64,000 nucleotides of DNA. It comes from Alphaproteobacteria bacterium (GTDB lineage Bacteria > Pseudomonadota > Alphaproteobacteria > UBA7887). The stretch covers positions 2,306,308-2,370,307 of the forward strand of contig OZ241745.1 in NCBI GenBank assembly GCA_965201115.1, in the 5' to 3' direction. The notes under the pieces are model-generated. The model searched no databases. It saw nothing but the letters and a program-made list of their open reading frames with translations, and was not told the DNA's origin. The position numbers and the translations under genes are program-made. Below are positions 1 through 64,000 of this stretch, piece after piece (positions within the stretch are counted from its first letter, which is position 1; each line of letters opens with the position of its first letter).

Positions 1-603
1 ATGTGCAAGAACTTTTTCGACGTTCGAACCTTCGGGGCGGTGATGACGACGGGCGTAAATTGCGGCCAGGTGCGCGGTCCCGTGCAGTTTGCCTTCGCAC
101 GCTCGGTCGAGCCGATCCTGCCGCAAGAAATTTCGGTGACGCGCATGGCCGCCACCACCGAGGCCGACGCCGAATCCAAGGGCGACGTGCGCACGATGGG
201 GCGCAAGCACATCGTGCCCTACGGTCTGTATCGCGCGCACGGTTATGTGTCCGCATGCCTTGCGGGCGACGAAACCAAGGGAACCGGCTTCTCGGAAGAC
301 GATCTCGAACTGCTTTGGACAGCGCTCGAAAGCATGTTCGAGCATGATCGCTCGGCCGCGCGCGGCGAGATGGCCGCCCGGAAGCTCGTGCTGTTCAAGC
401 ACGGGAGCGCGCTCGGGAACGCGCCCGCGCACAAGCTGTTCGAGCTCGTCGAGGTCAAGCGTGCGTTCCGGGGCGAAGAATACGAACCCGGATCGGAGAC
501 GACCGGCAACTTGCCGCCGGCGCGCGCATTCGACGATTACAAGGTGTATGTGGACCAAGGCGGGAGGCTGCCCCCGGGTGTCGAAATCGTGGAAAGGATT
601 TGA
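1..603 (+). CDS. cas7: Type I-C CRISPR-associated Cas7/Csd2, C-terminal part (gene starts upstream of window)
   Basis: ORF runs from window edge to TGA at 601-603; C-terminal sequence resembles Csd2-family Cas7; immediately followed by cas4-cas1-cas2 and a I-C-type repeat array. Confidence 0.6.
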
Positions 604-1251
604 TTGGCGCTGATGATCCCGGCTTCCGAGAGAATCGCCGAAAGCGATTGCGTTCCGATATCCGCCTTGTCGCACTTGCTCTATTGCCCGCGGCGGTGCG
701 CGCTCGTTCACGTCGAGCGGCAATGGGTCGAGAACCGCTTTACCGCGGAGGGCCGCGTTCTGCACGAACGCGCCGACTCCGGGGTCGGCGAGACCCGGCG
801 CGGCGTGAGGATAGAGCGGCGCGTACCGTTGCGATCCCTGCGGATCGGCGTATTCGGCTTCGCCGATGTCGTGGAGATCCGCGAAGGCAACCGCCCTTAT
901 CCGGTCGAATACAAACGCGGCCGCCCCAAGCCGTACCGGGCAGACGAAGTACAATTGTGCGCCCAGGCGATATGCCTTGAAGAGATGCTGGGCGTGGATA
1001 TAGTCGAGGGTGCCCTGTTCCATGGCGGCGCCCGCCGGCGCAAGACCGTCGCGTTCGACCCGGAACTCCGTGCGCTGACCGAGCGCGTCGCCGGCGAAGC
1101 GCGGCGGCTGATCGCCGAAGGCCGGACGCCTTCGCCGACATATGCCGCGCGGAAATGCGAGCCCTGCTCCATGAACGCGATTTGCCGGCCCAGGCAAATC
1201 GGTGACGCACCCTCGGTCGAGCGCTGGCTGACGGCGGCGTTGACCGCCTGA
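604..1251 (+). CDS. cas4: CRISPR-associated Cas4 (RecB-like nuclease with C-terminal Cys cluster)
   Basis: ATG abuts cas7 stop; N-terminal C..LLYCPRRC motif plus C-terminal CEPCSMNAIC four-Cys cluster typical of Cas4; position before cas1. Confidence 0.8.
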   Translation: MALMIPASERIAESDCVPISALSHLLYCPRRCALVHVERQWVENRFTAEGRVLHERADSGVGETRRGVRIERRVPLRSLRIGVFGFADVVEIREGNRPYPVEYKRGRPKPYRADEVQLCAQAICLEEMLGVDIVEGALFHGGARRRKTVAFDPELRALTERVAGEARRLIAEGRTPSPTYAARKCEPCSMNAICRPRQIGDAPSVERWLTAALTA

Positions 1252-1261
1252 ATGGACCGCC

Positions 1262-2302
1262 GTGCGCCGCCATCTCAACACGCTGTACGTTACCGTGGAA
1301 AACGCCTGGCTGCATAAGGACGGCGAAAACGTCGTCGTTCGGGCCGAAAGCGCCGAACGCGGTCGCGTCCCGGTACATTTGCTCGGCGGCATAGTGTGCT
1401 TCGGCGTGCAAGGCGCGACCCCTCCGCTGCTGGGCCACTGCGCCGAACGCGGCGTCTGTGTTTCATTCATGAGCCGGGCGGGGCGGTTCCTTGCCCGCGT
1501 CGAAGGCCCCGTATCGGGCAACGTCCTGTTGCGCCGAACGCAGTACCGCAGCGCCGACGAACCGGAGGAAAGCGCCGCCCTGGCCCGCAACATTGTCGTT
1601 GGCAAGGCGCTCAACCAACGCACGGTGGTCCGCCGCGCCCTGCGCGATCACGGCGCCGCCATGACGCCGGAAGCGCGCGAGCGCCTCGAAAGCGCCGAGA
1701 AGCGCTTGGGCGACGCCGCCCGGCGGTGCGCGCGCGCGACCGCGACCGATTCCGTTCGCGGCGTCGAGGGCGAGGCCGCTCGGGTCTATTACGACGTGTT
1801 CCAACATCTTGTGCGAAACGAGGATCCCGCTTATGCGTTTGGCAAACGCTCCCGCCGCCCGCCGCTGAATCCGGTTAACGCGCTGCTGTCGTTTCTCTAC
1901 ACGCTCCTGGTCCACGATTGCCGATCGGCCCTGGAAACCACGGGTCTCGATCCCGCTGTGGGCTTTCTGCACCGGGAGCGTCCGGGCCGGCCCAGCCTCG
2001 CGCTCGACATGATGGAAGAACTCCGCCCGGTCCTCGCCGACCGCTTGGCACTGTCGCTGATCAACCGCCGCCAACTGTCGCCGAACGATTTCGAGACCGC
2101 GACGGGCGGAGCTGTATCGTTGCGCGCGAAACCGCGTAAAGCCGTGCTCGTTGCCTGGCAGGATCGCAAGAAAGACGAACTCGTGCATCCCTTCCTCAAG
2201 GAGCGCACTACGTTCGGCCTTGTGCCGTTCCTTCAAGCTGCATTGTTGGCGAGGCGCCTTCGCGGAGATCTCGACGGCTACCCGCCCTTTCTTTGGCGAT
2301 AG
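1262..2302 (+). CDS. cas1: CRISPR-associated endonuclease Cas1 (I-C type)
   Basis: GTG start; 346 aa with Cas1-like sequence throughout; located between cas4 and cas2. Confidence 0.85.
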   Translation: MRRHLNTLYVTVENAWLHKDGENVVVRAESAERGRVPVHLLGGIVCFGVQGATPPLLGHCAERGVCVSFMSRAGRFLARVEGPVSGNVLLRRTQYRSADEPEESAALARNIVVGKALNQRTVVRRALRDHGAAMTPEARERLESAEKRLGDAARRCARATATDSVRGVEGEAARVYYDVFQHLVRNEDPAYAFGKRSRRPPLNPVNALLSFLYTLLVHDCRSALETTGLDPAVGFLHRERPGRPSLALDMMEELRPVLADRLALSLINRRQLSPNDFETATGGAVSLRAKPRKAVLVAWQDRKKDELVHPFLKERTTFGLVPFLQAALLARRLRGDLDGYPPFLWR

Positions 2303-2309
2303 ACCGCCG

Positions 2310-2600
2310 ATGTTGATGCTCGTCGCCTATGACGTATCTACCGTCGATTCGGCCGGGAAGCGGCGGTTGCGCCGCGTCGCGCGCCTGTGTGGCGACTATG
2401 GACAGCGGGTGCAGTATTCGTTGTTCGAATGCCAGGTCGACCCGGCGCAGTGGACCGCGCTGCGCGAGCGTCTCGTCGCCGAAATCGATATCGAAAGGGA
2501 CAGCCTGCGATTCTACCGGCTCGGCGCGAATTGGCGCGGGCGAGTCGAACACGTCGGAGCCAAGCAGACCTACGATCCCGACGGCCCGCTGGTTATTTGA
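2310..2600 (+). CDS. cas2: CRISPR-associated endoribonuclease Cas2
   Basis: 96 aa from ATG 2310 (MLMLVAYDVS...); Cas2 beta-strand N-terminus; directly upstream of leader and array. Confidence 0.85.
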   Translation: MLMLVAYDVSTVDSAGKRRLRRVARLCGDYGQRVQYSLFECQVDPAQWTALRERLVAEIDIERDSLRFYRLGANWRGRVEHVGAKQTYDPDGPLVI

Positions 2601-2779
2601 CCCGCGCGAACCGGAAGCGACCGCACGGGCGTCAGCAGGTTCGCGCACTTGCAACCCGCTGATTTTCCGTAATACTGGCCGCGCGCCCCGAGATCGGGGC
2701 GGCATCGGCGCCGCTGGACCCGACGATTCGCGGAAATCGGCCGATTGCCCGGTGTTTAACAATCGAATATACTATCGCC
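2601..2779 (+). promoter_or_regulatory. CRISPR leader (AT-richer segment between cas2 and first repeat)
   Basis: Non-coding; GC drops near array (…gtgtttaacaatcgaatatactatcg) immediately before first repeat at about 2780. Confidence 0.5.
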
Positions 2780-5700
2780 GCCGCCCCCCCGCGCGGGGGG
2801 CGCGGATTGAAACTTTCCGTCGCGGATCTGTTGCGCGGCGGCGCGCGCGCCGCCCCCCCGCGCGGGGGGCGCGGATTGAAACCAGCGCACGGGCGGCGGC
2901 GCCCCCCGGGGAGAGGGCCGCCCCCCCGCGCGGGGGGCGCGGATTGAAACCCTGCAGCTGGGCGTTGCAGCGGATGGCGCCGGCGCCGCCCCCCCGCGCG
3001 GGGGGCGCGGATTGAAACTCTTCTTCACTCGAGATCGCGCCCGGGCGCGGGGGCCGCCCCCCCGCGCGGGGGGCGCGGATTGAAACCCTCTCGAGCCCCT
3101 CCACGTCTCCGTGTTCGTCGGGCCGCCCCCCCGCGCGGGGGGCGCGGATTGAAACTGGATCGCGCGGAGGCGCGGAAAGCGGCTTTCCCGGCCGCCCCCC
3201 CGCGCGGGGGGCGCGGATTGAAACGCGGTGGATCGGGCGTACGTCCAGGAGATGACGGCGCCGCCCCCCCGCGCGGGGGGCGCGGATTGAAACCGGGTGC
3301 CGGCGTGGTCATCGCGCATTCGCCGGGCCGCCCCCCCGCGCGGGGGGCGCGGATTGAAACCGCGCCCAGTCCGCGCGCGGCACGGGGCGCCCGTGCCGCC
3401 CCCCCGCGCGGGGGGCGCGGATTGAAACAGGCGGTGCGTGCGCCGCGCCATGACGCGGGGCAGCCGCCCCCCCGCGCGGGGGGCGCGGATTGAAACTCGC
3501 CCCGGGTTCGCGGCTACGCCGCGGCCGGCGGCCGCCCCCCCGCGCGGGGGGCGCGGATTGAAACCGGCCCCGCGCTCGACATGCTGCGCGTGTTTATCGC
3601 CGCCCCCCCGCGCGGGGGGCGCGGATTGAAACATCAAAAGGCGGCGGAAGCGGGATTGCAGGCGAGGCCGCCCCCCCGCGCGGGGGGCGCGGATTGAAAC
3701 TGGTGGTTATGCGGTCGATTCGGAACGACGGCGGCCGCCCCCCCGCGCGGGGGGCGCGGATTGAAACACGTTCCGGTCACAGTTAGTGATATAGATTCCC
3801 GGGGCCGCCCCCCCGCGCGGGGGGCGCGGATTGAAACCACGTAGCCGCCGCAACTGCTGGCGCGGGTGCCGGCCGCCCCCCCGCGCGGGGGGCGCGGATT
3901 GAAACATTTTTTTCTCCTCGGTTGGGGCGGCGGCCCATCGCCGCCCCCCCGCGCGGGGGGCGCGGATTGAAACACCTACGTCGATCGCGCCGATGGGTGG
4001 CGGCGGCGCCGCCCCCCCGCGCGGGGGGCGCGGATTGAAACGCACGACCTGGCCGGCGGGGGGGTCACGGGGCGGCGCCGCCCCCCCGCGCGGGGGGCGC
4101 GGATTGAAACCACGTACCGCGAGCGATAACGCATTCGATTTCGGGCCGCCCCCCCGCGCGGGGGGCGCGGATTGAAACGCATATCGGAACAATTAGACCG
4201 AAGCGGCCGCCGGGGCCGCCCCCCCGCGCGGGGGGCGCGGATTGAAACGTGATGGTCGTCACCAGGCTGCTCCGCCGCGGCGGCCGCCCCCCCGCGCGGG
4301 GGGCGCGGATTGAAACAGCTTCTCAACCAACCGGGCGCAGCGCGCTCCGGGGGGCCGCCCCCCCGCGCGGGGGGCGCGGATTGAAACGCCCGCAGCAGGT
4401 CCTGAACGGTGACGGTCACACCGGCCGCCCCCCCGCGCGGGGGGCGCGGATTGAAACGTGCGCGCCACGCCCACTTCCCAGTCGGCCGCCCCGCCGCCCC
4501 CCCGCGCGGGGGGCGCGGATTGAAACCCGCTATCGGAGAGGTACAGCGGGAGCGGCCCGTTGCCGCCCCCCCGCGCGGGGGGCGCGGATTGAAACATTTC
4601 GTTTCTCCGGCGGCGCGGCGGGCGGCTGGCCGCCCCCCCGCGCGGGGGGCGCGGATTGAAACGAGCGCGAGTTCCGCCGCCGTGGAGCCCGCCGCCAGCG
4701 CCGCCCCCCCGCGCGGGGGGCGCGGATTGAAACATTTCCGCGATCGATCTGCAGCCGGTGGCGGCGAGCCGCCCCCCCGCGCGGGGGGCGCGGATTGAAA
4801 CTTTGCGCAATGGCTTTTGCGAACGAAGGACGGTGCCGCCCCCCCGCGCGGGGGGCGCGGATTGAAACATGTTGAGAAAGGAGATGGCGTTGTCGGTATC
4901 AGGCCGCCCCCCCGCGCGGGGGGCGCGGATTGAAACCCCGGAAACCCTGATGGTTTCCATTCGCGATAAACTGCCGCCCCCCCGCGCGGGGGGCGCGGAT
5001 TGAAACGCTTCCCGACAGGGAAATTCGGCTGTCGCAAAGGGCCGCCCCCCCGCGCGGGGGGCGCGGATTGAAACACGAACAGCTGGAAACGGCGGTCGGC
5101 GGGTTCGGCCGCCCCCCCGCGCGGGGGGCGCGGATTGAAACCAGTCGTCGGGCAGTGCGAGATCGAAGGCGAGATTGCCGCCCCCCCGCGCGGGGGGCGC
5201 GGATTGAAACTGGAAAGTGAAGGATTTTCTTACGAAATCCGGGCCGCCCCCCCGCGCGGGGGGCGCGGATTGAAACGTTACCTGTTCCCCGCACACGCGG
5301 GGATAGACCGGGAGCCGCCCCCCCGCGCGGGGGGCGCGGATTGAAACATTATCTTCTTCTTTCCAAAGACGAAAGCGATAATGCCGCCCCCCCGCGCGGG
5401 GGGCGCGGATTGAAACACCGCCCGCGGCGGCAGCTGTCTCGGCGGCGCGGGCCGCCCCCCCGCGCGGGGGGCGCGGATTGAAACCAGATACGACTGCGGC
5501 GCGGGCCGGCGCACCAGGCCGCCCCCCCGCGCGGGGGGCGCGGATTGAAACGCTTCGAGGCGCGAATTCGCGGTCGGAAGCGATATGCCGCCCCCCCGCG
5601 CGGGGGGCGCGGATTGAAACATTTCGCGGCGTGCTGATGAAGTACGGCGCCATCGGGCCGCCCCCCCGCGCGGGGGGCGCGGATTGAAACTCGGACCCGG

Positions 5701-6637
5701 CCGGCAACGCCAAACTCGCCAAGGGGCCGCCCCCCCGCGCGGGGGGCGCGGATTGAAACGGTGGCGCCGCGCGCCTCGAGCCGCGCCGCCGCCGGCCGCC
5801 CCCCCGCGCGGGGGGCGCGGATTGAAACGGTGGCGCCGCGCGCCTCGAGCCGCGCCGCCGCCGGCCGCCCCCCCGCGCGGGGGGCGCGGATTGAAACGCC
5901 TGCGCTTCCGGGCGGCGCCCCGCCCTGTATTGCCGCCCCCCCGCGCGGGGGGCGCGGATTGAAACCTTTTCCGCTACCATCTCGTTCATGTTAGCGGCGT
6001 GCCGCCCCCCCCCCCCCCGCGCGGGGGGCGCGGATTGAAACCATAAACGGCCTAAATGGGCGCGTGACGCGCGTCGGCCGCCCCCCCGCGCGGGGGGCGC
6101 GGATTGAAACATGAGAAAGAACAGGAAGCGAACGAATGCCAGGCGGGCCGCCCCCCCGCGCGGGGGGCGCGGATTGAAACCGTATTACCGAAGGCGCAGT
6201 TACCCACCGGCGCATGCCGCCCCCCCGCGCGGGGGGCGCGGATTGAAACCGTATTACCGAAGGCGCAGTTACCCACCGGCGCATGCCGCCCCCCCCCGCG
6301 CGGGGGGCGCGGATTGAAACTCGCCGTCGATCGCCGCGCCCTCGGCCTTCGCGGCGCGCCGCCCCCCCGCGCGGGGGGCGCGGATTGAAACAGCGCGGTC
6401 GAGGGGTACTGCCGTGTCTCGGCGCGCCGCCCCCCCGCGCGGGGGGCGCGGATTGAAACCGCGTGAAGAAAGACCGTTGGGAAGGCGCGCACCGGCCGCC
6501 CCCCCCCCCCGCGCGGGGGGCGCGGATTGAAACGAGCAGGTCGATGAAAATCTCGCCGGCGCCCAGGGCCGCCCAGGGCCGCCCAGGGCCGCCCCCCCCC
6601 CCCCCCCCGCGCGGGGGAGGGGGCACCAGCTCTAAAC
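2780..6637 (+). CRISPR. CRISPR array, about 56 repeats and about 55 spacers; repeat G(C)CGCCCCCCCGCGCGGGGGGCGCGGATTGAAAC (33-34 bp), unit 68-70 bp, degenerate terminal repeat at about 6591-6637
   Basis: Regular 68-70 bp periodicity of a conserved palindromic repeat ending GGATTGAAAC (I-C signature); spacers of heterogeneous GC; terminal repeat mutated (…gcgcgggggagggggcaccagctctaaac). Confidence 0.95.
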
Positions 6638-8878
6638 GACCAACGATTCCGAGTCGAGAAACACCGGTCGGTCCCACGTCAGGCCAGTGTCGGGACGGTA
6701 GAGATCGAGACTGCGCAGTACGGCGAACTGCCGTCCAAATTTCTTTTCGTTCACGAATTCGACGGCGCCGGATTCGACGAGCGCGTTTTGCACACGCCGC
6801 GGGACGGGCACGGTATAGGGCTGCAGGCGCCGCGCGACTCCGCCCGGCCTCTCGACCGATTGCAGTTTGCCGAGTAAGCGTTCGGCCTCGCTTCCGCGCT
6901 CCATAGGGCCGCGGTAAGGCACGATCACCGGAATCATGTCGGTTTCGATCATCCGGAACTTCGCCGCCACGGATTCGAACGGGAAGTCGAGTTTCCGCAA
7001 TCTTTCGGCAATCGTCCGGAGTATCCGCTTGGCGTCGAGTTCGTCTGCCTTGGTCCAATACAGTTCGCCAAAGTAATCGCGAATCGCCTCAGGCGAATCC
7101 AGCGCGGAGCAACGGCGCATGACGGCCCGGGCCGCATCGGCGAACTGCGCTACCTCGGGCGGCGGTTTGCGGCCCGCGCTTTCGCCCGGGTCGAATACGA
7201 AGACCTCGCCCGCAAGGGCGCGGCCTTCGCGGTTGCAGCGCCCGGCAGCCTGTACGATCGATTCCAGGCCGGCCCAGGCGCGCCAAACGACCGGAAAATC
7301 CACGTCGACTCCGGCCTCGATCAATGACGTTGCAACGAGCCGTACCGGCGCCCCGTTTTTCAGATCGATGCGCACGGCGTCCAGCGCGTCGCGTCGATGG
7401 GCGGCGCACATGCATGTCGTCAGGTGCCGGGCGCCTTCGGCCTCCCGGATGAGTTCGTAGAGTTCGCGCGCGTGACGGCGCGTGTTGACGATGCAAAGGA
7501 CCTGCGAGGCAGCGCGCAATTGCGCCGACAGCTCGTCGTCGTCCACTCTGCCCCGGTCGCTTATCGCGACGCGCTTGAGCGTTCGGTACAGGCGTTCGGG
7601 TTCGGGCGCGATTTCGCGCATGTCGGCGAAGCCGCCGGTAAAACCGTCCGCCTTGCCCAAGGCGGGTTGCGTGGCGGTGCAGAGAACGACGGTGGTTCGC
7701 CAGTTGCGCGCCAGCTCGTCGAGCGCGGCGACGCACGGCCGCAACAGTTTCAGGGGCAACGTTTGCGCCTCGTCGAGAATGACCACGCTGTTCGCAATGT
7801 TGTGCAACTTCCGGCAGCGCGACGGGCGGTTGGCGAACAGGCTTTCGAAGAACTGTACGGCGGTCGTGACGACGACCGGCGCATCCCAGTTCTCCATCGC
7901 CAACCGCAGCTTGTCCCTCGCTTCGCGCCTGCCGATACGGTCTTCGTCGAACGCGCTGTGGTGCTCGATTACAAAGTCGGTTTCCGCGCCCTCGCCGAGC
8001 GCCTCGCGAAACGCCGCGGCGGTTTGCTCGACGATGCTCGTGAACGGGATGACGTAGATGACGCGCTCCATGCCGTGGCGCGCGGCGTGGCGCAGCGCGA
8101 ACGCCAGCGACGAAAGCGTCTTGCCGCCGCCGGTCGGAACGGTGAGCGTGAACAAGCCCGGCGCGGCCGCTGCCTTCTCCCATGCATGCTTCAGCACCTC
8201 GGCGCGGGCGGCATTCACCGCACCGGGTTCGGCGCCGGCCGCAAGCTCGCGAAGATACGCGTTGAGCCGCGCCGCCAATTCTTCGATGGGCGGATGGCTC
8301 CCGCGCATCGGATCATCGCCGTCAAGCCGGGCGAAATAGGCTTCTGTGTCGAGATAGTCGGCGTCCACAAGGGCGGAAAACACCATGCGCGTGAGAAAAG
8401 CCGCGCCGAAGGCCCCGCCTTCCCGGTCGCGGGGTTTCATGAGCGGCATTTTCGGTTCCGGCAGCGCGATCTCGCGCCGCCACGCGGGGTCGGGTTTCGG
8501 AACCCGCTTCGAAAGACGATCCTCCAGAGCGGCGATTCGGCCTTTTCCGCCGGATACGCCGTCGGCGAGGCCCGCGTGGTGGCCCGCCACGCAAAACGCC
8601 AGGATTTTTCCGATCCGCCCGCCGTAGCGCTCCATCGCGATTTGCGCCCCGGCGGTCGAGTGATCGACACGACCGGGGTTGCCGGCGAGCCGCTTCCTGA
8701 ATTCGGCCGTGTATTTTCCGACGTCGTGCAACAGGCCTGCCGCGCGCCCGAAATCGGCGCAGCCGGCCGATTCGAGAAAGGCGGCGGCCCGCTTGCCTGT
8801 TTCTTCGAGATGAGCGGACAGGATATGCCAGTCCCGACGATCATCGCCGCCGCTGCTATGCGCGTACCAAGTACTCAT
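6632..8878 (-). CDS. cas3: CRISPR-associated helicase/nuclease Cas3 (HD domain + DEAD/DEAH helicase)
   Basis: Start MSTWYAHSS at 8878; HD motif (LLHDVGKY…HHAG), Walker A (PTGGGKT), DEAQ box; ORF track's extra 63 N-terminal codons judged read-through. Confidence 0.85.
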   Translation of the reverse strand: MSTWYAHSSGGDDRRDWHILSAHLEETGKRAAAFLESAGCADFGRAAGLLHDVGKYTAEFRKRLAGNPGRVDHSTAGAQIAMERYGGRIGKILAFCVAGHHAGLADGVSGGKGRIAALEDRLSKRVPKPDPAWRREIALPEPKMPLMKPRDREGGAFGAAFLTRMVFSALVDADYLDTEAYFARLDGDDPMRGSHPPIEELAARLNAYLRELAAGAEPGAVNAARAEVLKHAWEKAAAAPGLFTLTVPTGGGKTLSSLAFALRHAARHGMERVIYVIPFTSIVEQTAAAFREALGEGAETDFVIEHHSAFDEDRIGRREARDKLRLAMENWDAPVVVTTAVQFFESLFANRPSRCRKLHNIANSVVILDEAQTLPLKLLRPCVAALDELARNWRTTVVLCTATQPALGKADGFTGGFADMREIAPEPERLYRTLKRVAISDRGRVDDDELSAQLRAASQVLCIVNTRRHARELYELIREAEGARHLTTCMCAAHRRDALDAVRIDLKNGAPVRLVATSLIEAGVDVDFPVVWRAWAGLESIVQAAGRCNREGRALAGEVFVFDPGESAGRKPPPEVAQFADAARAVMRRCSALDSPEAIRDYFGELYWTKADELDAKRILRTIAERLRKLDFPFESVAAKFRMIETDMIPVIVPYRGPMERGSEAERLLGKLQSVERPGGVARRLQPYTVPVPRRVQNALVESGAVEFVNEKKFGRQFAVLRSLDLYRPDTGLTWDRPVFLDSESLVV

Positions 8879-9216
8879 TGGCGCCCGGCGGCGCGGGCGT
8901 CGTTCGAAAGGTCCATGGCATCCCGCCCGTATCCATGCCGTGCTTGGCCACGAGGGTACGATGGTCGAGTGTTGTTGTCTAATACCGTTGGCTATCGATA
9001 CCGACGGGTAGCCGTCGGCATGGACTGGGCAGTTGTCTCCGGGGCGCGATCCGGACGCCGCGGGCATCCTGCCCGCGCACTCTCGCCAGTCTCGCCGCCG
9101 ATGTGCGGTCGGGGCGCCCGCGGTCCCGGGCGGCGGCGCCGGCGCGGCGGGCGGTTGCCAAGGGGCGGGGGGATGGTGTGTATTGGGGCCGCGGCAGTCA
9201 CCGGGGAGGCGGGGCG

Positions 9217-10809
9217 ATGATGGGAATGGCGCGGTTGGCGGCGGGGGCGTGGGCGGCGCTGGCGGCGGTGCTCGCGGGCGCGGCGGGGGGCGCGGGGGCG
9301 CAGGACGGGGCGGTCTTGCGCATCGTTCCGCACGCCGACCTCAAGAACCTCGACCCCATATGGACCACCGCCTATATCAGCCGCAACCACGGCTACATGA
9401 TCTACGACACGCTGTTCGCGCTCGACGAAAACCTCCGGCCCCGGCCCCAGATGGTCGAGGACTGGACCGTCAGCGCCGACGGCCTCGCGTGGACCTTCCG
9501 CCTGCGCGAGGGCCTCGCGTGGCACGACGGCGCGCCGGTGACCGCCGCCGATTGCGTCGCCTCCATCCGCCGCTGGGGCGCCCGCGACGGCATGGGCCAA
9601 AAGCTCATGGACGCAACCGAAAGCCTCGCCGTCATCGACGACCGCACATTCGCGCTCACGCTGGCGGCGCCTTACGGGCTGGTGCTGCAATCGCTCGGCA
9701 AGATTTCGTCCAACGTGCCGTTCATGATGCCCGAACGGCTGGCGGCGACGGACCCGTTCGAGCAGGTTCCCGAAACCGTGGGTTCGGGGCCGTTTATGTT
9801 CGCCGCCGACGAGTGGGTTCCGGGGGCGCGGGCGGTGTATGTGCGCAACCCGGCCTATGTTCCGCGGGCCGAGCCGCCTTCGTTCGCGGCCGGGGGCAAG
9901 GTCGCGAAGGTCGAGCGCGTGGAATGGCACTACATCCCCGACGCGGCGACGGCGATGAACGCGCTGATCGGGGGGGAGATCGATTATTTCGAGCTCCCGC
10001 CGCACGATCTTCTGCCGGTCATGGAGGCGTCTCCGGGCGTTTCGGTGCGGACGCTGGACCGGCTGGGCACTCAGGGCTGGGTGCGCCTGAACCACCGCCT
10101 GCCGCCGTTCGACGATGCGCGGGCGCGGCGGGCGGTTTTGTGGGCCTTGGATCAGACCGAGTATTTGCAGGCGACGGTGGGCAACCCGGCGTATTACCGG
10201 GCCTGCGCGGCGTATTTCGGCTGCGGGACGCCGCTCGAGAGCGCCGCGGGTTCGGAGGCGCTGGCGGCGCGGGACCTCGATCGCGCGCGGGCGCTGGTGG
10301 CGGAGTCGGGATACGCCGGCCACCGCGTGGTCGTGTTGCAGGCGACGGACATCGCGATCAACAGCGGGGCGGCGCTGGTGACGGCGCGCCTGTTGCGGGA
10401 GATCGGCTTCGAGGCGGAGCTTCAGGCGATGGACTGGAGCACGCTCACCTCGCGCCGCGCCGTCAGCGACCCCGTCGAACAGGGCGGCTGGAACGTATTC
10501 ATCACATGGTGGATCGGCGCCGACATTCTCAACCCCGTCGCGAATATCGGGGTTTCCGGGGGTTGTCTCGAGCGCGCGTGGTTCGGGTGGCCTTGCGACC
10601 CGGAGATCGAGGCGTTGCGCGACCGTTTCGCGCGGGCGGCGGGGCCGGACGAGCGGCGCGCGCTGGCGGAGGCGGTGCAGCGGCGCGCCTACGAAATCGT
10701 TACTTACGGCAATTTCGGCCAATGGTTCAATCCCATAGCCTACCGCGACGAGCTCGCCGGGATGATCGAATCCCCCGTTCCCTTCTTCTGGAACATAGAA
10801 AAACGCTAG
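9217..10809 (+). CDS. ABC transporter substrate-binding protein, family 5 (peptide/glutathione/nickel type)
   Basis: Start chosen at MMGMARL (signal peptide) at 9217; SBP_bac_5-like sequence; followed by two permeases and fused ATPase. Confidence 0.75.
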   Translation: MMGMARLAAGAWAALAAVLAGAAGGAGAQDGAVLRIVPHADLKNLDPIWTTAYISRNHGYMIYDTLFALDENLRPRPQMVEDWTVSADGLAWTFRLREGLAWHDGAPVTAADCVASIRRWGARDGMGQKLMDATESLAVIDDRTFALTLAAPYGLVLQSLGKISSNVPFMMPERLAATDPFEQVPETVGSGPFMFAADEWVPGARAVYVRNPAYVPRAEPPSFAAGGKVAKVERVEWHYIPDAATAMNALIGGEIDYFELPPHDLLPVMEASPGVSVRTLDRLGTQGWVRLNHRLPPFDDARARRAVLWALDQTEYLQATVGNPAYYRACAAYFGCGTPLESAAGSEALAARDLDRARALVAESGYAGHRVVVLQATDIAINSGAALVTARLLREIGFEAELQAMDWSTLTSRRAVSDPVEQGGWNVFITWWIGADILNPVANIGVSGGCLERAWFGWPCDPEIEALRDRFARAAGPDERRALAEAVQRRAYEIVTYGNFGQWFNPIAYRDELAGMIESPVPFFWNIEKR

Positions 10810-10830
10810 CGGCCGCGCGGGAGCGGCGCG

Positions 10831-11772
10831 GTGTTCGCTTTCGTCCTGCGCCGCGTGCTGGCGACGATTCCCGTCATGGGCATCGTCGCGGTCTTCGTGT
10901 TCCTGCTGCTGCATCTCAGCCCGGGCGACCCCGCCACGGTCATCGCGGGCGACTATGCGAGCCCGGAAGACATAGAGCGCATCCGCGCCCGGCTCGGTCT
11001 CGACCGGCCCCTGCACGTCCAGTTCGCGTCGTGGATCGGGCGGATCGCGCAAGGCGACCTGGGAACCTCGATCTTCTCCAACCTGCCGGTGTCGCGGCTG
11101 ATCGCGCAGCGCCTGGAGCCGACGCTGTCGCTCGCGCTGCTCACGCTGGCCTTCACGGTGGCGGTCGCGGTGCCGCTCGGCACGGTGGCGGCGTGGCGCG
11201 CGGGGACGTGGATCGACCGCGCGGTCATGGCGTTCGCCGTGGTGGGCTTTTCCGTTCCGGTGTTCGTGCTCGGCTATATCCTGATCCAGGTCTTCGCGAT
11301 CGGCGCGGGGTGGTTTCCGGTACAGGGCTACGCGCCGCTGTCGGAAGGCGCCGGGCCGTTTCTCCACCGGCTGATCCTGCCCGCGCTGGCGCTGAGCGCG
11401 GTGTATATCGCGCTGATCGCGCGTATCGCCCGCGCCAGCGTGCTGGAGGCGCTGGCCGAAGACCACGTGCGCACCGCGCGCGCGAAAGGCCTGCCGGAGC
11501 GCCTGGTGCTGCTGCGCCACGCGCTGGCCAACGCCGCCGCGCCGATCGTCACGGTCATCGGCATCGGCTTCTCGCTGCTGATCGGCGGCGTGGTCGTGAC
11601 CGAAAGCGTGTTCAACATTCCCGGCCTCGGCCGGCTGACCGTCGATGCGGTGCTGCGGCGCGACTACCCGGTAATCCAGGGCATCGTGCTGGTGTTCTCG
11701 GCGGCCTGCGTGGCGGTGAACCTCCTGGTCGATCTGCTCTATACGGCGTTCGACCCGAGAATCCGCTACTGA
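10831..11772 (+). CDS. ABC transporter permease (DppB/GsiC-like)
   Basis: 313 aa, multiple TM segments, EAA-like loop (…ARAKGLPERLVLLRHALAN). Confidence 0.8.
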   Translation: MFAFVLRRVLATIPVMGIVAVFVFLLLHLSPGDPATVIAGDYASPEDIERIRARLGLDRPLHVQFASWIGRIAQGDLGTSIFSNLPVSRLIAQRLEPTLSLALLTLAFTVAVAVPLGTVAAWRAGTWIDRAVMAFAVVGFSVPVFVLGYILIQVFAIGAGWFPVQGYAPLSEGAGPFLHRLILPALALSAVYIALIARIARASVLEALAEDHVRTARAKGLPERLVLLRHALANAAAPIVTVIGIGFSLLIGGVVVTESVFNIPGLGRLTVDAVLRRDYPVIQGIVLVFSAACVAVNLLVDLLYTAFDPRIRY

Positions 11773-11785
11773 GGGCGGCGCGCGC

Positions 11786-12667
11786 GTGATTTCGGCGTTC
11801 AAGACGGTCGCATGGGACCCGGCGGGGCGGCGCGCGGGGGCCATGCGGCCGGGCCGCCATCCGGGCGTTCTGTGCGGCGCGGCCATCGTCGCCGCGCTGG
11901 CGGCCGCGGCCGTGTTCGCGCCCTGGCTGTGGACGGGCGACCCCGCCGCGCTCGATCCCGCCGCGCGGCTGGCGCGGCCCGGCGGCGCGCACTGGTTCGG
12001 GACCGACATGTACGGGCGCGACCTGTGGACGCGCACGATCCACGGCGCGCGCATCTCGCTGATCGTCGGCGCGTGCGTCACCGCGCTGGCGGTCGCGGCG
12101 GGGCTGGCGATCGGCCTGACGGCGGGCTATGTGCGCTGGATCGACGCCATCGCCATGCGCGTCATGGACGGCGTGATGGCAATCCCCGGCATTCTGCTCG
12201 CCATCGCGACGATCGCGCTGGCGGGCGCCAATCTCGCGACCGTGGTGGCCGCCATCGCCGTGCCCGAGGTTCCGCGCGTGGCGCGGCTGGTGCGCGGCGT
12301 CGTGCTCTCGATCCGCGAGGAGCCCTATGTGGAGGCCGCGGTGGCGATGGGCGCGCGGCTGCCGAAACTCCTGCTGCGCCATGTGCTGCCCAACGCCGTG
12401 GCGCCGCTGGCGGTCCAGGGCACCTATGTGTGCGCATCGGCCATCGTCACCGAGGCGCTGCTGTCGTTTCTCGGCGCCGGCATCCCGCCGGAGCGCCCGA
12501 CCTGGGGCAACATCATGGCCGAGGGGCGGGCGCTGTTTCAGGTCGCGCCGTGGATCGTGTTCTTTCCGGGGCTGTTTCTCGCGCTCGCGGTGCTGGCCAT
12601 CAACATCCTGGGCGACGGGCTGCGCGACACGCTCGACCCGCGCATCGCGCGGCGGCTGCGCGCATGA
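11786..12667 (+). CDS. ABC transporter permease (DppC/GsiD-like)
   Basis: 293 aa hydrophobic, BPD_transp_1-like; GTG start; stop overlaps next gene's ATG (ATGA). Confidence 0.75.
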   Translation: MISAFKTVAWDPAGRRAGAMRPGRHPGVLCGAAIVAALAAAAVFAPWLWTGDPAALDPAARLARPGGAHWFGTDMYGRDLWTRTIHGARISLIVGACVTALAVAAGLAIGLTAGYVRWIDAIAMRVMDGVMAIPGILLAIATIALAGANLATVVAAIAVPEVPRVARLVRGVVLSIREEPYVEAAVAMGARLPKLLLRHVLPNAVAPLAVQGTYVCASAIVTEALLSFLGAGIPPERPTWGNIMAEGRALFQVAPWIVFFPGLFLALAVLAINILGDGLRDTLDPRIARRLRA

Positions 12668-14283
12668 CGGCGGTGTTGGCGGTCGAGGGGCTGACCGTGC
12701 GCCTGCCCCCCGGCGCCGACCGCGAGCTCGCCGTCGCGGGCGTCGGCCTGTCGGTCGCGGCGAACGAAACCCTCTGCGTCGTGGGCGAGTCGGGTTCCGG
12801 GAAGACTGTGGTCGCGCAATCGGCGATGGGCCTGTTGCCGCCGCGCCAGCTGGAGGTAACCGCGGGCGGCATCGCGCTGCTCGGCGAGGATTTGCGCGCC
12901 GCCTCGCCGGCGCGGCTGCGGGCGCTGCGCGGCGCGCGCATGGCGATGATCTTCCAGGAGCCCATGACCGCGCTCAACCCCGTGATGTCCGTCGGGCGGC
13001 AGATCGAGGAGACGCTGCGCACGCACACGCAAATGCCCGCGCCGCGCCGCGCCGCGCGCGTGCTCGCGACCATGCGCGAGGTGGACCTGCCGGAGCCGGA
13101 GCGGTTGCGCGGGGCCTATCCGCACCAGCTGTCGGGCGGCCAGCGCCAGCGCGTCATGATCGCGATGGCGCTGGCGCTCGAGCCCGCGCTGCTTATCGCC
13201 GACGAGCCGACGACCGCGCTCGACGTGACCACGCAGGCGCGCATCCTGGCGCTCATCAAGCGCCTGCAACGCGAACGCGGCATGGCGGTGCTGTTCATCA
13301 CCCACGATTTCGGCGTCGTCGCCGAGATCGCCGACCGCGTGGCGGTGATGCGCGCGGGCGAAATCGTGGAGGCCGGGCCGGCGGAGCGCGTCCTGTCCGC
13401 GCCGCGCCACGCCTATACGCGGCGGCTGATGGCGGCGGTGCCGAGCCTGCGCCCGCCGGCGCGCGAGCCGCGCGACGCCGCGGCGGCGGCGCTGGAGCTC
13501 CGCGGCCTCTCGAAAACGTGGCCCGGCGGCGGCTGGCTGCGCCGCCGCCGCGCCGTGCGCGCCGCCAGCGACGTCTCGTTCGTGCTGCGGCGCGGCGAAA
13601 CGCTGGGCCTGGTCGGCGAATCCGGGTCGGGGAAAACCACCGTCGCGCGGTGCGCGCTGCGGCTGGTGGAGCCCACGGCGGGCGCGGTGCTGCTCGGCGG
13701 CGCCGACCTGGCGCGGCTCGGCCGCCGCGCGCTCAGGCCCCACCGGCGGCGGATACAGATCGTGTTCCAGGATCCCTACCGCTCGCTCAACCCGCGCCGC
13801 CCGGTGGGCGACTCGATCGTCGAGGGGCCGGTCAACTACGGCGTCGCGCTCGAGGAGGCGCGCCGCCGCGCCGCCGCGCTGCTCGAACTCGTGGGCCTCG
13901 ACGCCGCGGCGGCGGGGCGCTATCCGCACGAATTCTCGGGCGGCCAGCGCCAGCGCATCTGCATCGCGCGCGCGCTGGCGATGGAGCCGGAAGTGCTGGT
14001 CGCCGACGAACCGGTCTCGGCCCTCGACGTCTCGGTGCAGGCGCAGGTGCTGGCGCTGCTCGACAGCGTGCGCGCGCGGTTCGACCTCGCCATGCTGTTC
14101 ATCACCCACGATTTGCGCGTCGCCGCGCAGGTGTGCGACCGCGTCGCCGTGATGTACCGCGGCGAAATCGTCGAGACCGGCGCGACCGCCGCGCTGTTCG
14201 CCGCGCCGCGGCACGACTATACCAAGCGCCTGTTCGCCGCCGTCCCCGGCCGCGACCGCGATTTCGCGCTCGCCGCGCGGTGA
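12664..14283 (+). CDS. ABC transporter ATP-binding protein with two fused nucleotide-binding domains (GsiA/DppDF-like)
   Basis: Two Walker A motifs (GESGSGKT twice), two LSGGQRQR signatures, two Walker B; ATG 12664 overlaps upstream stop. Confidence 0.85.
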
Positions 14284-14311
14284 GGCGGAAAGCGCGCCCG
14301 CGTCCTGCGCC

Positions 14312-15211
14312 GTGAGCCTGCGCCTCGTCTTCATGGGCACGCCGGCGTTCGCCTTGCCGGCGTTCGAGGCGCTGCGCGCCGCCGGCCACCGCATCGCGCG
14401 CGCCTATACGCAGCCGCCGCGGCCCGCGGGACGCGGACGGCGCGCGCGGCCCGGCGCGGTCGCGCGCGCGGCCCATGCGGCGGGCGTCGAAACCCGCTGG
14501 CCGGAAAGCCTGAAAGACGAAACCCTGCCGCCCGGCCTTGACGCGGCGGTGGTGTGCGCCTACGGCCTCATGCTGCCGGAGCGCGTTCTCGCGGCGCCGC
14601 GGCGGGGCTGCCTCAATATCCACGCCTCGCTGCTGCCGCGCTGGCGCGGCGCGGCGCCCATCGCGCGCGCCGTCATGGCCGGCGACGCCGAGACCGGCAT
14701 AACGATCGTGCGCATGGACGCCGGCCTCGACACCGGGCCCATGCTGCTGCGGCGCGCCGTTCCCGCCGCGGGCGCCGACGCGGGCGCGCTGCACGACCGC
14801 CTGGCGGCGCTCGGCGCGGAGGCCATTATCGAAGCGCTCGCCGGAGACTATGCGGAAACGCCGCAGCCCGCCGCGGGCGCGACCTACGCCCGCAAGCTCG
14901 AACGCGCCGACTTGCTTATCGACTGGCGCCGCCCCGCCGCGGAAATCGCGCGGCAGGCGCGCGCGCTCGCGCCGCGCCCCGGCGCGCGGTTTGCGCTCGA
15001 CGGCGAGGAGTGGAAACTGCTCGCCGCGGAAGAAGTAGAGGCCGCCGGGGCCGACGTCGCGCCGGGCGCGACCCTCGACGCCGCGCTGACCGTGGCGTGC
15101 GGCGCCGGCGCGCTGCGCGCCCTGCGCGTCCAGCGCCCCGGCCGCAAACCCATGAGCGCCGCCGCGACCCTGCGCGGCCGCCCCGTCCCGCCCGGAACGC
15201 GCCTGCTCTGA
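14312..15211 (+). CDS. fmt: Methionyl-tRNA formyltransferase
   Basis: N-terminal RLVFMGTPAFA, formyltransferase core (NIHASLLPRWRGAAPI), ~300 aa. Confidence 0.85.
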   Translation: MSLRLVFMGTPAFALPAFEALRAAGHRIARAYTQPPRPAGRGRRARPGAVARAAHAAGVETRWPESLKDETLPPGLDAAVVCAYGLMLPERVLAAPRRGCLNIHASLLPRWRGAAPIARAVMAGDAETGITIVRMDAGLDTGPMLLRRAVPAAGADAGALHDRLAALGAEAIIEALAGDYAETPQPAAGATYARKLERADLLIDWRRPAAEIARQARALAPRPGARFALDGEEWKLLAAEEVEAAGADVAPGATLDAALTVACGAGALRALRVQRPGRKPMSAAATLRGRPVPPGTRLL

Positions 15212-15214
15212 GCG

Positions 15215-15958
15215 ATGCCGCGCTACCGCCTGACGGTCGAATACGACGGAACCGGCTATGCCGGCTGGCAGCGGCAGGACAACGCGCCGTCGATCCAGGC
15301 GGCGCTCGAGGCCGCCGTGCATGCGTTCTGCGCCGAAAACGCGACGGTTTACGGCGCGGGACGCACCGACGCCGGCGTCCACGCGCGCGGGCAGGTCTGC
15401 CATCTCGATCTCGAAAGGCGCGTTTCCGCCGCCACGTTGTGCAACGCGCTAAACGCGCATTTGCGCCCCGCGCCCGTCGCCGTGCTCGCCGCGGCGGAGG
15501 CGCCGCCCGGTTTCCACGCGCGCTTCTCGGCCACCGAGCGGGAGTACCGCTACCGCATCCTGAACCGCCGCGCCCCGCCGGCGGTCGATCGCGGCCGCGT
15601 ATGGCATGTCGCCGCGCCGCTCGACGCCGCGGCGATGGCCGCCGCCGCCGCGCATCTTGTCGGGCGCCACGATTTCAGCAGTTTCCGCGCGGCGGCGTGC
15701 CAGGCGAAATCCCCCGTCAAGACGCTGGACGCGCTGGACGTCGCGCGCCGCGGCGCCGAAATCGCGATAACCGCGCGCGCGCGTTCGTTCCTGCACCATC
15801 AGGTGCGCGTCATGGCCGGCACGCTGGCCCGCGTCGGCCTGGGCAAGACGCCCCCCGCCGCGATCCCCGCCATACTGGCCGCCCGCGCCCGCCCCGCCGC
15901 CGGCCCGACGGCCCCGCCCGGCGGCCTGTGCCTGGTCGCCGTGCGCTACGGCGCGTAA
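15215..15958 (+). CDS. truA: tRNA pseudouridine(38-40) synthase
   Basis: MPRYRLTVEYDGTGYAGWQRQ… and catalytic GRTDAGVHA motif. Confidence 0.85.
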   Translation: MPRYRLTVEYDGTGYAGWQRQDNAPSIQAALEAAVHAFCAENATVYGAGRTDAGVHARGQVCHLDLERRVSAATLCNALNAHLRPAPVAVLAAAEAPPGFHARFSATEREYRYRILNRRAPPAVDRGRVWHVAAPLDAAAMAAAAAHLVGRHDFSSFRAAACQAKSPVKTLDALDVARRGAEIAITARARSFLHHQVRVMAGTLARVGLGKTPPAAIPAILAARARPAAGPTAPPGGLCLVAVRYGA

Positions 15959-15989
15959 CGCCGGACGGAAGGGCCGCCGCGGGCGTTGA

Positions 15990-16033
15990 CCACAATCCCG
16001 TTGTCAACAAATCTGTTGACAACGGGATTGTGG
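15990..16033. repeat. Perfect 20-bp inverted repeat (CCACAATCCCGTTGTCAACA-aatc-TGTTGACAACGGGATTGTGG)
   Basis: Exact reverse-complement arms with 4-nt centre, 31 bp after truA stop and about 90 bp beyond the 3' end of the transposase remnant. Confidence 0.8.
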
Positions 16034-16120
16034 TGCGCTACCCCAAGTTTACCGCTGTATTTGGCGAGTTGTTATGCATCGGCGTGTTACGCTGGTTTTG
16101 GCGCGCGAGCGGCGCTACAT

Positions 16121-16645
16121 TCAGGCGGTGTATTTTTGCGTTCCTCCGGGTTGTGGGTCGATGCCGAGCGCGGCGTGGATTTCGTTCTGTTCGCCTCCGG
16201 GCATGGCGGCTTTTCGCACATGGAGGGCGCGTCCGTCGGTCTGTCGGAAGGTTGCGGTCACGCGTTGCTGTCCTTCGAGGATTTTGCTCAGGGTATTCCA
16301 GCTGTGGCGGAGTCCGTGTCGGCGCAGTTGCTTTCGTATGGTTTGGACGAGTCGGCATGCGATGACGGATATGAAGAGATGGCCTTCGGCGCGTTCCGGT
16401 TTGCGGCGATATACGGGGCGCGGGCCGAGTTCGGATTCGAGGGATCGGAAGACGGCTTCGAGATCTGTGAGCGTGGCGTATGTTCTCCGGAGGGTTTCTT
16501 CGTCCCATTCGGTTATGTTGCCGCGCAGGCAATAGACGCCGGGATGTGTGGCCATGGAGCCTTCGAGGGGTTTGCGGGTCCACGTTACGGCTGTGGCTTT
16601 TTCTCCGCTTTCGTCGTCGGCGACGCGAATGCTGTAGCGTTGGGC
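16121..16645 (-). pseudogene. DDE transposase C-terminal remnant (IS4/IS1634-like family, tentative)
   Basis: Last about 174 codons of minus ORF 16121..18973 read …TWTRKPLEGSMATHPGVYCLRGNITEWDEETLRRTYATLTDLEAVFRSLESELGPRPVYRRKPERAEGHLFISVIA…GIDPQPGG, a transposase C-terminus; upstream part of ORF is antisense to the caspase gene and not transposase-like. Confidence 0.6.
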
Positions 16646-16933
16646 GGCTCCCCGGCTTTTTCCTTCAATCGTCCGATGCGCTTCCACACGGCGTCGATGC
16701 GTTTGCGCGTCCGGGACCGGGACAGGCCCTGGTGGAGTTGGGCGCGCGCGGTTTCGAAGCGCGTTGCGAAGCGTTCGACGATGGCGCGCTCTGGGTATGG
16801 GCGACTCGCGGATCGGGCGTTGCCGTTCGGGCGCGCGCGCCGTATGTATGGTCGCGTAGTGTGTCGCCGGTGCGCTCGGGCAGCGCGGCCGCCGGCGCGT
16901 TTCCGCACGCGGGAGCGGAGAGGAGGAGACGGC

Positions 16934-18544
16934 ATGAATGCAGCGGGCGCGAAAGGGCCGCGGGTGCGCTTGCGCGCATGGGCGGCGGCGCTGTTCGTGT
17001 CGGCGGCGTGGGCGTTCGGCGCAACCGCGGCCGCGGACTACGCCAACCCGAACGGCGTGGCGGTCATCGTGGGCAACCGGAACTACGGACACCGGGACGT
17101 GCATGAGGTGTCCTACGCGCACCGCGATGCGGAGGCGTTCCGGCTCTACGTGCTGGACGTACTCGGCTTCGATCCGGAGAACATCATCGATCTGCGCGAC
17201 GCGAGCCAGGCGGCGCTCGAGACGGCGTTCGGCAACGAGCGCAGTCCCAACGGGATGCTGTGGCGTTATCTCGACCCCGAGGGCGGTTCCGACGTCGTCG
17301 TTTTTTATTCCGGGCACGGTGTTCCGGGCCTGAGCGACGAGCGGGGCTACCTGCTGCCGGCGGACGCCGATCCGAACACGGCGGAGATCAACGGTTACCC
17401 GATAGACGTGTTGTACGCGAACCTCGGTAAGCTCAAGGAGGCGCGTTCGGTTCGGGTATTTCTGGATGCGTGTTTTTCGGGGGGCAGCGACCGGGGGATG
17501 CTTGTGCGTTCGGCGTCTCCGGTGTTCGCGGAGGCGGAACTGCCATCGGCGTCGCGCGCGCTCACGGTCTTGACCGCCGCGTCGGGGGATCAGGTTGCGT
17601 CGTGGGACGAGGCCGCGGGCCACGGGCTGTTTACGCACCATCTTCTGGATGCGCTGTACGGGGCGGGGGACGCCGACGGCGATGGGTCGGTGACGGCGCT
17701 GGAGGCGAAGGCGTATCTCGACCGGTACATGACGCGCGCGGCGCGGCGCGCGCTCGGGCGTCTGCAAAACGCCGGTCTTCGCGGCGATGCGGCGGCGGTT
17801 TTGGCGGCGGCGGCGGGCGGTTCGTTTCCGGAGCGCCCGGTTATCGACGCGGCGGCGGATTCGGCGCCGACGCGCCCCCCTGCCGCGGCTCCCGCGGCGG
17901 CGGCGGCGGCGGCGGCGCTTGGGTTGGACCGCGCGTCGCGTGCGCTGGTTCAGCGGGGGTTGGCTTCGTTGGCGTTCGATCCGGGTCCTGTCGATGGCGC
18001 GTTCGGACCGCGGACCCGTTCGGCTCTGGGGGCGTGGCAAACGGCGAAAGGGTACGAGGCGACGGGCCGGTTGACGCGCGAGCAGGCGGAAGCGCTGGTC
18101 GCGATGGGCCGCGATGCCGAGAGCGCGGACCGCGCCGAGCGCGAGCGCGAGGCGGAAGCGGCGGAGCAGGAGCGTCTTGCACGCGCCGATGACGACGCGT
18201 TTGCCTCCGCGCTCGGCTCCGCCCCGGAGCCGTCGCGCGACATGGCCGCGATAGGGGACTATGGCGGCACGCTGCTTCAGCTGCTGAACCGCAACGCCGC
18301 CCTCAGCTACCCCCGCGTCTCCATGCAGAAAGGCGAGGAAGGCTCCGTGCCCCTCCTGCTGCGCATCGCCCCCGACGGCGACCTGCTGGAAGTGCGTGTC
18401 CTCGACGACTCGCAAGCCTCGCGCACCTTGGTCAGCGCCGCCGTCCGCGCCGTCCAGCGCTCCTCCCCCTTCAGCGACTTCGCCACCGGCATGGGCAACG
18501 ACCCCATCGAGTTCCCGATCACAGTTAACTATCGCCTGCGATGA
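16934..18544 (+). CDS. Secreted caspase-family (peptidase C14) protein fused to a peptidoglycan-binding domain and a TonB C-terminal domain
   Basis: Strong SD AGGAGGAG before ATG 16934; signal peptide; His/Cys dyad context (YSGHG … VFLDACFSGG); PG_binding-like segment (LVQRGLASLAFDPGPVDGAFGPRTRSALGAWQ); C-terminal TonB_C-like (SYPRVSMQKGEEGSV…PITVNYRL). Confidence 0.7.
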   Translation: MNAAGAKGPRVRLRAWAAALFVSAAWAFGATAAADYANPNGVAVIVGNRNYGHRDVHEVSYAHRDAEAFRLYVLDVLGFDPENIIDLRDASQAALETAFGNERSPNGMLWRYLDPEGGSDVVVFYSGHGVPGLSDERGYLLPADADPNTAEINGYPIDVLYANLGKLKEARSVRVFLDACFSGGSDRGMLVRSASPVFAEAELPSASRALTVLTAASGDQVASWDEAAGHGLFTHHLLDALYGAGDADGDGSVTALEAKAYLDRYMTRAARRALGRLQNAGLRGDAAAVLAAAAGGSFPERPVIDAAADSAPTRPPAAAPAAAAAAAALGLDRASRALVQRGLASLAFDPGPVDGAFGPRTRSALGAWQTAKGYEATGRLTREQAEALVAMGRDAESADRAEREREAEAAEQERLARADDDAFASALGSAPEPSRDMAAIGDYGGTLLQLLNRNAALSYPRVSMQKGEEGSVPLLLRIAPDGDLLEVRVLDDSQASRTLVSAAVRAVQRSSPFSDFATGMGNDPIEFPITVNYRLR

Positions 18545-19521
18545 CTCCGACCGGCCCGTTGCCGACGACATCTGACTCGAACACGCGATCGCCGTCGGCT
18601 CGATCCCGCCGGAACTGCGCGACGTGTGGAATCGACTCGAAAACGAAGGGATCGCGGTCGCGCGTCTCGAACGCGGCGCGCCGCATGGGCGAGAACAAGA
18701 GGCGGACCGGATGCCCGGACGCAACGGCTTCAGCGAACGGCTCCTACGCCCACATACGCGTGTACGACCCGGCGATCCAGACGCTGTCGGAGTTGGCCGA
18801 CATACAGGCCGACCGCGCGACCGGCGAACCGCGCATGGTGCGCACCATCGTGCCCGACAAGATGACCGCGCTGATCGCGCGCGAACGCACCGGCGAAGGC
18901 CGGCACGTCCGCTTGGCGATGCTCGACGCCACGATCTCCTGTCTGTGGCCCGAAGGCATGTCGGCGCTCTCATGGGCGGACCGCGAGGCCGACCCCGCGC
19001 GCGGGCAGATGGGCCTCGACCTCGTGTTCAAGACCGCCGACGGCCATATCACCGCCGGCGCGGTGACCGACGCCGAATGGGCCGGCCTCTGCCGCGCGCT
19101 GCGGCGCGAAGATCTGCTGGCCGACCCGCGTTTCGAAACCCCGGCGCTGCGCTTCGCCAATGTCGCCGAGCGCCGCGCGATCATGAGCGCCGAAATCGCG
19201 AAATGGCCGTCGGCGGAGATCCTCGCGCGCCTCGACGCCGAACAGGCGCCGTCGGCGCCGGCGCTGCGGCGCCGCGAACCGCCCGGCGACCCCCAAGTGG
19301 TGGAGAACGGCATCGTGGAGCTTCATGACGACCCCGTGCTTGGCCCGGTGCGCCAGCCGCGCCCCGCCGCGCGTTTCGACCGCACGCCCGCCGGGGGCGC
19401 GCTGGCCCCCTTCCCTGGCGCGCATGACGCCGATATACTGGCCGAACTCGGCTACGGCCGCGCCGCCATCGCCGCCTTCGCGGCGCGCGGCGTAACCGCC
19501 GCGCAGGAGCAAACGCCATGA
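18541..19521 (+). pseudogene. Family III CoA-transferase (CaiB/BaiF-like), N-terminally truncated/corrupted
   Basis: Only the middle and C-terminal parts (…ALIARERTGEGRHVRLAMLDA…) resemble CoA-transferase III; N-terminal about 190 aa absent, first about 100 codons are non-homologous junk; ORF begins at the caspase gene stop. Confidence 0.5.
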
Positions 19522-20705
19522 CCGCAACCGAACCCACCCCCGCCGCCGCGCCCTGTTCGGGGCCGAAGGCCCTGCCGAACGACGGGCGGCATTTCGACAG
19601 CGTGACGATTCGCCGTTTCCGGGGGCTCGAGGACCTCGAGCTCGACGGCTTGGGTGCGTTCAACCTGTTCGTCGGCGCGAACGACGTCGGCAAGACGTCG
19701 GTGCTTGAAGCCGTATTCCTGTTGTGCGCTACACATCCGATGGCGCTGGTGCATATGCAGAACCACCGGCTTCTTGCCGTCTCAGGATTCGACGATCTCG
19801 CCATAGCGTTTCATGGCCTGAACGTCGATGAGAATATCGAATTGATCGCAAAATCGCGCGAGGAACACCGCAATGTTTCCTTCTCGTCGGCCGATACATG
19901 GGCGCCGGGACAGCGCATGCAGGCGCTCAAGGGAATGCAAACCACGAATTTGGCTGGTAAAAAAAAGATTGTGGATATATCGACATCGTTCGGAGCCGAT
20001 GCAGAACGAGTTATGCAATGGAAAAGCGAAGTGTTCACCGAGGCCGGTGACGCCCCGCTATCCGCCGAGGCCCAGTTTCGGTTTTTAGAAGATGAACCGA
20101 AGTTCGATCCCGGCGCTTCACCTGCTAATTTTAAAGAAATTATCGATCGCACGCGAATTCGGGGCCAATTGATCAGCACAGGCAGGGGATACGAACCCGG
20201 ACCCATCGCCGAGATCATAACAAAAAAAAGAAAGAAGGATTTGTTGATGTCTTTGGAAGGCATCGACCCGCAGATCCAGGATGTTACAGTCCGAGGAGAC
20301 ACTATCTATCTGGATACCGGTGTGAAAGAAATGCTCCCGTTGAACATGTTCGGCAATGGCGTCGGTCTTGCAACGAACATTGTGGCGCAATGTGTCTTGC
20401 GCGACTTCCGGAGCATTATGATAGATGAAATTGAAAACGGTCTCCATTATACGGCCATCCGTCAAGTGCTCGAATCGATTTTACGCTTGGCTGTTTCCCA
20501 TGGGATTCAGGTATATGCGACCGCCCATAGCATCGATGTCTTGACATGTTTTCGAGAAGTTTTACTTGGAGAGGAATTCGAGGCATATCGATCAATGATA
20601 GCATGCTATGTTTTGGCTAGAGATCGGAAAGATCGTGTGCGTTCATACAGATACGGCTATGAGCAGTTCGATCACTGCATCAAGCACGGAATCGAGATCC
20701 GGTGA
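19518..20705 (+). CDS. ABC/AAA-type ATPase of the OLD/AbiL/PARIS AriA-like class (AAA_15/AAA_21-like)
   Basis: N-terminal IRRFRGLEDLELD…FVGANDVGKTSVLEA (Walker A), distal IMIDEIENGLH (Walker B/D-loop region); markedly lower GC than surroundings; first about 28 codons GC-rich so true start may be GTG 19602. Confidence 0.65.
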   Translation: MTATEPTPAAAPCSGPKALPNDGRHFDSVTIRRFRGLEDLELDGLGAFNLFVGANDVGKTSVLEAVFLLCATHPMALVHMQNHRLLAVSGFDDLAIAFHGLNVDENIELIAKSREEHRNVSFSSADTWAPGQRMQALKGMQTTNLAGKKKIVDISTSFGADAERVMQWKSEVFTEAGDAPLSAEAQFRFLEDEPKFDPGASPANFKEIIDRTRIRGQLISTGRGYEPGPIAEIITKKRKKDLLMSLEGIDPQIQDVTVRGDTIYLDTGVKEMLPLNMFGNGVGLATNIVAQCVLRDFRSIMIDEIENGLHYTAIRQVLESILRLAVSHGIQVYATAHSIDVLTCFREVLLGEEFEAYRSMIACYVLARDRKDRVRSYRYGYEQFDHCIKHGIEIR

Positions 20706-21292
20706 TGTCCATCGAATTTGCACTATTCGTTGAGGGAGTCAACGAAGAGCTTCTGTTCTGTGTCCTTCTTCATCGCCTCGGTCTTTCGAAGTTCACGATA
20801 GAAAAGATCGACGGAGGCGTTTCGAAACTGGCCTCGGCGAAGCCGCGTATGGATCGGCGTCGGAATGAAGGGAAACGAATCGCAGTCGTTCTCGACGCAG
20901 ATCAGGATGCGCAGGCAACCTTGAACGAGTTCGAGGCCGAAAAGAAGCGGCTCGATCTTCCCGTGGACCGGGTATTTCTTGTCCCTGACAACCGGAGCCC
21001 GGGAAGTATCGAGACCATTCTGGAAGCGATGGCGCCCGAACGGCATCGGCGGATACACGAATGCTTCACTCAATACCGGGAGTGTCTGAAGGAAATATCG
21101 CCGGAGTACGTTCTTCCGAAACCGAAGGCCCGGATTTTCGCTTACTGCGAAGCTGTCGGCAACGGACCGAAGGAACGCAACAGGGATTTCAGAGTCGCCG
21201 CACACTGGAACCTCGACGCGCCCGCTCTCAGTCCGTTGAAGGCCTTTCTACGCGAGTGCGCCAACACTGACCCGATCGACGAAACCGCGTGA
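20702..21292 (+). CDS. Small TOPRIM-like protein (DUF4276/RloB-like, tentative), partner of upstream ATPase
   Basis: Start overlaps ATPase stop (GTGATG); conserved Glu (FALFVEGVNEE) then DxD (VVLDADQD) about 60 aa later, the TOPRIM pattern; 196 aa. Confidence 0.5.
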   Translation: MMSIEFALFVEGVNEELLFCVLLHRLGLSKFTIEKIDGGVSKLASAKPRMDRRRNEGKRIAVVLDADQDAQATLNEFEAEKKRLDLPVDRVFLVPDNRSPGSIETILEAMAPERHRRIHECFTQYRECLKEISPEYVLPKPKARIFAYCEAVGNGPKERNRDFRVAAHWNLDAPALSPLKAFLRECANTDPIDETA

Positions 21293-21309
21293 CGACCGAA
21301 CACAGGAGG

Positions 21310-22107
21310 ATGATCATGATCGTCAAGCAGCTCTACACCGGGAACGCCTACCGCAACTTCAACTACCTGATCGCCTGCCCCGAGACGGGCGAGGCGCTGG
21401 CGGTGGACCCGCTGGACCATCGGCGGTGTTTGGCGGCCGCGAAAGCGGAAGGGTGGGAGATAACCCAGATACTCAACACCCATGAGCATGGCGACCACAC
21501 GGGGGGCAACGCCGCCATGATCGCCGCTACCGGCGCGAAACTGCTCGCCCATGCGGGCGCGAAGGATCGCATCCCCGGCATCGACGTCGGGCTGGCGGCA
21601 GGCGATGTCGTGAAGGTGGGGCGCGCGGTCGCGCTCGAGGCGCTCGACACGCCGGGGCATACGATGAGCCATGTATGCCTGCTGTCGCGCACCGACGCCC
21701 CGGCGCTGTTCTGCGGCGACACGCTGTTCAACGCCGGCGCGGGCAACTGCCACAATGGCGGCCACCCGGCGGAACTGTACGACACATTCGCCGGCCAGCT
21801 GGCGCAACTGCCCGGCGACACGCTGGTGTATCCCGGCCACGACTATATCGCGCATAATCTGGCGTTCACGCTCGACCGCGAGCCGGACAACGCCGGCGCG
21901 CGCGCCCTCGCCGACGAGGTGGCGGAGCAGGACCCGCATGCGGCGAAGGTCACCACGCTGGCGCTGGAGAAAGAGGTCAACGCCTTCTTCCGCCTGCGCA
22001 GCCCGAGCGTGATCGCCCGCCTGCGCGAGGCCTTCCCCGACCTGCCCGACGAGCCCTCGCCCCGCGACGTGTTCCTCAAGCTCCGCGAATTGCGAAACAG
22101 CTGGTAG
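21310..22107 (+). CDS. gloB: Hydroxyacylglutathione hydrolase (glyoxalase II), MBL fold
   Basis: HxHxDH motif (THEHGDHTGG), GloB-like length and C-terminal domain; alternative start 21289/21316. Confidence 0.8.
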   Translation: MIMIVKQLYTGNAYRNFNYLIACPETGEALAVDPLDHRRCLAAAKAEGWEITQILNTHEHGDHTGGNAAMIAATGAKLLAHAGAKDRIPGIDVGLAAGDVVKVGRAVALEALDTPGHTMSHVCLLSRTDAPALFCGDTLFNAGAGNCHNGGHPAELYDTFAGQLAQLPGDTLVYPGHDYIAHNLAFTLDREPDNAGARALADEVAEQDPHAAKVTTLALEKEVNAFFRLRSPSVIARLREAFPDLPDEPSPRDVFLKLRELRNSW

Positions 22108-22561
22108 GGATGCATGGTATCGTGCCCGGCCCGTTCATCGGAGAATCGCCTCGGCCGGCATGGGAAAGCGGATGCAGAAGGATCGACATCGACGGCCTCC
22201 GGTATGACGCACAAAATCGACTTGCCTGTCGACATATCCGGCTCCGTTGGATACCCCCCTGTACATCTCGCGCCCCGGGGCCGCCGGCCGGCCCCGGCGA
22301 CCGCCGCAAGCAACCCACGCTGAATCGCTCCTTTGCGACAGAGAAGCAAAGCCATGCGCTCGATTCGCATATCGTCCGTATGTGGATCGCAACTTTCGCG
22401 GGGCTGCCCGGGACCGCGGGCGTCCCCGCCCACATGTTTCCGCGCGGCGCGGCACTGGCGGGGCGCTACGCTCGGCGCGCCGCTCCCGACGGATTTCGGC
22501 GCCGCGCAAACCCACGGGCGCGGCGCCCGCGCTCACGGGAAGCGCTTGCGCGCCGGAGCCG

Positions 22562-23287
22562 TCAACAGCCCAGTTTCGCAGCGAGGTCCTCGAGGTCGTC
22601 CGCCACGACGTCCCAGTCGTCGTCCGGGGCCAGGTCCGTCGTTTGGCGCGGGCCGTATTCGGCGGGGCGGGCGATAAACGCGGTCTTCATGCCGCGGGCG
22701 CGGGCGGCGCGGAGGTCGTCGTTGTGCGCCGCGACCATCGCCGCCTGTTCCGGCGCCAGGCCGAGCATGGCCACCGTTGTGTCGTACACTTCCGGGCGGG
22801 GCTTGTATTGCCGCGCCATTTCCGCGCCCAGCGGCGCGTCCCACGGCAGGCCCGCGCGGCGCGCCATGTTCACTATCAGCGCCACGTGGCCGTTCGAGAG
22901 CGCGGCGAGGATGTAGCGCTTGCGAAGCCGCGCGAGGCCGCCGCGCGCGTCGGGCCAGCCGTCGAGGCGATGCCACACGCGGTTGAGATGCGCGGTTTCC
23001 GCCTCGCTCAGCGCATCGAGGCCGAAGCGCCCGGCGATGCCATCCAGTATCTCGCGGTGCAGCGTATCGAGCGCGGCCCACGGGCGCGCCCCCGCGCGCA
23101 CCGGCTCCATGGCGGGCTGGTAGCCTGCGCGCCATGCGTCGGCGAACGCCGCCCAGTCGGCGTCGATTCCCTTTGCCGCGCCCAGCGCTTCGCCCTCGCG
23201 GATTATCGAGCCGCGCCAATCGACAACGGTCCCGAACACGTCGAAGCACAGCGCCCGGATTCCGCCGGCGCCTCCATCGGCGATCAT
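22562..23287 (-). CDS. HAD-family hydrolase (haloacid dehalogenase type II-like)
   Basis: Motif I FDVFGT(V), HAD core; ATG at 23287 (MIADGGAGG…); remainder of long ORF 22562..25483 is read-through. Confidence 0.7.
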   Translation of the reverse strand: MIADGGAGGIRALCFDVFGTVVDWRGSIIREGEALGAAKGIDADWAAFADAWRAGYQPAMEPVRAGARPWAALDTLHREILDGIAGRFGLDALSEAETAHLNRVWHRLDGWPDARGGLARLRKRYILAALSNGHVALIVNMARRAGLPWDAPLGAEMARQYKPRPEVYDTTVAMLGLAPEQAAMVAAHNDDLRAARARGMKTAFIARPAEYGPRQTTDLAPDDDWDVVADDLEDLAAKLGC

Positions 23288-25620
23288 GTTTCGCCTCCCT
23301 TTGCTTTCGCTTCCCGGACGGCGCGCCAGATCCGTTCGGGGGTCAGGGGCATTTCGAGATGGCGCACGCCGAGCGGCGCCAGCGCATCGACGACGGCGTT
23401 GACGAAAGCCGGCGGCGCGCCCGCCGCGCCGGCCTCGCCGCAGCCCTTGAACCCCGCCGGGTTCGACGGGCACGGCGTCTCGACGCGCGTAAACGAAATC
23501 GCCGGCAGCGAATCCGCGCGCGGCAGGCAATAGTCCATGAACGAGCCCGAAAGCAGCTGCCCGGATTCGTCGTACACGACAGATTCGAACGCCGCCTGTC
23601 CGAGCCCCTGCGCCGCGCCGCCGTGGATTTGCCCCGCCAGCAGCGCCGGGTTGAGCGCGCGCCCGAAATCGTGGACCGCCGTGAAGCGCGCGATTTCCGC
23701 CGCCCCGGTTTCCGGGTCGACCTCCGCCTCGCATACGTGGCAGCCGTTGGGATAGGTGTGGTTCTGCGGGTCGAAGCGCCCGGTCGCGGCGAGCGCGGCG
23801 CCGCGTTCGGCCGCCGCGGCGGCGACATCGGCCCAACCCGCGGCGCGGTCCGTGCCGACGATACGGAAGGCGCCGTCGGAAAACGCGATATCCTGCGCGG
23901 CGGCCTCGAGCAGTTCGGCGGCGAGCGGCGCCGCGGCTTCCACGATCTCGCGCGCCGCGGCGGCCAGGCATGCGCCGCCGAGCGGTATCGAGCGCGACCC
24001 GCCCGTGCCCTGGCCCTCGGCCACCCGGTCGGTATCGCCCTGGACCACCGTCACCCGCTCGGGGTCGATGCCGAGAAAATCTCCCGCGATCTGCGCGAGC
24101 GCGGTTTCGTGGCCTTGTCCGTTGGCCATCGCGCCCGAGAGCACGACGGCGGAGCCGTCGGCCTCGATGCGGAGCTCGGCGCTGTCGGAAACGCCGTGGC
24201 CGCAGCGTTCGACGAAATTGGCGAGGCCGAAGCCGCGCAGCCGTCCGCGCCGCCCGGCTTCCGCGCGCCGCGCCGCGAAACCCGGCCAGTCGGCCTCCGC
24301 CAGCCCGCGCTCCAGCATCGCCGGGTAGTCCCCGCTGTCGTAGTTCAGGCCGAGCGGCGTGCGGAACGGCAGTTCGGACGGCGCGACGGTGTTGCGGCGG
24401 CGCAGCTCGAAACGATCGACGCCCAGCTCCCGCGCCGCCGCGTCCACGAGGCGTTCGAGCAGGTGGAGATTCTCCGGCCGCCCCGCGCCGCGGTACACTT
24501 CGGTGGGAACCGCGTTCGTGAACGCGCCCCGCGCGCGGACGCGGATGGCCGGCGTGCGGTAGGCGCCGGAAAACGACGCCGAGTTCAGCGTCGGCGGGAT
24601 CGCCCCCCGCGCGCTGGGGTGCGCGCCGAGATCGGCGACGATATCCACGTCGAGGGCGAGAAAGCTGCCTTCCGAGTCGAGCGCCAAAACGGCGTCCGTC
24701 ACGCGCCCGCGGCCCTGGTAGTCGGTAAGAAACGCGTCGGCGCGCGCGCCGCTCCACTGCACCGGGCGCTCCAGCGCGCGCGCCGCCCAAAGCAGCAGCG
24801 GCAGCTCGCGGTAGATCGAGTTCTTCACGCCGAAGCCGCCGCCCACGTCCTCGATAATCACGCGGAAGCGTTCTTCCGGCAGGCCGAACGCGCGCGCGAG
24901 TTCGGCGCGCAGCGGATGCGGCATTTGCGATGCGCAGCGCAGCGTCCACCGACCGGCGGCGCCGTCCCACGAGCCGACCGCCGCGCGGGTCTCCAGCGCG
25001 CAAACCGCGACGCGCGGGTTGGCGGCGCGCAGTCTCACCTTGTGCGCGGCCCGCTCCATCGCCGCGCCGACCGCCCCGGCGTCGCCTGTCTCCCACGCGA
25101 AGCACAGATTGCCGGGCGCGGAGTCCCACAGGCGGGGCGCGCCGGGGGCCAGCGCCGCGACGGGATCGACGACCGCCGGGCGCGGCGCGATGTCGCACGT
25201 CACCAGTTCCGCCGCCGCCTGCGCCGCGGCCTCGGTTTCCGCGACGACCATCGCGACCGTGTCGCCGACGAAACGCACCCGGTCGGTCGCGAGCATGGGC
25301 TGCTCCGGAACGACCGCGGGCGGGCCGCCGTTGCGCGGCGGCAGCGACGTCACCGGCATCGGCCCGAGCGCGCCGGCGATATCGTCCGCCGCGTAGGCGC
25401 CGAGAACGCCCGGCGCGGCGCGCGCGGCCGCGCAATCGACCGCGCGCAAATCCCCGTGCGCAACCTGCGAGCGCACGAACCATGCATGCGCGGCCTCCGG
25501 CGGCGCGGCGTTCGCGACGAACCGCCCGGCGCCGGTAAGGAGGCGGAAATCCTCCTTGCGCCGCAGCGGTTGCCCGATCCCGAAGCGGTTCACGGGTTGC
25601 CCCGCGCCGCGACGGGCCAA
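23284..25620 (-). CDS. Molybdopterin-binding subunit of xanthine dehydrogenase/CO dehydrogenase (CoxL) family
   Basis: 778 aa; N-terminal …FGIGQPLRRKEDFRLLTGAGRF… signature of aldehyde oxidase/XDH a/b hammerhead; large MoCo-binding domains. Confidence 0.7.
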   Translation of the reverse strand: MARRGAGQPVNRFGIGQPLRRKEDFRLLTGAGRFVANAAPPEAAHAWFVRSQVAHGDLRAVDCAAARAAPGVLGAYAADDIAGALGPMPVTSLPPRNGGPPAVVPEQPMLATDRVRFVGDTVAMVVAETEAAAQAAAELVTCDIAPRPAVVDPVAALAPGAPRLWDSAPGNLCFAWETGDAGAVGAAMERAAHKVRLRAANPRVAVCALETRAAVGSWDGAAGRWTLRCASQMPHPLRAELARAFGLPEERFRVIIEDVGGGFGVKNSIYRELPLLLWAARALERPVQWSGARADAFLTDYQGRGRVTDAVLALDSEGSFLALDVDIVADLGAHPSARGAIPPTLNSASFSGAYRTPAIRVRARGAFTNAVPTEVYRGAGRPENLHLLERLVDAAARELGVDRFELRRRNTVAPSELPFRTPLGLNYDSGDYPAMLERGLAEADWPGFAARRAEAGRRGRLRGFGLANFVERCGHGVSDSAELRIEADGSAVVLSGAMANGQGHETALAQIAGDFLGIDPERVTVVQGDTDRVAEGQGTGGSRSIPLGGACLAAAAREIVEAAAPLAAELLEAAAQDIAFSDGAFRIVGTDRAAGWADVAAAAAERGAALAATGRFDPQNHTYPNGCHVCEAEVDPETGAAEIARFTAVHDFGRALNPALLAGQIHGGAAQGLGQAAFESVVYDESGQLLSGSFMDYCLPRADSLPAISFTRVETPCPSNPAGFKGCGEAGAAGAPPAFVNAVVDALAPLGVRHLEMPLTPERIWRAVREAKAKGGET

Positions 25621-26699
25621 ATATCGACCAGCGTATCGCCCCGCACGCAGTGATAGGCGTCGTACAGGTTCACGGTGGGGTCGCAGTGCGGGACTTGCAG
25701 GGTTACAACGTCGCCGACCGCGAGGCGGGCGTTCGCCGGGCCGTAATCCGCCGCGCCGTGTTCGTCGCCGAGATAGCGGTACGCCGCGCCCCTGGGCGCG
25801 CCGCCCGATGCGCCGCCCCCGGGCGCGCCGCCGCGGAAGACCGGCGCCGGCCCGTCGGTCGCGAAACTCTTGAGCCCGGCGTCAAGCACCGCGTGGCTGT
25901 CGTGGACGTCGTTAACCACGGTCGCCTGGACGAACAGCGCCGGCGCGAACGGGCGCGGCGCTTCCGCCGTCAGCGCGCAGGCGTCGTATTGCACGTCGGT
26001 AAAGACGTAGGAACCCGCTTGGAGCTCGTTCAGCGCGCCCTCGCGCCAGTCTATGTCGTGCGTGCCCGTGCCGCCGCCGGTGATGAGACCGGGCGGCAGG
26101 CCGGCCGCCGCCAGCGCGGCGGCGGTCTCGCGGATCCGCGCGGTTTGCGCGCCGGCGGCGGCGCGGCGCGCCCCGAAATCCTCGATGTGCTGCACATGGC
26201 CGTAATAGGCCTGCAGGCCGGCGAAGGCGAGGCCGGGCGCGGCGGCGACCGCGCGCGCCAGCGCGACCGCCTCCGCCGCGCCGCTGACTCCGGTGCGCCG
26301 GAGGCCGACATCGAGATCGACGACGACGCGCAACGGCGGCGCGGCGCCCCGCGCGGCCTCCGCGAGCGCCGCCGCATGGGCCGGCGTGTCGGTTACGACC
26401 GTCAGGTCGGGCGCCCGGGCGCGGAGCGCCATGACGCGGGCGATCTTGGCGGCGCCGGCGGGCGGCGAGGTTATCGCCAGGCCGCCGATGCCGGCCGCGG
26501 CAAGCGCCTCGGCCTCGCGAATCGTCGCGCAGCATTGCCCCGCGGCGCCGGCGGCGATTTGCAGGCGCGCGATGTCGGGCGACTTGTGGCTCTTGGCATG
26601 CGGCCGCAACGCCTGCCCGGCGCGCCGGCAATGCGCGGCCATCGCCTCGATGTTGCATTCGAGAGCGTCGAGGTCCAGCGCAAGCGCCGGCGTATTCAT
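25590..26699 (-). CDS. DSD1-family PLP-dependent enzyme (alanine-racemase-N-like; D-threo-3-hydroxyaspartate dehydratase/D-threonine aldolase-like)
   Basis: …TPALALDLDALECNIEAMA…HAKSHKS… (PLP Lys context); start uncertain (26699, 26756 or 26789). Confidence 0.6.
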   Translation of the reverse strand: MNTPALALDLDALECNIEAMAAHCRRAGQALRPHAKSHKSPDIARLQIAAGAAGQCCATIREAEALAAAGIGGLAITSPPAGAAKIARVMALRARAPDLTVVTDTPAHAAALAEAARGAAPPLRVVVDLDVGLRRTGVSGAAEAVALARAVAAAPGLAFAGLQAYYGHVQHIEDFGARRAAAGAQTARIRETAAALAAAGLPPGLITGGGTGTHDIDWREGALNELQAGSYVFTDVQYDACALTAEAPRPFAPALFVQATVVNDVHDSHAVLDAGLKSFATDGPAPVFRGGAPGGGASGGAPRGAAYRYLGDEHGAADYGPANARLAVGDVVTLQVPHCDPTVNLYDAYHCVRGDTLVDIWPVAARGNP

Positions 26700-26881
26700 C
26701 CGCCAGCGCCCGCCGGGAACCCCGACGAGATGCGCGTTCGGCGACAATTCCGCCATACCCGGGCCTCCTTTCGCGCCGCGCGGGCGCAAATCGCGCGCGC
26801 GGGCTGTTGCGCGCGGGTATTATATGCGATACGTTGCGTCCCCGCGCGGGGCGCGCACGAGCGAGGGGGGAGACCCGCCGT

Positions 26882-27226
26882 ATGGACTGGACTGACGATG
26901 CCTGCGACATACTTCGGAAGATGTGGAGCGACGGGCGCAGCGCGCGCGAAGTCGCCGGGAGGCTGGGCGTGACGCGCAACGCGGTAATCGGCAAGGCGAA
27001 TCGCATGGGCCTGTCGCATAACTCCAACGCCATGCGCGAGGCGGAGAGAGCGGCGCGCCCGTCGAGCCCCCTCGATCTCACCGAGCGCATGTGCCGTTGG
27101 CCGATCGGCCACCCCGGCGAGCCGGACTTCCACTTCTGCGGCGTCCAGCGCGAGCCCGGCCGCCCCTATTGCGGCGAACATTGCGCCTTGGCCTATCGCG
27201 GCCGCAGCAACGTCGAAGCCGCCTGA
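26882..27226 (+). CDS. gcrA: GcrA cell-cycle regulator
   Basis: MDWTDDACDILRKMWSDGRSAREVAGRLGVTRNAVIGKANRMGLS… and C-terminal Cys-containing conserved segment (CRWPIGHPGEPDFHFCG…PYCGEHC). Confidence 0.8.
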   Translation: MDWTDDACDILRKMWSDGRSAREVAGRLGVTRNAVIGKANRMGLSHNSNAMREAERAARPSSPLDLTERMCRWPIGHPGEPDFHFCGVQREPGRPYCGEHCALAYRGRSNVEAA

Positions 27227-27339
27227 CCCGCGATCTCCCGGCGCCGCCGCCGTCTCGATCCGGGTGCGCCGGCATGCGAGCGTTTTGCCGGCCCCGCCGT
27301 GGAGGCCGGCCCCGAAAGGATCCCTTGCCCGCCCCGGCG

Positions 27340-28140
27340 TTACGGCCTGGCGAGGCCCGCCGCGCGGTCGGCGAGCCGGGCGAGCAGGCGGCCTTTCGCG
27401 GCCAGCGTGAGCGCGCCGCCGCCGGGCAGCGCCGCGCTGTCGGTCAGCACGCCCGCCTCGCGCAGGAGCAGCGCGCCGATCCCCGGCGCCGCCTTCGGCT
27501 CGGCGCCGGCGAAACCGTCGAAACGCCCGGCCGCCACCCAAGCGATGTCCAGCGCCGCGCAGCCCGTCACGCGAACGGCCGCCGGGCTCGCCGCGGCCGT
27601 CAGACGCGCCTGCGAAAGTCCCTCCGGCGGCGCCAGCGCGATGACGGCGGCGTCCAGGTCGGCGGGATCGGCGCCGCGGATGCGCCGCCGGTCGACATAG
27701 GCGCCGACGCCCGCCTCGGCCCAGTAGAGCTCGTTGCGGAAGGGGTCGAACACCACGGCCGCCGCCAGCCTGACGGCGCCGTCGCCGACCCGCGCGCGCG
27801 CGCCGAGCGCCACGGCCGCATGCGGTATCCCGTGGGCCAAATTGGCCAGCCCGTCGAGCGGCGCCACCAGCCAGGCGGGGCCCCCGGGGTCGTCGTCCTC
27901 CGGCGCAAGCACGCGGTAGTCGCCCCGCGCCCGCGCGAGCTCCCTCGCGATGCCGTCCCGCACCCGCGCGGCGGCGTGGGCGGCGAACGCGCCGGCGCCT
28001 TCGCGGCTCGCGAGGAGATTCTCGATCTCGCCGAAATCGCGCTGCAACGGGCGCGACGCGCGCACCGCCGCCCGCGCCATCAGGTTCGTGAGCGCCGACC
28101 GCGCGGCCGACTGCGCAACCGCCGGGCGCATGGCGCTCAA
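27340..28140 (-). CDS. Inositol monophosphatase family protein (SuhB/CysQ-like)
   Basis: IMPase motifs (…[17 protein letters not shown]…, …[15 protein letters not shown]…), 266 aa. Confidence 0.7.
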
Positions 28141-28703
28141 TCTTTCGCGCGTTCGGCGTAGCTGCCGTCGGAGGTGTTGACCACGACGCGCGCGCCCGTC
28201 TCGATATGCGGCGGGACCATGATGCGCTCGCCGTTCTCCAGTATCGCGGGCTTGAAACTCGAAGCCGCGGTCTGCCCCTTTACCACCGGCTCGGTCTCGG
28301 CCACCGCCATCGCAACCGTATCGGCGACGCGGACGGCGATGGCCGCGTCCTCGAACGATTCGACCTCGACTTCCATGCCTTCCTGCAGGAACGCCCGCCC
28401 GGATGCGACAAGGGCCGCGTCCACATCGATCTGTTCGTAGGTCTCGCCGTCCATCAGCGTAAGCACCTCGCCGTTGGCGTAGAGATACTGGTAGCGCTTT
28501 TGCTCAAGCCACGCGCGCTCGACCGACTCGGCGGCGCGGAAGCGCTCGTTCAGCTTCGTGCCGTCGCGCAAATGCTTCAGCTCGACCTGGTTGTACGCGC
28601 CGCCCTTGCCGGGCTGCGTGGCCTGGTTGCGCACGACGCGCCACAACGCGCCCTTGTGCTCGATAACCATGCCGGGGCGGACGGCGTTGCCGTTGATCTT
28701 CAT
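28137..28703 (-). CDS. efp: Translation elongation factor P
   Basis: [24 protein letters not shown]…QPGKGGA (conserved Lys loop KGG) ; 188 aa. Confidence 0.85.
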
Positions 28704-28830
28704 GAGCGGATTCCGGGTTTGCGCCGCGCTGCGGCCTCGCAACGCGCGATTTTACCCGCGCCGCCGCCCCAACGCAATTGCCGCGCGCGCCTCCCGCAAC
28801 TCCCGCCGAAGGCGGGGCCTGGGCGCCCGA

Positions 28831-31800
28831 TCAGAAGCGGACGGTCAGGGTGGCGCTGCCGGTGAAGTCGCGGTTGCCGTGGCGGGCGGCGGCGTAGTTG
28901 GCGTTGGCGCGGAGGGCCATGCGGCCGTCGGCCCATTCGTGGGCGGCGCCGAGGCCCAAGCGGGCCCATGTCGCTTCCGCTTCGGCCTTGAAGGGCGGCC
29001 TGTCCGCCGCGGTGGTTTCCATTGCGCCGGACAGTTCGCGCTCCAGGTCCAGCGTTGCGAACATGGCGCCGGCGCCGCCGGGGAGGGCGGCGGACTCGGC
29101 GCGCACGCCGGCGCGGGCGGTAATGCGCCGGCCCGCGTCAAGCGACACGCGCTCGTTCACGGAGTCCGTGAACGACGACATCTCCACCATCGACCAATCG
29201 GCGCCCGCGCGCGGGGTCAGCGTTACGCGGCCCAGCTCGAGGCGCCGCCCGATCTCCACGCCGGCAGCGTAGCCGCGGCCCGAAAGATCGCGCGCAAGCG
29301 CGCCCTCGAGCGCCGCGTCCGAATCGAGGTCGGCCTCGTACAGCGTAGCCGCGGCCTGAGCGCTCACATAGATATTCTCGGCGGGCAGCCACGCGCCCGA
29401 TATGCGGGCGCCCGTGCCGGTTATCTCGACACGGCCGCCGCCCGCCTCGGTGTCCGCGTCCGTGTCCACATCGGCGCGGCCGCGCACATGATGGACGGAG
29501 ATCGCGAACACGCCGCGTTCGCCCGCCGCGCCCTCGATCCCGGCCTCGAACCCGAAGCGGCGGTAATCGTGATGCGCCTGGGCTGTCGAGGACGCCGGAT
29601 GGCGGTCGCCGCCGGCGGCGTCGAGGCGCGCGAACGCGCCGCGCGGCGCGCCCGCCGAAGCGAAACGGTCGCCATGGGCGGGGAGCGCGTTCAGCGCCAG
29701 CAGCACCGAAGGCAGAGCTTCGTACACGCGGTGGCGCGGCGCCGGACCGACCTCGATGCGGCCGTCGGCGGTTATCCGGGGCATCGAGTCGGCGCGGCCC
29801 TCGCGCTTGAGGACGACGGCAGCGCCGCTGCTGTCGATGCGCCCGCCGCCGACGCGTTGCGCTGCCTCCTCGTCCGATTCGCCCGCGGCGGCCGTTATCG
29901 TCACCCTCTCGGCGCGGGCGACGGGCTCCTCGATGCGCCCGTTGGCGCCCACCGTCACCGCGCCGCGGGGTACGTCGACGCTTTGCACCGCGCCGTTCAC
30001 CTCGACCGCGCTGCCGGTTCCCGCCAGCGTAACCCTGCCGTCGATTTCGCCGCCGGCGCCGACCGTCACGGTCGAAGCCGCGCCGGCGTCGCGCGCCTCC
30101 ACGGCGCCCTGCACCATGCCATCGACCGTCATGCTCAGCGCGCCGGTTTCGGCCAGGACCGCAACGCGGCGGCCCTCCGCGTTCTCCGCGCCCACAAGCG
30201 CGCCGCCCGCGGCAACCTCGACCGCGCCGCCGGCGGGAACATGCAACATGCCTTCCGCATCCCCGCCCACGGCGATGAACTCGACGCCACGGACATTCCC
30301 CCTGAACTCCGCGCCGGACGCCACCGTCAGACGGTGCATGCCCCCGCCGCCGCCGATGACGTCGCCCGTCAGCGCGTTCGCGACCGCAACCGTCAGCGCC
30401 CCGGGGCCCAGGTCCTCGATATTGCCCACGACATTGCCGTTCACCGTCACCGTCAGGTCGCCGGACGCGCTGCGCACCGCCGCCCGCCCGTCGAGGTTCG
30501 ATAGCCGCCCCCCGGCGTTTACCGCGACCGTTCCGCCGCGGTCGAACAGCACGCTCCGGGCGGAGCCATCGACCGTCACCGCGCTGGCGGCCAGATGGAT
30601 GAGACCCTCGACCGAGCCGCCGGACTTCACATGAACGTCATGCTCGCCGCCGCCGCGGCCGAATATCCCGCCCTCGACCTTGCCGCTCACATCTACTTTC
30701 AGATCGCCGTCGCCCTCGCCGCGAATGTCGCCCGTCACGGTCGCCCGCGCCGCAACGTCCACCGTCAGGTCGCCCGCCGCGCCGCGGATCGCCTCGGTCG
30801 TTCCATCGCTCTCGACGCCTGTTACCGAGCCGCCGCTGGCGACCGTTACCGAACCGCCATTGTCGTAGAGCACCCGCCCAACGCGGCCCGCAATCGTCAT
30901 CGCGCTTGCCGGAAGATGCACCGTGCCCGTCACCGCGCCGCCGGCCATCACCGCAACCGTGTGCGAACCCGCGCCCATGCCGCGAATGCCGCCGGTCACC
31001 GTGCCCGTCACCGTCGCCGTCAAATCCCCCGCGCCGCGCTCCTCGATGTCGCCCGTCACGCGGCCCGCAACCGTCGCGGTCAAGTCGCCCGCGCCGCGCT
31101 CCTCGATGTCGCCCGTCATGCGGCCCGCGACCGACGCGACCAGGTCGCCGGCATCCAGATCCACGATATCGCCCGTCACCATGCCGCCGGACGCGACCGT
31201 GACTTCGTGCTTGCCGGCGCCCTTGCCGTGGATGGCGCCCGTCACCGCGCCGCTCACATTCACGGTCATGGCCCCCGCGCCGCGCCCCTCGATGCGGCCC
31301 GTCACCATGCCGCCGGACGCAACCGTGACATCGAGAGCGCCCGCGTCGGCGCGAATCGCCTCGCCGCCGATGCCGGCGATGCGGCCCGTCGCCGCAACCA
31401 TCAGCGCGCCGCCGTTGTCGAACAGAACGCGCCCCGCAGCGCCGCGGATCGTCGTCCCGCTCTTCGGGTTATGCACCGTGCCCAACACCCGCGCCTTCTC
31501 CGCGATCTCGACGGTATGCACGCCGCCGCCGCGACCGAAGATCTCCCCGTTAATCGTTCCGGTCTCCGACACCGTAACCGTCAGGTCGCCATCGCCGCGC
31601 GCCTCGATATTGCCCGCGACCATGCCGTGAACAGTCACCGCCAAATTGCCCGCGTCGCCGCGGATCGCCTCCTTCGTTCCGTCGATATCGAGGCCCGTAA
31701 TCTCGCCGCTGGCGTTGACCGTTACCGCGCCTCCGTTGTCGTAGTGGACGCGCCCGACATCGCCCGAGACCGTCAGCGCCGCGCCCGCGGGCAGGCGGAC

Positions 31801-34800
31801 CGTTCCGGCAACGGCGCCCGAGGACGCCACCGTAACCGTGTGTTCGCCGGCGCCTTCGCCGACAACGCCGCCCGTCACCGTTCCGGCGACCGAAACCTCC
31901 AGATCGCCCGCGCCGCGCTCGGCGATGTCGCCTGTTACCGCGCCGGCGACGTCGACCTCGAGATCGCCGGCGCCGCGGCCCTCGACGAGGCCCGTGACCG
32001 CGCCATTGGCCATAACCGTGACGTCGAGATCGCCCGCGTCGGCGCGAATCGCCTCGGTCGTTCCATCGTTATCGACGCCCGTGACGGCGCCGCCGCCGGC
32101 GACCGTCACCGTTCCGCCGTCGGCGTAGAGAATGCGCCCGACGCTGCCGCCCACGGTCATCGCCGCGGGGTTGCGTATCGTGCCCGTCACCGCGCCGCCG
32201 GCCTCGACGGTCGCCATCAGCGTCCCGCCCGACTCGATGTCGCCCTCGACGCGCCCTTCGTCCCGGACCGTGACCGTCAGCGCGCCCATCGTGCTCTCGG
32301 CGGCTGTGCCTTCGACGCCGGTCAGTTTCCCGCCGCCGGCGACCGTTACCATCCCGCCCGAGGCATACAGAACGCGCCCGACGCTGCCCGAAAACGTGAA
32401 CGACGCTTGCGGGTTGTGTATCGTGCCCGTCACGACGCCGCCGGCCTCGACGGTCGCCGTCAGCGTCCCGCCCGACTCGACGTCGCCCTCGACGCGGCCT
32501 TCGTCGTTCACCGTGACGGTCAGCGCGCCGGCCGTGCTCTCGGCGGCTGTGCCTTCGACGCCGGTCAACTTCCCGCCGCCGGACACCGTCACCGTCCCGC
32601 CCGAGGCGTAGAGAACGCGCCCGATACTCGCCCCGCTCCCGACCGTGAACGACGCCTGCGGGTCCCGTATCGTCCCCGTCACGACGCCGCCGGCCTCGAC
32701 GGTCGCCGTCAGCGTCCCGCCCGATTTGACATCGCCCTCGACGCGGATCCCGTCGTTCACCGTGACCGTCAGCGCGCCGGCCGTGCTCTCGATGGCCACG
32801 CCCTCGACGCCGGTCAGCGTCCCGCTCCCGGACACCGTCACCGTCCCGCCGCTGGCGTAAAGAATGCGCCCGATGCTGCCCGCGACCGCAAGCGCGGTCT
32901 GCGGGTCGTGTATCGTGCCCGTCACAACGCCGCCGGCCATGACATTCGCCGTCAACGAGCCGCCGCCATCGACGCGGATATCGCCCGTCACTGTTCCCGA
33001 AACGGTCGCCGTCAGAGCTCCGCCGCCGTCGCCGAGGATGGCGACGCCCGACGCCGCGCCCACTTCGCCGCCCGCGCCCACGGTCACCGCGCCGCCGCCG
33101 AACAGATGCACGCCCGCGCCGGTTCCGCCCATCGCGGCGCCGTGTACCGTCACCGTCTGATTGCGCACGCCCGCCGTGACGCCCGCGCCGCGGACATAAA
33201 TGCCCTTCGCCCCGCCCGTCACACGCGCGCCCGCGGAAACCGTGACCGCGATGGCGCCGTTGCTGTCGTGCGGAACGACGTAAAGCGCCTCCACGCCGTT
33301 CCCCTCGGCGTCGATGGCGCCGCCGGTCACGTCCACATGGATGTCGCCGGCGTTGTAGGTCAGCGCGTGTTGCCGGACCGTGTTCTTCCACGCGGCGTCG
33401 TAGTCGGCGTCGGGAAGGGCGGTCAGCGCCGTCGTCAGTCCGCTGCTGTCGCCCGACAACACGGCTGTCAGCGCCGCGCGCTCCGCGGCCGAGAGAGCAT
33501 CGCCGGCGCGGACACGATCGGCGATCGCCGTGTGGGACAGCGCCATGGCGCGGACGCCGGCGCGCGACAGACCCAGTATTTCCTCCGCCGCCGCGTGCGC
33601 CAGCGGGCCGTCGCCGGTCGGCGCGGCGGTCGCCGCGGCGCGCTTGCGCCGGAGATCCTCCGCTGCCGCCTTCCACGCGGCGTCGTAGTCGTCGGCCGGA
33701 AGCGCCGCCAGCGCCGTCGTCAGCGCGGCCGAATCGTTATCCGTTATCGCCGCAAGCACAGCCTGTTCCGCCGCCGACAGCGTCTCGTCGGCGCCCGCGA
33801 TCCGGCCCCGGATGAAAGCCTCCCTCACCGGCGCGCCCACCGTGACCGTTCCGCTCGACGTAACGTGGATCATGGGCATGGTCCGCGCCGCGTCGTCCGC
33901 TGTTGTCGCGCCCACGCCCATCGTGTGGCCGCTCGACCGCCGCGCCCAGGCGACAACGCCGGCCTCCGGCGCCTCGACCGCGCCCGCATGCGTCACAAGG
34001 ATGCGCCCCGCCGCGCTGTCGTCGTTCGTAAGCCGCCCCTCCATGCCGATGGCGAACGGCGCCGCGACTTCCGCCGCCGCGCCCGTCGTCATCTCGATGG
34101 AGCCGAGGCCGTCATGGCGTACCCAGAGACCCCGCGCGTTCAGGCCTTCCGCGGAGACGGCGCCGCCCGTCATCTCGACGGAGCCCTTTCCGGGCGACCC
34201 CGACTTGTAAACATGCAGCCCGTTGGCGTTGTCGCCCGCCGTCTCGACCGAGCCCCCCGTCATGCGCGCGGAGGCGGAGCCGCTCCCCCCGCTGCGCTCG
34301 GCGTAAACCCCGTGGGAATGGATGATATTGACATAGCTCCCGCCCCGCGTGCGGATCGCGCCGCCTTCCATGACGACGGCCACGTTCGAGACGCCCGCCC
34401 CCCGATATCCGGACCAGCCCCTGAGACCTATGGCCCCCGCCCCCGTCGTCTCGATCAGGCCGTCGGTCATGGTAACCGTGACGTCGCCCTGCCCTCTCTC
34501 GGAGCCGGAGACGCCGTAGGCGCTGTGGCCCTCTGTCTTGACGACGGTGTCGCTGCCCGAGAGGGTGACGGCAACGGCGCCCGTCGAGGAGGCGTTGCTC
34601 CGCGCGCCGGCGACGCCCGCGGAGGAGGCTCCTTTCGTCGAGACGGAGCCGCTCACGCTAACGGTTACGTTGCCCGTCCCGGCGTGGGCGCCGCTGACGC
34701 CGGTGGCGCTCGCCCCCTGCGTCGCGATGGAGCCGCCGCTCATGCTGACGGTTATGTTGCCCGACGCGCCGGAGGCGATGGAAGCCGTCAAGCCGCTACC

Positions 34801-35259
34801 GTCTCCCCCCTGGCTCGAGAGGGAGCCGCCGGTCATGTAGATGCCGATGTCGCCCGCCCCGGCGAGGCGGTTGACATAAAGGAGACGGGAGCTCGGCTCC
34901 CTCGTCTCGACGGAGCCGCCGCTCATGCGGATGATCGCGCTTCCGGTCCCGCGGCGCTGGATCCGCAGGCCCTCCGCCTGGTCCCCCAAGGTTACGACCC
35001 TGCCGGCCGTCATGCGAATCTCGGCGTTGCCGGAACCGTCGTGATCGACCCTGATGCCCCGGTTGTTGGCGGTGTAACCGGTAATGTTGACGCTACCCGG
35101 GTCGACGAGGATGTCGGCCGCGCTACTGCCGCCTTCGATGCAGACGATGATCCCGCCGCCGGTGTGCGGCCCGCCGCGGCACACGTTCTGCGCCGCCGCC
35201 TCCCCGGCTCCCAGCGCGAGCGCAAGCAGCAGCCCCGCCGCAAACGCCCGCGCGCTCAC
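28831..35259 (-). CDS. Giant autotransporter (type Va secretion) with glycine-rich, internally repetitive passenger and C-terminal beta-barrel ending …LTVRF
   Basis: 2142 aa; signal peptide (MSARAFAAGLLLALALGAGEAAAQ); tandem about 65-70-aa passenger repeats (…GGTVTVSG.GKLTGVEGTAAEST.GALTVTV.DEGRVEGD.ESGGTL.ATVEAGG.VTGTI…); C-terminal autotransporter barrel with terminal Phe. Confidence 0.8.
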   Translation of the reverse strand: MSARAFAAGLLLALALGAGEAAAQNVCRGGPHTGGGIIVCIEGGSSAADILVDPGSVNITGYTANNRGIRVDHDGSGNAEIRMTAGRVVTLGDQAEGLRIQRRGTGSAIIRMSGGSVETREPSSRLLYVNRLAGAGDIGIYMTGGSLSSQGGDGSGLTASIASGASGNITVSMSGGSIATQGASATGVSGAHAGTGNVTVSVSGSVSTKGASSAGVAGARSNASSTGAVAVTLSGSDTVVKTEGHSAYGVSGSERGQGDVTVTMTDGLIETTGAGAIGLRGWSGYRGAGVSNVAVVMEGGAIRTRGGSYVNIIHSHGVYAERSGGSGSASARMTGGSVETAGDNANGLHVYKSGSPGKGSVEMTGGAVSAEGLNARGLWVRHDGLGSIEMTTGAAAEVAAPFAIGMEGRLTNDDSAAGRILVTHAGAVEAPEAGVVAWARRSSGHTMGVGATTADDAARTMPMIHVTSSGTVTVGAPVREAFIRGRIAGADETLSAAEQAVLAAITDNDSAALTTALAALPADDYDAAWKAAAEDLRRKRAAATAAPTGDGPLAHAAAEEILGLSRAGVRAMALSHTAIADRVRAGDALSAAERAALTAVLSGDSSGLTTALTALPDADYDAAWKNTVRQHALTYNAGDIHVDVTGGAIDAEGNGVEALYVVPHDSNGAIAVTVSAGARVTGGAKGIYVRGAGVTAGVRNQTVTVHGAAMGGTGAGVHLFGGGAVTVGAGGEVGAASGVAILGDGGGALTATVSGTVTGDIRVDGGGSLTANVMAGGVVTGTIHDPQTALAVAGSIGRILYASGGTVTVSGSGTLTGVEGVAIESTAGALTVTVNDGIRVEGDVKSGGTLTATVEAGGVVTGTIRDPQASFTVGSGASIGRVLYASGGTVTVSGGGKLTGVEGTAAESTAGALTVTVNDEGRVEGDVESGGTLTATVEAGGVVTGTIHNPQASFTFSGSVGRVLYASGGMVTVAGGGKLTGVEGTAAESTMGALTVTVRDEGRVEGDIESGGTLMATVEAGGAVTGTIRNPAAMTVGGSVGRILYADGGTVTVAGGGAVTGVDNDGTTEAIRADAGDLDVTVMANGAVTGLVEGRGAGDLEVDVAGAVTGDIAERGAGDLEVSVAGTVTGGVVGEGAGEHTVTVASSGAVAGTVRLPAGAALTVSGDVGRVHYDNGGAVTVNASGEITGLDIDGTKEAIRGDAGNLAVTVHGMVAGNIEARGDGDLTVTVSETGTINGEIFGRGGGVHTVEIAEKARVLGTVHNPKSGTTIRGAAGRVLFDNGGALMVAATGRIAGIGGEAIRADAGALDVTVASGGMVTGRIEGRGAGAMTVNVSGAVTGAIHGKGAGKHEVTVASGGMVTGDIVDLDAGDLVASVAGRMTGDIEERGAGDLTATVAGRVTGDIEERGAGDLTATVTGTVTGGIRGMGAGSHTVAVMAGGAVTGTVHLPASAMTIAGRVGRVLYDNGGSVTVASGGSVTGVESDGTTEAIRGAAGDLTVDVAARATVTGDIRGEGDGDLKVDVSGKVEGGIFGRGGGEHDVHVKSGGSVEGLIHLAASAVTVDGSARSVLFDRGGTVAVNAGGRLSNLDGRAAVRSASGDLTVTVNGNVVGNIEDLGPGALTVAVANALTGDVIGGGGGMHRLTVASGAEFRGNVRGVEFIAVGGDAEGMLHVPAGGAVEVAAGGALVGAENAEGRRVAVLAETGALSMTVDGMVQGAVEARDAGAASTVTVGAGGEIDGRVTLAGTGSAVEVNGAVQSVDVPRGAVTVGANGRIEEPVARAERVTITAAAGESDEEAAQRVGGGRIDSSGAAVVLKREGRADSMPRITADGRIEVGPAPRHRVYEALPSVLLALNALPAHGDRFASAGAPRGAFARLDAAGGDRHPASSTAQAHHDYRRFGFEAGIEGAAGERGVFAISVHHVRGRADVDTDADTEAGGGRVEITGTGARISGAWLPAENIYVSAQAAATLYEADLDSDAALEGALARDLSGRGYAAGVEIGRRLELGRVTLTPRAGADWSMVEMSSFTDSVNERVSLDAGRRITARAGVRAESAALPGGAGAMFATLDLERELSGAMETTAADRPPFKAEAEATWARLGLGAAHEWADGRMALRANANYAAARHGNRDFTGSATLTVRF

Positions 35260-35280
35260 GCCGCGCTCCCCGGCTGCCGC

Positions 35281-35303
35281 GGGGGGGGGGGGGGGGGGGG
35301 GGG
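35281..35303. repeat. Homopolymeric G23 tract (poly-C in sense orientation) 21 nt upstream of autotransporter-1 start codon
   Basis: 23 consecutive G between promoter-like region (TTGCCG…CAAATAAACGTA) and SD GGGGAG/GTG start of the minus-strand gene. Confidence 0.9.
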
Positions 35304-35439
35304 TACGTTTATTTGCACGGCAAGCGCGGGCGCAAACCCTCGGTACGGACGGGGCATTGTCATGACGGAGCGCTCCTCGGCGGAAATGGGTACCACGCGG
35401 ATGTCGTCAATATACCACACACGGCGCGCGGGCGCAAAC

Positions 35440-35950
35440 GCCTCGGGGCGGGGGGCGATGACCGCGACTCTCCCCGGCGGGATCGCGGCGCGCGGGAACG
35501 TGCGGGCTGGAAGCCCGCGGTCCCGGGCCCCGCCTTCGGCGGGGTTGCGCCTCCCCCGGCGGCATCGCGGCGGGCGGAAACGTGCGGGCGAGACGCCCGC
35601 GCACCCAAGAAGCTCGCGCGGGCGCCGTTGCGGGGCATTGCGGGGATCCGCGGGGCTCGGGGCTGTCGAGACGCCCGCAGTCCCGGGAAGCGCGCGCCGC
35701 CCGCAAACGCGCCGCAGGCGCTGACCGCCCGGGTGCGCGGGCGTCTCGCCCGCACGTCTCGACAGTTTCGATCGTTGGCGGGAGGGGCGTAACGACTGCG
35801 CCCTTCCCGGCAATGCCGCGGCGCGCGAGAACGTGCGGGCAGGATGCCCGCGGTCCCGGGCCCCGCCTTCGGCGGGGTTGCGCCTTCCCCGGCGGGCGCC
35901 GCGCGGGTCGCCAACGTGCGGGCGAGACGCCCGCGCACCCAGGAAGCGCG
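35440..35950. repeat. Cluster of REP-like dual-hairpin intergenic repeats
   Basis: Recurring units …GGGAACGTGCGGGCAGGATGCCCGCGGTCCCGGGCCCCGCCTTCGGCGGGG… (hairpins GCGGGCA-gga-TGCCCGC and CCCCGCC-ttc-GGCGGGG) and variant GCGGGCG-aga-CGCCCGC. Confidence 0.8.
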
Positions 35951-35953
35951 CGG

Positions 35954-37069
35954 TCAGTGGCGGCGGGCGATCTCCTCCGCGCGCGCCAGCAGCGCGTCGC
36001 CGCTCGCGCACACGATCACCGCATCGCCGACCTCCTCGAGCCGGTCCGGATCGTCCACGCCCGCTACCGCCGCCGCCAGACGCGAAGCCGCCTCCGCCCC
36101 GAACTTGCGGCCCGCCTGCCGCGCCAGAAGCGCACGCTCGCGCTCAAGGCCGCGCGCCCGTTCGCGCGATGCGCCTCGCTCAAGACCACGCGCCTCGCCA
36201 AGCTCAAGCCCACGCGCCTCGCCAAGCGCTTCGCTGCGCTCCGCGCGCTCGGCAAGCAAACTGTCGAGCCGTTCCGCAAACAACGATTCCATGGCCCCCA
36301 AATCCTCCAAATCCCCGACCCGCCTCAAACGCGCAGCCAGCGCGCCGTCCGAAGCCCCGAACCGGTTCGCCTCGAGCATGTGCCGAAGCGTCGCCCCGAA
36401 CGCGCGGCGCAAACTCGCATGCTCCGGACCCGAAAGCAACCGACGCAACGCCGCGACAACCGCCGGCACAGACTCCGGATCCCCGTGCTCAAGCGCAAAA
36501 CGCGCCGACACAACGTTGCCCGCGGGCAAATCCTCCGGACGCAGACGATGAACATCGAGCAGCAGGTAACCCTGCCGGGGCTGAAAACGCTCCAGCGCAG
36601 CCCCCGCCGGCGCTATCTCGTCGCGAACCTCCCGCGACGCAGACCAACGCGCACGCCCGTTGTAAACGACAATCGGCAAGACCGGCGGAAGCGGACCCGC
36701 GCGCCGGTTCTTCCGGTCGTCCCGGCGAAGCCGCGAATACAACTGAGCCGTGTACGCATACACGCGCACCGCCATGTCCAGGTCGACCTGCGACTGAAAC
36801 TCCAGCATGACCAGCAGATACACCCAGCCGGTCGTGCCGTCGGCGGCGCGGTAGCGCAGCCGCCACACGCGGTCGCCCCGCGTCTGCCGCAGATCCTCGT
36901 CCACGTACTCCGCCGGCGCCGGTTCGAGGCTGGCGAGGTCGAGGCGGGAGACATCGAACTCCGGGCCCAGCGCCTGCCGCATGAACCCCCCGAGCAGGTC
37001 GGCGACCGCCCGCTCATGCTCGAAAAACAGTTTAAAGCTTGCATCGTGTATCTCGCGCATGGCGGTCAT
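35954..37069 (-). CDS. Rpn/YhgA-like recombination-promoting nuclease / putative transposase (PDDEXK_7 with C-terminal DUF4351-like tail)
   Basis: 371 aa; N-terminal …DASFKLFFEHERAVADLLGGF… typical of Rpn family; D/E-rich core (…VWRLRYRAADGTTGWVYLLVMLEFQSQVD…). Confidence 0.65.
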   Translation of the reverse strand: MTAMREIHDASFKLFFEHERAVADLLGGFMRQALGPEFDVSRLDLASLEPAPAEYVDEDLRQTRGDRVWRLRYRAADGTTGWVYLLVMLEFQSQVDLDMAVRVYAYTAQLYSRLRRDDRKNRRAGPLPPVLPIVVYNGRARWSASREVRDEIAPAGAALERFQPRQGYLLLDVHRLRPEDLPAGNVVSARFALEHGDPESVPAVVAALRRLLSGPEHASLRRAFGATLRHMLEANRFGASDGALAARLRRVGDLEDLGAMESLFAERLDSLLAERAERSEALGEARGLELGEARGLERGASRERARGLERERALLARQAGRKFGAEAASRLAAAVAGVDDPDRLEEVGDAVIVCASGDALLARAEEIARRH

Positions 37070-37079
37070 TATAGCACAT

Positions 37080-37290
37080 GGCGCCGAACGAAGCGCCCCC
37101 CGAGGATCGCCGGCATCGCGCGGGGCGCCGACGTGCGGGGCATTGCGGGGCTCCGCGGGGCTCGCGCGGCTGCGGGGCTCCGCGGCTTGGCGCTCGCGCC
37201 CTCCTGCCGACGCCGCGGCGGGCGGGAACGCGCGGGCAGGATGCCCGCGGTCCCGGGCCCCGCCTTCGGCGGGGTTGCGGCTTCTTCCGC
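37080..37290. repeat. REP-like dual-hairpin repeat copy between Rpn gene and autotransporter-2
   Basis: Same GCGGGCAGGATGCCCGC / CCCCGCCTTCGGCGGGG unit as elsewhere. Confidence 0.8.
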
Positions 37291-37292
37291 GG

Positions 37293-40200
37293 TCAGAAGC
37301 GCACGGTGAGTGCGGCGCTGCCGCTGAAGTCGCGGTTGCCGTGGCGGGCGGCGGCGTAGGCGGCGTTGGCGCGGAGGGCTATGCGGCCGTCGGCCCATTC
37401 GTGGGCGGCGCCGAGGCCGAGGCGCGCCCATGTCGCTTCCGCTTCGGTCTCGAAGGGGCGGTCTGCCGCTGTTGTTTCCATCGCGCCGGACAGTTCGCGC
37501 TCCAGGTCCAGCGTTGCGAACATGGCGCCGGCGCCGCCGGGGAGGGCGTCGGACTCGGCGCGCACGCCGGCGCGGGCCGTTATGCGCCGGCCCGCGTCAA
37601 GCGATACGCGCTCGTTCACGGAGTCCGTGAACGACGACATCTCCACCATCGACCAATCGGCGCCCGCGCGCGGGGTCAGCGTCACGCGGCCCAAGTCGAG
37701 GCGCCGCCCGATCTCCACGCCGGCGGCGTAGCCGCGGCCCGAAAGATCCCGCGCAAGGGCGCCCTCGAGCGCCACGTCCGAATCGAGGTCGGTCTCGTAA
37801 AGCGTCGCCGACGCCTGACCGCTCACATAGACGTTCTCCGCCGGCAGCCACGCGCCCGACAGGCGGGCGCCCGTGCCGGTTATCTCGACACGGCCGCCGC
37901 CCGCCTCCGCATCCATCTCCGCGTCTGTCTCCACATCGGCGCGCCCGCGCACATGATGAACGGAGACCGCGAACACGCCGCGTTCGCCCGCCGCGCCCTC
38001 GAACCCCGCCTCGAACCCGAAGCGGCGGTAGTCGTGATGCGCCTGCGCGGTCGAGGAGGCCGGATGGCGGTCGCCGCCGCCAGCGTCGAGGTGCGCGAAC
38101 GCGCCGCGCGGCGCGCCCGCGGCGGCGAAGCGGTCGCCGTGGGCGGGCAGCGCGTTCAGCGCCAGCAGCACCGAAGGCAGTGCCTCGTACACGCGGTGCC
38201 GCGCCGCCGGCCCGACCTCGATACGGCCATCGGCGGTTATCCGAACCTGCGAATCGACACGGCCCTCGCGCTTGAGGGTAATCGTGGCGCCTGCGGCGTC
38301 GATGCGACCGCCGCCGACGCGCAGCGCCGCCTCCTCGTCGGTTTCGCCCGCGGCCGCACGTATCGTTACCGTCTCGGCGCCGATGACGGGGTCCTCGATG
38401 CGCCCGTTCTCGCCCACCGTCACCGCGCCGCGGGGCACATCGACGCTCTGCGCCGCGCCATCGACCGTGATCTTGCTGTCGGCGCCCGCCAGCGTGACCT
38501 TGCCGTCGATTTCGCCGCCGGCGCCGACCTTCACGGTCGAAGCCGCGCCGGCGTCGCGCGCCTCGACGGCGCCCTGCACCGCGCCATCGACTGTCATGTC
38601 CAGGGCGCCGGTTTCGGCGACGACCGCCACGCGGCGGCCTTGCGCGTCCTCCGCGCCCACGAGCATGCCGTCCGCGGGGACCGTCACCTCGTTGCCCGCG
38701 GGCACATCCAGCGTTCCCTCCGCGCGCCCGGCCACGAGTATGGACTCCACGCCCTCGACATTTCCCTTGAAGACGCCGCCGGGCTGCACCGTCAGCCGAT
38801 GCATGCCTCCGCCGCCGCCGATGACGTCGCCCGTCAGCTCGTTCGCAACCGTAACCGCGAGGTTTCCGGGGCCGGTGTCGGAGACGCTGCCCATGACGAC
38901 GCCGTTCACCGTCACCGTCAGGTCATCGGCCGCGCTGTAAACCGCGCGGCCGTCGAGGCCCGTTATCCGTCCTTCGGAACCGACCTCGACCGCGCCGCCG
39001 CGATCGAACCGGATGCTCCGTGCGGAGCCGTCGACCGTCACCGTGCTGGCGGCCAAGTGGATGAGACCCTCGACCGAGCCGCCGGATTTCACATGAACGT
39101 CGTGCTCGCCGCCGCCGAGGCCGAATATCCGGCCCTCGACCTTGCCGCTCACATCCACCTTCAAATCGCCATCGCCCGCGCCGCGAATGTCTCCCGTTAC
39201 GGTCCCCATCGCCGCCACGTCCACCGTCAGATCGCCCGCCGCGCTGCGGATCGCCTCCCGCACCCCATCGGTCTCGACGCCGGCAATGGTCCCCGACGCC
39301 GCGATGGTTACCGAACCGCCATTGTCGTACAGCACGCGCGCCGCGCGGCCCGCGACCGTCGCCGCGTGCGAACCCGCGCCGACGCCGCGGATGGCGCCCG
39401 CAACCGAACCCCCGGACGCAACCGTAACCCGGTGCATGCCCGCGCCCATGCCGCGGATATCGCCGGCAACCGAGCCCGCAACCGTTACCGTCAGGTCACC
39501 CGCGCCGCGCTCCTCGACGGCGCCCGCAACCGAACCGCCGGACGCAATCGCGACCCGATGCGCGCCGGCGCCCATGCCGCGGATATCGCCGGAAACCGCG
39601 CCCGCAACCGTTACCGTCAGGTCGCCCGCGCCGCGCTCCTCGATCGAACCCGTCACCGAACCCGCAACCGTCGCGACCAGGTCGCCCGCGTCCATATCGA
39701 CAATGTTACCCGTCACCGAGCCGCCGGAGGCGACCGTAACCTCGTGCCTGCCGGCGCCCTTGCCGAGGATGGCGCCCGTTACCTTGCCGCCCGCGTTCAC
39801 GGTCATGCCGCCCGCGCCGCGCTCCTCGATGACGCCCGCGACGGCGCCGCCGGACGCGATCGCCACCGTCAGGTCTCCCGCGTCGGAACGGATCGCTTCC
39901 CGGACGCCCTCTATCTCGAGACCGGCAATCCGGCCCCGCGCGCCGACCTTCACGGCGCCGCCACGGTCCAGCAACACGCGCCCGGCCGCGCCGTGCTCCA
40001 CATCCACCTCGCTCGCCGCCAGGCGCACCGTTCCCGTGACCATGCCGCCGCCGCGCACCGCGACCGTGTGTTCGCCGGCGCCGAGACCCAGTATGTCGCC
40101 CTCGACCGTGCCGGTTACCGTCGCCGCCAGAGCGCCGCCGCGGCTCTCCACATTTCCGGTCGCCTCGCCGGCGACCGTAACCTCCAGGTCGCCCGCGGCG

Positions 40201-42950
40201 CTGCGGATCGCCTCGCCGCCGATGCCCGAGACGCGCCCGCTCGCGGCGATGGTCAGCGCGCCGCCGTTGTCGAACAGAACGCGCCCGACGGCGCCGCTTA
40301 TGGTTGTCCCGCGCTTCGGGTTATGCACCGTGCCTGCAACCGTCGCCTTCTCCGCGATTTCGATGGTGTGCGTCCCGCCGCCGCGGCCGAATATCTCCCC
40401 CATAATCGTCCCGGTTTCCGACACCGTGACCGTCAGATCGCCGTCGCCGCGCGCTTCGATATTGCCCGTCACCTCGCCGTGAACGGTGACCGTCAAATCC
40501 CCCGCGTCGCCGCGGATCGCCTCCCGCGCGCCCTCGATTTCGACGCCCGTAATCTCGCCGTTCGCATTGACCGTGACGGCGCCGCCGTTGTCGTAATAAA
40601 TGCGTCCGACCTTGCCCGCGACGGTCATCGCGCCTGTCGGCAAACGCACCGTCCCCGTGACGGCGCCCGCGGATTCTATCGCGACCGTGTGCTCGCCGGC
40701 GTCCTCGCCGCGAATATCGCCGGCGACCGTGTTCGACACCGTGACGTCCAGGTTGCCGGCGCCGCGTTCGGCAATGTCGCCCGTTACCTCGCCGGAAACC
40801 GCGACTTTCAGATTGCCGGCGCCGCGGCCCTCGATGTTTCCCGCAACCTCGCCGTCGGCGGCCACCGTGACGGTCAAATCCCCCGCGCCGGCGCGGATCG
40901 CTTCCCGCGTTCCCTCGATTTCGACGCCCGTAATCCGGCCGCCGCCGGCGACCGTTACCGTTCCGCCGTTGTCGTAGAGTATGCGCCCGATGCGCACCTC
41001 GTCCGCAACCGCGAACGGGCTCCGGGGGTTGTGTATCGTGCCTGTAACCGCGCCGCCGGACATGATATTCGCCGTCAGCGCGCCGGCGTCGACGATGCGG
41101 ATATCGCCTTCGATCCTGCCTCCGCTCTCCACCGTGACGGCGAGATCGGTTTCCGGCGCTTCGTAGTCTTCGCCGGGTTCCGCGGGCGGCGCGTATCCGG
41201 CCTCGATCGCCAAGCCCGAGCCTGCCTTGACGACGCCCGTGCGGCCGACCGTTACGGCGCCGCCGCGCCGCATCCGGATGGCGGCGTCCCGCGCGCTCGC
41301 GCCGATCGTCTCGACGGTTCCGTTCACGATTACGCGGTCCTCCACGCCGGCGCCGGCGGGGGGCCCAGTTATCACGATGGCGTGCATTACGGGTTCGAGG
41401 AGGTTCGCGGTCGTGGTCTCGCCGTCGGCGCCGGGCCGCTCCGCCTCGACGGTCCGCCACCCATAGACATGCGTCGGGTATATGTACCGGTTTCCGTTGG
41501 CGCCGAGCTGTTCTTGCGTAATCGCGCCGTTTTCGTAGTCCTCTTCCGTCAGCGCCTGGGCGCGCACGGTTGCGCCCTCGGCCACCCGGACGGTAAACGC
41601 GGCGCCGGCGGTTCGCGGCAGGGCGTAGATGGCGGTACCGCCGCGGGTCTCCACCGATCCGCCCGTGACGTCGACGATGTGCCCTTCGATCGTGTCGGTC
41701 GTTTCGGGATCGTCGGTCAGATCGTTCGCCGCGTTGAGTACCTGCGCGTCGATGGCGAGGCCCTGCACGGTCGCTATCGTGCCCGACGACACGACGCGGA
41801 CGCGGCCCAAGCCGGAGTTCCGGGCGTTGATGCCCGAGCCCTGCCGGGTGCTCCAGGTCGGGCTGCGCCGGACCGCGGCCCGGATCGTGCCGCCGGCGTT
41901 GACGATGACGTCGCCCGACTGATAGGTGTCGCCGTCGGCGTCGGGGGCCGAGTCCCTGGCGAAATTGCTGCCGGGAAGAAGCCACGCCCAGATGGCCCTG
42001 CCGCCCTCGGCGGAGACGTCGAGCAGCGATCCCGGTCTGAGGTCGATGACGATATCGCCGTCCTCGCCATTCTGCTCGACATACATGCCGTTGCCGCCCG
42101 CCGACCCCTCGACGTTCCGGACGATGCTGTTAGCTCCCATTACGATATTGACGTCGAAATTCTTTCTTCCCTCGGAGATGGGGACGTAATCGGTCAGATG
42201 GACCCATATCGCGGAGCCGTTGCCGGCCCAATGGCCGATGCTCCCGCCGAACCGGGGGTTGAGATCGACGTTGCCGTTAAGCGTGAGCGCTATGGGCGCC
42301 CACCCGCTGCCGCTCATATGGATGCCGCTGTGGGAGTTCGTGGCCTCCCTCGCGGACGAGTAGTACAGCTCGGTACCGTCGGATGGGCGATTCGGGTCGT
42401 CCGCCGGCCAATACGACGGCGTCCGGCTGAACTCGATCGTGGCGCCCTCCTCGACGATCAAGGTCGGGCCGCCGTGCGTCTTCAACTTGAGAGCGCCGTC
42501 GACCCAGAAGCCGCGCATGTCGGCGAGGCCGGTCGCCGCGATCCTGACGCCCGTCTTGACGGTGATTTCCACATTGTTCTCACGGGTGTTTTCGCCCACT
42601 ATCTGATCGGCGGGATCCGTGTAGTAGGTTCCCCGGCGATGGTCCCAGTACCTCACGCCGTTCCGCGTGCGCCCGCCTCCGTACTGGTCCCAGTGGACGG
42701 CTCCCCAGTCGGCCTCGCCCGCCGGCTTGTTCGCCCTCGCGGCGCAGACCGCGGCGGTTGTGTACTGCTGGTTATGCGGGCTTCGCAGGCCATAGCCCGC
42801 GCGCACGTCCGGGGCTGTCATGGCGCATATTACGGGGGCCTGAAACGGCGCCAGCTGCGCCTGCGCCGGGGCGGCGAACATCGCCAGGCCGACCGCGCAG
42901 AAGACGGCGGCGGCGCGCATCGCGGTTCCGGGGAAGCTCCGTGCGATCAT
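37293..42950 (-). CDS. Second giant autotransporter paralog, with C-terminal beta-barrel about 90% identical to the first
   Basis: Start taken at ATG 42950 (MIARSFPGTAMRAAAVFCAVGLAMFAAPAQA signal peptide; SD GAGGA); alternative in-frame ATGs 42962/43049/42920; same passenger repeat family and near-identical last about 350 aa. Confidence 0.8.
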   Translation of the reverse strand: MIARSFPGTAMRAAAVFCAVGLAMFAAPAQAQLAPFQAPVICAMTAPDVRAGYGLRSPHNQQYTTAAVCAARANKPAGEADWGAVHWDQYGGGRTRNGVRYWDHRRGTYYTDPADQIVGENTRENNVEITVKTGVRIAATGLADMRGFWVDGALKLKTHGGPTLIVEEGATIEFSRTPSYWPADDPNRPSDGTELYYSSAREATNSHSGIHMSGSGWAPIALTLNGNVDLNPRFGGSIGHWAGNGSAIWVHLTDYVPISEGRKNFDVNIVMGANSIVRNVEGSAGGNGMYVEQNGEDGDIVIDLRPGSLLDVSAEGGRAIWAWLLPGSNFARDSAPDADGDTYQSGDVIVNAGGTIRAAVRRSPTWSTRQGSGINARNSGLGRVRVVSSGTIATVQGLAIDAQVLNAANDLTDDPETTDTIEGHIVDVTGGSVETRGGTAIYALPRTAGAAFTVRVAEGATVRAQALTEEDYENGAITQEQLGANGNRYIYPTHVYGWRTVEAERPGADGETTTANLLEPVMHAIVITGPPAGAGVEDRVIVNGTVETIGASARDAAIRMRRGGAVTVGRTGVVKAGSGLAIEAGYAPPAEPGEDYEAPETDLAVTVESGGRIEGDIRIVDAGALTANIMSGGAVTGTIHNPRSPFAVADEVRIGRILYDNGGTVTVAGGGRITGVEIEGTREAIRAGAGDLTVTVAADGEVAGNIEGRGAGNLKVAVSGEVTGDIAERGAGNLDVTVSNTVAGDIRGEDAGEHTVAIESAGAVTGTVRLPTGAMTVAGKVGRIYYDNGGAVTVNANGEITGVEIEGAREAIRGDAGDLTVTVHGEVTGNIEARGDGDLTVTVSETGTIMGEIFGRGGGTHTIEIAEKATVAGTVHNPKRGTTISGAVGRVLFDNGGALTIAASGRVSGIGGEAIRSAAGDLEVTVAGEATGNVESRGGALAATVTGTVEGDILGLGAGEHTVAVRGGGMVTGTVRLAASEVDVEHGAAGRVLLDRGGAVKVGARGRIAGLEIEGVREAIRSDAGDLTVAIASGGAVAGVIEERGAGGMTVNAGGKVTGAILGKGAGRHEVTVASGGSVTGNIVDMDAGDLVATVAGSVTGSIEERGAGDLTVTVAGAVSGDIRGMGAGAHRVAIASGGSVAGAVEERGAGDLTVTVAGSVAGDIRGMGAGMHRVTVASGGSVAGAIRGVGAGSHAATVAGRAARVLYDNGGSVTIAASGTIAGVETDGVREAIRSAAGDLTVDVAAMGTVTGDIRGAGDGDLKVDVSGKVEGRIFGLGGGEHDVHVKSGGSVEGLIHLAASTVTVDGSARSIRFDRGGAVEVGSEGRITGLDGRAVYSAADDLTVTVNGVVMGSVSDTGPGNLAVTVANELTGDVIGGGGGMHRLTVQPGGVFKGNVEGVESILVAGRAEGTLDVPAGNEVTVPADGMLVGAEDAQGRRVAVVAETGALDMTVDGAVQGAVEARDAGAASTVKVGAGGEIDGKVTLAGADSKITVDGAAQSVDVPRGAVTVGENGRIEDPVIGAETVTIRAAAGETDEEAALRVGGGRIDAAGATITLKREGRVDSQVRITADGRIEVGPAARHRVYEALPSVLLALNALPAHGDRFAAAGAPRGAFAHLDAGGGDRHPASSTAQAHHDYRRFGFEAGFEGAAGERGVFAVSVHHVRGRADVETDAEMDAEAGGGRVEITGTGARLSGAWLPAENVYVSGQASATLYETDLDSDVALEGALARDLSGRGYAAGVEIGRRLDLGRVTLTPRAGADWSMVEMSSFTDSVNERVSLDAGRRITARAGVRAESDALPGGAGAMFATLDLERELSGAMETTAADRPFETEAEATWARLGLGAAHEWADGRIALRANAAYAAARHGNRDFSGSAALTVRF

Positions 42951-42988
42951 GGTTGTCCTCATGGGGTCGGGGCGCGCCGGCCTGCCGC

Positions 42989-43005
42989 GGGGGGGGGGGG
43001 GGGGG
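42989..43005. repeat. Homopolymeric G17 tract (poly-C in sense) upstream of autotransporter-2, with flanks conserved relative to tract 1 (CAAAT(A/T)AACGTA-Cn-GCGGCAG)
   Basis: 17 consecutive G; flanking motif shared with 35281-35303 tract. Confidence 0.9.
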
Positions 43006-43119
43006 TACGTTAATTTGCCCGCCGCCGCCGCGGGCAGGCGCAAACCCATTGCGTGGAACGGGTATCGTCATGACGGGGCCCTCCTGGGCGGGAACGGACA
43101 ACGCGCGGATGCCGCGAGC

Positions 43120-43860
43120 GGCGGGATGGTACGCCATGCCGCGCGCGGGGGGCAACCGTTTTGTGCGGGGGGACTCGCGGCGGCTTCCTGGGCGCGCGGG
43201 CGGGGCGGCGGGGATCCGCGGGGCTCTGCGGGGCTCGCGCGGCCTGGCGCTCGCGTTTTCCTGCCGACGCCGCGGTGGGCGGGGACGTGCGGGCAGGATG
43301 CCCGCGGTCCCGGGCCCCGCCTTCGGCGGGGTTGCGCGGTGGCGGGAAACGGCGCGCCCTCCCCGCCGACGCCGCGGCGGGTGGGAACGTGCGGGCGGGG
43401 ACGCCCGCGCACCCAGGAAGTTCGCGCCTTCGGCGCGGGTGGGGCGGCGGGGATCCGCGGGGCTCTGCGGGGCTCGCGCGGTTGCGGGGCTCTGCGGCCT
43501 GGCGCTCGCGGCTTCCTGCCGACGCTGCGGTGGGCGGGAATGTGCGGGCAGGATGCCCGCGGTCCCGGGCCCCGCCTTCGGCGGGGTTGCGCGGTGGCGG
43601 GCAACGGCGCGCCCTCCCCGCCGACGCCGCGGCGGGCGGGAACGTGCGGGCGGGGACGCCCGCGCACCCAGGAAGTTCGCGCCTTCGGCGCGGGTGGGGC
43701 GGCGGGGATCCGCGGGGCTCTGCGGGGCTCGCGCGGTTGCGGAGCTCTCGGCCTGGCGCTCGCGGCTTCCTGCCGACGCTGCGGTGGGCGGGAACGTGCG
43801 GGCAGGATGCCCGCGGTCCCGGGCCCCGCCTTCGGCGGGGGTGCGAATCGGCGGGCGGTC
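43120..43860. repeat. REP-like repeat array including about 2.6 tandem copies of an about 240-bp composite unit (about 43210-43850)
   Basis: Unit GGATCCGCGGGGCTCTGCGGGGCTCGCGCGG…GTGCGGGCAGGATGCCCGCGGTCCCGGGCCCCGCCTTCGGCGGGG…GTGCGGGCGGGGACGCCCGCGCACCCAGGAAGTTCGCGCCTTCGGCGCGGG recurs with period about 240 bp. Confidence 0.8.
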
Positions 43861-45138
43861 TCATTTTATGTAGAGGCGCACCTCGGGGGCGGCGGCTTCG
43901 GGGGCGGTGGCGAAGGCCAGATCGATCCGTTCGGCCGGCATGTTCATGGCAAGCAGCGAGGCGAGGACGCGCTCGGCGTTGCGGCCCGCGGCCTCCGCCG
44001 CGCCGCCGGGCGGGGACGCCGCCAATATCTCGAAGCGCGCGCCCGGACGCCGCGCCAGCGCCGCGCTCACCGCCTCGTAAAGCGCGTCTTCGTAATCCGG
44101 CGCCCCGTTGTCGAAACGGATGGTGAGCAGCGCGGGCGCGCGCCCGGACGCGGCCGGGGGCGGCGGCGGCGCGGGAACCGGCGGCGCGACCGCGGCGAGA
44201 GCCGGCGGCGGCGCCGCGGCGTCCGGTTCGGGCGCCGCATCGGTCATGCGCGCGGTCGCGCCGTCGCGGAAACCCGCTTGCGCGCCGTCCACATAGGCGG
44301 CGTAGCGGCCGAGAATCTCGCTCACATCCGCCAGCAGGCGGTCGTTCTCGCCGACCACGCGGGTTACGCCGCTTTCCACGCCCGAGATCTCGCCGCCATC
44401 GACGCCGAGCGCGTCGCGCACCGACCGCGCCGCGCGGGTCGACTCGGACAAATAGGCCGCCATGCCGCGATTTTCGGCCACGCGCGCGCTCAACTCGCGC
44501 AGGCGCGTCGAATAGGCGGAGGCGACCGCGCGCAGCGCGCTTTGCGCCGATCTCCACTGGCTGATGAGCAGCGGGTCGTCGGGCGGCGCGCCCTCGCCCC
44601 AGCGCTGGTCGACCGCTTCCGCCGCCGCGGCGTACAGCGTGGCCGACTCGGCCACGCCGTCGGCCAGCGCTCGCAGTTCCGCGCGCTGGCTGTCGATCAG
44701 CCCCGACAACCCCGCCAGTTCGTTGGAGAGCGCGGCCGCGTGCAGGCGCATGAACGCCGCGGGCGCGCCGGCGGCCACGCTCCTCTCCCCGAGCGCGGGC
44801 GGCGCGTCCGGCGCCGGCCCCGGCGCCGATGGCGGCTGGAGCGGCGGCGCTTCCGCCGCGGGCGGGGGGGGCGGGGGCGGCGCGAGCGGCGGGGCTTCCG
44901 CTACAAGCGCCGGCGGCGGCGCGAGGGCGGGCGGCGGGAGCGGCTCCGGCTCGGGCCGCGCCTCGGGCTCCGGCGGCGGCAAGGGCGCCGCGACCGGCGC
45001 CGCCGCGACCGGCGGAAGCGCATCCGGCGGCGCGAGCAGATCGGTCGCGTCGGGCGTCAGCCCGAAGCCGTCGAACGAACAGGCGCCGAGTATGCCGGCC
45101 GCCAGGCCCAGCGCGGCCCGCCGCAGAACCTTCGTCAT
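43861..45138 (-). CDS. Proline-rich lipoprotein of unknown function
   Basis: ATG 45138; lipobox (…LAAGILGAC-S); long PPxxAPP-rich spacer then alpha-helical core; 425 aa. Confidence 0.55.
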   Translation of the reverse strand: MTKVLRRAALGLAAGILGACSFDGFGLTPDATDLLAPPDALPPVAAAPVAAPLPPPEPEARPEPEPLPPPALAPPPALVAEAPPLAPPPPPPPAAEAPPLQPPSAPGPAPDAPPALGERSVAAGAPAAFMRLHAAALSNELAGLSGLIDSQRAELRALADGVAESATLYAAAAEAVDQRWGEGAPPDDPLLISQWRSAQSALRAVASAYSTRLRELSARVAENRGMAAYLSESTRAARSVRDALGVDGGEISGVESGVTRVVGENDRLLADVSEILGRYAAYVDGAQAGFRDGATARMTDAAPEPDAAAPPPALAAVAPPVPAPPPPPAASGRAPALLTIRFDNGAPDYEDALYEAVSAALARRPGARFEILAASPPGGAAEAAGRNAERVLASLLAMNMPAERIDLAFATAPEAAAPEVRLYIK

Positions 45139-45149
45139 GAACGCACCCC

Positions 45150-45615
45150 TCGGCCCGCCGCGCCGCGCGCGGGCAAAACCCCCACCGCCGGTCCGCCGGT
45201 CACGGGACCGAGTATATACCGGCGCGCGGGGATCCGCAACGCGCCTTCCGGGCGCGCAGGCGCGGCGCGGAAACGTGCGGGCGGGGACGGGGCGGGCGCC
45301 CAGGAAGCGCGCCGCGCACTCCCCGCAAACGCCGCGCTGCTTGCCGACGTGCGGGCAGGATGCCCGCGGTCCCGGGCCCCGCCTTCGGCGGGGCAAGCAT
45401 TTCGGTACAGACACCGAGGGCGCGCCGCCATGCGCTTCCTCGCTAACGCCGCGCCGCACGGGAACGTGCGGGCGAGACGCCCGGGCGCCCAGGAAGCGCG
45501 CCGCGCACTCCCCGCAAACGCCGCGCTGCTTGCCGACGTGCGGACAGGATGCCCGCGGTCCCGGGCCCCGCCTTCGGCGGGGCAAGCATTTCGGTACAGA
45601 CACCGAGGGCGCGGT
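45150..45615. repeat. Four tandem/nearby copies of REP-like dual-hairpin repeat (two subtypes alternating)
   Basis: …GCGGGCAGGATGCCCGCGGTCCCGGGCCCCGCCTTCGGCGGGGCAAGCATTTCGGTACAGACAC… twice, interleaved with …GTGCGGGCGGGGACGGGGCGGGCGCCCAGGAAGCGCGCCGCGCACTCCCCGCAAACGCCGCG… units. Confidence 0.8.
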
Positions 45616-46292
45616 CAAGAGAACGTCAGCGCCATCCACCGCACTTCGCCCACCGTTTCGGCGTCGTCGGGCCAGGGAACGGCGGGGTATTCGGGCGCCG
45701 GGTTGTCGCTTACCAGCCGCCAGCGCCGGTCCGCGCCCTGCCCCGCGCGCTTGATCACCAGCCCGTCGCCGGTGCGCAGCACATACAGCTTGCCCGCGCG
45801 GCGGCGGCGCGCGGCGCGGTTGACCAGCACGCGCGACCCGTCGGGCAGCGTGGGCTCCATCGACGCGCCGCGCACGCGCATGACCATGCACTGCGTGGGG
45901 TCGAGGCCGTTGGCGTCGAGCCAGTCGCGGCGGAACGACAGCGCGCTGACGGCGCGTTCATCGTCGGCCTCGGCGCCGCCGCCCGCCGCGGCGGCCACTT
46001 CGACCACCTCCACCTGCCGCGTCGCGGCGGGCGCCGCGTTCCCGCCGCCGCGGGAGTCAGGGGCCGGCGCGGGCGCGCCCGCGCGCGGCGCGATGCGCAG
46101 TTCCAGCCCCAGCGCGCCGCAGATTTCCGCCGCCCGATCGACCGAGGGGGCCTGTTTGCGTTTGGGGTCGAGCAGGCCGCGCAGCGTCCACGGTCGCAGG
46201 CCGCGCGCGCGTTCGAACCGCCGCGCGCCCATCGCGGCGCCGTCCAGCGCCTCGCGCACCGCGTCGCGGATTCGCTCGCTGGGGGGGCGCAC
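45615..46292 (-). CDS. LexA/CI-like transcriptional repressor (HTH + S24 peptidase domain)
   Basis: C-terminal S24 signature …GASMEPTLPDGSRVLV…GKLYVLR.GDGLVIKR (Ser/Lys dyad context); N-terminal HTH-like. Confidence 0.65.
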   Translation of the reverse strand: MRPPSERIRDAVREALDGAAMGARRFERARGLRPWTLRGLLDPKRKQAPSVDRAAEICGALGLELRIAPRAGAPAPAPDSRGGGNAAPAATRQVEVVEVAAAAGGGAEADDERAVSALSFRRDWLDANGLDPTQCMVMRVRGASMEPTLPDGSRVLVNRAARRRRAGKLYVLRTGDGLVIKRAGQGADRRWRLVSDNPAPEYPAVPWPDDAETVGEVRWMALTFS

Positions 46293-46305
46293 GGCGCGCC
46301 GCGGC

Positions 46306-47742
46306 TCAGGGCGCCTCGGTGCCGCCGACCGTGAGCCCGTCGACGAGCAGGGTCGGCTGCCCCACGCCCACGGGCACGCCCTGGCCGTTCTTGCCGCAGG
46401 TTCCGATGCCGGGGTCGAGGCGCATGTCGGCGCCGATCGCGCGCACGTTTTTCAGCACTTCGTGGCCTGTCCCGATCAGCGTCGCGCCCTTGACCGGCGC
46501 GCCCACGCGCCCGTCCTCGATGCGGTAGGCCTCGGAGGCGGAAAACACGAACTTGCCGGATGTGATGTCCACCTGCCCGCCGCCGAAATTCACCGCGTAC
46601 AGGCCGTTGGGGACGCTCCGGATAATGTCCTCGGGGTCCTCCGCGCCCGCCTGCATGATTGTGTTGCGCATGCGCGGCATGGGTTGGTGCGCGAAACTCT
46701 GGCGGCGCCCGTTGCCGGTGGAGGCGGCGCCGGTCAGCCGCGCGTTGAGACGGTCGTGCATGTAGCCCACCAGTATCCCGTCGTCGATCAGCGTCGTGGA
46801 CTGCGTGGGCGTGCCTTCGTCATCGACGGTGAGCGAGCCGCGGCGGTCGGGCAGCGTGCCGTCGTCGATCACCGTCACCCCGGGGGCGGCGACGCGTTCG
46901 CCCATCAGGTCCGAGAACACGCTGGTCTTCTTGCGGTTGAAATCGCCCTCCAGCCCGTGGCCGATCGCCTCGTGGAGCAGGATGCCGGGCCAGCCGGGGC
47001 CGAGAACGACCTGCATTTCGCCCGCCGGGGCGGCCTTCGCCTCGAGCAGCGTCAGCGCCTGGCGCAGCGCCTCGTCCACGTGGCCGCGCCAGCGCGCCGG
47101 CGCCAGCAGCGGCGCATAGCCGTGGCGCCCGCCCGAACCGTAGCTGCCGGTTTCGCGCACGCCGCCTTCCTCGACGACCACCGAGACATTGAGACGCAGC
47201 AGCGGGCGGATGTCGTCGGCGCGCGCGCCGTCGGCGCGGCGGATCGAGACCGCCTGCCAGCTGCCGGTCAGCGACGCCATGACCTGCCGCACGCGCGTAT
47301 CGGCGGCGCGCGCATGGGCGTCGATCTCCTGCAGCAGATGCACCTTGCTGGCGAACGGGACCGCGTCGAGCGGGTTGCCGGGCGCGTAGAGCTGGCGGTT
47401 GGTCTTGCCCGGCGCGGCGCCGGGCGCGCCCGCGCGGCCCGAGCGCACCGCGCGCACGGTCTCGGCCGCGCGCCGGATCGCCGCCTCGCTCAGCTCGGAG
47501 GCGTGCGCATAGCCCGTCGCCTCGCCCGACACCGCGCGCAGGCCGAACCCCTGCGCGGTGTCGAAACTCGCCGCCTTCAGCTTGCCGTCCTCGAACGAAA
47601 ACGATTCCGATTGCCGGTATTCGAGGAAGAGCTCGCCGTCGTCGGCGCCGCGCAGCGCCTCGCCGACCAGCGAATCGACGCGCCCGGGGTCCATCCCGGT
47701 GCGCGCAAAAAACAGTTCGTCCAACGCCGCCGTGTCCGTCAT
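46306..47742 (-). CDS. tldD: Metalloprotease TldD
   Basis: ATG 47742 (MTDTAALDELFFAR…); conserved HEAIGHGLEGDF motif; 478 aa. Confidence 0.85.
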   Translation of the reverse strand: MTDTAALDELFFARTGMDPGRVDSLVGEALRGADDGELFLEYRQSESFSFEDGKLKAASFDTAQGFGLRAVSGEATGYAHASELSEAAIRRAAETVRAVRSGRAGAPGAAPGKTNRQLYAPGNPLDAVPFASKVHLLQEIDAHARAADTRVRQVMASLTGSWQAVSIRRADGARADDIRPLLRLNVSVVVEEGGVRETGSYGSGGRHGYAPLLAPARWRGHVDEALRQALTLLEAKAAPAGEMQVVLGPGWPGILLHEAIGHGLEGDFNRKKTSVFSDLMGERVAAPGVTVIDDGTLPDRRGSLTVDDEGTPTQSTTLIDDGILVGYMHDRLNARLTGAASTGNGRRQSFAHQPMPRMRNTIMQAGAEDPEDIIRSVPNGLYAVNFGGGQVDITSGKFVFSASEAYRIEDGRVGAPVKGATLIGTGHEVLKNVRAIGADMRLDPGIGTCGKNGQGVPVGVGQPTLLVDGLTVGGTEAP

Positions 47743-47829
47743 CGCCTGTCCTCCCGTGCCCGAAGCGCCCCAACGTAATACGGCGCGCGCAACGTTCCAA
47801 CCCGCGCGTCCGCCGCTGAGAGTCTGTAC

Positions 47830-48000
47830 CGGAATTCGGCAGCTATCGGTTCGGCAGGGACCGGTGGGCGTCTTGTCCGCTTGCGCTTCCCTGCCGACAT
47901 CGCGCCTTGCGGGAACGTGCGGGCAGGATGCCCGCGGTCCCGGGCCCCGCCTTCGGCGGGGCAAGCATTTCGGTACAGACACTCACGGCGCGCCGGCGCC
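47830..48000. repeat. REP-like dual-hairpin repeat copy upstream of Sel1 lipoprotein gene
   Basis: …GGGAACGTGCGGGCAGGATGCCCGCGGTCCCGGGCCCCGCCTTCGGCGGGGCAAGCATTTCGGTACAGACACTCA…. Confidence 0.8.
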
Positions 48001-48049
48001 CGGGCGGGCGGCGGGTGGCGCCGGCGGGCCGCGCGCGGTAGGCTTCGCG

Positions 48050-48071
48050 CCCCCCCCCCCCCCCCCCCCCC
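48050..48071. repeat. Homopolymeric C22 tract 48 nt upstream of Sel1-repeat lipoprotein start
   Basis: 22 consecutive C on the coding strand between REP element and RBS (GGAG) of gene at 48120. Confidence 0.9.
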
Positions 48072-48119
48072 GCGCCGATTTGCGTCCGCGCGATTCGCAA
48101 GGAAGCCACGGAGTCCGTC

Positions 48120-49214
48120 ATGCGTTGGATCGAAGCCGGCCCCGCGCTCGCCGTCCTGCTCGCCCTGGCCGCCTGCGAAACGGACGAGCCCTCCGGCGGC
48201 GCCGAGGCCGGCGACGGCGCCGCATCGGAAGCCTACGAAGCCGCCGTCGCCGCCTGGGAGGGCGGGGATTCCGCGGCCGCCGCCGCCGGTTTCCGCGCGC
48301 TCGCCGACGCCGGCGACCCGGCGGCGCAAACCGCGCTGGCCACACTCTACGCCAACGGCGAGGGCGTGGCGCGCGACGACGCCGAAGCCGCCGCGTGGTT
48401 TCGCCGCGCCGCCGAACAAGACGGGGTCGTCGCCCAATACTATCTCGGCGTCATGTACGACAGCGGGCGCGGAGTGGACGAAGACGCGGCAACGGCGGCC
48501 GCATGGTTTCGCCGCGCGGCCGAGGCCGGACACGCCAAGGCGCAGTTCGACCTCGGCGCCATGTACGACGCCGGACGCGGCGTCGCGCAAGACGACGCGC
48601 AAGCCGCCGCCTGGTACCGCCGCGCGGCGGAGGCCGGACTTCCGGCCGCGCAATTCAACGCGGCAGTCTTGTACGACACCGGCCGCGGCGTGGAGCAGGA
48701 CGCGGCGGAGGCCGCCGCGTGGTACCGCCGCGCGGCCGAAGCCGGACACCCCGCCGCCCAGCTGGCCGTCGGCATGATGCACGACCTCGGCCGCGGCGCC
48801 GCGCAAGACGATGCGCAAGCCGCCATCTGGTATCTCCGCGCGGCGGAACAGGACCACCCCGCCGCGCAGTTCAACATCGGCGCCATGTACGACGCCGGAC
48901 GCGGCGTGGAGCAGGACGACGCGGAAGCGGCGGCGTGGTACCGCCGCGCGGCCGAAGCCGGACACCCCGCCGCCCGGTTCAATCTCGCCCTCATGCGCGA
49001 GCAGGGCCGCGGGGTCGAGCGGGATTATGTGCGCGCCCACATGTGGTTCGCGCTCGCCGCCGCCGGGTTCGCGCCGCCGGAGGCCGGGGAAGAGGATTTG
49101 CGCGCCGTCGCGGAGCGCAACCGCGATCGCGTCGCGGAGCGACTCTCGGCCGGGGAGCTCGAACGCGCCCGCGCCCTCGCGCGCGACTGGCGCCCCGCCG
49201 GCGATGCCCGGTAA
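48120..49214 (+). CDS. Sel1-repeat (SLR/TPR-like) lipoprotein
   Basis: Lipobox LLALAAC; about 7 tandem 36-aa Sel1 repeats (…AAWYRRAAEAGHPAAQFNLG.MY..GRGV.QD…). Confidence 0.8.
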   Translation: MRWIEAGPALAVLLALAACETDEPSGGAEAGDGAASEAYEAAVAAWEGGDSAAAAAGFRALADAGDPAAQTALATLYANGEGVARDDAEAAAWFRRAAEQDGVVAQYYLGVMYDSGRGVDEDAATAAAWFRRAAEAGHAKAQFDLGAMYDAGRGVAQDDAQAAAWYRRAAEAGLPAAQFNAAVLYDTGRGVEQDAAEAAAWYRRAAEAGHPAAQLAVGMMHDLGRGAAQDDAQAAIWYLRAAEQDHPAAQFNIGAMYDAGRGVEQDDAEAAAWYRRAAEAGHPAARFNLALMREQGRGVERDYVRAHMWFALAAAGFAPPEAGEEDLRAVAERNRDRVAERLSAGELERARALARDWRPAGDAR

Positions 49215-49483
49215 CGCCGGCGGAAGCCTCGCCATCGGCTCCCGACCGCGCGAACGGAACGCCGCTTGCTTGCGGGCGCGGCCGTCCCGCGCGGCTCACG
49301 GGCGCGCGGGGGCGTGCGGATGCCGGCGCTCCCGGATTGCGGGCGCGCGGGCATGCGCAGGGTATTGTCTCCCCCGCGCGGGGCGGCTATGGTGCGGCGG
49401 ACGCGGCGCGGGGGACGCGCCGGAGCGGTCGGGCGCGCTCTGCGCGCCGGCGACGGTCTTCAGCGAGGAGCGGGGCTAAACAC

Positions 49484-50305
49484 ATGAGAATTTTCGCTAT
49501 TGCCGCCGGGCTCGCGGCGGCGGCGGCGTCCGGCGCGGCCTGGGCCGAGGGCGCGGAAACGGGCGGCGCGCCGCAGCCGTGGCAGATGAACTTTCCGGAG
49601 CCGGCCACGCCGGTCATGGCGGAAATCGTCGGCCTGCACGATATCCTGCTCGTCGTCATCGTGGCGATCGCGGTGTTCGTCACCGCGCTGATGGGCTACG
49701 CCATGTACCGCTTCCGCGCGTCGGCCAACCCGACGCCGAGCCGGCGGACGCACAACGCCGCGCTGGAAATTACGTGGACCGTGATTCCGACGCTCATCCT
49801 CATCGCCATCGCCGTCCCGAGCTTCCGGCTGCTCTATTACGCGGAGACGCACCCGGAGCCCGACCTGGTCGTCAAGGCGACCGGGGCGAGCTGGTACTGG
49901 ATGTACGAATATGTGGACGACGGCATCGAGCTCTATTCGATGATGGTCGATGAAGACGACCTCGAGGAGGGCCAGCCGCGCCTGCTGGCCACCGACGCGC
50001 CGCTCGTGGTTCCGGCCGACAAGGTGGTCAAGATTCAGGTCACATCGTCCGACGTCATCCATGCCTGGGCGATGCCGGCGTTCGGCGTCAAGGTCGACGC
50101 CGTGCCGGGCCGCCTGAACGAAATCTGGTTTATCGCCGAGAAGACCGGAACCTTCTACGGCCAGTGCTCGGAGCTCTGCGGAACCAACCACGCCTTCATG
50201 CCCATCGAGCTGAAGGTGGTGACGCAAGAGGAATTCGACGAATGGCGGGCGCTTAACGTCGCCGCGGCGGCCGCCCGCTCCGCGCCGGCGGCGCAGAACG
50301 GATAG
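49484..50305 (+). CDS. ctaC: Cytochrome c oxidase subunit II
   Basis: ATG 49484 (MRIFAIAAGLAAA…); CuA site (HAWAMP…CSELCGTNHAFMP); the listed 915-aa ORF is upstream read-through. Confidence 0.9.
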   Translation: MRIFAIAAGLAAAAASGAAWAEGAETGGAPQPWQMNFPEPATPVMAEIVGLHDILLVVIVAIAVFVTALMGYAMYRFRASANPTPSRRTHNAALEITWTVIPTLILIAIAVPSFRLLYYAETHPEPDLVVKATGASWYWMYEYVDDGIELYSMMVDEDDLEEGQPRLLATDAPLVVPADKVVKIQVTSSDVIHAWAMPAFGVKVDAVPGRLNEIWFIAEKTGTFYGQCSELCGTNHAFMPIELKVVTQEEFDEWRALNVAAAAARSAPAAQNG

Positions 50306-50312
50306 GGAGTAG

Positions 50313-51989
<1,677 letters not shown>

Positions 51990-52017
51990 CGGGAAGCCGG
52001 ACCGGGAGCGCGGCGCG

Positions 52018-52929
52018 TTGCGGGCGGGCGAAACGGGCGCCGCGCCGGCGCTGGCGGCGGAAGCGTGCGCCGCCGGAGCGGCGGATTATTTCGCGCTGCT
52101 CAAGCCGCGCGTGATGTCGCTCGTGTGCTTTACCGGCCTCGTGGGCATGTGGCTCGCGCCCGGCGCGCCGCACCCCACCATCGCGTTCACGGCGATGCTC
52201 TGCATCGCCGTGGGCGCGGGGGCCGCCGGTGCGCTCAACATGTGGTGCGACCGCGACATCGACGCGCTCATGCGCCGCACGCGCAACCGGCCCATCCCGG
52301 CGGGGCGCGTGACGCCGGAGTCGGCGCTCGGCTTCGGCGCCGTGCTGGCGGTCGGCGCGGTCGCCGTCATGGCGCTCGCCGTCAACTGGCTCGCCGCGGC
52401 GCTGCTTGCGCTCACGGTCGCGTTCTACGTCTTCGTCTATACGCTCGGGCTGAAACGGCGCACGCCCAACAATATCGTCATCGGCGGGGCCGCGGGCGCG
52501 CTGCCGCCGGTCATCGGCTGGGCCGCCGCCAGCGGCGAGACCGCGCTCCTGCCGTGGGCGCTTTTCGCCGTTATCTTCATGTGGACCCCGCCGCATTTTT
52601 GGGCGCTGTGCCTGTACAGCGCCGGGGATTACGCGCGCGCGGGGATACCCATGCTGCCGGTGACGGCCGGCCGCCGCGAGACCCGCCGGCAAATCGTGCT
52701 CTACAGCGTTGCGCTGGCGGCCGCCGGGCTGGCCCCCGCGGCGTTCGGCGCGGGGTGGCTCTATCTCGCCGGCGCCGCGGCGCTCGGCGCCGGCTTCGTC
52801 TGGCGCGCCGCCGCCCTGTGGCGCAGCGACTCCGATGGCGACGCGAAACGCCTCTTCGGCTACTCGATCGCCTATCTGTTCCTGATCTTCGCGCTGCTGC
52901 CGGCCGACCGGCTGCTCGCGGGCGCCTGA
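52018..52929 (+). CDS. ctaB: Protoheme IX farnesyltransferase (heme O synthase)
   Basis: …DYFALLKPRVMSLVCFTGLVG… conserved N-terminus requires a non-ATG start upstream of ATG 52114; TTG 52018 proposed; UbiA-family TM protein. Confidence 0.7.
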   Translation: MRAGETGAAPALAAEACAAGAADYFALLKPRVMSLVCFTGLVGMWLAPGAPHPTIAFTAMLCIAVGAGAAGALNMWCDRDIDALMRRTRNRPIPAGRVTPESALGFGAVLAVGAVAVMALAVNWLAAALLALTVAFYVFVYTLGLKRRTPNNIVIGGAAGALPPVIGWAAASGETALLPWALFAVIFMWTPPHFWALCLYSAGDYARAGIPMLPVTAGRRETRRQIVLYSVALAAAGLAPAAFGAGWLYLAGAAALGAGFVWRAAALWRSDSDGDAKRLFGYSIAYLFLIFALLPADRLLAGA

Positions 52930-52934
52930 GCGCC

Positions 52935-53057
52935 GTGCCGCCGCACCCGCTGCATCGCCGGAGACGCGCGCGCAACATAGCGCTCGCCGCGAGCCTGTTC
53001 GCGCTCGTCGCGCTGTTCTTTCTCATCACCCTCGCCAAGATGGGCGGCGCGCCGTGA
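52935..53057 (+). CDS. Small single-TM protein between ctaB and ctaG (CoxF-like, tentative)
   Basis: 40-codon GTG-initiated ORF (…NIALAASLFALVALFFLITLAKMGGAP) in the position of coxF in alphaproteobacterial cox operons; stop overlaps ctaG ATG. Confidence 0.35.
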   Translation: MPPHPLHRRRRARNIALAASLFALVALFFLITLAKMGGAP

Positions 53058-53656
53058 ACGCGCGCAAGAACCGCCGCGTGGCGTTCGCGTTCGCCGCGCT
53101 GGTCTGCGGCATGATCGCGCTCGCCTTCGCCTCGGCGCCGCTCTACCGCGCGTTCTGCCAGGTCACGGGCTACGGCGGCGCGACGCGGACGGCCGAGGCG
53201 GCCCCCGGCGCGCGCGGCGACAGCGCCATCACGGTGCGCTTCAACGCCGACACGGCCCCCGCGCTGCCCTGGAGGTTCGAGCCGCTCGAACGCAAGATGC
53301 GCGTGCGCCCGGGCGAGCCGGCGCTCGCCTTCTACCGCGCCGTCAATACCGGCCCGGCCGGCGTCGGCACGGCGACGTTCAATGTCGCGCCGTTCGCCGC
53401 CGGGCCGTATTTCAGCAAGGTCGAATGCTTCTGTTTCGAGGAGCAGTATCTCGCGGCCGGCGAAAGCGCCGAGTTCGCGGTATCGTTCTTCATCGACCCC
53501 GCCATCGCCGACGACCCCGACACGGCCGGCATCGGCACGGTGACGCTTTCCTACACCATGTTCGACGCCGGGGAGGAGGCGCTGGCGCGCCACGCCTCCG
53601 TTTCCGCCGGCGCCGTTCCCGCCGCCAACCCCGCCAAGCGAGGCATGACGCAATGA
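53054..53656 (+). CDS. ctaG: Cytochrome c oxidase assembly protein CtaG/Cox11
   Basis: TM anchor then Cox11 copper-binding CFCF motif (…KVECFCFEEQ…). Confidence 0.85.
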   Translation: MNARKNRRVAFAFAALVCGMIALAFASAPLYRAFCQVTGYGGATRTAEAAPGARGDSAITVRFNADTAPALPWRFEPLERKMRVRPGEPALAFYRAVNTGPAGVGTATFNVAPFAAGPYFSKVECFCFEEQYLAAGESAEFAVSFFIDPAIADDPDTAGIGTVTLSYTMFDAGEEALARHASVSAGAVPAANPAKRGMTQ

Positions 53657-54483
53657 CGACCGACGCCCAAGCCAAGCACCACCCCTATCATCTCGTGGAC
53701 CCGAGCCCGTGGCCGCTGATGGGCGCCTTCGCCGCGCTGCTGCTTACCTTCGGCGCGGTGGTCTATATGCACGACGCGACCGGCGGGCCGTGGATCGCCA
53801 TCGCCGGCGCGATACTCGTCGCCGCGACCATGGTCGTCTGGTGGCGCGACGTGGTGCGCGAGGCCACGTTCGAGAACCATCACACGCCCGTCGTGCAGCT
53901 CGGCCTGCGCTACGGCATGGCGCTGTTCATCGCGTCGGAGGTCATGTTTTTCGCCGCGTGGTTCTGGGCCTTTTTCGACGCCTCGATCTTCGCCGACGAG
54001 GCCATCCAGTTCGGCCGCGTCGAGGCCAATGGCGGCCAGTGGCCCCCCGCGGGCATCGAGGTGTTCGACCCGTGGCATCTGCCCCTGCTCAACACGGTCA
54101 TATTGTTGACGTCGGGCGCCACCGCCACGTGGGCGCACCACGCCCTGCGCGAGGGCAACAGGAAGCATCTCCTTCTCGGCCTGTGGTGTACCGTCGCCCT
54201 GGGCGCGCTGTTCACCGCCGTGCAAGCCTACGAATACGCGCACGCCCCCTTCGGCTTCTCCGACGGCATCTACCCCTCGACCTTCTTCATGGCCACCGGC
54301 TTCCACGGCGCGCACGTAATCATCGGCACGGTCTTCCTGATCGTCTGCCTCGCCCGCGCCTACAAGGATCACTTCAAGCCCGACCATCACTTCGGCTTCG
54401 AAGCGGCCGCCTGGTACTGGCACTTCGTCGACGTGGTGTGGCTGTTCCTGTTCTTCTGCATCTACGTCTGGGGCGCGGGGTAA
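53653..54483 (+). CDS. ctaE: Cytochrome c oxidase subunit III
   Basis: ATG 53653 (MTTDAQAKHHPYHLVDPSPWP…), canonical COX3. Confidence 0.9.
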   Translation: MTTDAQAKHHPYHLVDPSPWPLMGAFAALLLTFGAVVYMHDATGGPWIAIAGAILVAATMVVWWRDVVREATFENHHTPVVQLGLRYGMALFIASEVMFFAAWFWAFFDASIFADEAIQFGRVEANGGQWPPAGIEVFDPWHLPLLNTVILLTSGATATWAHHALREGNRKHLLLGLWCTVALGALFTAVQAYEYAHAPFGFSDGIYPSTFFMATGFHGAHVIIGTVFLIVCLARAYKDHFKPDHHFGFEAAAWYWHFVDVVWLFLFFCIYVWGAG

Positions 54484-54660
54484 CCCGGTCGCCGGCGCGG
54501 CAGCGAACCGACCGATGGATCTCGACGGCGCCGAGGCCGCGTCGCTGGGCGCCCGCGGTTTCGTCGTCCGTGCGGGGCATAAAGCGGCGCTCCGGGCTCG
54601 CGCCGACGGCGTCCGCGCGCGCCGTTGCAACAAGCCTGACCGTACGATAGCGTTCGGCGC

Positions 54661-55866
54661 ATGGTCCCCGATTCGCCCGTAAAGGACAGCATTCCGCGGC
54701 TGCAACAGCTGCTGCCGCACATGCGCGCGCAGCTCGTCGGGTTGCGTGGCGGCTCGACATTCGAGCAAGCGCGGCGGCGTTACGACGCCACGGTTCAGGC
54801 GCTCGTCGCGCACGGCCGCGGGCGAGCGGCCAGCCGGATGACGGGCGCGGATCGATACTGGGCGCCGACGCGCGACCTGCTCGACGAAACAATGCGACTG
54901 AACTTCGTGGAAAGGCAAAAACTGCCGTCGACGCGCAAGCACATGGATGCGTACCGCGGTTGCCGTTACAAGCTCACCCCTGTCGGCGAGCGTGTGGCCG
55001 CCGAAGCGCGCGAGAACGTTGCCGCCTTCTCCGATACGCTCGCCGACGCCATCTACAACGCGCACCCGCACTTCCGGACTTTCGTCAGCATTCTCGAGAA
55101 CGGCCCGGTCTTCTACCCGCAAATCACCGAAGGCGAGGTCGAGCGGTCGCGCCGCCGAGACGACGGTACCGAGCGTTGGGTCGATTACGCCGCCGACGGG
55201 CTGAGGCGCTGTGCGCTGACCGAGAGCGAAACCGCGATTGTCCGCGAAACCGTAATCTCCGTTGTGCGGCGCAGGTTCGGCCGCCGCCGCGGCAAACAGC
55301 CGACAAGCAAGGAGCTCGCGGACACCTTGAATGACGCTTTCGAGCAAGCCGCGATGCGGCTTCGCGGTCTGTCAATCGGCGCGACCGGGTTTAATATACT
55401 GCGAAGTTGGGGTTCGCAACTCAGGCTGCTCGACCAATCCCGTTACGTTTCACGCTACGAAGGGCGTAACATCGTATGGCTGGCCGCCGATATATGTAAC
55501 AGCAATGGTTTTCGTATCCGACGCCGCACACTCGACGGATACCGGCGCAAGGCGTCGAAGGCCGTGATAACGGCCTACCGCGCATTGGCCGCGGCGTCGG
55601 ACAGCACTCTGAATGCGCCTTACATCCCGATTTACCGCATTCGAGCGGATGCCGCATTTCTCTGCCGGGTGACCCGCGCTCTCGTGGATCTCGTGATCGA
55701 ACGTCTCACGGCAGAGAACGCACCCGATCTCGGGTTCGATATATATCTCCATCTTGGCCACACCTTGCAACCGTCATCCGAACCCGTGTATCGGCGCGGC
55801 GGCCAGCGCCATTACGAAATGACGATGCAACCGAGAAATCGCCTGGGAGGACGACATGCCGCATGA
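54661..55866 (+). CDS. Hypothetical protein (401 aa), first gene of a lower-GC three-gene operon
   Basis: No recognisable motif; stop overlaps next gene's start by 11 nt. Confidence 0.5.
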   Translation: MVPDSPVKDSIPRLQQLLPHMRAQLVGLRGGSTFEQARRRYDATVQALVAHGRGRAASRMTGADRYWAPTRDLLDETMRLNFVERQKLPSTRKHMDAYRGCRYKLTPVGERVAAEARENVAAFSDTLADAIYNAHPHFRTFVSILENGPVFYPQITEGEVERSRRRDDGTERWVDYAADGLRRCALTESETAIVRETVISVVRRRFGRRRGKQPTSKELADTLNDAFEQAAMRLRGLSIGATGFNILRSWGSQLRLLDQSRYVSRYEGRNIVWLAADICNSNGFRIRRRTLDGYRRKASKAVITAYRALAAASDSTLNAPYIPIYRIRADAAFLCRVTRALVDLVIERLTAENAPDLGFDIYLHLGHTLQPSSEPVYRRGGQRHYEMTMQPRNRLGGRHAA

Positions 55867-57130
55867 TCCCTTCGACCATATGGAGGAAGCCTGGGGCCTG
55901 GATGGCAACCCCTTCCCGTCGGAAGCTGTAAATGCTCCGGATCAGCCGTATAGCCCGAATGTGTTCGATAACGAGCTCGACGAATTTCGGCGAAAGCTCG
56001 TTCGCGGCTGCATTGGCGGCAGTGCGAACATCGGTTTTCTGTGGTCGCAGGGCATCCGCGCGGATACCGGGTTCGGCAAGACTACGTTGATGCGCCAGAT
56101 CGCCAAGGAGATAAATCGCGACTTCGGCGCCGGTACGCTTGCGAAGGCCGGTGTACAGCCCGGCAAGCTGGCGCCTGTCGCCGCAGCTTACTCCAACCTG
56201 GATACCATGGACGCCACGGGGCTCTATCCCGTCTTGTTCAACGCTGTCGTCGATCTCGCTCAAGCGCCCTCCGGCGAGCTGGATGTGCTGGACAAGGCGA
56301 GGGAACGTATAGCGCGGACGCTTGGAGCGGACGACGGCGGAGCGCTCGACAGTCATATCAGGGATACGTGGTTGCGCATCGCAGGAACTGCGGGGCCGCT
56401 TCGACCCGAACTCACAACCGCGTTCGCCGGCGGCGGCATGCAAAAGCTTCGCGAAGTTTTGAGTACTGCTTCGGTGGCGCGGCGGGTGCGGTCGGGTCAT
56501 CAGTACTTCCAATTCGCGTTATGCATTTTGGCGGCGGCCGGGATCGATCATCTCTACTTGATGATCGATCAGCTTGAGGATCTTGCGACGAACAAGTCTA
56601 TCTCATCGGCAAAGCGATCCCGTGAAATAGGGCGTATTCGCGATATGCTGGAGGGGCCGCCTTACGCGAACAGAGTCCATTTTATTTTCACGTTTCATAA
56701 TGAGGCAGCGCGGGTGCTTGCAAATTACTGGACCCAAAACCGACTGCCTTCGTTCGAGATTTCCCCCGGCAATACGGCGTCTGTCGTGGTGTTGCGCGGT
56801 CTCAAAGACGATGAACAGGTGCGCCAGCTGCTTCGCGTGTATCTTGAGGATCATCGCGACGACAATAGCCGCGACAGCGAGCTAACGCCCTTTGAACCTG
56901 AAGCGTTAGGCGTTCTGAAGAGCGTATCCGATGGCCGGGTCGGAGTTTTGTTGAATCGCGCACACGTTTTGATTCATTCCGCAGCAGAACGAGGCCTGCC
57001 TCGTATAACCGGCGAATTCGCACAACGATTTTTCGATGGCGCCGTTCAGGATAACTACGACGAGCAAGCAACAGAGGGCGAGACCGATGAACCGGGCAAT
57101 ATCGACGATCTGCTGCTGGGCGAGCGATAG
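55856..57130 (+). CDS. P-loop NTPase (Walker A GFGKTT; putative Walker B LYLMIDQLED), 424 aa
   Basis: Strong SD GGGAGGA before ATG 55856; Walker A at about aa 70, hydrophobic-D(Q/E) box at about aa 236; lower GC than flanks. Confidence 0.6.
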   Translation: MPHDPFDHMEEAWGLDGNPFPSEAVNAPDQPYSPNVFDNELDEFRRKLVRGCIGGSANIGFLWSQGIRADTGFGKTTLMRQIAKEINRDFGAGTLAKAGVQPGKLAPVAAAYSNLDTMDATGLYPVLFNAVVDLAQAPSGELDVLDKARERIARTLGADDGGALDSHIRDTWLRIAGTAGPLRPELTTAFAGGGMQKLREVLSTASVARRVRSGHQYFQFALCILAAAGIDHLYLMIDQLEDLATNKSISSAKRSREIGRIRDMLEGPPYANRVHFIFTFHNEAARVLANYWTQNRLPSFEISPGNTASVVVLRGLKDDEQVRQLLRVYLEDHRDDNSRDSELTPFEPEALGVLKSVSDGRVGVLLNRAHVLIHSAAERGLPRITGEFAQRFFDGAVQDNYDEQATEGETDEPGNIDDLLLGER

Positions 57131-57133
57131 GCG

Positions 57134-57913
57134 ATGATCGAATCCGGAGTCTCCAAGATACTTGCCGAGTGCGCTCTTGATATATATGTTCTTGCACAGG
57201 CAACGCAACGATTCCCGGACGCGCTCGTGAACGGCCGGGTTTGGGAACGAGTTGTCGGCGAATCTGTCCGACGCCCGGGCTTGGGCAAATACACGCAAGC
57301 GGCCGGTAAAACCACACTGTTCAATTATTCTTCGGCGTCGGGAGCAGAACACGAGCTGGATGCTGTGGCCGCGGGTTCGAGGGACGCTGTCATACTCGAG
57401 TGCAAGTCGCAGGCGACCGGGCCGACGAAGGCCGACGCGGCGCTTTCCCATGAGAAAGTAATGGACTTCTATTGCGAACGCGCGGAAGCCGTCGCAGGCG
57501 AGCGATGGCAGAGACTGATGGTATCGTCCACTCCCGTTTCCGAACCTGTTCGTCGGTTCTGCGTACATCTCGGAATAATTTTATGCGATCCAAGCCTCCT
57601 GCCGTTGCCGGTCGTGGTATGGGTTGCCAGCCAGCCGAGCGCCGATCGACAATTACGGGATCCACTCCTTCAGGAAGCCGTACGTATGGGAGAGCCGGCA
57701 TTATCATCCATGCAGGAACGCTGGATGTACGATCCTGCCGCGCAAGAGATCCGGTTTCGCCCGAGGATCTTGACTGCCGGCGAGATCGACGACCTGTTGT
57801 GGCTTCAAAGCGAGCTCGGACAGGATATCCTTGAACTTTACGAGCGTGCCCGGCCGGGCTGGCTGGCAAGGAAAACGATGGAAGCATATAACAAACTGGT
57901 AAAATTTTCCTGA
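57134..57913 (+). CDS. PD-(D/E)xK nuclease-fold protein (259 aa), third gene of operon
   Basis: Motif …GAEHELDAVAAGSRDAVILECKSQ… (D … E-x-K spacing typical of restriction-endonuclease-like fold); starts 4 nt after previous stop. Confidence 0.5.
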   Translation: MIESGVSKILAECALDIYVLAQATQRFPDALVNGRVWERVVGESVRRPGLGKYTQAAGKTTLFNYSSASGAEHELDAVAAGSRDAVILECKSQATGPTKADAALSHEKVMDFYCERAEAVAGERWQRLMVSSTPVSEPVRRFCVHLGIILCDPSLLPLPVVVWVASQPSADRQLRDPLLQEAVRMGEPALSSMQERWMYDPAAQEIRFRPRILTAGEIDDLLWLQSELGQDILELYERARPGWLARKTMEAYNKLVKFS

Positions 57914-58102
57914 GTATGCTACGTGGCCTGAAATACCCGCAGTAAAGTAACGGTTCCGCCGCGCAACCGGGGGGCGAAGACGGTAACCCCTGTATACCGA
58001 TCGGCGCTGGAGACGAAGCCCATTTTGGGATAGTGTGCCTGAGAAGCGGCTGGCGAATCAAGCAGAGTCCCGATTGAAATAGCTGTAGAACCGGTCGACG
58101 GA

Positions 58103-58285
58103 TCATGAACAGTTATCGTTTGTCTCAGGCAGTTCGCTGACGATATCGTCGCCTTTCAACCATTCGGCAACCGTTTCCAGCGTATCGGCGATTCGCGTTT
58201 TCGATGTCGTCCTGACGGCGCACTCCCGTAATGCGAGTACGCGCCGGCTCAGCTCCTTCAATCTGGATATGTCTCGATCATCCAT
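58103..58285 (-). CDS. Small hypothetical ORF (60 aa) in low-GC gap
   Basis: Only ORF with plausible codon usage in the 57914-58819 gene-poor segment; no motif. Confidence 0.2.
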   Translation of the reverse strand: MDDRDISRLKELSRRVLALRECAVRTTSKTRIADTLETVAEWLKGDDIVSELPETNDNCS

Positions 58286-58819
58286 TCCCCGGTTTTCGGA
58301 GATCTTTTCCGGCGGAAAATCCGGTCGGCTCGCGGGTTACCAGAAAACGTGGCAATCGTGACCGTGCCAAAACAACCATGGACCGGTATGACGGCGCGAC
58401 GGCACGGAAATACAAGATTGGGAGCCTCCGGAAGCGAACGGTTGTGAAACCGGTAACGCAAGCCCTTCGCATGGCGAAAGCGGCGCACCTGCAATTTCGG
58501 CATCGTACTCTTTCCGTTGAAGACGGCCATCAAGCGACGGCGGGGCGCCCTGCGCAAGCGTCCGGTTATGGGGCTTTGGGCTGTTATGGTGGGGGTTTGT
58601 GTTTCCAGTTCCACGGCATGAGTTCATAACCCGCGTGCGCAAAGGCCTCCACACGGTCGTTGAGGAAGACGCCGCAGGCAGCGGGCGGGTCGGCGGCGGC
58701 CGTAGCGGCGGCTGCGCGCTCGACGATCAAGCAGCGGCGGAAGCAGCGCGCGCGGCGGAGCGCCGCCGGGGCGCCGGCGGTCCCGGGGCCTTGAACGCCG
58801 GGAGCGGGCGGGGCAGACT

Positions 58820-59773
58820 ATGTTCATGAAGGCGATATGGCATCATCCGGCGGGCGGGTGGCTGCGCGAGCGCCTGGCGGGGCTGGAGGCCGCGCACGGT
58901 TTGTCGGTGGAGGTCGTTCCGCCCGGCGAGGACGCGCGTCTCGCCGCCGCGCTGGCCGGGGCCGAGGCGGTGTGGCATGTGCTGGAGCCCTTCCGCGCCG
59001 AATATCTCGCCGCCGCGCCGCGCCTGCGGCTGATCCAGAAAATCGGCGTGGGCGTCAACACCATCGCCGTTGAGGCGGCCTCCGCGCGCGGCGTGGCGGT
59101 GTGCAACATGCCGGGGACGAACAGCCGCGCCGTGGCGGAGCTGGCGCTGGCGCTCATGCTGGCCTGCCTCAGGCGGCTGTTGGAGCTGCACGGCCGCACC
59201 CGCGCCGGCGCGGGCTGGCGCCTGCCGCCCGACATGCCCGAAGGCCTCGGCGAAATCGGCGGGCGGACGGTGGGGCTGGTGGGCTACGGCGCGGTTCCGC
59301 GCGTGCTGGCGCCCGTGCTGCGGCTCATGGGCGCGCGCATCCTCTATACCGCGACCGCGCCGAAGCCCGACGCCGCCGGCGAATGGCGGACGCTCGACCC
59401 CCTGCTCGCCGAGAGCGACATCGTATCGCTGCACGTTCCGCTGACGCCGGAGACGGAAGGCATGATGGACGCGGAACGGATCGCGCGCATGAAAACCGGC
59501 GCGATCCTGATCAACACCGCGCGCGGCGGGCTGACGGATCAAGACGCGCTGTGCGCCGCGCTGGCGGAGGGCCGCCTCGCGGCCGCCGGCCTCGACGTCT
59601 TTGCCGAAGAGCCGCCGCCGGCCGGCGCGCCGATACTCGAACTGCCCAATGTCGTGCTGGCGCCGCACGTGGCGTGGCAGACGCGCGAGACGCTGGAGCG
59701 CAGCCTCGCCGCGGCGGCGGAAAACTGCCGCCGGCTCGCGAGCGGCGAGCCGCTGCTGCACCGCGTTAATTGA
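58820..59773 (+). CDS. D-isomer-specific 2-hydroxyacid dehydrogenase (NAD-binding)
   Basis: Rossmann GxGxxG (LVGYGAVPRV), catalytic His/Arg/Glu context (…NTARGGL…APHVAW…). Confidence 0.8.
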   Translation: MFMKAIWHHPAGGWLRERLAGLEAAHGLSVEVVPPGEDARLAAALAGAEAVWHVLEPFRAEYLAAAPRLRLIQKIGVGVNTIAVEAASARGVAVCNMPGTNSRAVAELALALMLACLRRLLELHGRTRAGAGWRLPPDMPEGLGEIGGRTVGLVGYGAVPRVLAPVLRLMGARILYTATAPKPDAAGEWRTLDPLLAESDIVSLHVPLTPETEGMMDAERIARMKTGAILINTARGGLTDQDALCAALAEGRLAAAGLDVFAEEPPPAGAPILELPNVVLAPHVAWQTRETLERSLAAAAENCRRLASGEPLLHRVN

Positions 59774-59886
59774 CGCGCGCCGACACGGCCGCGCGGCTTG
59801 CGTTCCGGCGGCGCCCGCGGTAGCGTAACCCCCGTGCCGGGCGCCGGACGAATTCGCCGCCGGGCCGAGGGAAAGGAAACGGGCGC

Positions 59887-60507
59887 ATGGGCATAGCCGT
59901 TCCGGGGCGGCGGGTCGAACTGCTCTCGATGGACCCGCATTTCCGCGACATAACCGTTGCGCTGTATTGGCAGGCGGGCCCGGCGAGCTATCTCGTGCAT
60001 TCGTTCAGCGGCCTTTCGGGCGCCGATGGGCGCGTCGCCGGGATCGCCGCCTCAATGCGCGCGCTGGGCGGCATGGAGGCGGCCGGCGCGCCCGGCGCCG
60101 TGCGCTTCTCGTGCGGCGATCCCCACACGCTCGCCGCGCGGCGGCTGTTCATCGAGGCCTGCAAGATCGCGCCCGGCGGCGCGGTCGAGCCGCGCCCCAT
60201 GCAGGCGGAGGACAAGAAGTCGGGCCAGACAATCCGCGCCGCTTCGCTCGGCGGCGGGCGCTACCGCGTCTCCTCCGCCGGCAGCGATACACGGCGCGTT
60301 CTCGCGGTCGCGCGCGGGCTGACGCGGCTGGCCGAGATGCGCGCGGTCGAGGGCGCCGGCGACGAAGTGGAGTTCGCCTGCGGGCGCGCCCACGACCCGC
60401 TGATCGGCCTGCTTATGGTGCGCGCCTTGAATCTGCGCGCCGTGATGCGCGAGATCGAGATGCAGGCGGCGCGCGGCGTGCTTGCCGCGCCGAGCGCGCA
60501 GAACTGA
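59887..60507 (+). CDS. Hypothetical protein (206 aa), possibly accessory to the adjacent corrinoid methyltransferase module
   Basis: ORF with typical codon bias; no assignable motif. Confidence 0.35.
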   Translation: MGIAVPGRRVELLSMDPHFRDITVALYWQAGPASYLVHSFSGLSGADGRVAGIAASMRALGGMEAAGAPGAVRFSCGDPHTLAARRLFIEACKIAPGGAVEPRPMQAEDKKSGQTIRAASLGGGRYRVSSAGSDTRRVLAVARGLTRLAEMRAVEGAGDEVEFACGRAHDPLIGLLMVRALNLRAVMREIEMQAARGVLAAPSAQN

Positions 60508-60548
60508 CCCGCGAGACATTTTTTTCGCGCAACCGGGGAGCTCCGATC

Positions 60549-61595
60549 ATGACCGAACCCGTCCCTGCGATGACTTCGCGCGAGCGCGTACTGGCCGCGC
60601 TGGCGCGCCGGCCGGTCGACCGCACGCCGGCGTGCAACCCGACCTCCGTGGCCACGGTCGAGTTGATGGACCTGGTGGAGGCGCATTTTCCCGCCGCCAA
60701 CCGCGAGGCGGAGGCCATGGCGCGCCTCGCCGCCACGGGCTACACCGAGCTCGGCTTCGACTCGATCATGCCCGTGTTTTCCATCATCCAGGAGTCCTCG
60801 GCTCTCGGCTGCAAGATGCAGTGGGAGCAGAAGGACAACTGGCCCACCGTGCGCATGCGCGAGCCGATCTGGCGAGACGCCGACGACATCGTCATCCCGA
60901 ACGACCTGCTTACCCACCCCGACACCGCCTGCGTGATCGAGGCGATCCGCATTCTCCGCCGCGAATACGGCGACGAGGCGGCGATTATCGGCAAGACGAT
61001 GGGGCCGTGGTCGCTCGGCTACCACTGCTTCGGCGTCGAGCCCTTCCTGCTGCTGTCGCTCGACGATCCCGGACGCACGAAACTCGTTCTCGACCGGCTG
61101 AAGGAGGCCACGGTCCAGTTCGGCCTGGCGCAGATCGACGCCGGCGCCGACGCGCTTACCCTGCCCGATCACGCCACCGGCGACCTGGTGAGCGGCGAGT
61201 ACTACGAACGCTACCTGAAGGAGCTCCACGCCGAGTTCGCCGAGCGCCTGCCGATCCCGCTGATCCTGCATATCTGCGGGCGCACGGTCGATCGGATGCC
61301 CTTCATCGCCGAGACCGGCATGGCCGCGTTCCATTACGATTCGAAAAACAAGCCGCGCGAGTCGATGGACGCGGTGAACGGCGGCATCGCCCTGGTGGGC
61401 AACATCAACAACCCCGAGACGCTGTTCGCGCGCGGGCCGGAGGAAGTGCGCGCCGAGGTGTTCGCCAACCTCGACGCCGGCGTGCAGATGGTGGGGCCGG
61501 AATGCGCCGTGCCGCTTCAGGCGCCGCTCGAGAACCTGATGGAAATCCCCCGCGCCGTGCGCGACTGGAGCGCCGCGCGCGCGCCGGTCCACTGA
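60549..61595 (+). CDS. Uroporphyrinogen-decarboxylase-like methyltransferase (MtaA/MtbA/CmuA-type methylcobamide methyltransferase)
   Basis: ATG 60549 (MTEPVPAMTSRERVLAAL…); URO-D fold features (…ILHICG…); followed by cognate corrinoid protein. Confidence 0.7.
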   Translation: MTEPVPAMTSRERVLAALARRPVDRTPACNPTSVATVELMDLVEAHFPAANREAEAMARLAATGYTELGFDSIMPVFSIIQESSALGCKMQWEQKDNWPTVRMREPIWRDADDIVIPNDLLTHPDTACVIEAIRILRREYGDEAAIIGKTMGPWSLGYHCFGVEPFLLLSLDDPGRTKLVLDRLKEATVQFGLAQIDAGADALTLPDHATGDLVSGEYYERYLKELHAEFAERLPIPLILHICGRTVDRMPFIAETGMAAFHYDSKNKPRESMDAVNGGIALVGNINNPETLFARGPEEVRAEVFANLDAGVQMVGPECAVPLQAPLENLMEIPRAVRDWSAARAPVH

Positions 61596-61616
61596 CCGCG
61601 GAACGGGAGGCGCCGC

Positions 61617-62366
61617 ATGGCCGGGCTCGCCGATATCGCGAACGGGATCGTTCGCGAGGAAATCGAGGAGTATCTCGAACGACCCGAGGAAATTGCGCGC
61701 AATATCGAGCTGTTCGCGCGCGCCCGCCCGCTCATGCAGGACATCGCCGCCGGCATTATCGAGGGCGACGACGGCGAGGTCGATGCGCTCACCCGCCGCG
61801 CCCTCGACGAAGGCGTCGAGGCGCTCGAAATCATGGACGACGGGCTGATCGCCGGCATGGGCATCGTCGGCATCAAGTTCCGCGAGAATTTCATCTTCGT
61901 CCCCGAGGTGCTCGCCTGCGCGCGCGCCATGAAAGCGGGCATGGCGCATATCGAACCCATCCTTTCGGCGTCGGGGATAGAGCCTGTCGGCACGGTGGTG
62001 ATGGGAACGGTGAAGGGCGACCTCCACGACATCGGCAAGAACCTGTGCATCATGATGCTGCGCGGGGCCGGTTTCGTCGTCCACGATCTGGGCGTCGATA
62101 CTTCCGAGGACGAGTTCATCGAGGCGGTGGAGCGCCACGGCGCGCCGGTGCTCGGCATGTCCGCCTTGCTCACCACCACCATGCCCAACATGGGCAAGAC
62201 CATCGAGGCGTTTATCGACGCCGACCTGCGCGACGATGTGCGCATCATGGTCGGCGGCGCGCCGGTGACGCAGGAGTTTGCCGACGACATGGGCGCCGAC
62301 GGCTACGGCAAGGACGCGCTCGCCTGCGTCGCGCTCGCCCGGGAACTCGTAAGCGCCGACGCCTGA
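61617..62366 (+). CDS. Corrinoid (B12-binding) protein of methyltransferase system
   Basis: B12-binding-2 helical cap plus Rossmann-like domain with DxHxxG motif (GDLHDIGKN) and …GMSALLTTTM…. Confidence 0.8.
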   Translation: MAGLADIANGIVREEIEEYLERPEEIARNIELFARARPLMQDIAAGIIEGDDGEVDALTRRALDEGVEALEIMDDGLIAGMGIVGIKFRENFIFVPEVLACARAMKAGMAHIEPILSASGIEPVGTVVMGTVKGDLHDIGKNLCIMMLRGAGFVVHDLGVDTSEDEFIEAVERHGAPVLGMSALLTTTMPNMGKTIEAFIDADLRDDVRIMVGGAPVTQEFADDMGADGYGKDALACVALARELVSADA

Positions 62367-62372
62367 CTGCCC

Positions 62373-62696
62373 ATGCCCCCCCCGGACAAGGACGAACTCC
62401 AGAAACGGCTCGACCGCATCGGCGAAATCTTCGGCGCGATGGTGACGCACGCCGACGCGCAGGCGAAAACCCGCTGCCCCTACCGCGACAAGCGCGATCT
62501 CTGCACGGCGCATATCCGCTGCCGCCACCAGCTGCCGCTCGACGCCGGCGAGGCCCGCCTTATGTGTACCCACGACGGGAACTTCGATTACCGTCTCGCG
62601 TGGGAAACCCGGCCCGACAGCCGCGAACGCGCCAAACGGCGCATCGAGGCGATCCGCGAACGCGCGGCCGCGCGGCGCAAGACCGGCGGCGCGTGA
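62373..62696 (+). CDS. Small Cys-rich hypothetical protein (107 aa)
   Basis: Four spaced Cys (…TRCPYRDKRDLCTAHIRC…MCTHDG…); stop overlaps next gene start. Confidence 0.35.
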   Translation: MPPPDKDELQKRLDRIGEIFGAMVTHADAQAKTRCPYRDKRDLCTAHIRCRHQLPLDAGEARLMCTHDGNFDYRLAWETRPDSRERAKRRIEAIRERAAARRKTGGA

Positions 62697-64000
62697 GCCG
62701 GGTCCGCCACGGCGGCGAGGCGCGCGACGCCGTTGTCGGGCGCAGCGTCTTCGATTACGCCGACGAACTCGCGGTCGAGGTCGCCACGTCGTGCGGCCGC
62801 ACCGGCCGCTGCCGCGAATGTGTCGTCGAAATCCACAGCGGCCTCGAGGCGCTGACGCCGCGCGGCGAGGCGGAAGCGTTCCTCCGCGACCCCTACCGCC
62901 TCGCCTGCCAGGCGCGCCTCGCCGCCGACGATACGGAGATCCTCTTTGCGCCGCTGCGCCGCCGTCCGCGCATCGTGACCCTCGGCGCCGCGCGCGCGCC
63001 GGTCGAACGCGCCCCGATGGCGGTCCGGCGCGGCGGCGAAGTCCTGTACGACGGCGCGCCCATCGACAATTACCGCGGGCGCATCCTCGGCGTCGCCGTC
63101 GATCTCGGCACCACCACCGTAGTCATGGACATCGTGGACCTGGAAACCGGCGCGTCGGTGGAGACGGTGGCGTTCGAGAACCCGCAGCGCTTCGGCGGCA
63201 GCGACGTCATGAGCCGCATCTCCTACGAAGCCGACGCGGGCCGCGGTCCCTTGCGCGAGGCCGCCGTCTCCGCGCTCAATCGCGAAATCCGCAACGCCGC
63301 CCGCCGCCGCGGCTTCGCCCGCCGCGCCATCTACGAAATCGTCGTCGCCGGCAACTCCACCATGCGCGACATCCTCTTCGGCTACGACGTGCAGTCCATC
63401 GGGCAGAAACCCTACAAGTCGCTGACGGAGCATGAGTGGCGCGCGGGCAAGCGCGACGGCACGGCGCTTTCCGTCGAGGCGTGGGACCTCGGCCTGCGCG
63501 TCAACCGCCGCGCCCGCGCCTGCGGGCTGCCGCTGATCGCCAGCCATGTGGGCGCCGACACCGCCGCCTGCCTTCTCGCCATCGACCTGGCGCATGGCGG
63601 CAAGCCCGTCATGCTCGTCGATATGGGCACCAATACCGAGGTAGTGGCCGCGGCGGGCGGTCGTATCGTCGCCGCGTCCTGCCCCGCCGGCCCGGCTTTC
63701 GAGGGCGGGCTGGTGGAGTTCGGGATGCCGGCGGCGGACGGCGCCATCGAGTCGATCCGCCGCGGCGCCGACGGGCGCTTCGCCTGGCGCACGGTCGGCG
63801 GCGCGCCGCCGGAGGGCCTGTGCGGCTCGGGCCTTATCGATCTCCTCGCCGAGCTGCGCCGCGGCGGCGTCATGACCGCCAAGGGCGTCTTCGCCGCCGA
63901 CCGCAAGCGCTTCGCCATCCCGGTCGTCGAGGAGCGCGGCATCCGCTTTTCGAAGCGCGACGCCAGCAACCTGGCCCAAGCCAAGGCCGCCAACTATTGC
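62693..64000 (+). CDS. RamA-like corrinoid activation (reductive activase) protein: N-terminal 2Fe-2S ferredoxin + ASKHA ATPase domain; continues beyond window
   Basis: GTG 62693 overlapping upstream TGA; my own translation gives …SCGRTGRCRECVVEI… (ferredoxin Cys cluster) then …GVAVDLGTTTVVMDIVDLETG… and …VDMGTNTEVV…CPAGPAFEGG… (actin-like ATPase motifs); not in supplied ORF track because it runs off the end. Confidence 0.65.
   Translation, partial: MSRVRHGGEARDAVVGRSVFDYADELAVEVATSCGRTGRCRECVVEIHSGLEALTPRGEAEAFLRDPYRLACQARLAADDTEILFAPLRRRPRIVTLGAARAPVERAPMAVRRGGEVLYDGAPIDNYRGRILGVAVDLGTTTVVMDIVDLETGASVETVAFENPQRFGGSDVMSRISYEADAGRGPLREAAVSALNREIRNAARRRGFARRAIYEIVVAGNSTMRDILFGYDVQSIGQKPYKSLTEHEWRAGKRDGTALSVEAWDLGLRVNRRARACGLPLIASHVGADTAACLLAIDLAHGGKPVMLVDMGTNTEVVAAAGGRIVAASCPAGPAFEGGLVEFGMPAADGAIESIRRGADGRFAWRTVGGAPPEGLCGSGLIDLLAELRRGGVMTAKGVFAADRKRFAIPVVEERGIRFSKRDASNLAQAKAANYC

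Follow-up and report, generated by a model that had tools for sequence, protein, structure and literature searches.

An ABC ATPase–DUF3226 gene pair of the AbiL/PDC-M38 type, probably an anti-phage module, at a fixed chromosomal site in an alphaproteobacterial clade

Two adjacent, co-oriented genes occupy positions 19518-21292 of the window, by which we mean the whole 64,000-nucleotide stretch of alphaproteobacterial DNA analysed here (Table 1). The overlapping two-gene cassette given for this interval in a preliminary description was recovered as such. Gene 1 and gene 2 share 1 nt (TGATG) if gene 2 starts at its ATG and 4 nt if it starts at the GTG; the in-frame ATG is the more likely start, and the gene 2 product on record (P0001) is 195 amino acids long, matching it. 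Judged by its sequence, the GTGATG overlap is a translational-coupling junction, as had been suggested from the stop/start overlap, and a TGATG or TAATG junction was found again in six of seven more distant loci checked (L089, L092, L094, L096, L097 and L091, a Klebsiella plasmid). In the five syntenic loci introduced below (L001, L002, L004, L085 and L087) the gene calls have the same shared coordinate at the junction.

Table 1. Coordinates of the gene pair and of the features around it in the window.
Feature	Position	Strand	Remarks
Type I CRISPR-Cas locus	Cas7/Cas4/Cas1 1-2302; array 2780-6464; Cas3 6632-9067 (minus strand)		
5'-truncated family III CoA-transferase (CoAT), upstream flank	18541..19521	+	Pfam CoA_transf_3 2.3e-32
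Gene 1, ABC-type ATPase, AbiLi / PDC-M38A-like	19518..20705	+	395 aa ORF
Stop/start overlap GTGATG	20702..20707	+	gene 1 TGA 20703-20705, gene 2 ATG 20705-20707
Gene 2, DUF3226 protein	20702..21292 (GTG, 196 aa) or 20705..21292 (ATG, 195 aa)	+	
gloB, hydroxyacylglutathione hydrolase, downstream flank	21316..22107	+	Pfam Lactamase_B + HAGH_C

Both flanking genes are as originally described. The CoAT stop codon overlaps the ATG of gene 1 (ATGA), and the truncation of CoAT is evident from its span of only positions 125-365 of the 366 in the CoA_transf_3 profile; when it was compared by tblastn with the intact CoAT of L001, L002 and L004, homology began from query residues 71-105 (near 18574-18685). 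On the other side, gloB starts 23 nt past the gene 2 stop with its own AGGAGG ribosome-binding site and is 85-88% identical to gloB of L001, L002, L085 and L087. No + strand terminator was found between gene 2 and gloB, nor was any + strand promoter or terminator belonging to the pair itself detected, and in this clade the pair lies within a string of glutathione, CoA-transferase and glyoxalase genes that is apparently transcribed together. The neighbourhood contains no helicase gene adjoining the pair of the kind represented by GajB. The cassette had also been placed next to an IS remnant and a CRISPR-Cas locus; the former lies about 3 kb upstream, but adjacency to the latter is loose, as the type I locus ends 10.4 kb from the pair with an oligopeptide transporter, fmt and truA in between. 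The low GC content ascribed to the cassette is borne out, with values of 0.53 for the ATPase gene and 0.56 for the DUF3226 gene against 0.72 for CoAT, 0.68 for gloB and 0.70 for the window; GC3 of the pair is 0.60-0.64 compared with 0.87-0.89 for its surroundings in the window.

Sequence and model evidence place gene 1 among the ABC ATPases of the OLD/Gabija/Septu/Rad50 class; it has all the catalytic motifs of ABC ATPases and the predicted fold of defence ATPases. It matched Pfam AAA_15 (1.8e-12) and AAA_21 (3.1e-10), and its best HMM was PADLOC AbiLi (PDLC02336; 6.9e-52, residues 28-395 on profile positions 4-340 of 340); PADLOC PDC-M38A (PDLC04608) was matched at 5.5e-35 by residues 25-395 on positions 4-366 of 367. 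The Walker A motif (G53-x4-G58-K59-T60), a signature-like G279-x-G281, the Walker B pair D303-E304 and the H-loop H337 are kept across 79 homologues. All the motifs quoted in the preliminary description are present in the sequence, namely RFRGL...GANDVGKTS and IDEIENGLH together with VEGVNEE and LDADQD. Residues 2-15 form a GC-rich, low-confidence N-terminal extension to an AF2 model with a pLDDT of 84.5. In Foldseek searches this model matched GajA (3.7e-12), OLD (6p74, 1.3e-10), PtuA, the retron Eco8 effector, Rad50 and SMC with a probability of 1.00, the E-values for GajA, PtuA, the Eco8 effector and OLD lying between about 1e-12 and 1e-10. The Pfam, AbiLi and GajA/PtuA/OLD matches agree with the initial placement of gene 1 among the OLD-family/AAA_15/AAA_21 ATPases.

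Gene 2 is a member of Pfam DUF3226 (PF11536; 4.1e-17, 63.1 bits against a gathering cutoff of 27), with residues 7-186 aligned to positions 3-206 of the 208 in the profile. DUF3226 was matched by all 86 relatives of gene 2, and the branch as a whole amounts to some 2,400 clusters at 50% identity. The AF2 model (pLDDT 94.3) has a b-a-b-a-b-a-b core (b1 6-10, b2 31-35, b3 59-65, b4 90-94) in which E11 lies just past strand 1 and D65-A-D67 just past strand 3. Against defence HMMs the window protein scored weakly, with PDC-M38B at 2.7e-4 over a short stretch and at 0.01, mad4 at 1.2e-3 and AbiLii at 4e-3 over residues 59-185, and neither AriB nor DUF4435 was matched at E<=1. Across the 86 family members the signal is broader: PDC-M38B was matched by 79 (best 3.5e-9), AbiLii by 74 (best 1.1e-10), mad4 by 50 (best 1.5e-10) and AriB, weakly, by 34 (best 1.2e-4), while below-threshold Pfam matches were to OLD-like_TOPRIM (35 members, best 2.2e-4), DUF4435 (20) and DUF4276 (10), with OLD-like_TOPRIM_1 also among the sub-threshold collinear matches. 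In these family-wide matches residues ~7-66 are collinear with the Glu-to-DxD segment of the TOPRIM-partner profiles. AbiLii and MADS3-4 are classed as TOPRIM partners of ABC ATPases (PMC11464382; PMC13064643), and as the DUF3226 profiles group with such partners (AbiLii, mad4 and PDC-M38B), the split ATPase plus TOPRIM organization of AbiL-like logic proposed at the outset appears to be right.

The structural comparisons were less direct. The gene 2 model returned nothing at E<1e-3 from Foldseek searches of PDB and BFVD, its matches being generic flavodoxin/Rossmann-like folds, with TOPRIM primase domains at a non-significant E of 0.014-0.034. Sequence and profile searches against PDB gave nothing relevant, and hhalign of the family profile with P2 Old gave no match, a comparison of low power because the template is a single sequence. 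Since no TOPRIM structure was significantly matched by Foldseek, the fold assignment rests on remote profiles, topology and literature, and we describe gene 2 as TOPRIM-like; the earlier proposal of a TOPRIM-like protein thus stands on its profile side and gained no structural match. The conserved Glu and DxD on which it was based are borne out in part. E11, D65 and E104 are invariant in the 86 family members, but the second Asp of the DxD (D67) is Asp in 52 and Asn in 34 of them, and D96 is replaced by Asn in 35. One explanation for these substitutions is that the cassette is decaying or has been domesticated and is left without nuclease activity, the DUF3226 protein serving as a non-catalytic adaptor, and the absence of a significant Foldseek TOPRIM match would fit this. 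We regard it as very unlikely. Asn is still able to ligate Mg2+, as is established chemistry; three acidic positions do not vary at all, and the window copy has the full D65-A-D67. In addition, neither ORF is disrupted at any locus, dN/dS lies at 0.23-0.34, and both models are of high-confidence folded proteins. The helical C-terminal domain of gene 2 carries a further set of invariant or near-invariant residues (H115, C121, Y125, C128, K142, C149 and W169). The possibility that H115, C121 and C128 together bind one Zn ion was considered and rejected, as these residues are 6-7 positions apart on one helix and would be too far from one another.

The pair is found at the same site in five related genomes (L001, L002, L004, L085 and L087), always at low GC and in the same order, GST-CoAT-pair-gloB, so that, the window included, none of the six genomes with the CoAT-gloB neighbourhood lacks it. 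CoAT is intact in the five relatives, and in the window it is truncated at its far (5') end. A recent insertion that disrupted CoAT is therefore rejected. Empty sites were sought from both sides. On the gloB side, 80 GTDB-representative loci with gloB 73-80% identical had neither the pair nor GST-CoAT neighbours; on the CoAT side, 80 metagenome loci had GST-CoAT but neither the pair nor gloB. None of these 80 gloB and 80 CoAT loci contained a CoAT|gloB junction free of the pair, and so the insertion event cannot be reconstructed. L001 and L085 are near-identical genomes whose flanks differ at a dS of 0.055-0.081, whereas dS is 0.25 for the ATPase gene and 0.96 for the DUF3226 gene; the synonymous divergence of the pair is 4- to 17-fold above that of the flanks, with a cassette dN/dS of 0.25-0.28 and a mosaic identity profile. 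Low dS in the flanks and high dS in the cassette at a dN/dS of about 0.25 indicates that diverged alleles have been exchanged under purifying selection. In this clade the pair occupies one fixed chromosomal site at which such alleles have been swapped, and both of its genes are intact, coupled in translation and subject to purifying selection.

Conservation at this site raises the possibility of a housekeeping or stress-repair role tied to the operon, in which a RecF/Rad50-like ATPase and its TOPRIM partner would act on host DNA or RNA, for instance after methylglyoxal or glutathione-related damage, and be co-expressed with GST, CoA-transferase and gloB. In all six genomes the pair keeps its place between CoAT and gloB, and stop codons overlap the next start or lie close to it; this, the lack of a detectable + strand promoter or terminator of the pair's own, the purifying selection on both genes and the weak RecF and Rad50 N-terminal matches of gene 1 could all be accommodated in this way. 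However, the RecF match, at 38.6 bits, falls short of the cutoff of 172, and the sister lineages with GST-CoAT and the 80 other gloB loci lack the pair, which implies that the operon works without it. Across the six CoAT-gloB sites GC3 ranges from 0.56 to 0.74 in the pair and from 0.80 to 0.96 in the flanks, the pair's excess synonymous divergence is unlike that of a core gene, and other members of the family are found on plasmids and among unrelated genes. Of the explanations weighed here, we give this one the least credence. The preliminary description had held that assignment of the pair to a housekeeping family conserved across relatives at this site would refute a defence role. Conservation across relatives at the site was indeed found; it does not refute defence because of the allele exchange, the persistently foreign GC, and the plasmid cargo and defence islands in which the pair is found elsewhere.

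The ATPase and DUF3226 genes are adjacent in every locus read, and the GC of the pair is below that of its surroundings in 13 of 13 loci. Small ColRNAI plasmids of Klebsiella (4.2 kb, non-mobilizable; about 139 records) carry the pair and no other cargo. On L091, one such plasmid, it spans 1.75 kb (positions 1953-3700); its products there match PDC-M38A (1.2e-43) and PDC-M38B (3.9e-11) and the DUF3226 protein aligns to the gene 2 family profile with an hhalign probability of 98.1% (E 6.8e-14). Elsewhere it neighbours SNF2/NOV_C, DUF1156 and DUF499/HEPN genes (L003) or a Y2 transposase and a type I RM system (L092), or lies within a variable Fic/NYN/YjiT-YjiV island (L094-L096); no defence neighbours were present at L089 and L097. 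A tblastn search of the phage and plasmid collections with gene 2 gave no match, and neither did a scan of viral contigs for gene 2. The pair moves as one unit among unrelated bacteria, also on small plasmids that carry no other cargo.

Another possibility is that the pair is an addiction or stabilization module resembling a toxin-antitoxin system, with the DUF3226 nuclease as toxin and the ATPase as its neutralizer, and that it persists by post-segregational killing and not through phage defence. Its place as the only cargo of small plasmids, its retention in all six genomes with the CoAT-gloB neighbourhood and its coupled two-gene layout, typical of toxin-antitoxin pairs, would be expected from such a module, and there is a precedent in PARIS, which acts as a type II toxin-antitoxin system (PMC13064643). 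PARIS is also an example of how the two roles can coincide, which makes addiction compatible with defence. An ATPase of 395 amino acids with fully conserved catalytic motifs exceeds what a simple antitoxin needs, and the exchange of diverged alleles and the defence-island contexts are a better fit to an arms race. Addiction as the sole role therefore seems unlikely to us, although it is the strongest of the competing explanations.

We propose that the cassette is an ABC ATPase plus TOPRIM-like nuclease module of the AbiL/PDC-M38 type, and that its role is probably anti-phage, by abortive infection or in a toxin-antitoxin-like manner. We infer by analogy both its part in defence and a mechanism like that of PARIS or OLD. 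As in PARIS, OLD and Gabija, an oligomer of the ATPase may bind the small nuclease, restrain it and sense infection. A signal from the phage, or else the binding or hydrolysis of ATP, would then free or activate the Mg-dependent TOPRIM-like effector, which might cut nucleic acid, either tRNA in the manner of AriB or DNA in the manner of OLD and GajA, and so halt phage production. A bolder proposal, and one we consider improbable, is that DUF3226 ATPase/TOPRIM pairs form a mechanistically distinct immune family with an atypical metal site (E11, D65, E104 and a variable second Asp) and a Cys/His helical domain, which in this clade was captured in a glutathione/glyoxalase operon and long kept there as a locus of allelic diversification. 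If this were true, an immune gene would sit within a housekeeping detoxification operon and be expressed along with it, with a possible link between defence and electrophile or redox stress.

ABC ATPase plus TOPRIM pairs, among them OLD, Gabija, PARIS, AbiL and MADS3-4, are a major theme of bacterial immunity, and our understanding of them is unchanged by this locus. It adds an intact and well-defined example of the DUF3226 branch from a high-GC environmental alphaproteobacterium and ties it to the very compact version on Klebsiella plasmids, and its diverged alleles, which form a natural series at a single site, could help to map specificity determinants.

Among the known systems, MAD3-MAD4 of MADS is likewise made up of an ATPase and a small TOPRIM-like protein, but gene 1 scores only 34.6 bits on NCBIfam MAD3, short of the equivalog cutoff of 420, and the pair is flanked by CoAT and gloB with no methyltransferase or other mad genes nearby. 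OLD (the class 1 P2 Old) and GajA have the ABC ATPase fold in common with the window pair, and their TOPRIM-type Glu and DxD would correspond to those of gene 2; in these proteins, however, ATPase and TOPRIM are fused in one polypeptide, whereas here they are two separate ORFs, and the GajB/UvrD helicase partner of Gabija is without a counterpart. PARIS also consists of an ABC ATPase sensor, AriA, and a separately encoded TOPRIM effector, AriB (PMC11464382; PMC13064643). Gene 1 matches AriA at 1.6e-13 over the ATPase motif segments only, and AriB is a DUF4435 protein of about 35 kDa compared with the 22-kDa DUF3226 product of gene 2, from which it differs in its C-terminal domain. AbiL of Lactococcus lactis is a two-gene operon of an ABC ATPase and a separate small TOPRIM-type protein, although it is found on a lactococcal plasmid and not on a high-GC proteobacterial chromosome and the likeness is measured through the AbiLi and AbiLii HMMs. 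AbiL is an experimentally demonstrated abortive-infection system (Deng et al. 1999, cited in PMC13064643).

PDC-M38 has the same gene order as the window pair, an ABC ATPase followed by a DUF3226 protein of ~190-210 aa. It is the multi-gene 'phage defence candidate' 38 and has candidate status (Payne et al., bioRxiv 10.1101/2024.01.29.577857); a related ATPase plus TOPRIM candidate, HEC-01, gave no protection in one reported screen (10.1101/2024.01.29.577857). Literature searches on DUF3226, PF11536 and PDC-M38 returned no paper; no member of the DUF3226/PDC-M38 family is known to protect against phage, and none of the papers found reported such protection. The A component is matched full-length by gene 1 but the B component only weakly by gene 2 (2.7e-4), so that an automated PADLOC run might miss the system, and the invariant His/Cys set of the helical domain belongs to the window subfamily and is absent from the PDC-M38 member on the Klebsiella plasmids. 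Whether the cassette belonged to a described family or was a new variant had been left to profile searches, and these place gene 2 in DUF3226, one of the families then named, and point to the described candidate PDC-M38. By these profile matches the cassette appears to be an intact new member of the already catalogued PDC-M38 candidate family and a relative of AbiL, and not a new kind of system.

The cassette in the window, an ABC ATPase gene (gene 1) followed by a DUF3226 gene (gene 2), is a member of PDC-M38, a candidate family that had already been catalogued. Whether the pair was of a described family or a new variant had been left open in the preliminary description; the PADLOC and Pfam profiles point to this described candidate. 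Gene 1 matched AAA_15 (1.8e-12) and AAA_21 (3.1e-10) in Pfam and, in PADLOC, AbiLi (6.9e-52, across the whole protein) and PDC-M38A (5.5e-35), with far weaker partial matches to AriA, GajA, PtuA and Old; no NCBIfam model matched at its cutoff. Walker A (G53, G58, K59, T60), the signature-like G279-x-G281, Walker B (D303, E304) and the H-loop H337 were invariant or nearly so among 79 homologues. By Foldseek, its AlphaFold model (pLDDT 84.5; N-terminus low-confidence, loop 128-160 disordered) resembled GajA (3.7e-12) and Thermus OLD (1.3e-10), as well as the retron Eco8 effector, PtuA and Rad50/SMC heads. Because of these profile matches, motifs and structural likenesses, gene 1 is assigned to the defence-associated class of ABC ATPases, in agreement with the OLD-type assignment made earlier. 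The AbiLi match begins at residue 28; ahead of it, residues 2-15 are a GC-rich, disordered extension of the N-terminus. It arises because the sole canonical start is an ATG overlapping the CoA-transferase stop (ATGA), an arrangement shared with four related loci (L001, L004, L085, L087).

Gene 2 matched DUF3226 over its full length (4.1e-17, 63 bits against a cutoff of 27), and its very confident model (pLDDT 94.3) has four beta-alpha units (strands 6-10, 31-35, 59-65, 90-94) followed by a helical domain. E11, D65, P95, G101, E104, C121, Y125, C128 and W169 were invariant in 86 family members, and H115, K142 and C149 nearly so. In the predicted fold E11 comes right after strand 1 and strand 3 ends with D65-A-D67, which fits the TOPRIM arrangement. 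Stronger evidence comes from profiles: across these 86 proteins, matches were found to PDC-M38B (79; best 3.5e-9), AbiLii (74; 1.1e-10), mad4 (50; 1.5e-10), HEC-01B (38; 3.6e-4), OLD-like_TOPRIM (35; 2.2e-4), AriB (34; 1.2e-4), DUF4435 (20; 3.1e-3), OLD-like_TOPRIM_1 (11; 2.6e-3) and DUF4276 (10; 0.018). In the alignments with printed coordinates (both OLD-like_TOPRIM profiles, DUF4435 and DUF4276), residues ~7-66 were collinear with the Glu-to-DxD segment, and the literature (PMC11464382; PMC13064643) counts AbiLii and MAD4 among the TOPRIM proteins. On these grounds we take gene 2 to be a probable TOPRIM-superfamily protein, as proposed in the preliminary description, subject to two caveats: defence HMMs are matched only weakly by the copy in the window itself (2.7e-4, 1.2e-3, 4e-3), and the second Asp of the DxD is Asn in 34 of the 86 members. 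D96 is likewise Asn in 35, with no compensating pattern between the two positions. Invariant residues are more numerous in the helical domain (H115, C121, Y125, C128, Y136, K142, C149, W169) than in the TOPRIM core, and this domain is therefore probably a substrate-binding or ATPase-binding surface. Its invariant or near-invariant His/Cys set (H115, C121, C128, C149), cysteines included, is missing from the homologue on a Klebsiella plasmid. A single zinc site seems unlikely, as three of these residues sit 6-7 apart on one helix.

Features of the window (positions of the whole stretch)
Feature	Position	Strand	Remarks
Cas7	1-603		cut by window edge
Cas4	604-1251		type I CRISPR-Cas locus
Cas1	1262-2302		type I CRISPR-Cas locus
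CRISPR array	2780-6464		~54 repeats (GCCGCCCCCCCGCGCGGGGGGCGCGGATTGAAAC)
Cas3	6632-9067	-	HD + helicase; type I CRISPR-Cas locus
IS remnant	16121-16560	-	transposase-like ORF, C-terminal fragment, 149 aa
Caspase-domain protein	16934-18544	+	536 aa; Peptidase_C14, PG_binding_1, TonB_C
Gene 1	19518-20705	+	395 aa
Gene 2	20702-21292	+	196 aa counted from GTG
gloB	downstream of gene 2		Lactamase_B + HAGH_C (Pfam)
Long ORF	28831-35259	-	2,142 aa
Long ORF	37293-43049	-	1,918 aa

Both ORFs lie where they had been placed, and every motif quoted for them is present. Counted from an in-frame ATG at 20705, gene 2 encodes the 195 aa of public record P0001; this ATG also makes a TGATG junction, in which the stop of gene 1 and the start of gene 2 have one base in common. 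The lower GC reported for the cassette was also borne out, with a trough of 0.46-0.57 over 19600-21400 (0.67-0.78 on either side), 0.53 for the ATPase and 0.56 for DUF3226, the CoA-transferase fragment and gloB standing at 0.72 and 0.68, and GC3 of 0.60-0.64 against 0.87-0.89. The flanks are as described, the broken CoA-transferase covering positions 125-365 of 366 of its Pfam profile. A type I CRISPR-Cas locus is present, but to place the pair next to it, as had been stated, is generous: it ends 10.4 kb upstream, beyond an oligopeptide ABC transporter, fmt, truA, the IS remnant and the caspase-domain gene. The remnant, which had no Pfam match, lies in a lower-GC stretch (~16000-16800; 0.58-0.63) and adjoins the point where a GST gene and the 5' part of the CoA-transferase, both found in relatives, are absent; the gene for the secreted-looking caspase-domain protein takes their position. 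Elsewhere in the window, the two very long ORFs had gene-like GC3 (0.86-0.87) in a codon-position scan.

Five relatives from high-GC genomes or scaffolds (L001, L002, L004, L085, L087) carry GST, an intact CoA-transferase, the ATPase, DUF3226 and gloB in this order, with differing outer flanks. The local history differs from the one put forward earlier: given this shared order, the cassette predates the divergence of its clade. Its insertion is ruled out as the cause of the truncation; the break is at the 5' end, beside the IS remnant and caspase-domain gene. The pair is foreign in composition in all six genomes (GC3 0.56-0.74 against 0.80-0.96), and its GC is also below that of its surroundings in all seven other loci. 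No empty CoA-transferase-gloB site was found among the loci compared; 80 more distant gloB loci (73-80% identity) and 80 CoA-transferase loci had neither the pair nor this junction, with GST-CoA-transferase conserved in several of the latter at 62-69%. That adjacency is itself kept in more distant metagenomic lineages (L098-L101, L103, L111; CoA-transferase 52-69% identical), with neither gloB nor the pair downstream.

Sequence comparison shows that divergence of the cassette is decoupled from that of its flanks. Between the window and L001, L002, L085 and L087, gloB is 85-88% and the CoA-transferase 72-79% identical, against 38-44% for the ATPase and 52-56% for DUF3226. L001 and L085 come from almost the same genome (GST 98%, CoA-transferase 98%, gloB 99%), but identity drops to 86% between their ATPases and to 69% between their DUF3226 proteins. 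Their nucleotide profile is a mosaic: the flanks and first ~150 nt of the ATPase gene are 95-100% identical, the rest of that gene 78-96% and DUF3226 61-79% with one 94% block, and identity is back at 97% immediately within gloB. The flanks have a synonymous divergence of 0.055-0.081, but the ATPase reaches 0.25 and DUF3226 0.96, an excess that faster protein evolution cannot explain; it indicates that diverged alleles have been recombined in. The dN/dS values (0.25-0.28) show that both genes are kept functional, and we regard a non-catalytic remnant, for all the variability of the second Asp, as improbable.

The ATPase gene is directly 5' of the DUF3226 gene in all loci read; a TGATG/TAATG junction occurs in six of seven more distant loci with sequence checked, and the two gene calls share one coordinate in each of the five syntenic loci. 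An exhaustive profile search for the DUF3226 branch returned 2,434 cluster representatives at E<=1e-3 (992 at E<=1e-10); nearly all are stand-alone and 185-200 aa long. The pair moves as a unit: in 139 Klebsiella records, 4.2-kb ColRNAI plasmids have a distant version (ATPase 23% identical to gene 1) as their sole cargo; these plasmids encode rop, an HTH gene, an "ATP-binding protein" and a "DUF3226 domain-containing protein". It is this version that ties the cassette to PDC-M38, as it scores with AbiLi (1e-58), PDC-M38A (1.2e-43) and PDC-M38B (3.9e-11), and an alignment of its DUF3226 protein to the family profile of the window reaches 98.1% probability (E 6.8e-14). These plasmids (NZ_CP076014.1, 4167 bp, and 138 others) are non-mobilizable, and pair GC is 0.31-0.32 against 0.48 for the rest. 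A primarily addiction-type role, compatible with defence, is a lesser possibility for such a pair. The pair is often associated with defence or mobile genes: a clear defence island in L003 (SNF2/NOV_C, DUF1156, DUF499/HEPN_Swt1), a Y2 transposase and type I RM system in L092, and a variable Fic/NYN/YjiT-YjiV island in L094-L096; neighbours inspected in L089 and L097 were not suggestive. With the pair so placed, a housekeeping role, for all its fixed site beside gloB in the clade, is quite unlikely. The regions L001 394-6690 and L085 394-3765 encode, directly upstream of the GST-to-gloB block, a 1,123-aa SNF2/Helicase_C/NOV_C protein, and a gene akin to it is found beside the pair in L003, which is unrelated; the L001 region additionally has an AAA_15/DUF3696 ATPase with small ORFs.

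The pair is thus coupled, conserved, ATPase/TOPRIM-like and under purifying selection, and we propose that it is probably a defence or abortive-infection system. By analogy with PARIS (PMC11464382) and with OLD, Gabija and AbiL (PMC13064643), an ATPase oligomer would sense infection and hold or regulate the small nuclease, which, once released or activated, may cut tRNA or DNA in a metal-dependent manner, and this cleavage would abort the infection. Of modest note are the fixed-site allelic exchange within a string of detoxification genes, the atypical DxD/DxN conservation in the gene 2 family, and the standing of PDC-M38/DUF3226 members, so far candidates by prediction only; the Klebsiella plasmid pair is probably the easiest for experiments. 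PDCs are "phage defence candidates", predicted from their being embedded in loci of BREX, DISARM or type I RM; in the PDC study the related ATPase and TOPRIM candidate HEC-01 gave no protection (10.1101/2024.01.29.577857). AbiL, to which the window's cassette is related, is an experimentally known system.

Follow-up and report, generated by a model that had tools for sequence, protein, structure and literature searches.

A probable contingency locus with two giant autotransporter genes, poly-C leader tracts and a neighbouring rpn gene in an uncultured alphaproteobacterium

Genes at the locus

The DNA analysed here, called the window, is a 64,000-nt stretch (positions 2,306,308-2,370,307, forward strand) of contig OZ241745.1 from assembly GCA_965201115.1, Alphaproteobacteria bacterium (UBA7887). 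The host is an uncultured alphaproteobacterium with 73% GC, and the contig has 3,674,140 bp. Two classical type Va autotransporter genes enclose an intact Rpn/YhgA gene, the junctions carry arrays of hairpin REP elements, and all three genes lie on the minus strand in the following order:

28831-35259, minus strand: AT1, giant type Va autotransporter, 2142 aa from a GTG start (ORF and translation)
35954-37069, minus strand: rpn (RpnL), 371 aa, PF04754 (Transposase_31/YhgA-like), E 1e-23
37293-42950, minus strand: AT2, giant type Va autotransporter, 1885 aa from the MIARSF start

A preliminary description of this DNA had reported two giant paralogous autotransporters and, between them, a single 371-aa Rpn-family gene, and the domain matches confirm both statements. 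The autotransporter beta-domain (PF03797) was detected in AT2 (E 4e-27) and in AT1 (E 1e-27, only when its C-terminus was scanned alone). The AF2 model for AT1 shows a linker helix and a 12-strand barrel (pLDDT 89), and Foldseek gave hits to EstA, AIDA-I, EspP, BrkA and NalP with E values of 1e-15 to 1e-20, the first three at about 1e-20. In AT1, aa 1-365 form a hypervariable head and aa 797-1040 consist of three 81-aa (243-nt) modules in tandem; the protein further contains modules collinear with those of AT2, the helix and the barrel. The passenger part common to both proteins is built of 100-185-aa modules that consist of 20-aa sub-repeats. Passenger repeats had indeed been described before, but the consensus quoted for them belongs to the 81-aa modules, which are restricted to AT1. 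We consider AT1 and AT2 to be probably adhesin-like, beta-helical surface proteins.

Tandem families of paralogous autotransporters are known as Pmp in Chlamydia, as Sca in Rickettsia and in Helicobacter. They resemble the present genes in their large paralogue arrays, conserved barrels and divergent passengers; a relative (contig L010) has three autotransporter genes in tandem, with barrels 91% identical and no rpn. The window genes differ in their passenger repeats, which matched no Pfam family directly and gave only faint precomputed bactofilin-like hits.

Duplication and variation of the autotransporter genes

As described previously, the barrel segments are nearly identical: the last 1 kb of the two genes (28831-29900 and 37293-38360) shares 89.4% of its nucleotides, and the last ~300 aa share 92-93%. 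Over the shared 2.2 kb the genes differ at 8-15% of positions, while their 5' halves are unrelated, with no relationship between the N-terminal ~800 aa of AT1 and ~660 aa of AT2. The shared modules, which begin at about aa 680 in AT2, are collinear and not reordered, contrary to the earlier claim of a different repeat order. dS between AT1 and AT2 declines from 0.52 to 0.17 toward the 3' end. AT1 and AT2 are tandem duplicates with a common leader, a collinear repetitive stalk and a common barrel, to which unrelated distal heads are joined; this reading is based on the identity gradient along the genes and on the alignment of their leaders with that of the AT1 orthologue in a relative (contig L005).

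Collapsed or mis-joined repeats in the assembly could also account for the almost identical 3' ends, the tract lengths or the REP arrays. The region is rich in repeats, homopolymer lengths are error-prone in long-read assemblies, and related short-read contigs end at rpn and REP sequences. Given the divergence of AT1 from AT2 in both halves, reading frames that are unbroken over 5.7-6.4 kb, and the recurrence of AT1, its leader and its REP flanks in the independent assembly L005, such an artefact is extremely improbable.

Gene conversion between AT1 and AT2 had been proposed, and we found none of recent date. The barrels (dS 0.17-0.19, longest exact match 77 nt) are not freshly homogenised, and in a three-way comparison of AT1, AT2 and the AT1 orthologue the informative site patterns were symmetric (54 vs 53), which argues against recent exchange. 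However, the final 500 nt of the barrel show a star-like pattern (17/14/13). Relative to the upstream modules at aa 1041-1460, dS there is reduced to about one third, and relative to the adjacent passenger and linker to about half. Some concerted evolution has thus taken place at the barrel end, which counts against the reading favoured below.

Variation at the autotransporter genes is real. The window and L005 alleles differ in tract length, in a single 60-nt (20-aa) repeat that was gained or lost, as the expected repeat-number variation implies, and in the AT1 head, which is only 44% identical between the orthologues. The variable heads are not common to AT1, AT2 or the other paralogues retrieved. 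Cassette-type antigenic variation is known from Neisseria pilE/pilS, with a G4 upstream, from Anaplasma msp2 and from Borrelia vlsE. Likewise, the surface genes of the window are variable and lie close to paralogous sequence, and each expressed gene is preceded by a G-quadruplex motif. The window departs from those systems in that a search for silent partial or promoterless donor copies found none, AT1 and AT2 are both complete and each possess a leader, a signal peptide and a barrel, the two copies do not have the variable head in common, and no conversion tracts were detected.

Poly-C tracts in a putative translated leader

Upstream of each autotransporter gene lies a long poly-C tract, preceded by a Shine-Dalgarno (SD) sequence and an ATG:

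35281-35303, minus strand: AT1 poly-C tract (C23 in sense, G23 on the forward strand), 5' of AT1
35361-35378, minus strand: SD GAGGAG (35373-35378), 9 nt, ATG (35361-35363), opening the AT1 leader/extended signal-peptide ORF
42989-43005, minus strand: AT2 poly-C tract (C17 in sense, G17 on the forward strand), 5' of AT2
43069-43085, minus strand: SD AGGAGG (43080-43085), 8 nt, ATG (43069-43071), opening the AT2 leader ORF

The tract is C17 in the AT1 orthologue of L005 and C12 in the more distant contig L007, although homopolymer lengths in assemblies may be wrong, especially in L005 (2.4x coverage). These lengths agree with the earlier view of variable surface genes with hypermutable tracts, and relatives contain more G tracts in or before autotransporter genes. 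The arrangement of SD, 8-9 nt and ATG is kept in all four genes (AT1, AT2, L005 and L007), even though the L007 leader otherwise shows little sequence similarity. The upstream ATG reads the tract as polyproline. In L005 and L007 it is in frame with the autotransporter and was chosen as the start by the gene callers; AT1 would reach ~2176 aa from this ATG at a tract length divisible by 3, and the ORF containing AT2 spans 37293-43049 (minus strand), with the MIARSF start at 42950. Since the conserved SD and ATG read the tracts as polyproline, the tracts, which had been described as promoter tracts, are indeed 5' of both genes but probably lie in a translated leader, and switching is probably translational.

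The C tracts probably switch both autotransporter genes on and off. Slipped-strand mispairing in the long tract would switch each gene. The tract would be translated into polyproline as part of an N-terminally extended signal peptide, and its position within the leader ORF means that its length modulo 3 would set one of three states. In the first, a long form of the autotransporter would be made in frame. In the second, the leader ORF would end in an (A/G)TGA whose stop codon overlaps the usual start, where reinitiation is possible; this stop-start overlap occurs in all four genes, and AT1 at C23 is in this configuration (GTGA, with TGA overlapping the GTG start). In the third, translation would run across the start out of frame and the gene would probably be off, as read for AT2 at C17, whose in-frame lengths are C16 or C19.

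In each gene, a separate SD, start codon and complete signal peptide follow the tract by 21-38 nt, so expression might be independent of the tract, or the tract might act on transcription. Tracts in the Bordetella fim promoters act in the latter way. Here, the tract would alter promoter spacing or the initially transcribed region, and the upstream SD and ATG would be fortuitous or belong to a separate small leader peptide. This would fit the sole AT-rich box (GCAAATWAACGTA), which lies immediately 5' of the tract in AT1, AT2 and L005, and a G16 tract that precedes an autotransporter start in L010 by 58 nt, where the leader context differs. However, a search around the tracts found no sigma-70-like promoter, and the box encodes QINV, which is conserved, the ATA/ATT change being synonymous. 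Together with the SD-ATG arrangement kept even in the dissimilar L007 leader and the in-frame starts in L005 and L007, this makes a transcriptional role rather unlikely.

Phase-variable autotransporters have been described in Bordetella pertussis (PMC1891110), in the Campylobacter CapA/CapC family (PMC7168839) and in the Neisseria phasome (PMC5953494). The window genes share with them the type Va architecture, a long G/C run in the 5' region, tract lengths that vary among related sequences, and several paralogues per genome, each with its own tract. They differ in the host, in the very long tracts (17-23 nt) and in their location in a conserved polyproline leader ORF upstream of a second complete start site; moreover, at the window locus we infer switching from the sequence.

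The rpn gene

Two further features were assigned to rpn:

35954-36292, minus strand: putative intragenic antitoxin RpnS, internal ATG at 36290-36292 (Met260), GGAGGA 10 nt upstream
37068-37078, minus strand: extended -10-like box TGTGCTATAAT, directly 5' of the rpn start, kept in three other rpn loci

The probable true start is M4 (37058-37060), and the position of the box suggests a leaderless transcript. The PD-(D/E)xK nuclease core (D9, D66, E90, Q92; AF2 model pLDDT 88) is intact and aligns with D11/D63/E82/Q84 of E. coli K-12 RpnA; these columns are invariant across 53 homologues. The RpnS region contains hypervariable 4-aa repeats (GEAR/GLER/GLEL, about 36140-36250) within a 67-residue helix, and each rpn paralogue has its own set, which starts 13-16 residues past an internal Met with SD.

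The same 3.67-Mb genome encodes 28 distinct Rpn sequences, 78-92% identical to the window copy. The GC3 of rpn is 0.79, compared with 0.86-0.93 in the neighbouring genes. Genomic contexts were examined in the 64 kb of the window and on the relatives' contigs, the other 27 genome copies lying outside the window. The housekeeping genes rho (L006) and lpdA (L008) have as neighbours nearly identical rpn units that share the promoter box and the REP flanks. Copy number, these neighbours, the RpnS-like repeats, the catalytic alignment and GC3 all argue for a generic gene.

E. coli RpnA-E and the RpnL-RpnS pairs (PMC5350276, PMC10400941) share with the window gene PF04754, the catalytic D/D/E/Q, the internal Met with SD, the position of the 4-aa repeats in a long helix and the many scattered copies per genome, of which 26 were reported in one B. 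thuringiensis genome. Unlike these, the window Rpn is only 19% identical to RpnA and below the NCBIfam TIGR01784 cutoff, and the copies examined all have the same REP units on both sides, while rpn genes had no defined ends in the published survey; that the window Rpn is active, toxic or defensive is a prediction.

REP arrays and the mobility of rpn

Dual hairpins had been reported at every junction. They are present in three arrays (number of hairpin matches expected in shuffles, 0), but the EF-P/AT1 junction has one single hairpin only:

35440-35950, plus strand: REP/BIME-like array between the AT1 5' region and the rpn stop codon
35500-35549, 35833-35882: type A dual hairpins of this array
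35582-35612, 35916-35946, inverted 35725-35755: type B hairpins of this array
35632-35662: G-quadruplex motif of this array
37100-37290, plus strand: REP array between the rpn 5' end and the AT2 stop codon
37122-37169, 37230-37279: G-rich/G-quadruplex unit and type A dual hairpin of the second array
43150-43850, plus strand: REP/BIME-like array upstream of AT2, 255-nt unit x2.4 (96% identity), each unit with a G-quadruplex motif, a type A dual hairpin and a type B hairpin

Enterobacterial REPs and Pseudomonas REPINs, the latter with RAYT transposases, are the known elements of this kind. Like them, the window elements are short, GC-rich, imperfect palindromes that are confined to intergenic DNA, form composite tandem arrays and are specific to one narrow clade: L005, L006 and L008 carry them, L007 and L010-L013 do not. 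They differ in the 255-nt composite of two hairpin types and a G-quadruplex-forming unit, in the single orientation of type A copies (9/9), in the tight association with rpn, and in that no RAYT gene is visible within the window.

This association raises the possibility that rpn and its flanks form a duplicative or mobile, REP-bounded (REPtron-like) unit, which was inserted between pre-existing tandem autotransporter genes, with the REP arrays as target or vehicle and the autotransporters as bystanders. The order is alike in the window, L006 and L008: a REP-B-like unit ~100 nt upstream (degenerate in the window), the TGTGCTATAAT box, rpn, and REP-B directly past the stop codon, followed by REP-A in the window and L006, while the L008 contig ends within REP-A. 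All observed rpn flanks carry REPs, which are sparse as clusters elsewhere, and the 28 similar copies and the atypical GC3 would also fit. Nevertheless, this comparison comprises three flanked copies, and the family also has REPs at a distance from rpn, namely in L008 at 1449-1660, in the window at 45.3 and 47.9 kb, and on either flank of the autotransporter in L005. Ectopic recombination among dispersed REP arrays would give a like picture without element-encoded activity, and rpn genes were reported to lack terminal repeats, target duplications and evidence for autonomous transposition (PMC10400941). We regard a mobile unit as unlikely.

Relationship between rpn and its neighbours

The preliminary description had also suggested rpn as a driver of autotransporter variation; in this model Rpn would cut at or near the REP arrays and promote conversion between AT1 and AT2, chimeras and changes in repeat number, so that the locus would be a dedicated antigenic-variation cassette. 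Invariant alleles and an inactive Rpn had been named as arguments against this; we found varying alleles, including the repeat indel and the replaced head, and intact catalytic residues. Overexpressed RpnA increases RecA-independent recombination (PMC5350276), RpnL may, as one study speculated, cause its own repeats to expand and rpn genes to duplicate (PMC10400941), and the lowered dS at the barrel ends points the same way. In L007, rpn is directly upstream of an AT1-like gene (divergent, 160 bp away), and in L005 the REP sequence upstream of the AT1 orthologue reaches the expected beginning of rpn, where the contig ends; the adjacency may therefore be conserved and not accidental. On the other side, rpn paralogues are numerous and, in relatives, seen beside housekeeping genes, the heads that vary are not shared, and the role assigned to Rpn by current evidence is in toxin-antitoxin systems and phage defence (PMC10400941). 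Because L010 has the same pattern of barrel conservation without rpn, and AT1 and AT2 show no recent conversion, Rpn is not needed for such an architecture. Rpn-driven diversification is very unlikely: nothing indicates that rpn serves specifically to recombine its neighbours, and a functional link is not supported, the L007 arrangement being a hint in its favour.

We favour, with a probability of about 0.68, a contingency locus in the flexible genome, and read rpn as an independent nuclease gene of the RpnL/RpnS toxin-antitoxin (antiphage) type. The locus is an ordinary one of known kinds with unexplained extras, such as the G-quadruplex motifs in the REP arrays. The 28 rpn paralogues would have been dispersed over the genome within REP arrays, and the position of rpn here would reflect residence in REP-rich, rearrangement-prone intergenic DNA, not a role in diversifying its neighbours. 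Comparison with relatives likewise suggests a flexible, rearrangement-prone region: the downstream neighbour of the AT1 orthologue in L005 differs from that in the window, and in L013 TldD-cox is kept while the entire autotransporter/rpn block is absent.

Two giant autotransporter genes flanking an rpn gene

The locus comprises two giant autotransporter genes, AT1 and AT2, and between them rpn, a nuclease gene of the Rpn/YhgA family:

28831-35259, minus strand: AT1, 2142-aa ORF
35954-37069: rpn, 371-aa ORF between AT1 and AT2, with a PF04754 domain
37293-43049, minus strand: AT2, ORF; starting with MIARSF at 42950, the protein has 1885 aa

On the best reading, a pair of phase-variable giant autotransporter genes stands in tandem in a region rich in REPs and prone to rearrangement, and an independent RpnL/RpnS gene (putative full-length toxin and putative intragenic antitoxin) lies between them. 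In the preliminary description, the autotransporter pair, the Rpn nuclease and the REP arrays were suggested to form a recombination or antigenic-variation cassette. The gene pair, its paralogy, rpn and the REP arrays were confirmed, but the repeats and the nature of the tracts upstream of the autotransporters had to be redescribed.

AT1 and AT2 are classical type Va autotransporters. In a Pfam scan, the autotransporter beta-domain PF03797 was found in AT2 (E 3.9e-27); full-length AT1 gave no PF03797 match, apparently from filtering, and its C-terminus scanned alone matched with E 9.6e-28. In the AF2 model of the C-terminal 482 aa of AT1 (pLDDT 89), helix 181-196 serves as linker and is accompanied by 12 long barrel strands, and the last 176 passenger residues form beta-rich coils made entirely of short beta strands. 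Using Foldseek, this model matched the AIDA-I transport unit (TM 0.80) as well as EstA, EspP, Hbp, BrkA and NalP (E 1e-15 to 1e-20). N-terminal Sec signal peptides were recognized by inspection (AT1 ..AAGLLLALALGAGEAAAQ, AT2 ..AAAVFCAVGLAMFAAPAQAQ), and both proteins end in RF, with an aromatic last residue. The passengers had no match in Pfam or NCBIfam, neither to the recognized beta-helical types (pertactin, AIDA, PATR) nor to any other family, and searching the PDB by sequence gave no match for AT1, AT2 or Rpn. On homologues, there are faint precomputed bactofilin matches.

AT1 and AT2 are paralogues without signs of recent conversion

The paralogy proposed for the 3' ends was borne out: DNA identity is 89.4% between the two 1-kb segments, and protein identity reaches 92-93% over the last ~300 aa. 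Identity drops gradually toward the N-terminus, to ~75% near AT1 aa 1040 (AT2 aa 680), and N-terminal of this point the proteins are unrelated. The shared stalk is composed of collinear modules of 100-185 aa, each opening with GR(I/V)L(Y/F)DNGG and holding 20-aa sub-repeats in varying number. The passengers had been described as different numbers and orders of one common repeat; modules common to both proteins do exist, but they are collinear, and the consensus quoted belongs to an 81-aa repeat that occurs three times, in AT1 only.

The dS between AT1 and AT2 falls from 0.52 in the upstream modules through 0.35-0.37 to 0.17-0.19 in the barrel, and no exact match is longer than 77 nt, the next longest being 66 nt. 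Together, these values point to some concerted evolution at the 3' ends, which is not recent. Window AT1 was compared with window AT2 and with the AT1 orthologue on L005 (a contig of a relative; 91-94% nt identity to AT1) across the 2.3 kb that they share. AT1 agreed with AT2 against L005 at 54 sites, and L005 agreed with AT2 against AT1 at 53, with no clustering. These counts give no sign that the previously suggested gene conversion between AT1 and AT2 took place as a recent, strain-specific event. A star-like pattern (17, 14 and 13 sites) was seen only in the last ~500 nt, where dS is lower too.

In a pilE/pilS-type cassette system, silent, promoterless, partial copies act as donors. Unlike such a system, the window contains none: tblastn of AT1 and AT2 against it, for silent, promoterless or truncated copies, returned only the two complete genes, each with its own leader, signal peptide and barrel, and conversion tracts between them were not detected.

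What truly varies between the orthologues is the N-terminal part of AT1. Its first ~365 residues (the head; window 34165-35259 versus L005 624-1750) share 44% aa and 60-70% nt identity with the L005 orthologue, whereas DNA identity is 82-99% for the leader and for the other 1,770 residues; outside the head, the orthologues are 91-93% identical. The boundaries are sharp, and there is a 96-nt indel. From the alignment, the difference looks like a recombinational replacement of the head domain. A donor within the genome was considered and rejected, as the window and L005 heads match neither AT2 nor the retrieved paralogues, including P0084 and P0085.

The poly-C tracts suggest a translational switch

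A long homopolymer precedes each autotransporter gene of the window, together with a Shine-Dalgarno (SD) sequence and an upstream ATG:

35281-35303: AT1 tract, G23 on the plus strand, C on the sense strand
35361-35378: SD and upstream ATG of AT1
42989-43005: AT2 tract, G17 on the plus strand, C on the sense strand
43069-43085: SD and upstream ATG of AT2
L005 436-458 and L007 1943-1960: SD and upstream ATG of the corresponding genes in relatives

Besides these tracts, the window contains five runs of at least 9 nt, four of them within the CRISPR array region (2780-6608) and the fifth ahead of a Sel1-repeat gene. The leaders of AT1, its L005 orthologue and AT2 are homologous over ~150 nt; that of the AT1-like gene on L007 is otherwise little similar. 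Common to all four is a strong SD (GAGGAG/AGGAGG), followed after 8-9 nt by the ATG, and in each case the tract lies between this conserved pair and the signal peptide. The ORF opened by the upstream ATG enters the tract; since an SD-ATG precedes every tract, the tract is read as polyproline, with 5-8 consecutive prolines. The tracts had been taken for promoter elements, and they could act on transcription rather than translation; a scan for sigma-70 promoters and terminators around tracts and REPs gave nothing useful. The conserved SD-ATG, from which they are read as polyproline, suggests a translational switch instead.

With C17 (L005) and C12 (L007), the upstream ATG is in frame with the autotransporter. 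The gene callers used that start, which yields a signal peptide of ~55 aa with an N-terminal extension. With C23 in AT1, the leader ORF terminates at a TGA that shares bases with the GTG start, and with C17 in AT2 it crosses the AT2 start out of register. Each of the four genes has an A directly after its normal start codon, so that one frame always ends in an (A/G)TGA overlap. Between AT1 (C23, out of frame) and its orthologue (C17, in frame), a length polymorphism changes the frame, the lengths being taken from assemblies, in which homopolymer calls are error-prone.

These arrangements suggest translational phase variation by tract length, with three states. In the first, an in-frame long form would be made from the upstream ATG. 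In the second, the leader stop overlapping the start would allow coupled reinitiation. In the third, ribosomes reading out of frame across the start would occlude it, and the gene would be off.

More G tracts were found in or before autotransporter genes of three further contigs (L009, L010 and L012), indicating that the association of tracts with this family is lineage-wide. In a relative with tandem autotransporters, a G16 tract precedes the second gene, and tracts of G11-G15 sit midway through the first passenger, at the point of a break in the reading frame (L010 7849-23162; L012 9492-9506). A metagenome scan with the leader motif returned no match.

The rpn gene carries a toxin-antitoxin signature and is multicopy

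Rpn matched PF04754 (Transposase_31/YhgA-like) with E 9.9e-24 and 84.5 bits (cutoff 21); its score for NCBIfam TIGR01784 was 24.8 bits, below the cutoff of 52.1. Its residues D9, D66, E90 and Q92 align with D11, D63, E82 and Q84 of E. coli K-12 RpnA and are invariant or nearly so in an alignment with 52-53 homologues. Mutations of these RpnA residues abolish its phenotypes (PMC5350276). As the catalytic residues are intact, the nuclease is probably active. The AF2 model shows an alpha-beta-beta-beta-alpha-beta core; Foldseek of this model against the PDB gave no significant match, and PADLOC had no model matching Rpn.

By the published criterion, an RpnL/RpnS pair has an internal start from which a small C-terminal protein is made, with 4-aa repeats that set in 8-20 residues past this Met and lie within a long helix (PMC10400941). 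In rpn, GGAGGA lies 10 nt upstream of the internal Met260, and 4-aa repeats (GEAR/GLER/GLEL/AERI...) begin 13-16 residues after it, within a 67-residue helix predicted by AF2 (residues 257-323). Judged by its sequence, rpn carries the full signature of an intragenic toxin-antitoxin gene, with RpnS as the putative antitoxin. At the other end of the gene, the ATG annotated as start overlaps a perfect TATAAT (window 37058-37078). The fourth codon, an ATG at 37058-37060, lies 7 nt after the box and is the start position in several homologues, which suggests a leaderless mRNA.

The window Rpn is identical to database entry P0081, located on a contig of 3,674,140 bp that encodes 28 distinct Rpn sequences with 78-92% identity. 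The set of 4-aa repeats differs in each full-length paralogue retrieved. For comparison, 26 rpn copies have been reported in one Bacillus thuringiensis genome (PMC10400941). A search of genome contigs with Rpn found only distant homologues (35-38% identity), from metagenome-assembled genomes. On related metagenomic contigs, close copies adjoin rho (L006) and lpdA (L008). The copies share a unit of ~1.4 kb (window 35954-37300; L006 9930-11240; L008 9820-11175). In three of three units, an extended -10-like box, TGTGCTATAAT, directly precedes the start codon. A REP-B-like (single-hairpin) element, degenerate in the window copy, lies ~100 nt upstream (~75 nt to the TGTGCTATAAT box), and a REP-B follows right after the stop codon. 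Next comes a REP-A (dual hairpin) in the window and L006, and the L008 contig ends inside a REP-A. No defined ends were reported in the published Rpn survey (PMC10400941); given the consistent REP ends of the unit here, recombination between REP arrays may be how rpn spreads in this case.

rpn is not specific to the autotransporter locus

Since rpn is multicopy and occurs in the same REP-array setting on L006 and L008, it is not a component specific to the autotransporter locus. L010 contains three tandem autotransporters (passengers 76-86% and barrels 91% identical) with no rpn among them; the three giant genes are separated by a conserved, unrelated gene of 92-93 aa on the opposite strand (7849-23162). 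On L007, the AT1-like gene (46% aa identity) has a divergent rpn directly upstream, 160 bp away, and the genes beyond this rpn are unrelated to the window neighbours. On L005, the upstream REP sequence reaches the expected rpn start, and then the contig ends. L013 keeps the TldD-cox interval without the whole AT1-rpn-AT2 block. The proposal of an Rpn-driven cassette is therefore improbable: autotransporters occur without rpn, rpn occurs beside rho and lpdA, AT1 and AT2 show no sign of recent conversion, the window contains no truncated copies, and the variable AT1 head has no counterpart in AT2 or the retrieved paralogues. The one observation in favor of the proposal is the recurring adjacency. 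We treat this adjacency as inherited, or as shared residence in a plastic region. An rpn-AT1 operon was rejected, as 695 nt of REP array intervene and rpn has its own promoter box.

REP arrays and G-quadruplex motifs

Type A REPs have the form GCGGGC-loop-GCCCGC, then CCCCGCC-TTCG-GGCGGGG, and type B GTGCGGGCG-AGA-CGCCCGCAC; together with a G-rich unit, they build composite arrays. The window, with a G+C content of ~73%, contains nine type A and six type B copies (0 expected), all at 35.4-48 kb in successive intergenic regions, with the copy at 47911-47961 inside an extended TldD ORF call. All nine type A copies (35500-47961) are on the plus strand in the version with the stable C(UUCG)G tetraloop. 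This orientation is antisense to every gene in 35500-47961. Hairpin folding is predicted, although in DNA this rich in GC the z scores reach only -1 to -3.4. The family is specific to a clade: L005, L006 and L008 carry it, L009 has a partial copy, and L007 and L010-L013 lack it. A metagenome scan with the REP core gave no match, and Rfam found no known RNA family over the whole window.

In the G-rich unit, four GGGG runs make up a quadruplex (G4) motif:

35632-35662, strand opposite to the genes: G4 motif
37122-37160, strand opposite to the genes: G4 motif, appearing only with loops of up to 12 nt
43202-43233, strand opposite to the genes: G4 motif
43441-43472, strand opposite to the genes: G4 motif
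43696-43727, strand opposite to the genes: G4 motif
L005 139-177, strand opposite to the genes: G4 motif, 280 nt upstream of the L005 autotransporter

Homopolymer tracts aside, the G4 motifs of the window are confined to the REP arrays that adjoin the autotransporters and rpn: they lie 130-760 nt upstream of each autotransporter leader ATG, and one is next to rpn. The expectation under a first-order Markov model is 0.1 (loops of up to 7 nt).

By analogy with the pilE G4, G4/REP and Rpn might constitute a recombination-initiating module. Breaks at the G4/REP structures would lead to replacement of the hypervariable autotransporter heads, and the same breaks could spread rpn, whose nuclease is of the PD-(D/E)xK type. 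We regard such a module as very improbable, and the AT1-rpn-AT2 locus provided no evidence for a new recombination machine. Every component is of a known kind; the combination is modestly interesting. As modest leads we note the G4 motifs, the conserved polyproline leader with its stop-start overlap and the multiplication of Rpn to 28 copies bracketed by REPs.

Neighborhood and host

The locus has ordinary neighbors: downstream of it lie EF-P and a SuhB-like gene; upstream, a lipoprotein-like gene of no known family, an S24 peptidase/repressor-like gene, TldD, the Sel1-repeat gene and the cox cluster. A defense island was rejected, as, a CRISPR array at a distance of 22 kb excepted, the neighbors are housekeeping genes. 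By its CoxA, the organism belongs with uncultured Alphaproteobacteria; the nearest named matches are Alphaproteobacteria and Rhodospirillaceae from metagenome assemblies (77-79% identity). It is probably host-associated; Ankyrin and Sel1 genes occur in the vicinity, and the distant Rpn homologues belong to metagenome-assembled genomes. An uncultured alphaproteobacterium of this probable lifestyle would use the contingency-locus strategy of mucosal pathogens, and the locus offers a testable three-state translational switch on a polyproline-coding tract. The 28 Rpn paralogues are a natural system for studying by what means rpn toxin-antitoxin genes multiply and remain orthogonal to one another, both questions left open by published Rpn work.

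The EF-P gene (28137-28742), whose product rescues polyproline-stalled ribosomes, lies 89 nt downstream of AT1, the leader of which encodes at most eight prolines in a row. This adjacency is probably a coincidence, because the L005 orthologue has PepF at that position. A 426-aa proline/alanine-rich lipoprotein-like ORF (MTKVLRRAALGLAAGILGAC…; 43861-45141) is bracketed by REP arrays on both sides and had no match in Pfam, NCBIfam, PADLOC or PHROG. A C22 tract (48050-48071) lies 48 nt upstream of the Sel1-repeat protein gene (48120-49214), making this gene a candidate for phase variation; it is missing from the syntenic TldD-coxB interval of L013. The CRISPR array (2780-6608) comprises ~54 repeats (…GCCGCCCCCCCGCGCGGGGGGCGCGGATTGAAAC), with no cas genes downstream of it within the window. 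In the last few repeats, the C7 run within the repeat is expanded to 9, 12, 14 and 17, and one spacer is duplicated (6181-6215 and 6250-6284).

Follow-up and report, generated by a model that had tools for sequence, protein, structure and literature searches.

The window analyzed here, a 64,000-nucleotide stretch of DNA, contains two genes for giant autotransporters. Gene 1 (28831-35259, minus strand) begins at a GTG at 35259 and encodes a 2142-aa protein with a Sec-type signal peptide (MSARAFAAGLLLALALGAGEAAAQ) and a C-terminal beta-barrel, and its ORF displays high third-position G+C, as do the real genes of the window. When the C-terminal 500 aa were used as the query, they matched the autotransporter beta-domain PF03797 (E 3.5e-27), a match that was missed by a scan with the full-length protein; gene 1 is therefore an autotransporter, as had been proposed for this 2142-aa ORF from the sequence alone. 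Gene 2 (37293-42962, minus strand) starts either at ATG 42962 (ATGAGG) or at an in-frame ATG at 42950 with the Shine-Dalgarno (SD) sequence GAGGA, and it matches the same domain (E 3.8e-27). Both genes have the make-up of classical (Type Va) autotransporters, with signal peptides read from the sequence. Over their last ~550 residues, the two proteins share more than 90% identity, suggestive of gene conversion. Situated between the two genes is an Rpn/YhgA-like (Transposase_31) gene (35954-37069, minus strand), and REP-like hairpin repeats (...GGGAACGTGCGGGC...GCCCGCGGTCCCGGGCCCCGCCTTCGGCGGGG) are present between and around the autotransporter genes at 35480-35950, 43227-43845 and 45260-45613.

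Upstream of gene 1 lies an uninterrupted tract of 23 cytosines in the sense direction (35281-35303, minus strand; G23 on the plus strand), followed by 21 nt (35260-35280) and then the GTG; the gene's own SD (GGGGAG, 35266-35271, minus strand) is found 6 nt before this start codon. In these respects the sequence-only reading, which had reported 23 identical bases 21 nt upstream of the GTG and a retained GGGGAG, proved exact. It had also considered a 23-mer to be far beyond chance in a 70% GC genome, and the numbers agree: given a base composition of 70.4% G+C (G = 0.345, C = 0.359), about 3e-6 runs of at least 23 bases are expected per 64 kb, as calculated from the base counts of the window. 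G23 is thereby far longer than composition predicts, one of the properties of a simple sequence repeat (SSR) contingency locus. The histogram of G runs in the window holds nothing between 8 and 17, followed by 23, with G17 and G23 as the sole G runs longer than 8. Elsewhere in the window, long C or G runs comprise this G17, a C22 tract and expanded C7 runs of CRISPR repeats, and every long tract outside the CRISPR array is located at the 5' end of a gene whose product is exported or belongs to the surface. The C22 tract (48050-48071, plus strand) precedes the ATG (48120) of a gene for a Sel1-repeat lipoprotein by 48 nt; since it is not accompanied by a leader ORF of the kind described below, it would represent a different, possibly transcriptional, repeat arrangement. 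The CRISPR array (2780-6620) consists of ~54 repeats (GCCGCCCCCCCGCGCGGGGGGCGCGGATTGAAAC), with one duplicated spacer (6147-6320), and the C7 of its last repeats has expanded to C14 (6005), C9 (6289), C12 (6499) and C17 (6592). C-runs therefore grow in places where no switch is expected, suggesting a general tendency of this genome towards C-run expansion.

The C23 tract is part of a short leader ORF (35256-35363, minus strand) of 35 codons (MTMPRPYRGFAPALAVQINVPPPPPPPPRQPGSAA), which opens at ATG 35363, 9 nt downstream of an SD of its own (GAGGAG, 35373-35378, minus strand), and closes at a TGA (35258-35256). The encoded peptide consists of MTMPRPYRGFAPALAVQINV, eight prolines that derive from the C-run (CCC codons 21-28) and RQPGSAA, and its TGA overlaps the start codon of the autotransporter as GTGA. 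The paralogous gene 2 has a homologous leader ORF (42772-43071, minus strand), in which an SD (AGGAGG, 43085-43080) is followed after 8 nt by ATG 43071 and by MTIPVPRNGFAPARGGGGQINV and polyproline, the latter encoded by a second tract, C17 in sense (42989-43005, minus strand; G17 on the plus strand). The SD, the ATG and the core of the peptide (M-T-x-P-x-P..GFAPA..QINV) are common to both leaders. Between them, five third positions have changed synonymously, and one 6-nt indel leaves the frame intact; the peptide is too short to be tested decisively for coding selection. The DNA of leader 1 is also ~95% identical to the leader of a relative from another genome (L003).

Because the repeat unit is a single base, the length of the tract determines the frame in which the leader continues. 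In a simulation of gene 1, tracts of C20, C23 and C26 give leaders of 34 to 36 codons that stop at the GTGA overlap, C21 and C24 fuse the leader in frame with the autotransporter, and at C22 and C25 the leader overruns by 79 codons out of frame. For gene 2, the assembled C17 lets the leader overrun by 99 codons, out of frame and across the autotransporter start; at C18 it would stop at a TGA overlapping ATG 42962, and at C16 or C19 it would be fused in frame. With gene 1 at C23 in the overlap-stop configuration and gene 2 at C17 in the overrun configuration, the two paralogues are in different states in this assembly. A non-triplet repeat unit at a place relevant to expression is a further property of SSR contingency loci that is found here, where we infer that the leader is translated.

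Relatives of these genes were found in a narrow set of sources. A query with the N-terminal 500 aa of gene 1 returned 12 proteins (32-53% identity), all from ENA long-read metagenome assemblies and several of them opening with an in-frame fused leader, for example P0002 (MTMPRPYRGFAPVLAVQINVPPPPPPREGRGMSARAL...). A profile scan of species-representative genomes added 17 loci, located in complete chromosomes of MAGs whose labels read Alpha- or Gammaproteobacteria, Nitrospirales or simply 'bacterium', and the N-terminus of gene 2 retrieved two further loci, one of them from a different project. Exact-pattern scans for a QINV-type leader followed by a C-run gave zero matches in genome contigs and metagenome contigs, and a protein-profile scan of metagenome contigs gave no relatives; ENA long-read assemblies and MAG chromosomes derived from those were the only sources in which the family was observed. 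In one of the two gene 2 homologues (L023), a G47 run (4953-4999) abuts the ATG, on a contig of 5x coverage where it may be an artefact; in the other (L024), from the different project, a C24 tract (4962-4985) lies 15 nt before an ATGAGA start, and the autotransporter gene has been inserted between infC and rpmI-rplT. Autotransporter segments of several loci (L008, L013, L015, L022 and others) are 90-95% identical at the nucleotide level across complete MAGs labelled Alphaproteobacteria, Gammaproteobacteria and Nitrospirales, which points either to recent horizontal transfer among lineages of the same project or to unreliable labels.

The position of the tract is conserved, and its length is not. 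A tract just upstream of the signal-peptide start is present at 15 of the 17 gene 1-type poly-C loci as well as at both genes of the window, and the 19 poly-C loci, which comprise those of the two window genes and those on contigs of related uncultured high-GC MAGs and metagenomes, share one layout: an SD, a start codon, a short ORF, poly-C, 12-38 nt and the main start. Their tract lengths are C9, 11, 12, 12, 13, 14, 16, 16, 17, 17, 17, 18, 19, 23, 23, 25, 27, 30 and 32. The leader peptides fall into at least four types (MT.P.P..GFAP..QINV, MERPTLRL, MKRPTSP..HPSIR and MQNVRPIP). An SD-led start that remains open up to the tract was found for 18 of the 19 tracts, as compared to 10% of random positions in the same sequences, and under strict criteria for 16 of 19, as compared to 1.8% of random anchors; as the 19 loci are related, these enrichments do not represent 19 independent trials. 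In several pairs of loci, the flanks are 91-95% identical and the tracts are up to 14 bases apart. Gene 1 and L003, for instance, share ~95% identity over the upstream region and the leader, with tracts of C23 and C17, respectively. Length polymorphism between conserved flanks, another mark of SSR contingency loci, therefore spans C9 to C32 in this family, in pairs that are not from the same species.

The junction between leader and autotransporter is conserved in a similar manner. At every locus with a leader ORF, the main start has the form xTGA, with AGC, AGG, AAT or AGT as the second codon (ATC at the alternative ATG 42950 of gene 2), so that the amino acid at codon 2 changes without loss of the overlapping stop. 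Most of the homologous main starts are preceded by a conserved GGAG-type SD. Among 21 loci with a leader plus a repeat, the leader is fused in 11, stops at the xTGA in six, stops 10 nt before the start (in the SD region) in two and overruns in two. The tract lengths derive from long-read assemblies, some with 2-6x coverage, and may be off by a base or more, which makes the called states soft; with this reservation, the excess of fused states over random across the 21 loci was not significant (P = 0.056). For the leader type that occurs most often, each of the three frames leads either to fusion or to termination beside the start, and a clean OFF state is therefore not evident.

Several natural variants illustrate what the parts of this arrangement can do. 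One homologue (L009a) has a decayed tract, C6TC5, and GCG in place of the internal start, and its leader ATG opens an intact ORF of 1631 aa with a typical end (...SLSMRF), indicating that the N-terminally extended form is a viable full-length gene. At another locus (L017), a tandem downstream copy that has neither leader nor tract retains the same SD and the GAGGAGCGCGTCATGAGC (ATGAGC) start, indicating that the main start can work alone. In more distant homologues (L019 and L020, ~40% identity), the frame of an SD-led leader extends across copies of an 8-nt repeat at the 5' end of the autotransporter gene, 11 x CCTCACCG (5829-5916) in L019 and 13 x ACTCACCG (5819-5922) in L020; the latter leader is fused in frame, and the former ends at a TGA overlapping ATGAGG. 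Upstream of a further homologous gene (L013), there are 12 copies of the 13-nt repeat TTACGTTTCTCTC (5687-5842). Finally, a G16 tract (5788-5803) in L021 is placed exactly between TTGAC and TATGCT and constitutes a classic promoter spacer. The occurrence of differing repeat types at one place within one gene family is a hallmark of contingency loci.

We consider it very probable that the tract functions as a hypermutable repeat in one way or another. Slipped-strand phase variation, which the sequence-only reading had put forward, is well supported by comparison insofar as lengths of C9-C32 between flanks of 91-95% identity argue for a hypermutable repeat; the part of that proposal that is not supported is the mechanism, which had been sought in the promoter or 5'-UTR, while the tract in fact resides within a leader ORF with an SD, the stop codon of which overlaps the start of the autotransporter. 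Given this location and the stop/start overlap, a change in length most likely acts on frame and translation rather than on promoter spacing.

As the best explanation, one that we favor with somewhat better than even confidence, we propose a frame-based translational switch that operates through the leader ORF. Slipped-strand gain or loss of C's would shift the reading frame of the leader downstream of the tract. At C21 or C24, this would yield a pre-protein with a polyproline-containing N-terminal extension of the signal peptide. At C20, C23 or C26, including the assembled state of gene 1, the leader would stop at the GTGA, a layout typical of termination-reinitiation coupling. At C22 or C25, the out-of-frame overrun across the start site should interfere with initiation. 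This model presumes translation of the leader, a tract length that is variable among members of the population, and amounts or forms of the autotransporter that differ between the three configurations, all of which we infer from sequence. The switch may set the level or the form of the protein rather than turn it on and off, and with an SD of its own the autotransporter may be translated irrespective of the state of the leader. Slippage on CCC-C runs, be it of RNA polymerase or of the ribosome (+1), could mix the frames. The fused N-termini resemble the extended signal peptide region (ESPR, PF13018) in layout only, in that an extension is followed by a classical signal peptide; a search of these N-termini gave no Pfam match at E <= 1, and this candidate was dropped.

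One alternative is a non-mutational attenuator, which we regard as unlikely. The leader would then sense polyproline synthesis, an EF-P- or prolyl-tRNA-dependent stall would mask the main start or else shield the C-rich RNA from Rho and thereby tune expression downstream, and variation in tract length would be incidental. Runs of eight or more prolines stall ribosomes, EF-P rescues polyproline-stalled ribosomes, and unstructured C-rich RNA is the classic loading substrate for Rho. Consistent with such a device, the poly-C tract encodes a proline run in every leader and in any register, it ends 12-38 nt from the main start and so within or near the footprint of a ribosome at the SD, and folding predicts that it is unpaired in both leader RNAs. 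The gene for elongation factor P itself, efp (28137-28703, minus strand), follows gene 1 on the same strand at a distance of 127 nt. However, efp has its own promoter-like site (TTGCGT-17-TAAAAT) and no EF-P gene is found near any of the 24 related loci; we therefore treat the adjacency as coincidence and rejected it as a functional link. The tracts are furthermore pure C, whereas selection for proline alone would allow mixed CCG and CCC codons, the 8-nt repeats that occupy the same place in L019 and L020 encode no polyproline, and the 9-32 length range with its non-triplet differences bears the signature of slippage. Both leaders contain a proline run, and their RNAs show no structure above that of shuffled sequences. 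A short upstream ORF with consecutive proline codons, mgtP of the Salmonella mgtCBR leader, reportedly influences the translation or transcription of its downstream gene. Systems of this type differ from the present case in that they rely on alternative stem-loops, physiological signals and a fixed sequence, as opposed to a length-variable homopolymer with no RNA structure signal; related work exists on mgtQ (PMC8092293). A physiological layer involving EF-P, proline or Rho may nevertheless act on top of the switch.

A transcriptional switch, in which the length of a tract located in the promoter or 5'-UTR would alter the geometry of the promoter or the fate of the mRNA, appears to us improbable at gene 1. 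Precedents for this type of control exist: the fim2 and fim3 promoters of Bordetella contain C12-C22 tracts (PMC1891110), and the transcribed 5'-UTR repeats of Haemophilus influenzae hmw are processed by RNase III and act through RNA structure (PMC12721329). The G16 spacer of L021 and the leaderless C22 tract before the Sel1-repeat gene likewise favor it, and L021 does carry a promoter-spacer homopolymer of the kind known from Bordetella fim and Neisseria porA and opc. The gene 1 tract, in contrast, is embedded in a conserved SD-led ORF, and sigma-70 scans around both tracts yielded no hexamer pair flanking them. The TTGCCG...CAAATAAACGTA element, which had been taken as promoter-like, corresponds to codons 14-20 of leader ORF 1, and since TTGCCG is only 2 nt away from CAAATA, a 16-18 nt spacer is not possible and the two cannot form a -35/-10 pair. 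The sole weak candidate pair that flanks the tract, TTGCGC-17-ATAAAC, has a spacer of 17 nt in gene 1 and 23 nt in gene 2, which means that the 6-nt leader indel would alter any promoter spacing there. By eye, a possible promoter can be discerned further upstream (35409-35437, minus strand), with TTGCGC (35437-35432), 17 nt and TGgTATATT (-10 at 35414-35409); conservation of this region extends to L003 and in part to gene 2, and the sigma-70 scan did not call it. If real, this promoter would place the tract ~105 nt into the transcript. The hmw mechanism is based on structure, whereas both leader RNAs fold no more stably than shuffled sequences (z-scores of +0.8 and +0.2), and a scan of the whole window at the gathering threshold detected no Rfam RNA family; a riboswitch or hairpin mechanism was dropped for its lack of folding above shuffled sequences.

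The weakest alternative, which we consider very unlikely, is that the tracts are functionless by-products of a genome prone to C-run expansion, as the CRISPR repeats might suggest, or that long-read assembly has mis-sized homopolymers, the related contigs being low-coverage long-read assemblies with many frameshifted genes; against it, tracts recur at one position in at least 20 loci from three samples and two contig-naming styles, within a conserved layout of leader and xTGA, repeats of other types take that place in distant homologues, and the long tracts of the window outside the CRISPR array are confined to the 5' ends of genes with surface-located or exported products.

A frame-based switch through the leader ORF has relatives among well-characterized phase-variable systems. 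In logic, the nearest of these is lic1 (licA) of H. influenzae, where CAAT repeats are found just downstream of alternative start codons (PMC2992063). As in the present case, a non-triplet repeat is placed at the extreme translated 5' end, start codons lie upstream of it, repeat number picks the frame and more than two outcomes are possible. Unlike the leaders described here, licA lacks both a stop/start overlap and a separate SD and start codon beyond the repeat, its repeat is a tetramer and its product is cytoplasmic. With respect to the type of protein, comparable examples are the phase-variable autotransporters NalP and MspA (PMC3723659) and AutA and AutB (PMC5118866) of Neisseria and Lav of Haemophilus (PMC9022572), all of them Type V autotransporters with frame-acting simple-sequence repeats. 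In these proteins, the repeat is within the autotransporter ORF and no leader ORF or termination-reinitiation layout has been described, and their producers are human mucosal pathogens as opposed to the uncultured high-GC MAG lineages studied here. Regarding the repeat itself, there is a likeness to Bordetella, a high-GC Gram-negative genus in which C or G tracts of 9-22 nt on surface and autotransporter genes are polymorphic between relatives and where fimX, bapC and tcfA, in addition to fim2 and fim3, are phase-variable through homopolymers (PMC1891110). The fim tract is located in the promoter and the bapC and tcfA tracts in the coding sequence proper, whereas here the tract, which is also longer with up to C32, is located in a separate SD-led leader whose stop overlaps the autotransporter start. 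In the literature searched, three features of the present arrangement were not found described: a leader ORF distinct from the gene, an SD and start codon of the gene's own beyond the repeat, and conservation of the overlapping stop. Given that repeat-driven switching of autotransporters is known, we regard the arrangement as a variant rather than as a new principle.

It is tempting to extend this view to a portable cassette that sits before autotransporter genes of the related uncultured high-GC MAG lineages and comprises an SD-led leader, a non-triplet repeat (poly-C or 8-mers) and a stop overlapping the start. Such a cassette would act as a three-state translational switch, polyproline stalling and CCC-C slippage may add a physiological input, and it would apparently have been exchanged between MAGs labelled as different classes or phyla. 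We put this broader proposal forward tentatively and consider it more doubtful than the switch at gene 1.

There is also a practical aspect to these observations. Gene callers assign differing starts to these genes depending on the length of the tract, and long-read homopolymer miscalls will flip the apparent state. Phase variation has been documented mainly in cultured pathogens, and the unusually long tracts (C17-C32) described here belong to genes for giant autotransporters of uncultured high-GC bacteria, for which long-read metagenomes are the only source. Fluctuating selection may thus act on the surface adhesins of such bacteria. The combination of a leader, a repeat and an overlapping stop and start would provide them with a distinct route from repeat length to three translational outcomes.

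Follow-up and report, generated by a model that had tools for sequence, protein, structure and literature searches.

A long poly-C tract in the 5′ leader of an alphaproteobacterial autotransporter gene as a candidate contingency locus

The 64,000-nt stretch of alphaproteobacterial DNA analysed here (the whole stretch is referred to below as the window) carries two paralogous autotransporter genes, each preceded by a long poly-C tract. The locus of the second gene, AT2, with a tract of 17 cytosines, is probably a contingency locus, in which a slippage-prone repeat makes the expression of a surface protein stochastic and heritable. Based on the length of the tract, its position and the recurrence of repeats across the gene family, the probability of this reading can be put at about 0.8. 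The more specific mechanism, in which tract length would act on translation through the reading frame of a short leader ORF, is advanced with roughly even odds.

The two tracts and their genes

The genes and the tracts in front of them are the following.

37293-42950, minus strand: autotransporter 2 (AT2), 1885 aa from ATG 42950, with a PF03797 beta-domain at residues 1625-1863
42956-42960, minus strand: Shine-Dalgarno sequence (SD) of AT2, GAGGA, 5 nt before ATG 42950
42989-43005, minus strand: tract 2, a presumably hypermutable homopolymer, C17 on the sense strand and G17 on the plus strand
28831-35259, minus strand: autotransporter 1 (AT1), 2142 aa with a GTG start and PF03797 in the C-terminal 340 aa
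35281-35303, minus strand: tract 1, C23 on the sense strand and G23 on the plus strand, 21 nt before GTG 35259

On the sense strand tract 2 is flanked as CAAATTAACGTA-C17-GCGGCAGGC and tract 1 as CAAATAAACGTA-C23-GCGGCAGCC, and the minus-strand sequence of 42700-43400 contains GGGCAAATTAACGTA-C17-GCGGCAGGCCGGCGCGCCCCGACCCCATGAGGACAACCATGATCGCACGG. Exactly 38 nt (42988-42951) lie between tract 2 and ATG 42950. The coordinates, flanks, 38-nt distance and in-frame upstream ATG 42962 given for tract 2 in a preliminary description of this DNA were all reproduced.

G/C runs of roughly 7-9 nt or more are regarded as hypermutable, a length that both C17 and C23 exceed. In the window, whose GC content is 70.4%, there are 51 G10/C10 matches against 0.5 expected from shuffles. 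The same scale is set by 80 related alphaproteobacterial loci (1.38 Mb, 63% GC), which had been retrieved for another purpose and which contain only five G/C runs of 8-9 nt and none of 10 nt or more. A chance origin of tract 2 is excluded, the tract being far beyond expectation. A third long run, tract 3 (C22), is located in another intergenic region at 48050-48071. It should be noted that the technology behind the assembly is unknown and that homopolymer lengths of 17-23 nt may be wrong by at least one base, an error that would change the state assigned below to each copy.

AT2 is a classical (type Va) autotransporter. It combines a PF03797 barrel (3.8e-27 for the full-length protein), a Sec signal peptide recognised by inspection (MIARSFPGTAMRAAAVFCAVGLAMFAAPAQA, with a charged n-region, a hydrophobic core and AQA/Q) and a repetitive passenger; repeats with periods of 60, 126 and 243 nt occur in the passengers. 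When the C-terminal 340 aa were searched, PF03797 was found at 9e-28 in AT1 and at 8.5e-29 in AT2, while full-length AT1 gave no match in the Pfam search. The two proteins are 67% identical across their C-terminal ~1300 aa, and their N-terminal passengers are unrelated to one another. The interval between the two genes contains a YhgA-like transposase ORF. The efp gene adjoins AT1, and efp also adjoins the homologue in L089, one of the related loci listed below. The start codon of AT2 is ambiguous, as had been pointed out earlier: in addition to ATG 42950, an in-frame ATG is present at 42962, and at C17 the frame is open through the tract back to a further ATG at 43049, which has no SD and is not conserved in the AT1 copy.

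The best match of the PmbA/TldD protein encoded nearby (46306-47982) among 185,579 species genomes reaches only 75% amino acid identity, and the best matches are all Alphaproteobacteria, mostly metagenome-assembled genomes (MAGs); the source of the window is therefore an alphaproteobacterium that is not represented in this collection. Exact-product look-ups of the window proteins returned no other strain, and a scan for the motif GCAAATWAACGTA-C8 gave no match in the 185,579 species genomes or in the JGI metagenomes. A protein-profile scan of metagenomes for a second copy produced 484 pattern matches, none of which was confirmed, and a megablast search of 28000-49500 against plasmids recovered tldD alone, at ~72% identity.

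The leader cassette and its reading frame

The similarity between the two loci upstream of the genes is confined to a discrete block, which contains an ORF with its own SD.

42989-43114, minus strand: leader homology block, 75% identical over 126 nt to 35287-35406 (blastn), its 3′ end bounded by the tract
43080-43085, minus strand: SD of leader ORF 2, AGGAGG, 8 nt before ATG 43071 (GAGGAG in the tract-1 copy)
42772-43071, minus strand: leader ORF 2 at C17, MTIPVPRNGFAPARGGGGQINV-P(n)-..., 99 codons, out of frame
35256-35363, minus strand: leader ORF 1 at C23, MTMPRPYRGFAPALAVQINV-P8-RQPGSAA-stop, its TGA overlapping the AT1 start (GTGA)

Alignment of the two upstream regions gives a mean identity of 77% that extends well 5′ of the tract, about 110 nt further upstream than the short flanking motif recognised initially; 3′ of the blastn block, nine bases after the tract (GCGGCAGSC) also match by eye. 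Beyond this point blastn detects no DNA similarity between the AT1 and AT2 loci in the signal-peptide region or in the initial 1.8-3 kb of the genes, and similarity returns at 76-85% in the repeats and the C-terminal part. Since the block ends at the tract and is followed by unrelated sequence, it represents a separate 5′ cassette and not the edge of one continuous recent duplication. The earlier proposal that both tracts belong to a shared, duplicated module is thus borne out, in the form of a 126-nt block that is 75% identical and ends at the tract plus 9 nt; the possibility, raised with it, that the similar flanks are merely part of a larger recent duplication is not what blastn shows. Further upstream lie multi-copy GC-rich repeats, such as a 255-bp unit repeated 2.4 times in tandem at 43227-43845.

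The upstream arrangement AGGAG(G)-N8/9-ATGAC is conserved in both copies, with ATG 43071 in front of tract 2 and ATG 35363 in front of tract 1, and both leader ORFs read their tracts as poly-proline. ATG 43071 opens a frame other than that of AT2 at C17. The lengths of the two leader ORFs differ by 6 nt, so the frame is kept. Six isolated single-base differences separate the leader ORFs, every one at a third codon position; five of the six are synonymous, among them the A/T difference within the initially described flanking motif, a change of an Ile codon (ATA/ATT). Three adjacent codons differ at several positions between the copies. This third-position and synonymous bias, small as the sample is, points to a translated leader. 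Queried with the 34-aa leader peptide, phmmer gave no match among 1.84 billion representatives, the query being too short and of low complexity. Tract 2 is placed as expected for a contingency locus, inside an SD-led ORF and 38 nt (21 nt for tract 1) before the start of a signal peptide.

The outcome of translation from the upstream ATG was computed for tract lengths (n) within four nucleotides on either side of each sequenced length.

Tract 2: fused to AT2 at n = 13, 16 and 19; TGA overlap at n = 15, 18 and 21; overrun at n = 14, 17 and 20
Tract 1: fused to AT1 at n = 21, 24 and 27; TGA overlap at n = 20, 23 and 26; overrun at n = 19, 22 and 25

The overlap takes the form of ATGA at ATG 42962 for tract 2 and of GTGA at GTG 35259 for tract 1. 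In the overrun state the leader ORF of tract 2 covers 98-100 codons and runs across the SD, start and signal-peptide codons of AT2, and that of tract 1 covers about 79 codons. The sequenced lengths place AT2 (C17) in the overrun and AT1 (C23) in the stop-start overlap, and a single slip would bring either copy into the fused frame.

In the mechanism proposed here, C17 would be a homopolymer prone to slipped-strand mispairing in the transcribed and translated 5′ leader of AT2, and not part of its promoter. Ribosomes starting at the SD-led ATG 43071 would translate a short ORF consisting of a conserved peptide of 20-22 aa followed by poly-proline from the tract. Since nothing but a second SD and the start of the signal peptide lies beyond the tract, n modulo 3 would set the fate of these ribosomes. 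At n = 16 or 19 they would stay in frame and produce an N-terminally extended AT2 pre-protein. At n = 15 or 18 they would stop at the TGA that overlaps ATG 42962, an overlap expected to favour re-initiation. At the sequenced n = 17 they would travel in the wrong frame through 99 codons, passing over the genuine SD, the start codon and the signal-peptide codons and presumably lowering or silencing AT2; of the three states, this overrun is the obvious candidate for low or off expression. AT1 would have the same three outcomes in a different register, with C23 corresponding to the stop-start overlap. Independent slippage of each copy is plausible: orthologous tracts in related MAGs vary greatly in length (G47, G32, G16, G11 and a stable short uninterrupted run), which, like the C-runs of 7 to 17 nt in the CRISPR repeats of the window, is an indirect sign of variable tract length. 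The two copies would then switch separately, resulting in stochastic, heritable and reversible variation of two large surface proteins. The layout of the locus, its frame outcomes, the conserved leader and the repeats at the same place in relatives are observed; slippage itself, use of the upstream ATG and the assignment of high or low expression to particular frames are inferred.

Such a switch may not be tight. Fusion of the upstream SD-ATG ORF to AT2 takes place at n = 1 mod 3, and initiation at the conserved second SD and start beyond the tract could make expression independent of frame and tract, so that the switch would be leaky. RNA polymerase may itself slip on runs of this length, blurring the frames at the RNA level.

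The leaders were also folded with RNAfold at n = 8-26. For both of them the predicted energy is constant within ~1 kcal/mol, the downstream SD is equally accessible at every n, and the tract comes out of the prediction as largely unpaired (0.5-0.8). A structural length sensor in which poly-C sequesters the G-rich SD was considered and rejected, energy and SD accessibility being constant across n.

Homologous loci

Among AT1-type homologues, the leader is found translated in frame into the autotransporter. The protein P0036 starts with MTMPRPYRGFAPVLAVQINV-P6-REGRG-MSARAL..., in frame; its leader is identical to leader 1 of the window at 19 of 20 positions, and its N-terminal 600 aa are only 55% identical. 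In P0037 the sequence MERLTVHL-P10-HGRLRERV-MSTRTL likewise forms an in-frame poly-Pro extension, and further in-frame poly-Pro N-terminal extensions are present in P0040, P0020 and P0018. The leader of P0037 recurs in P0021 with its run interrupted (DPPFSP) and the frame kept. The position of the internal start is occupied by ATG or GTG in every extended homologue of this type, and in most of them a GAG codon precedes it by 2-4 codons, which at the protein level is consistent with an SD. The recurrence of leaders, tracts and internal ATG or GTG codons indicates that the family has kept all three elements, namely the upstream start, the tract and the internal start, and the persistence of fused forms where the run is shortened or interrupted suggests that the fused state is compatible with function.

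A search with the N-terminal 600 aa of AT2 returned only three proteins, at 31-43% identity, and a profile built from these three identified 15 clear AT2 homologues, all in ENA metagenome assemblies. Nine AT2-type loci were retrieved from at least four different metagenome assemblies.

L083: C24, 15 nt before ATG and followed by GCCGGGGA and an SD like that of tract 1; a leader ORF reads into the tract; a separate C10 followed by TTGACG is also present
L002: C14; GGAGGAG-N7-ATG opens an ORF (MWKKT-) that continues into the tract; 89 nt beyond the tract there is a separate SD and ATG
L087: C8; an SD-GTG ORF stops at a TGA overlapping ATG
L001: G47, ending 1 nt before the signal-peptide start; an SD-ATG ORF (MNLFPRS...) begins at an ATG 163 nt upstream
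L088: G32, positioned as in L001; an SD-ATG ORF of the MNLFPRS type begins 143 nt upstream and stops on an ATGA overlap
L086: G16, positioned as in L001; an SD-ATG ORF of its own (MVSAINY...) begins 110 nt upstream and stops on a GTGA overlap
L089: G11, positioned as in L001; an SD-ATG ORF of the MNLFPRS type (MNLLTRS...) begins 122 nt upstream and stops on a GTGA overlap
L084: a short uninterrupted G run at the homologous position together with a perfect 13-nt array of 27.3 copies; leader ORF fused in frame
L085: a perfect 13-nt array of 12.5 copies; no leader ORF

A repeat, whether poly-C, poly-G or a 13-nt array, thus occupies the same 5′ position in all nine loci, the weakest case being the C8 of L087. 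In the lineage of L084 the leader ORF is fused in frame in 7/7 clustered assemblies, and the short run is stable. A stop on a TGA overlapping the start is shared by L086, L087, L088, L089 and tract 1 of the window. The stop-start overlap frame is found in 5/9 loci, which is not significant, and its over-representation is therefore not used as an argument; since ORFs stay open by chance in DNA of 70% GC and signal peptides commonly have an A after the start codon, the xTGA overlaps are weak evidence. The genomic neighbourhoods of the related MAGs, with Sox, Dsr, PQQ and cobalamin genes, look environmental.

A further step, less likely than not, would be to see in the tract the variable centre of a leader peptide dedicated to control (poly-Pro in the window, poly-Gly in a sister clade) that acts as a three-state translational switch (fused, coupled or overrun), with the upstream SD and ATG, the homopolymer and the internal SD and start kept by selection family-wide. 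On this reading, EF-P might also influence the output by assisting translation of the poly-proline run. The leader ORFs of L088 and L089 differ mostly by non-synonymous changes ([1,4,1]), which shows that the leader peptide is not constrained everywhere.

Alternative explanations

The tract could also act through its length and not through the frame, as an element of the mRNA leader that modulates transcript level or stability and gives graded, rheostat-like expression; a Rho loading site, a target for a G-rich sRNA or an altered leader geometry could provide the route. The tract does lie in the transcribed leader, 21-38 nt before the start, where length-dependent control has precedents in uspA1 (PMC7302503) and tlpB (PMC8295292), and folding predicts that most of it is unpaired, which is also expected of a Rho or sRNA site. 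Moreover, the 13-nt arrays of L084 and L085 sit upstream of the SD, and since 13 is not a multiple of 3 the arrays at this position cannot act through the frame. Length control of this kind nevertheless leaves the conserved SD-ATG, the frame-preserving indel and the leader peptide of the window copies unexplained, the predicted folding energy and SD accessibility do not respond to n, and a gathering-threshold scan of the window with Rfam found no family and likewise no sRNA. For AT2 this explanation appears rather unlikely.

Less probable still is that the tract is a neutral by-product of a lineage-wide expansion of runs and has no regulatory role at AT2. The CRISPR array of the window offers the best argument for it: its 55 repeats normally have C7, but the final ones, near the trailer, have C9, C12, C14 and C17, so that C-runs span 7 to 17 nt where nothing is regulated. 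The C22 of tract 3 points in the same direction. Expansion alone does not account, however, for the presence of a repeat at the same position in nine of nine homologous loci with differing repeat types (C, G and 13-mer), nor for the absence of long runs from the 5-6 kb coding regions and from the 1.38 Mb of related DNA. Selection for switchable expression would be expected to produce such a bias in position.

The reading closest to the initial one, in which the module drives transcription and tract length tunes its initiation through promoter spacing, is very improbable. Promoter-spacer homopolymers are known from porA and opc of Neisseria and from Bordetella fim2/fim3, where a poly-C of ~13-15 nt controls a surface structure. 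In favour of such a role, the most AT-rich stretch of the region, CAAATTAACGTA, lies directly 5′ of tract 2 and contains the TAnnnT-like TAACGT, and tract 3 and the C10-TTGACG of L083 look more promoter-like. The geometry at tract 2, though, is not that of fim2/fim3. After tract 1 there are only 21 nt (GCGGCAGCC-GGGGAG-CGCGGC-GTG) and after tract 2 only 38 nt, closing with GAGGA-CAACC-ATG; both segments are GC-rich and hold a good SD at a spacing of 5-6 nt and the start codon, behind which a typical signal peptide begins. No -10-like hexamer is present 3′ of either tract, and strict scans for sigma-70 promoters and for terminators were negative around the two leaders. With only an SD and a start codon 3′ of the tract, the tract must be transcribed, and a promoter-spacer role fails on geometry. 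The 6-nt indel between the copies would also break the spacing of any shared upstream -35/-10 pair, and the poly-G tracts of the homologues end 1 nt before the start codon. As far as the preliminary description implied a promoter-type element that drives transcription by spacing, it is not supported, and the tract is located inside an SD-ATG ORF. By eye, weak promoter candidates can be discerned ~45-55 nt 5′ of the leader ATGs, namely TTGCGC-17-TGgTATATT for tract 1 and TTGCCC-18-TACCAT for tract 2.

43126-43131, minus strand: weak -10 candidate TACCAT, by eye, aligning with TGgTATATT (35409-35414) of the tract-1 copy

Should this candidate prove genuine, transcripts would include both the leader ORF and the tract. 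Finally, a spurious or grossly mis-sized homopolymer is the least likely explanation: long homopolymers are error-prone, the technology is unknown and some related loci lie on 3-5x contigs, but tracts at the homologous position occur in independent assemblies, including contigs of 18-52x, they are situated inside contigs and not at their ends, and called proteins in other assemblies hold in-frame Pro or Gly runs.

Relation to known systems

Homopolymer phase variation is textbook knowledge in host-adapted Neisseria, Haemophilus, Campylobacter, Helicobacter, Bordetella and Moraxella. In a related design, the CAAT tetranucleotide repeats inside the lic1 ORF of H. influenzae, which follow alternative start codons, select among start codons and thereby give several expression levels. 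By function, the closest counterparts of the AT2 locus are NalP and MspA (AusI) of N. meningitidis, in which a strain-variable poly-C of 6-15 nt lies inside the autotransporter coding sequence as part of a single ORF (PMC3723659). There, too, the poly-C is in the 5′ part of a classical autotransporter gene and expression depends on its length modulo 3, a dependence that is proposed for AT2 from sequence alone. The meningococcal genes have no second SD and start behind the tract and are either ON or OFF, whereas the tracts described here, of 17-23 nt, belong to a leader ORF or N-terminal extension and are followed by a conserved internal SD, a start and a signal peptide, and three states are possible.

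By position, the nearest relative is uspA1 of M. catarrhalis, where a G(n) of 6-12 nt located 29 bp upstream of the ORF changes mRNA levels ~20-fold (PMC7302503). Both cases place a homopolymer about 30 nt before the start of an autotransporter-class adhesin, and graded heritable expression is a property of uspA1. UspA1, however, is a trimeric autotransporter controlled at the mRNA level with no upstream ORF described, whereas at AT2 a conserved SD-ATG ORF reads through the tract. The leader of H. pylori tlpB provides another length-variable homopolymer with gradual control: its G-repeat is read by the sRNA RepG, with repression or activation depending on length (PMC8295292). That system belongs to another gene class and requires a trans-acting sRNA, and none was identified in the window.

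In architecture the window most resembles hmw1A/hmw2A of H. influenzae, where 7-bp tandem repeats lie between two promoters and more copies mean less expression (PMC8262952). These are also two paralogous adhesin loci with repeat-bearing 5′ modules of their own and variable N-terminal binding regions, and they are the closest parallel to the perfect 13-nt arrays of L084 and L085. The HMW proteins differ in being two-partner-secretion adhesins with multi-base repeats, in contrast to the homopolymers of the window autotransporters.

Compared with these systems, the differences are tracts of 17-47 nt, an SD-led leader in front of a second conserved start, interchangeable repeat types and an uncultured or unrepresented high-GC alphaproteobacterial host. 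The presence of one of three interchangeable repeat types at one position family-wide would bring a new lineage, with a different lifestyle, into the range of contingency loci. Should the leader-ORF mechanism be correct, the locus would offer a tractable case of a repeat that acts via an upstream ORF and a stop-start overlap, and not via a promoter or a simple frameshift. There is also a practical consequence for genome annotation: the start placed by gene callers is expected to shift with tract length, and "extensions" or split genes would be reported.

Repeat types in homologous autotransporter loci

Among the metagenome loci carrying homologues of autotransporter 2 (AT2), the type of repeat in front of the gene differs between lineages. 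Two of them (L084 and L085) have, in place of a long homopolymer, a perfect tandem array of the 13-nt unit GGGGCCTCTTCAC positioned just upstream of the Shine-Dalgarno sequence (SD), and in a sister clade of the autotransporter (L001, L088, L086 and L089) poly-G replaces poly-C. In all four loci of this clade the poly-G run stops 1 nt short of the codon that starts the signal peptide, and an SD-ATG leader ORF begins 110-163 nt upstream of that start.

Repeats in the homologous loci (coordinates of each locus)
L084, 2624-2978: 13-nt array, 27.3 copies, units 100% identical
L085, 2813-2974: 13-nt array, 12.5 copies, units 100% identical
L001, 5953-5999: G47
L088, 1968-1999: G32
L086, 2005-2020: G16
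L089, 1989-1999: G11

Further C-runs in the window

The CRISPR array at 2780-6610 comprises 55 regular repeats of the sequence GCCG-C7-GCGCGGGGGGCGCGGATTGAAAC, and its C-runs are expanded only in the final repeats, at what appears to be the trailer end. These trailer-end repeats show that C-runs expand in the source lineage even without any controlled gene.

Expanded C-runs of the CRISPR array
6005-6018: C14
6289-6297: C9
6499-6510: C12
6592-6608: C17, in the degenerate terminal repeat

A third long tract (C22, 48050-48071, + strand) is intergenic, flanked by a PmbA/TldD-like gene (-) and a Sel1-repeat gene (+), and lies 48 nt upstream of the ATG of the latter (48120). No start codon reads into it, and its flanks have no similarity to those of tracts 1 and 2, the C-runs preceding the two autotransporter genes.

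Surroundings of the autotransporter genes

Full-length autotransporter 1 (AT1, 28831-35259) returned no family in a Pfam search, although its C-terminal 340 aa match the autotransporter beta-domain PF03797 at 9e-28; we attribute the missing hit to a filter effect brought about by the long repetitive passenger, and it calls for caution in automated annotation. Directly downstream of AT1 lie efp and an inositol-monophosphatase gene (27340-28742), and the same pair adjoins the autotransporter homologue of L089 (154-1562). The location of efp beside autotransporter genes is intriguing in view of the poly-proline leader, but the shared arrangement may be plain synteny.

ORFs and GC-rich intergenic repeats with hairpins near AT1 and AT2
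35484-35946: repeat
35954-37069: YhgA/Rpn-like "Transposase_31" ORF (PF04754, 9.9e-24)
37212-37292: repeat
43227-43845: repeat, 255-bp unit x 2.4 (96% identity)
43861-45891, - strand: 676-aa ORF
45260-45613: repeat, 189 bp x 1.9
45615-46292: Peptidase_S24-like ORF

The 255-bp repeat stands directly upstream of the tract-2 leader (the short ORF reading that tract as poly-proline), and related copies precede the tract-1 leader and follow AT2. The Transposase_31 ORF, situated between AT1 and AT2, could have a role in rearrangement of the two genes. Upstream of the AT2 leader, the 676-aa product has no Pfam match and is Gly/Ala-rich and full of repeats.
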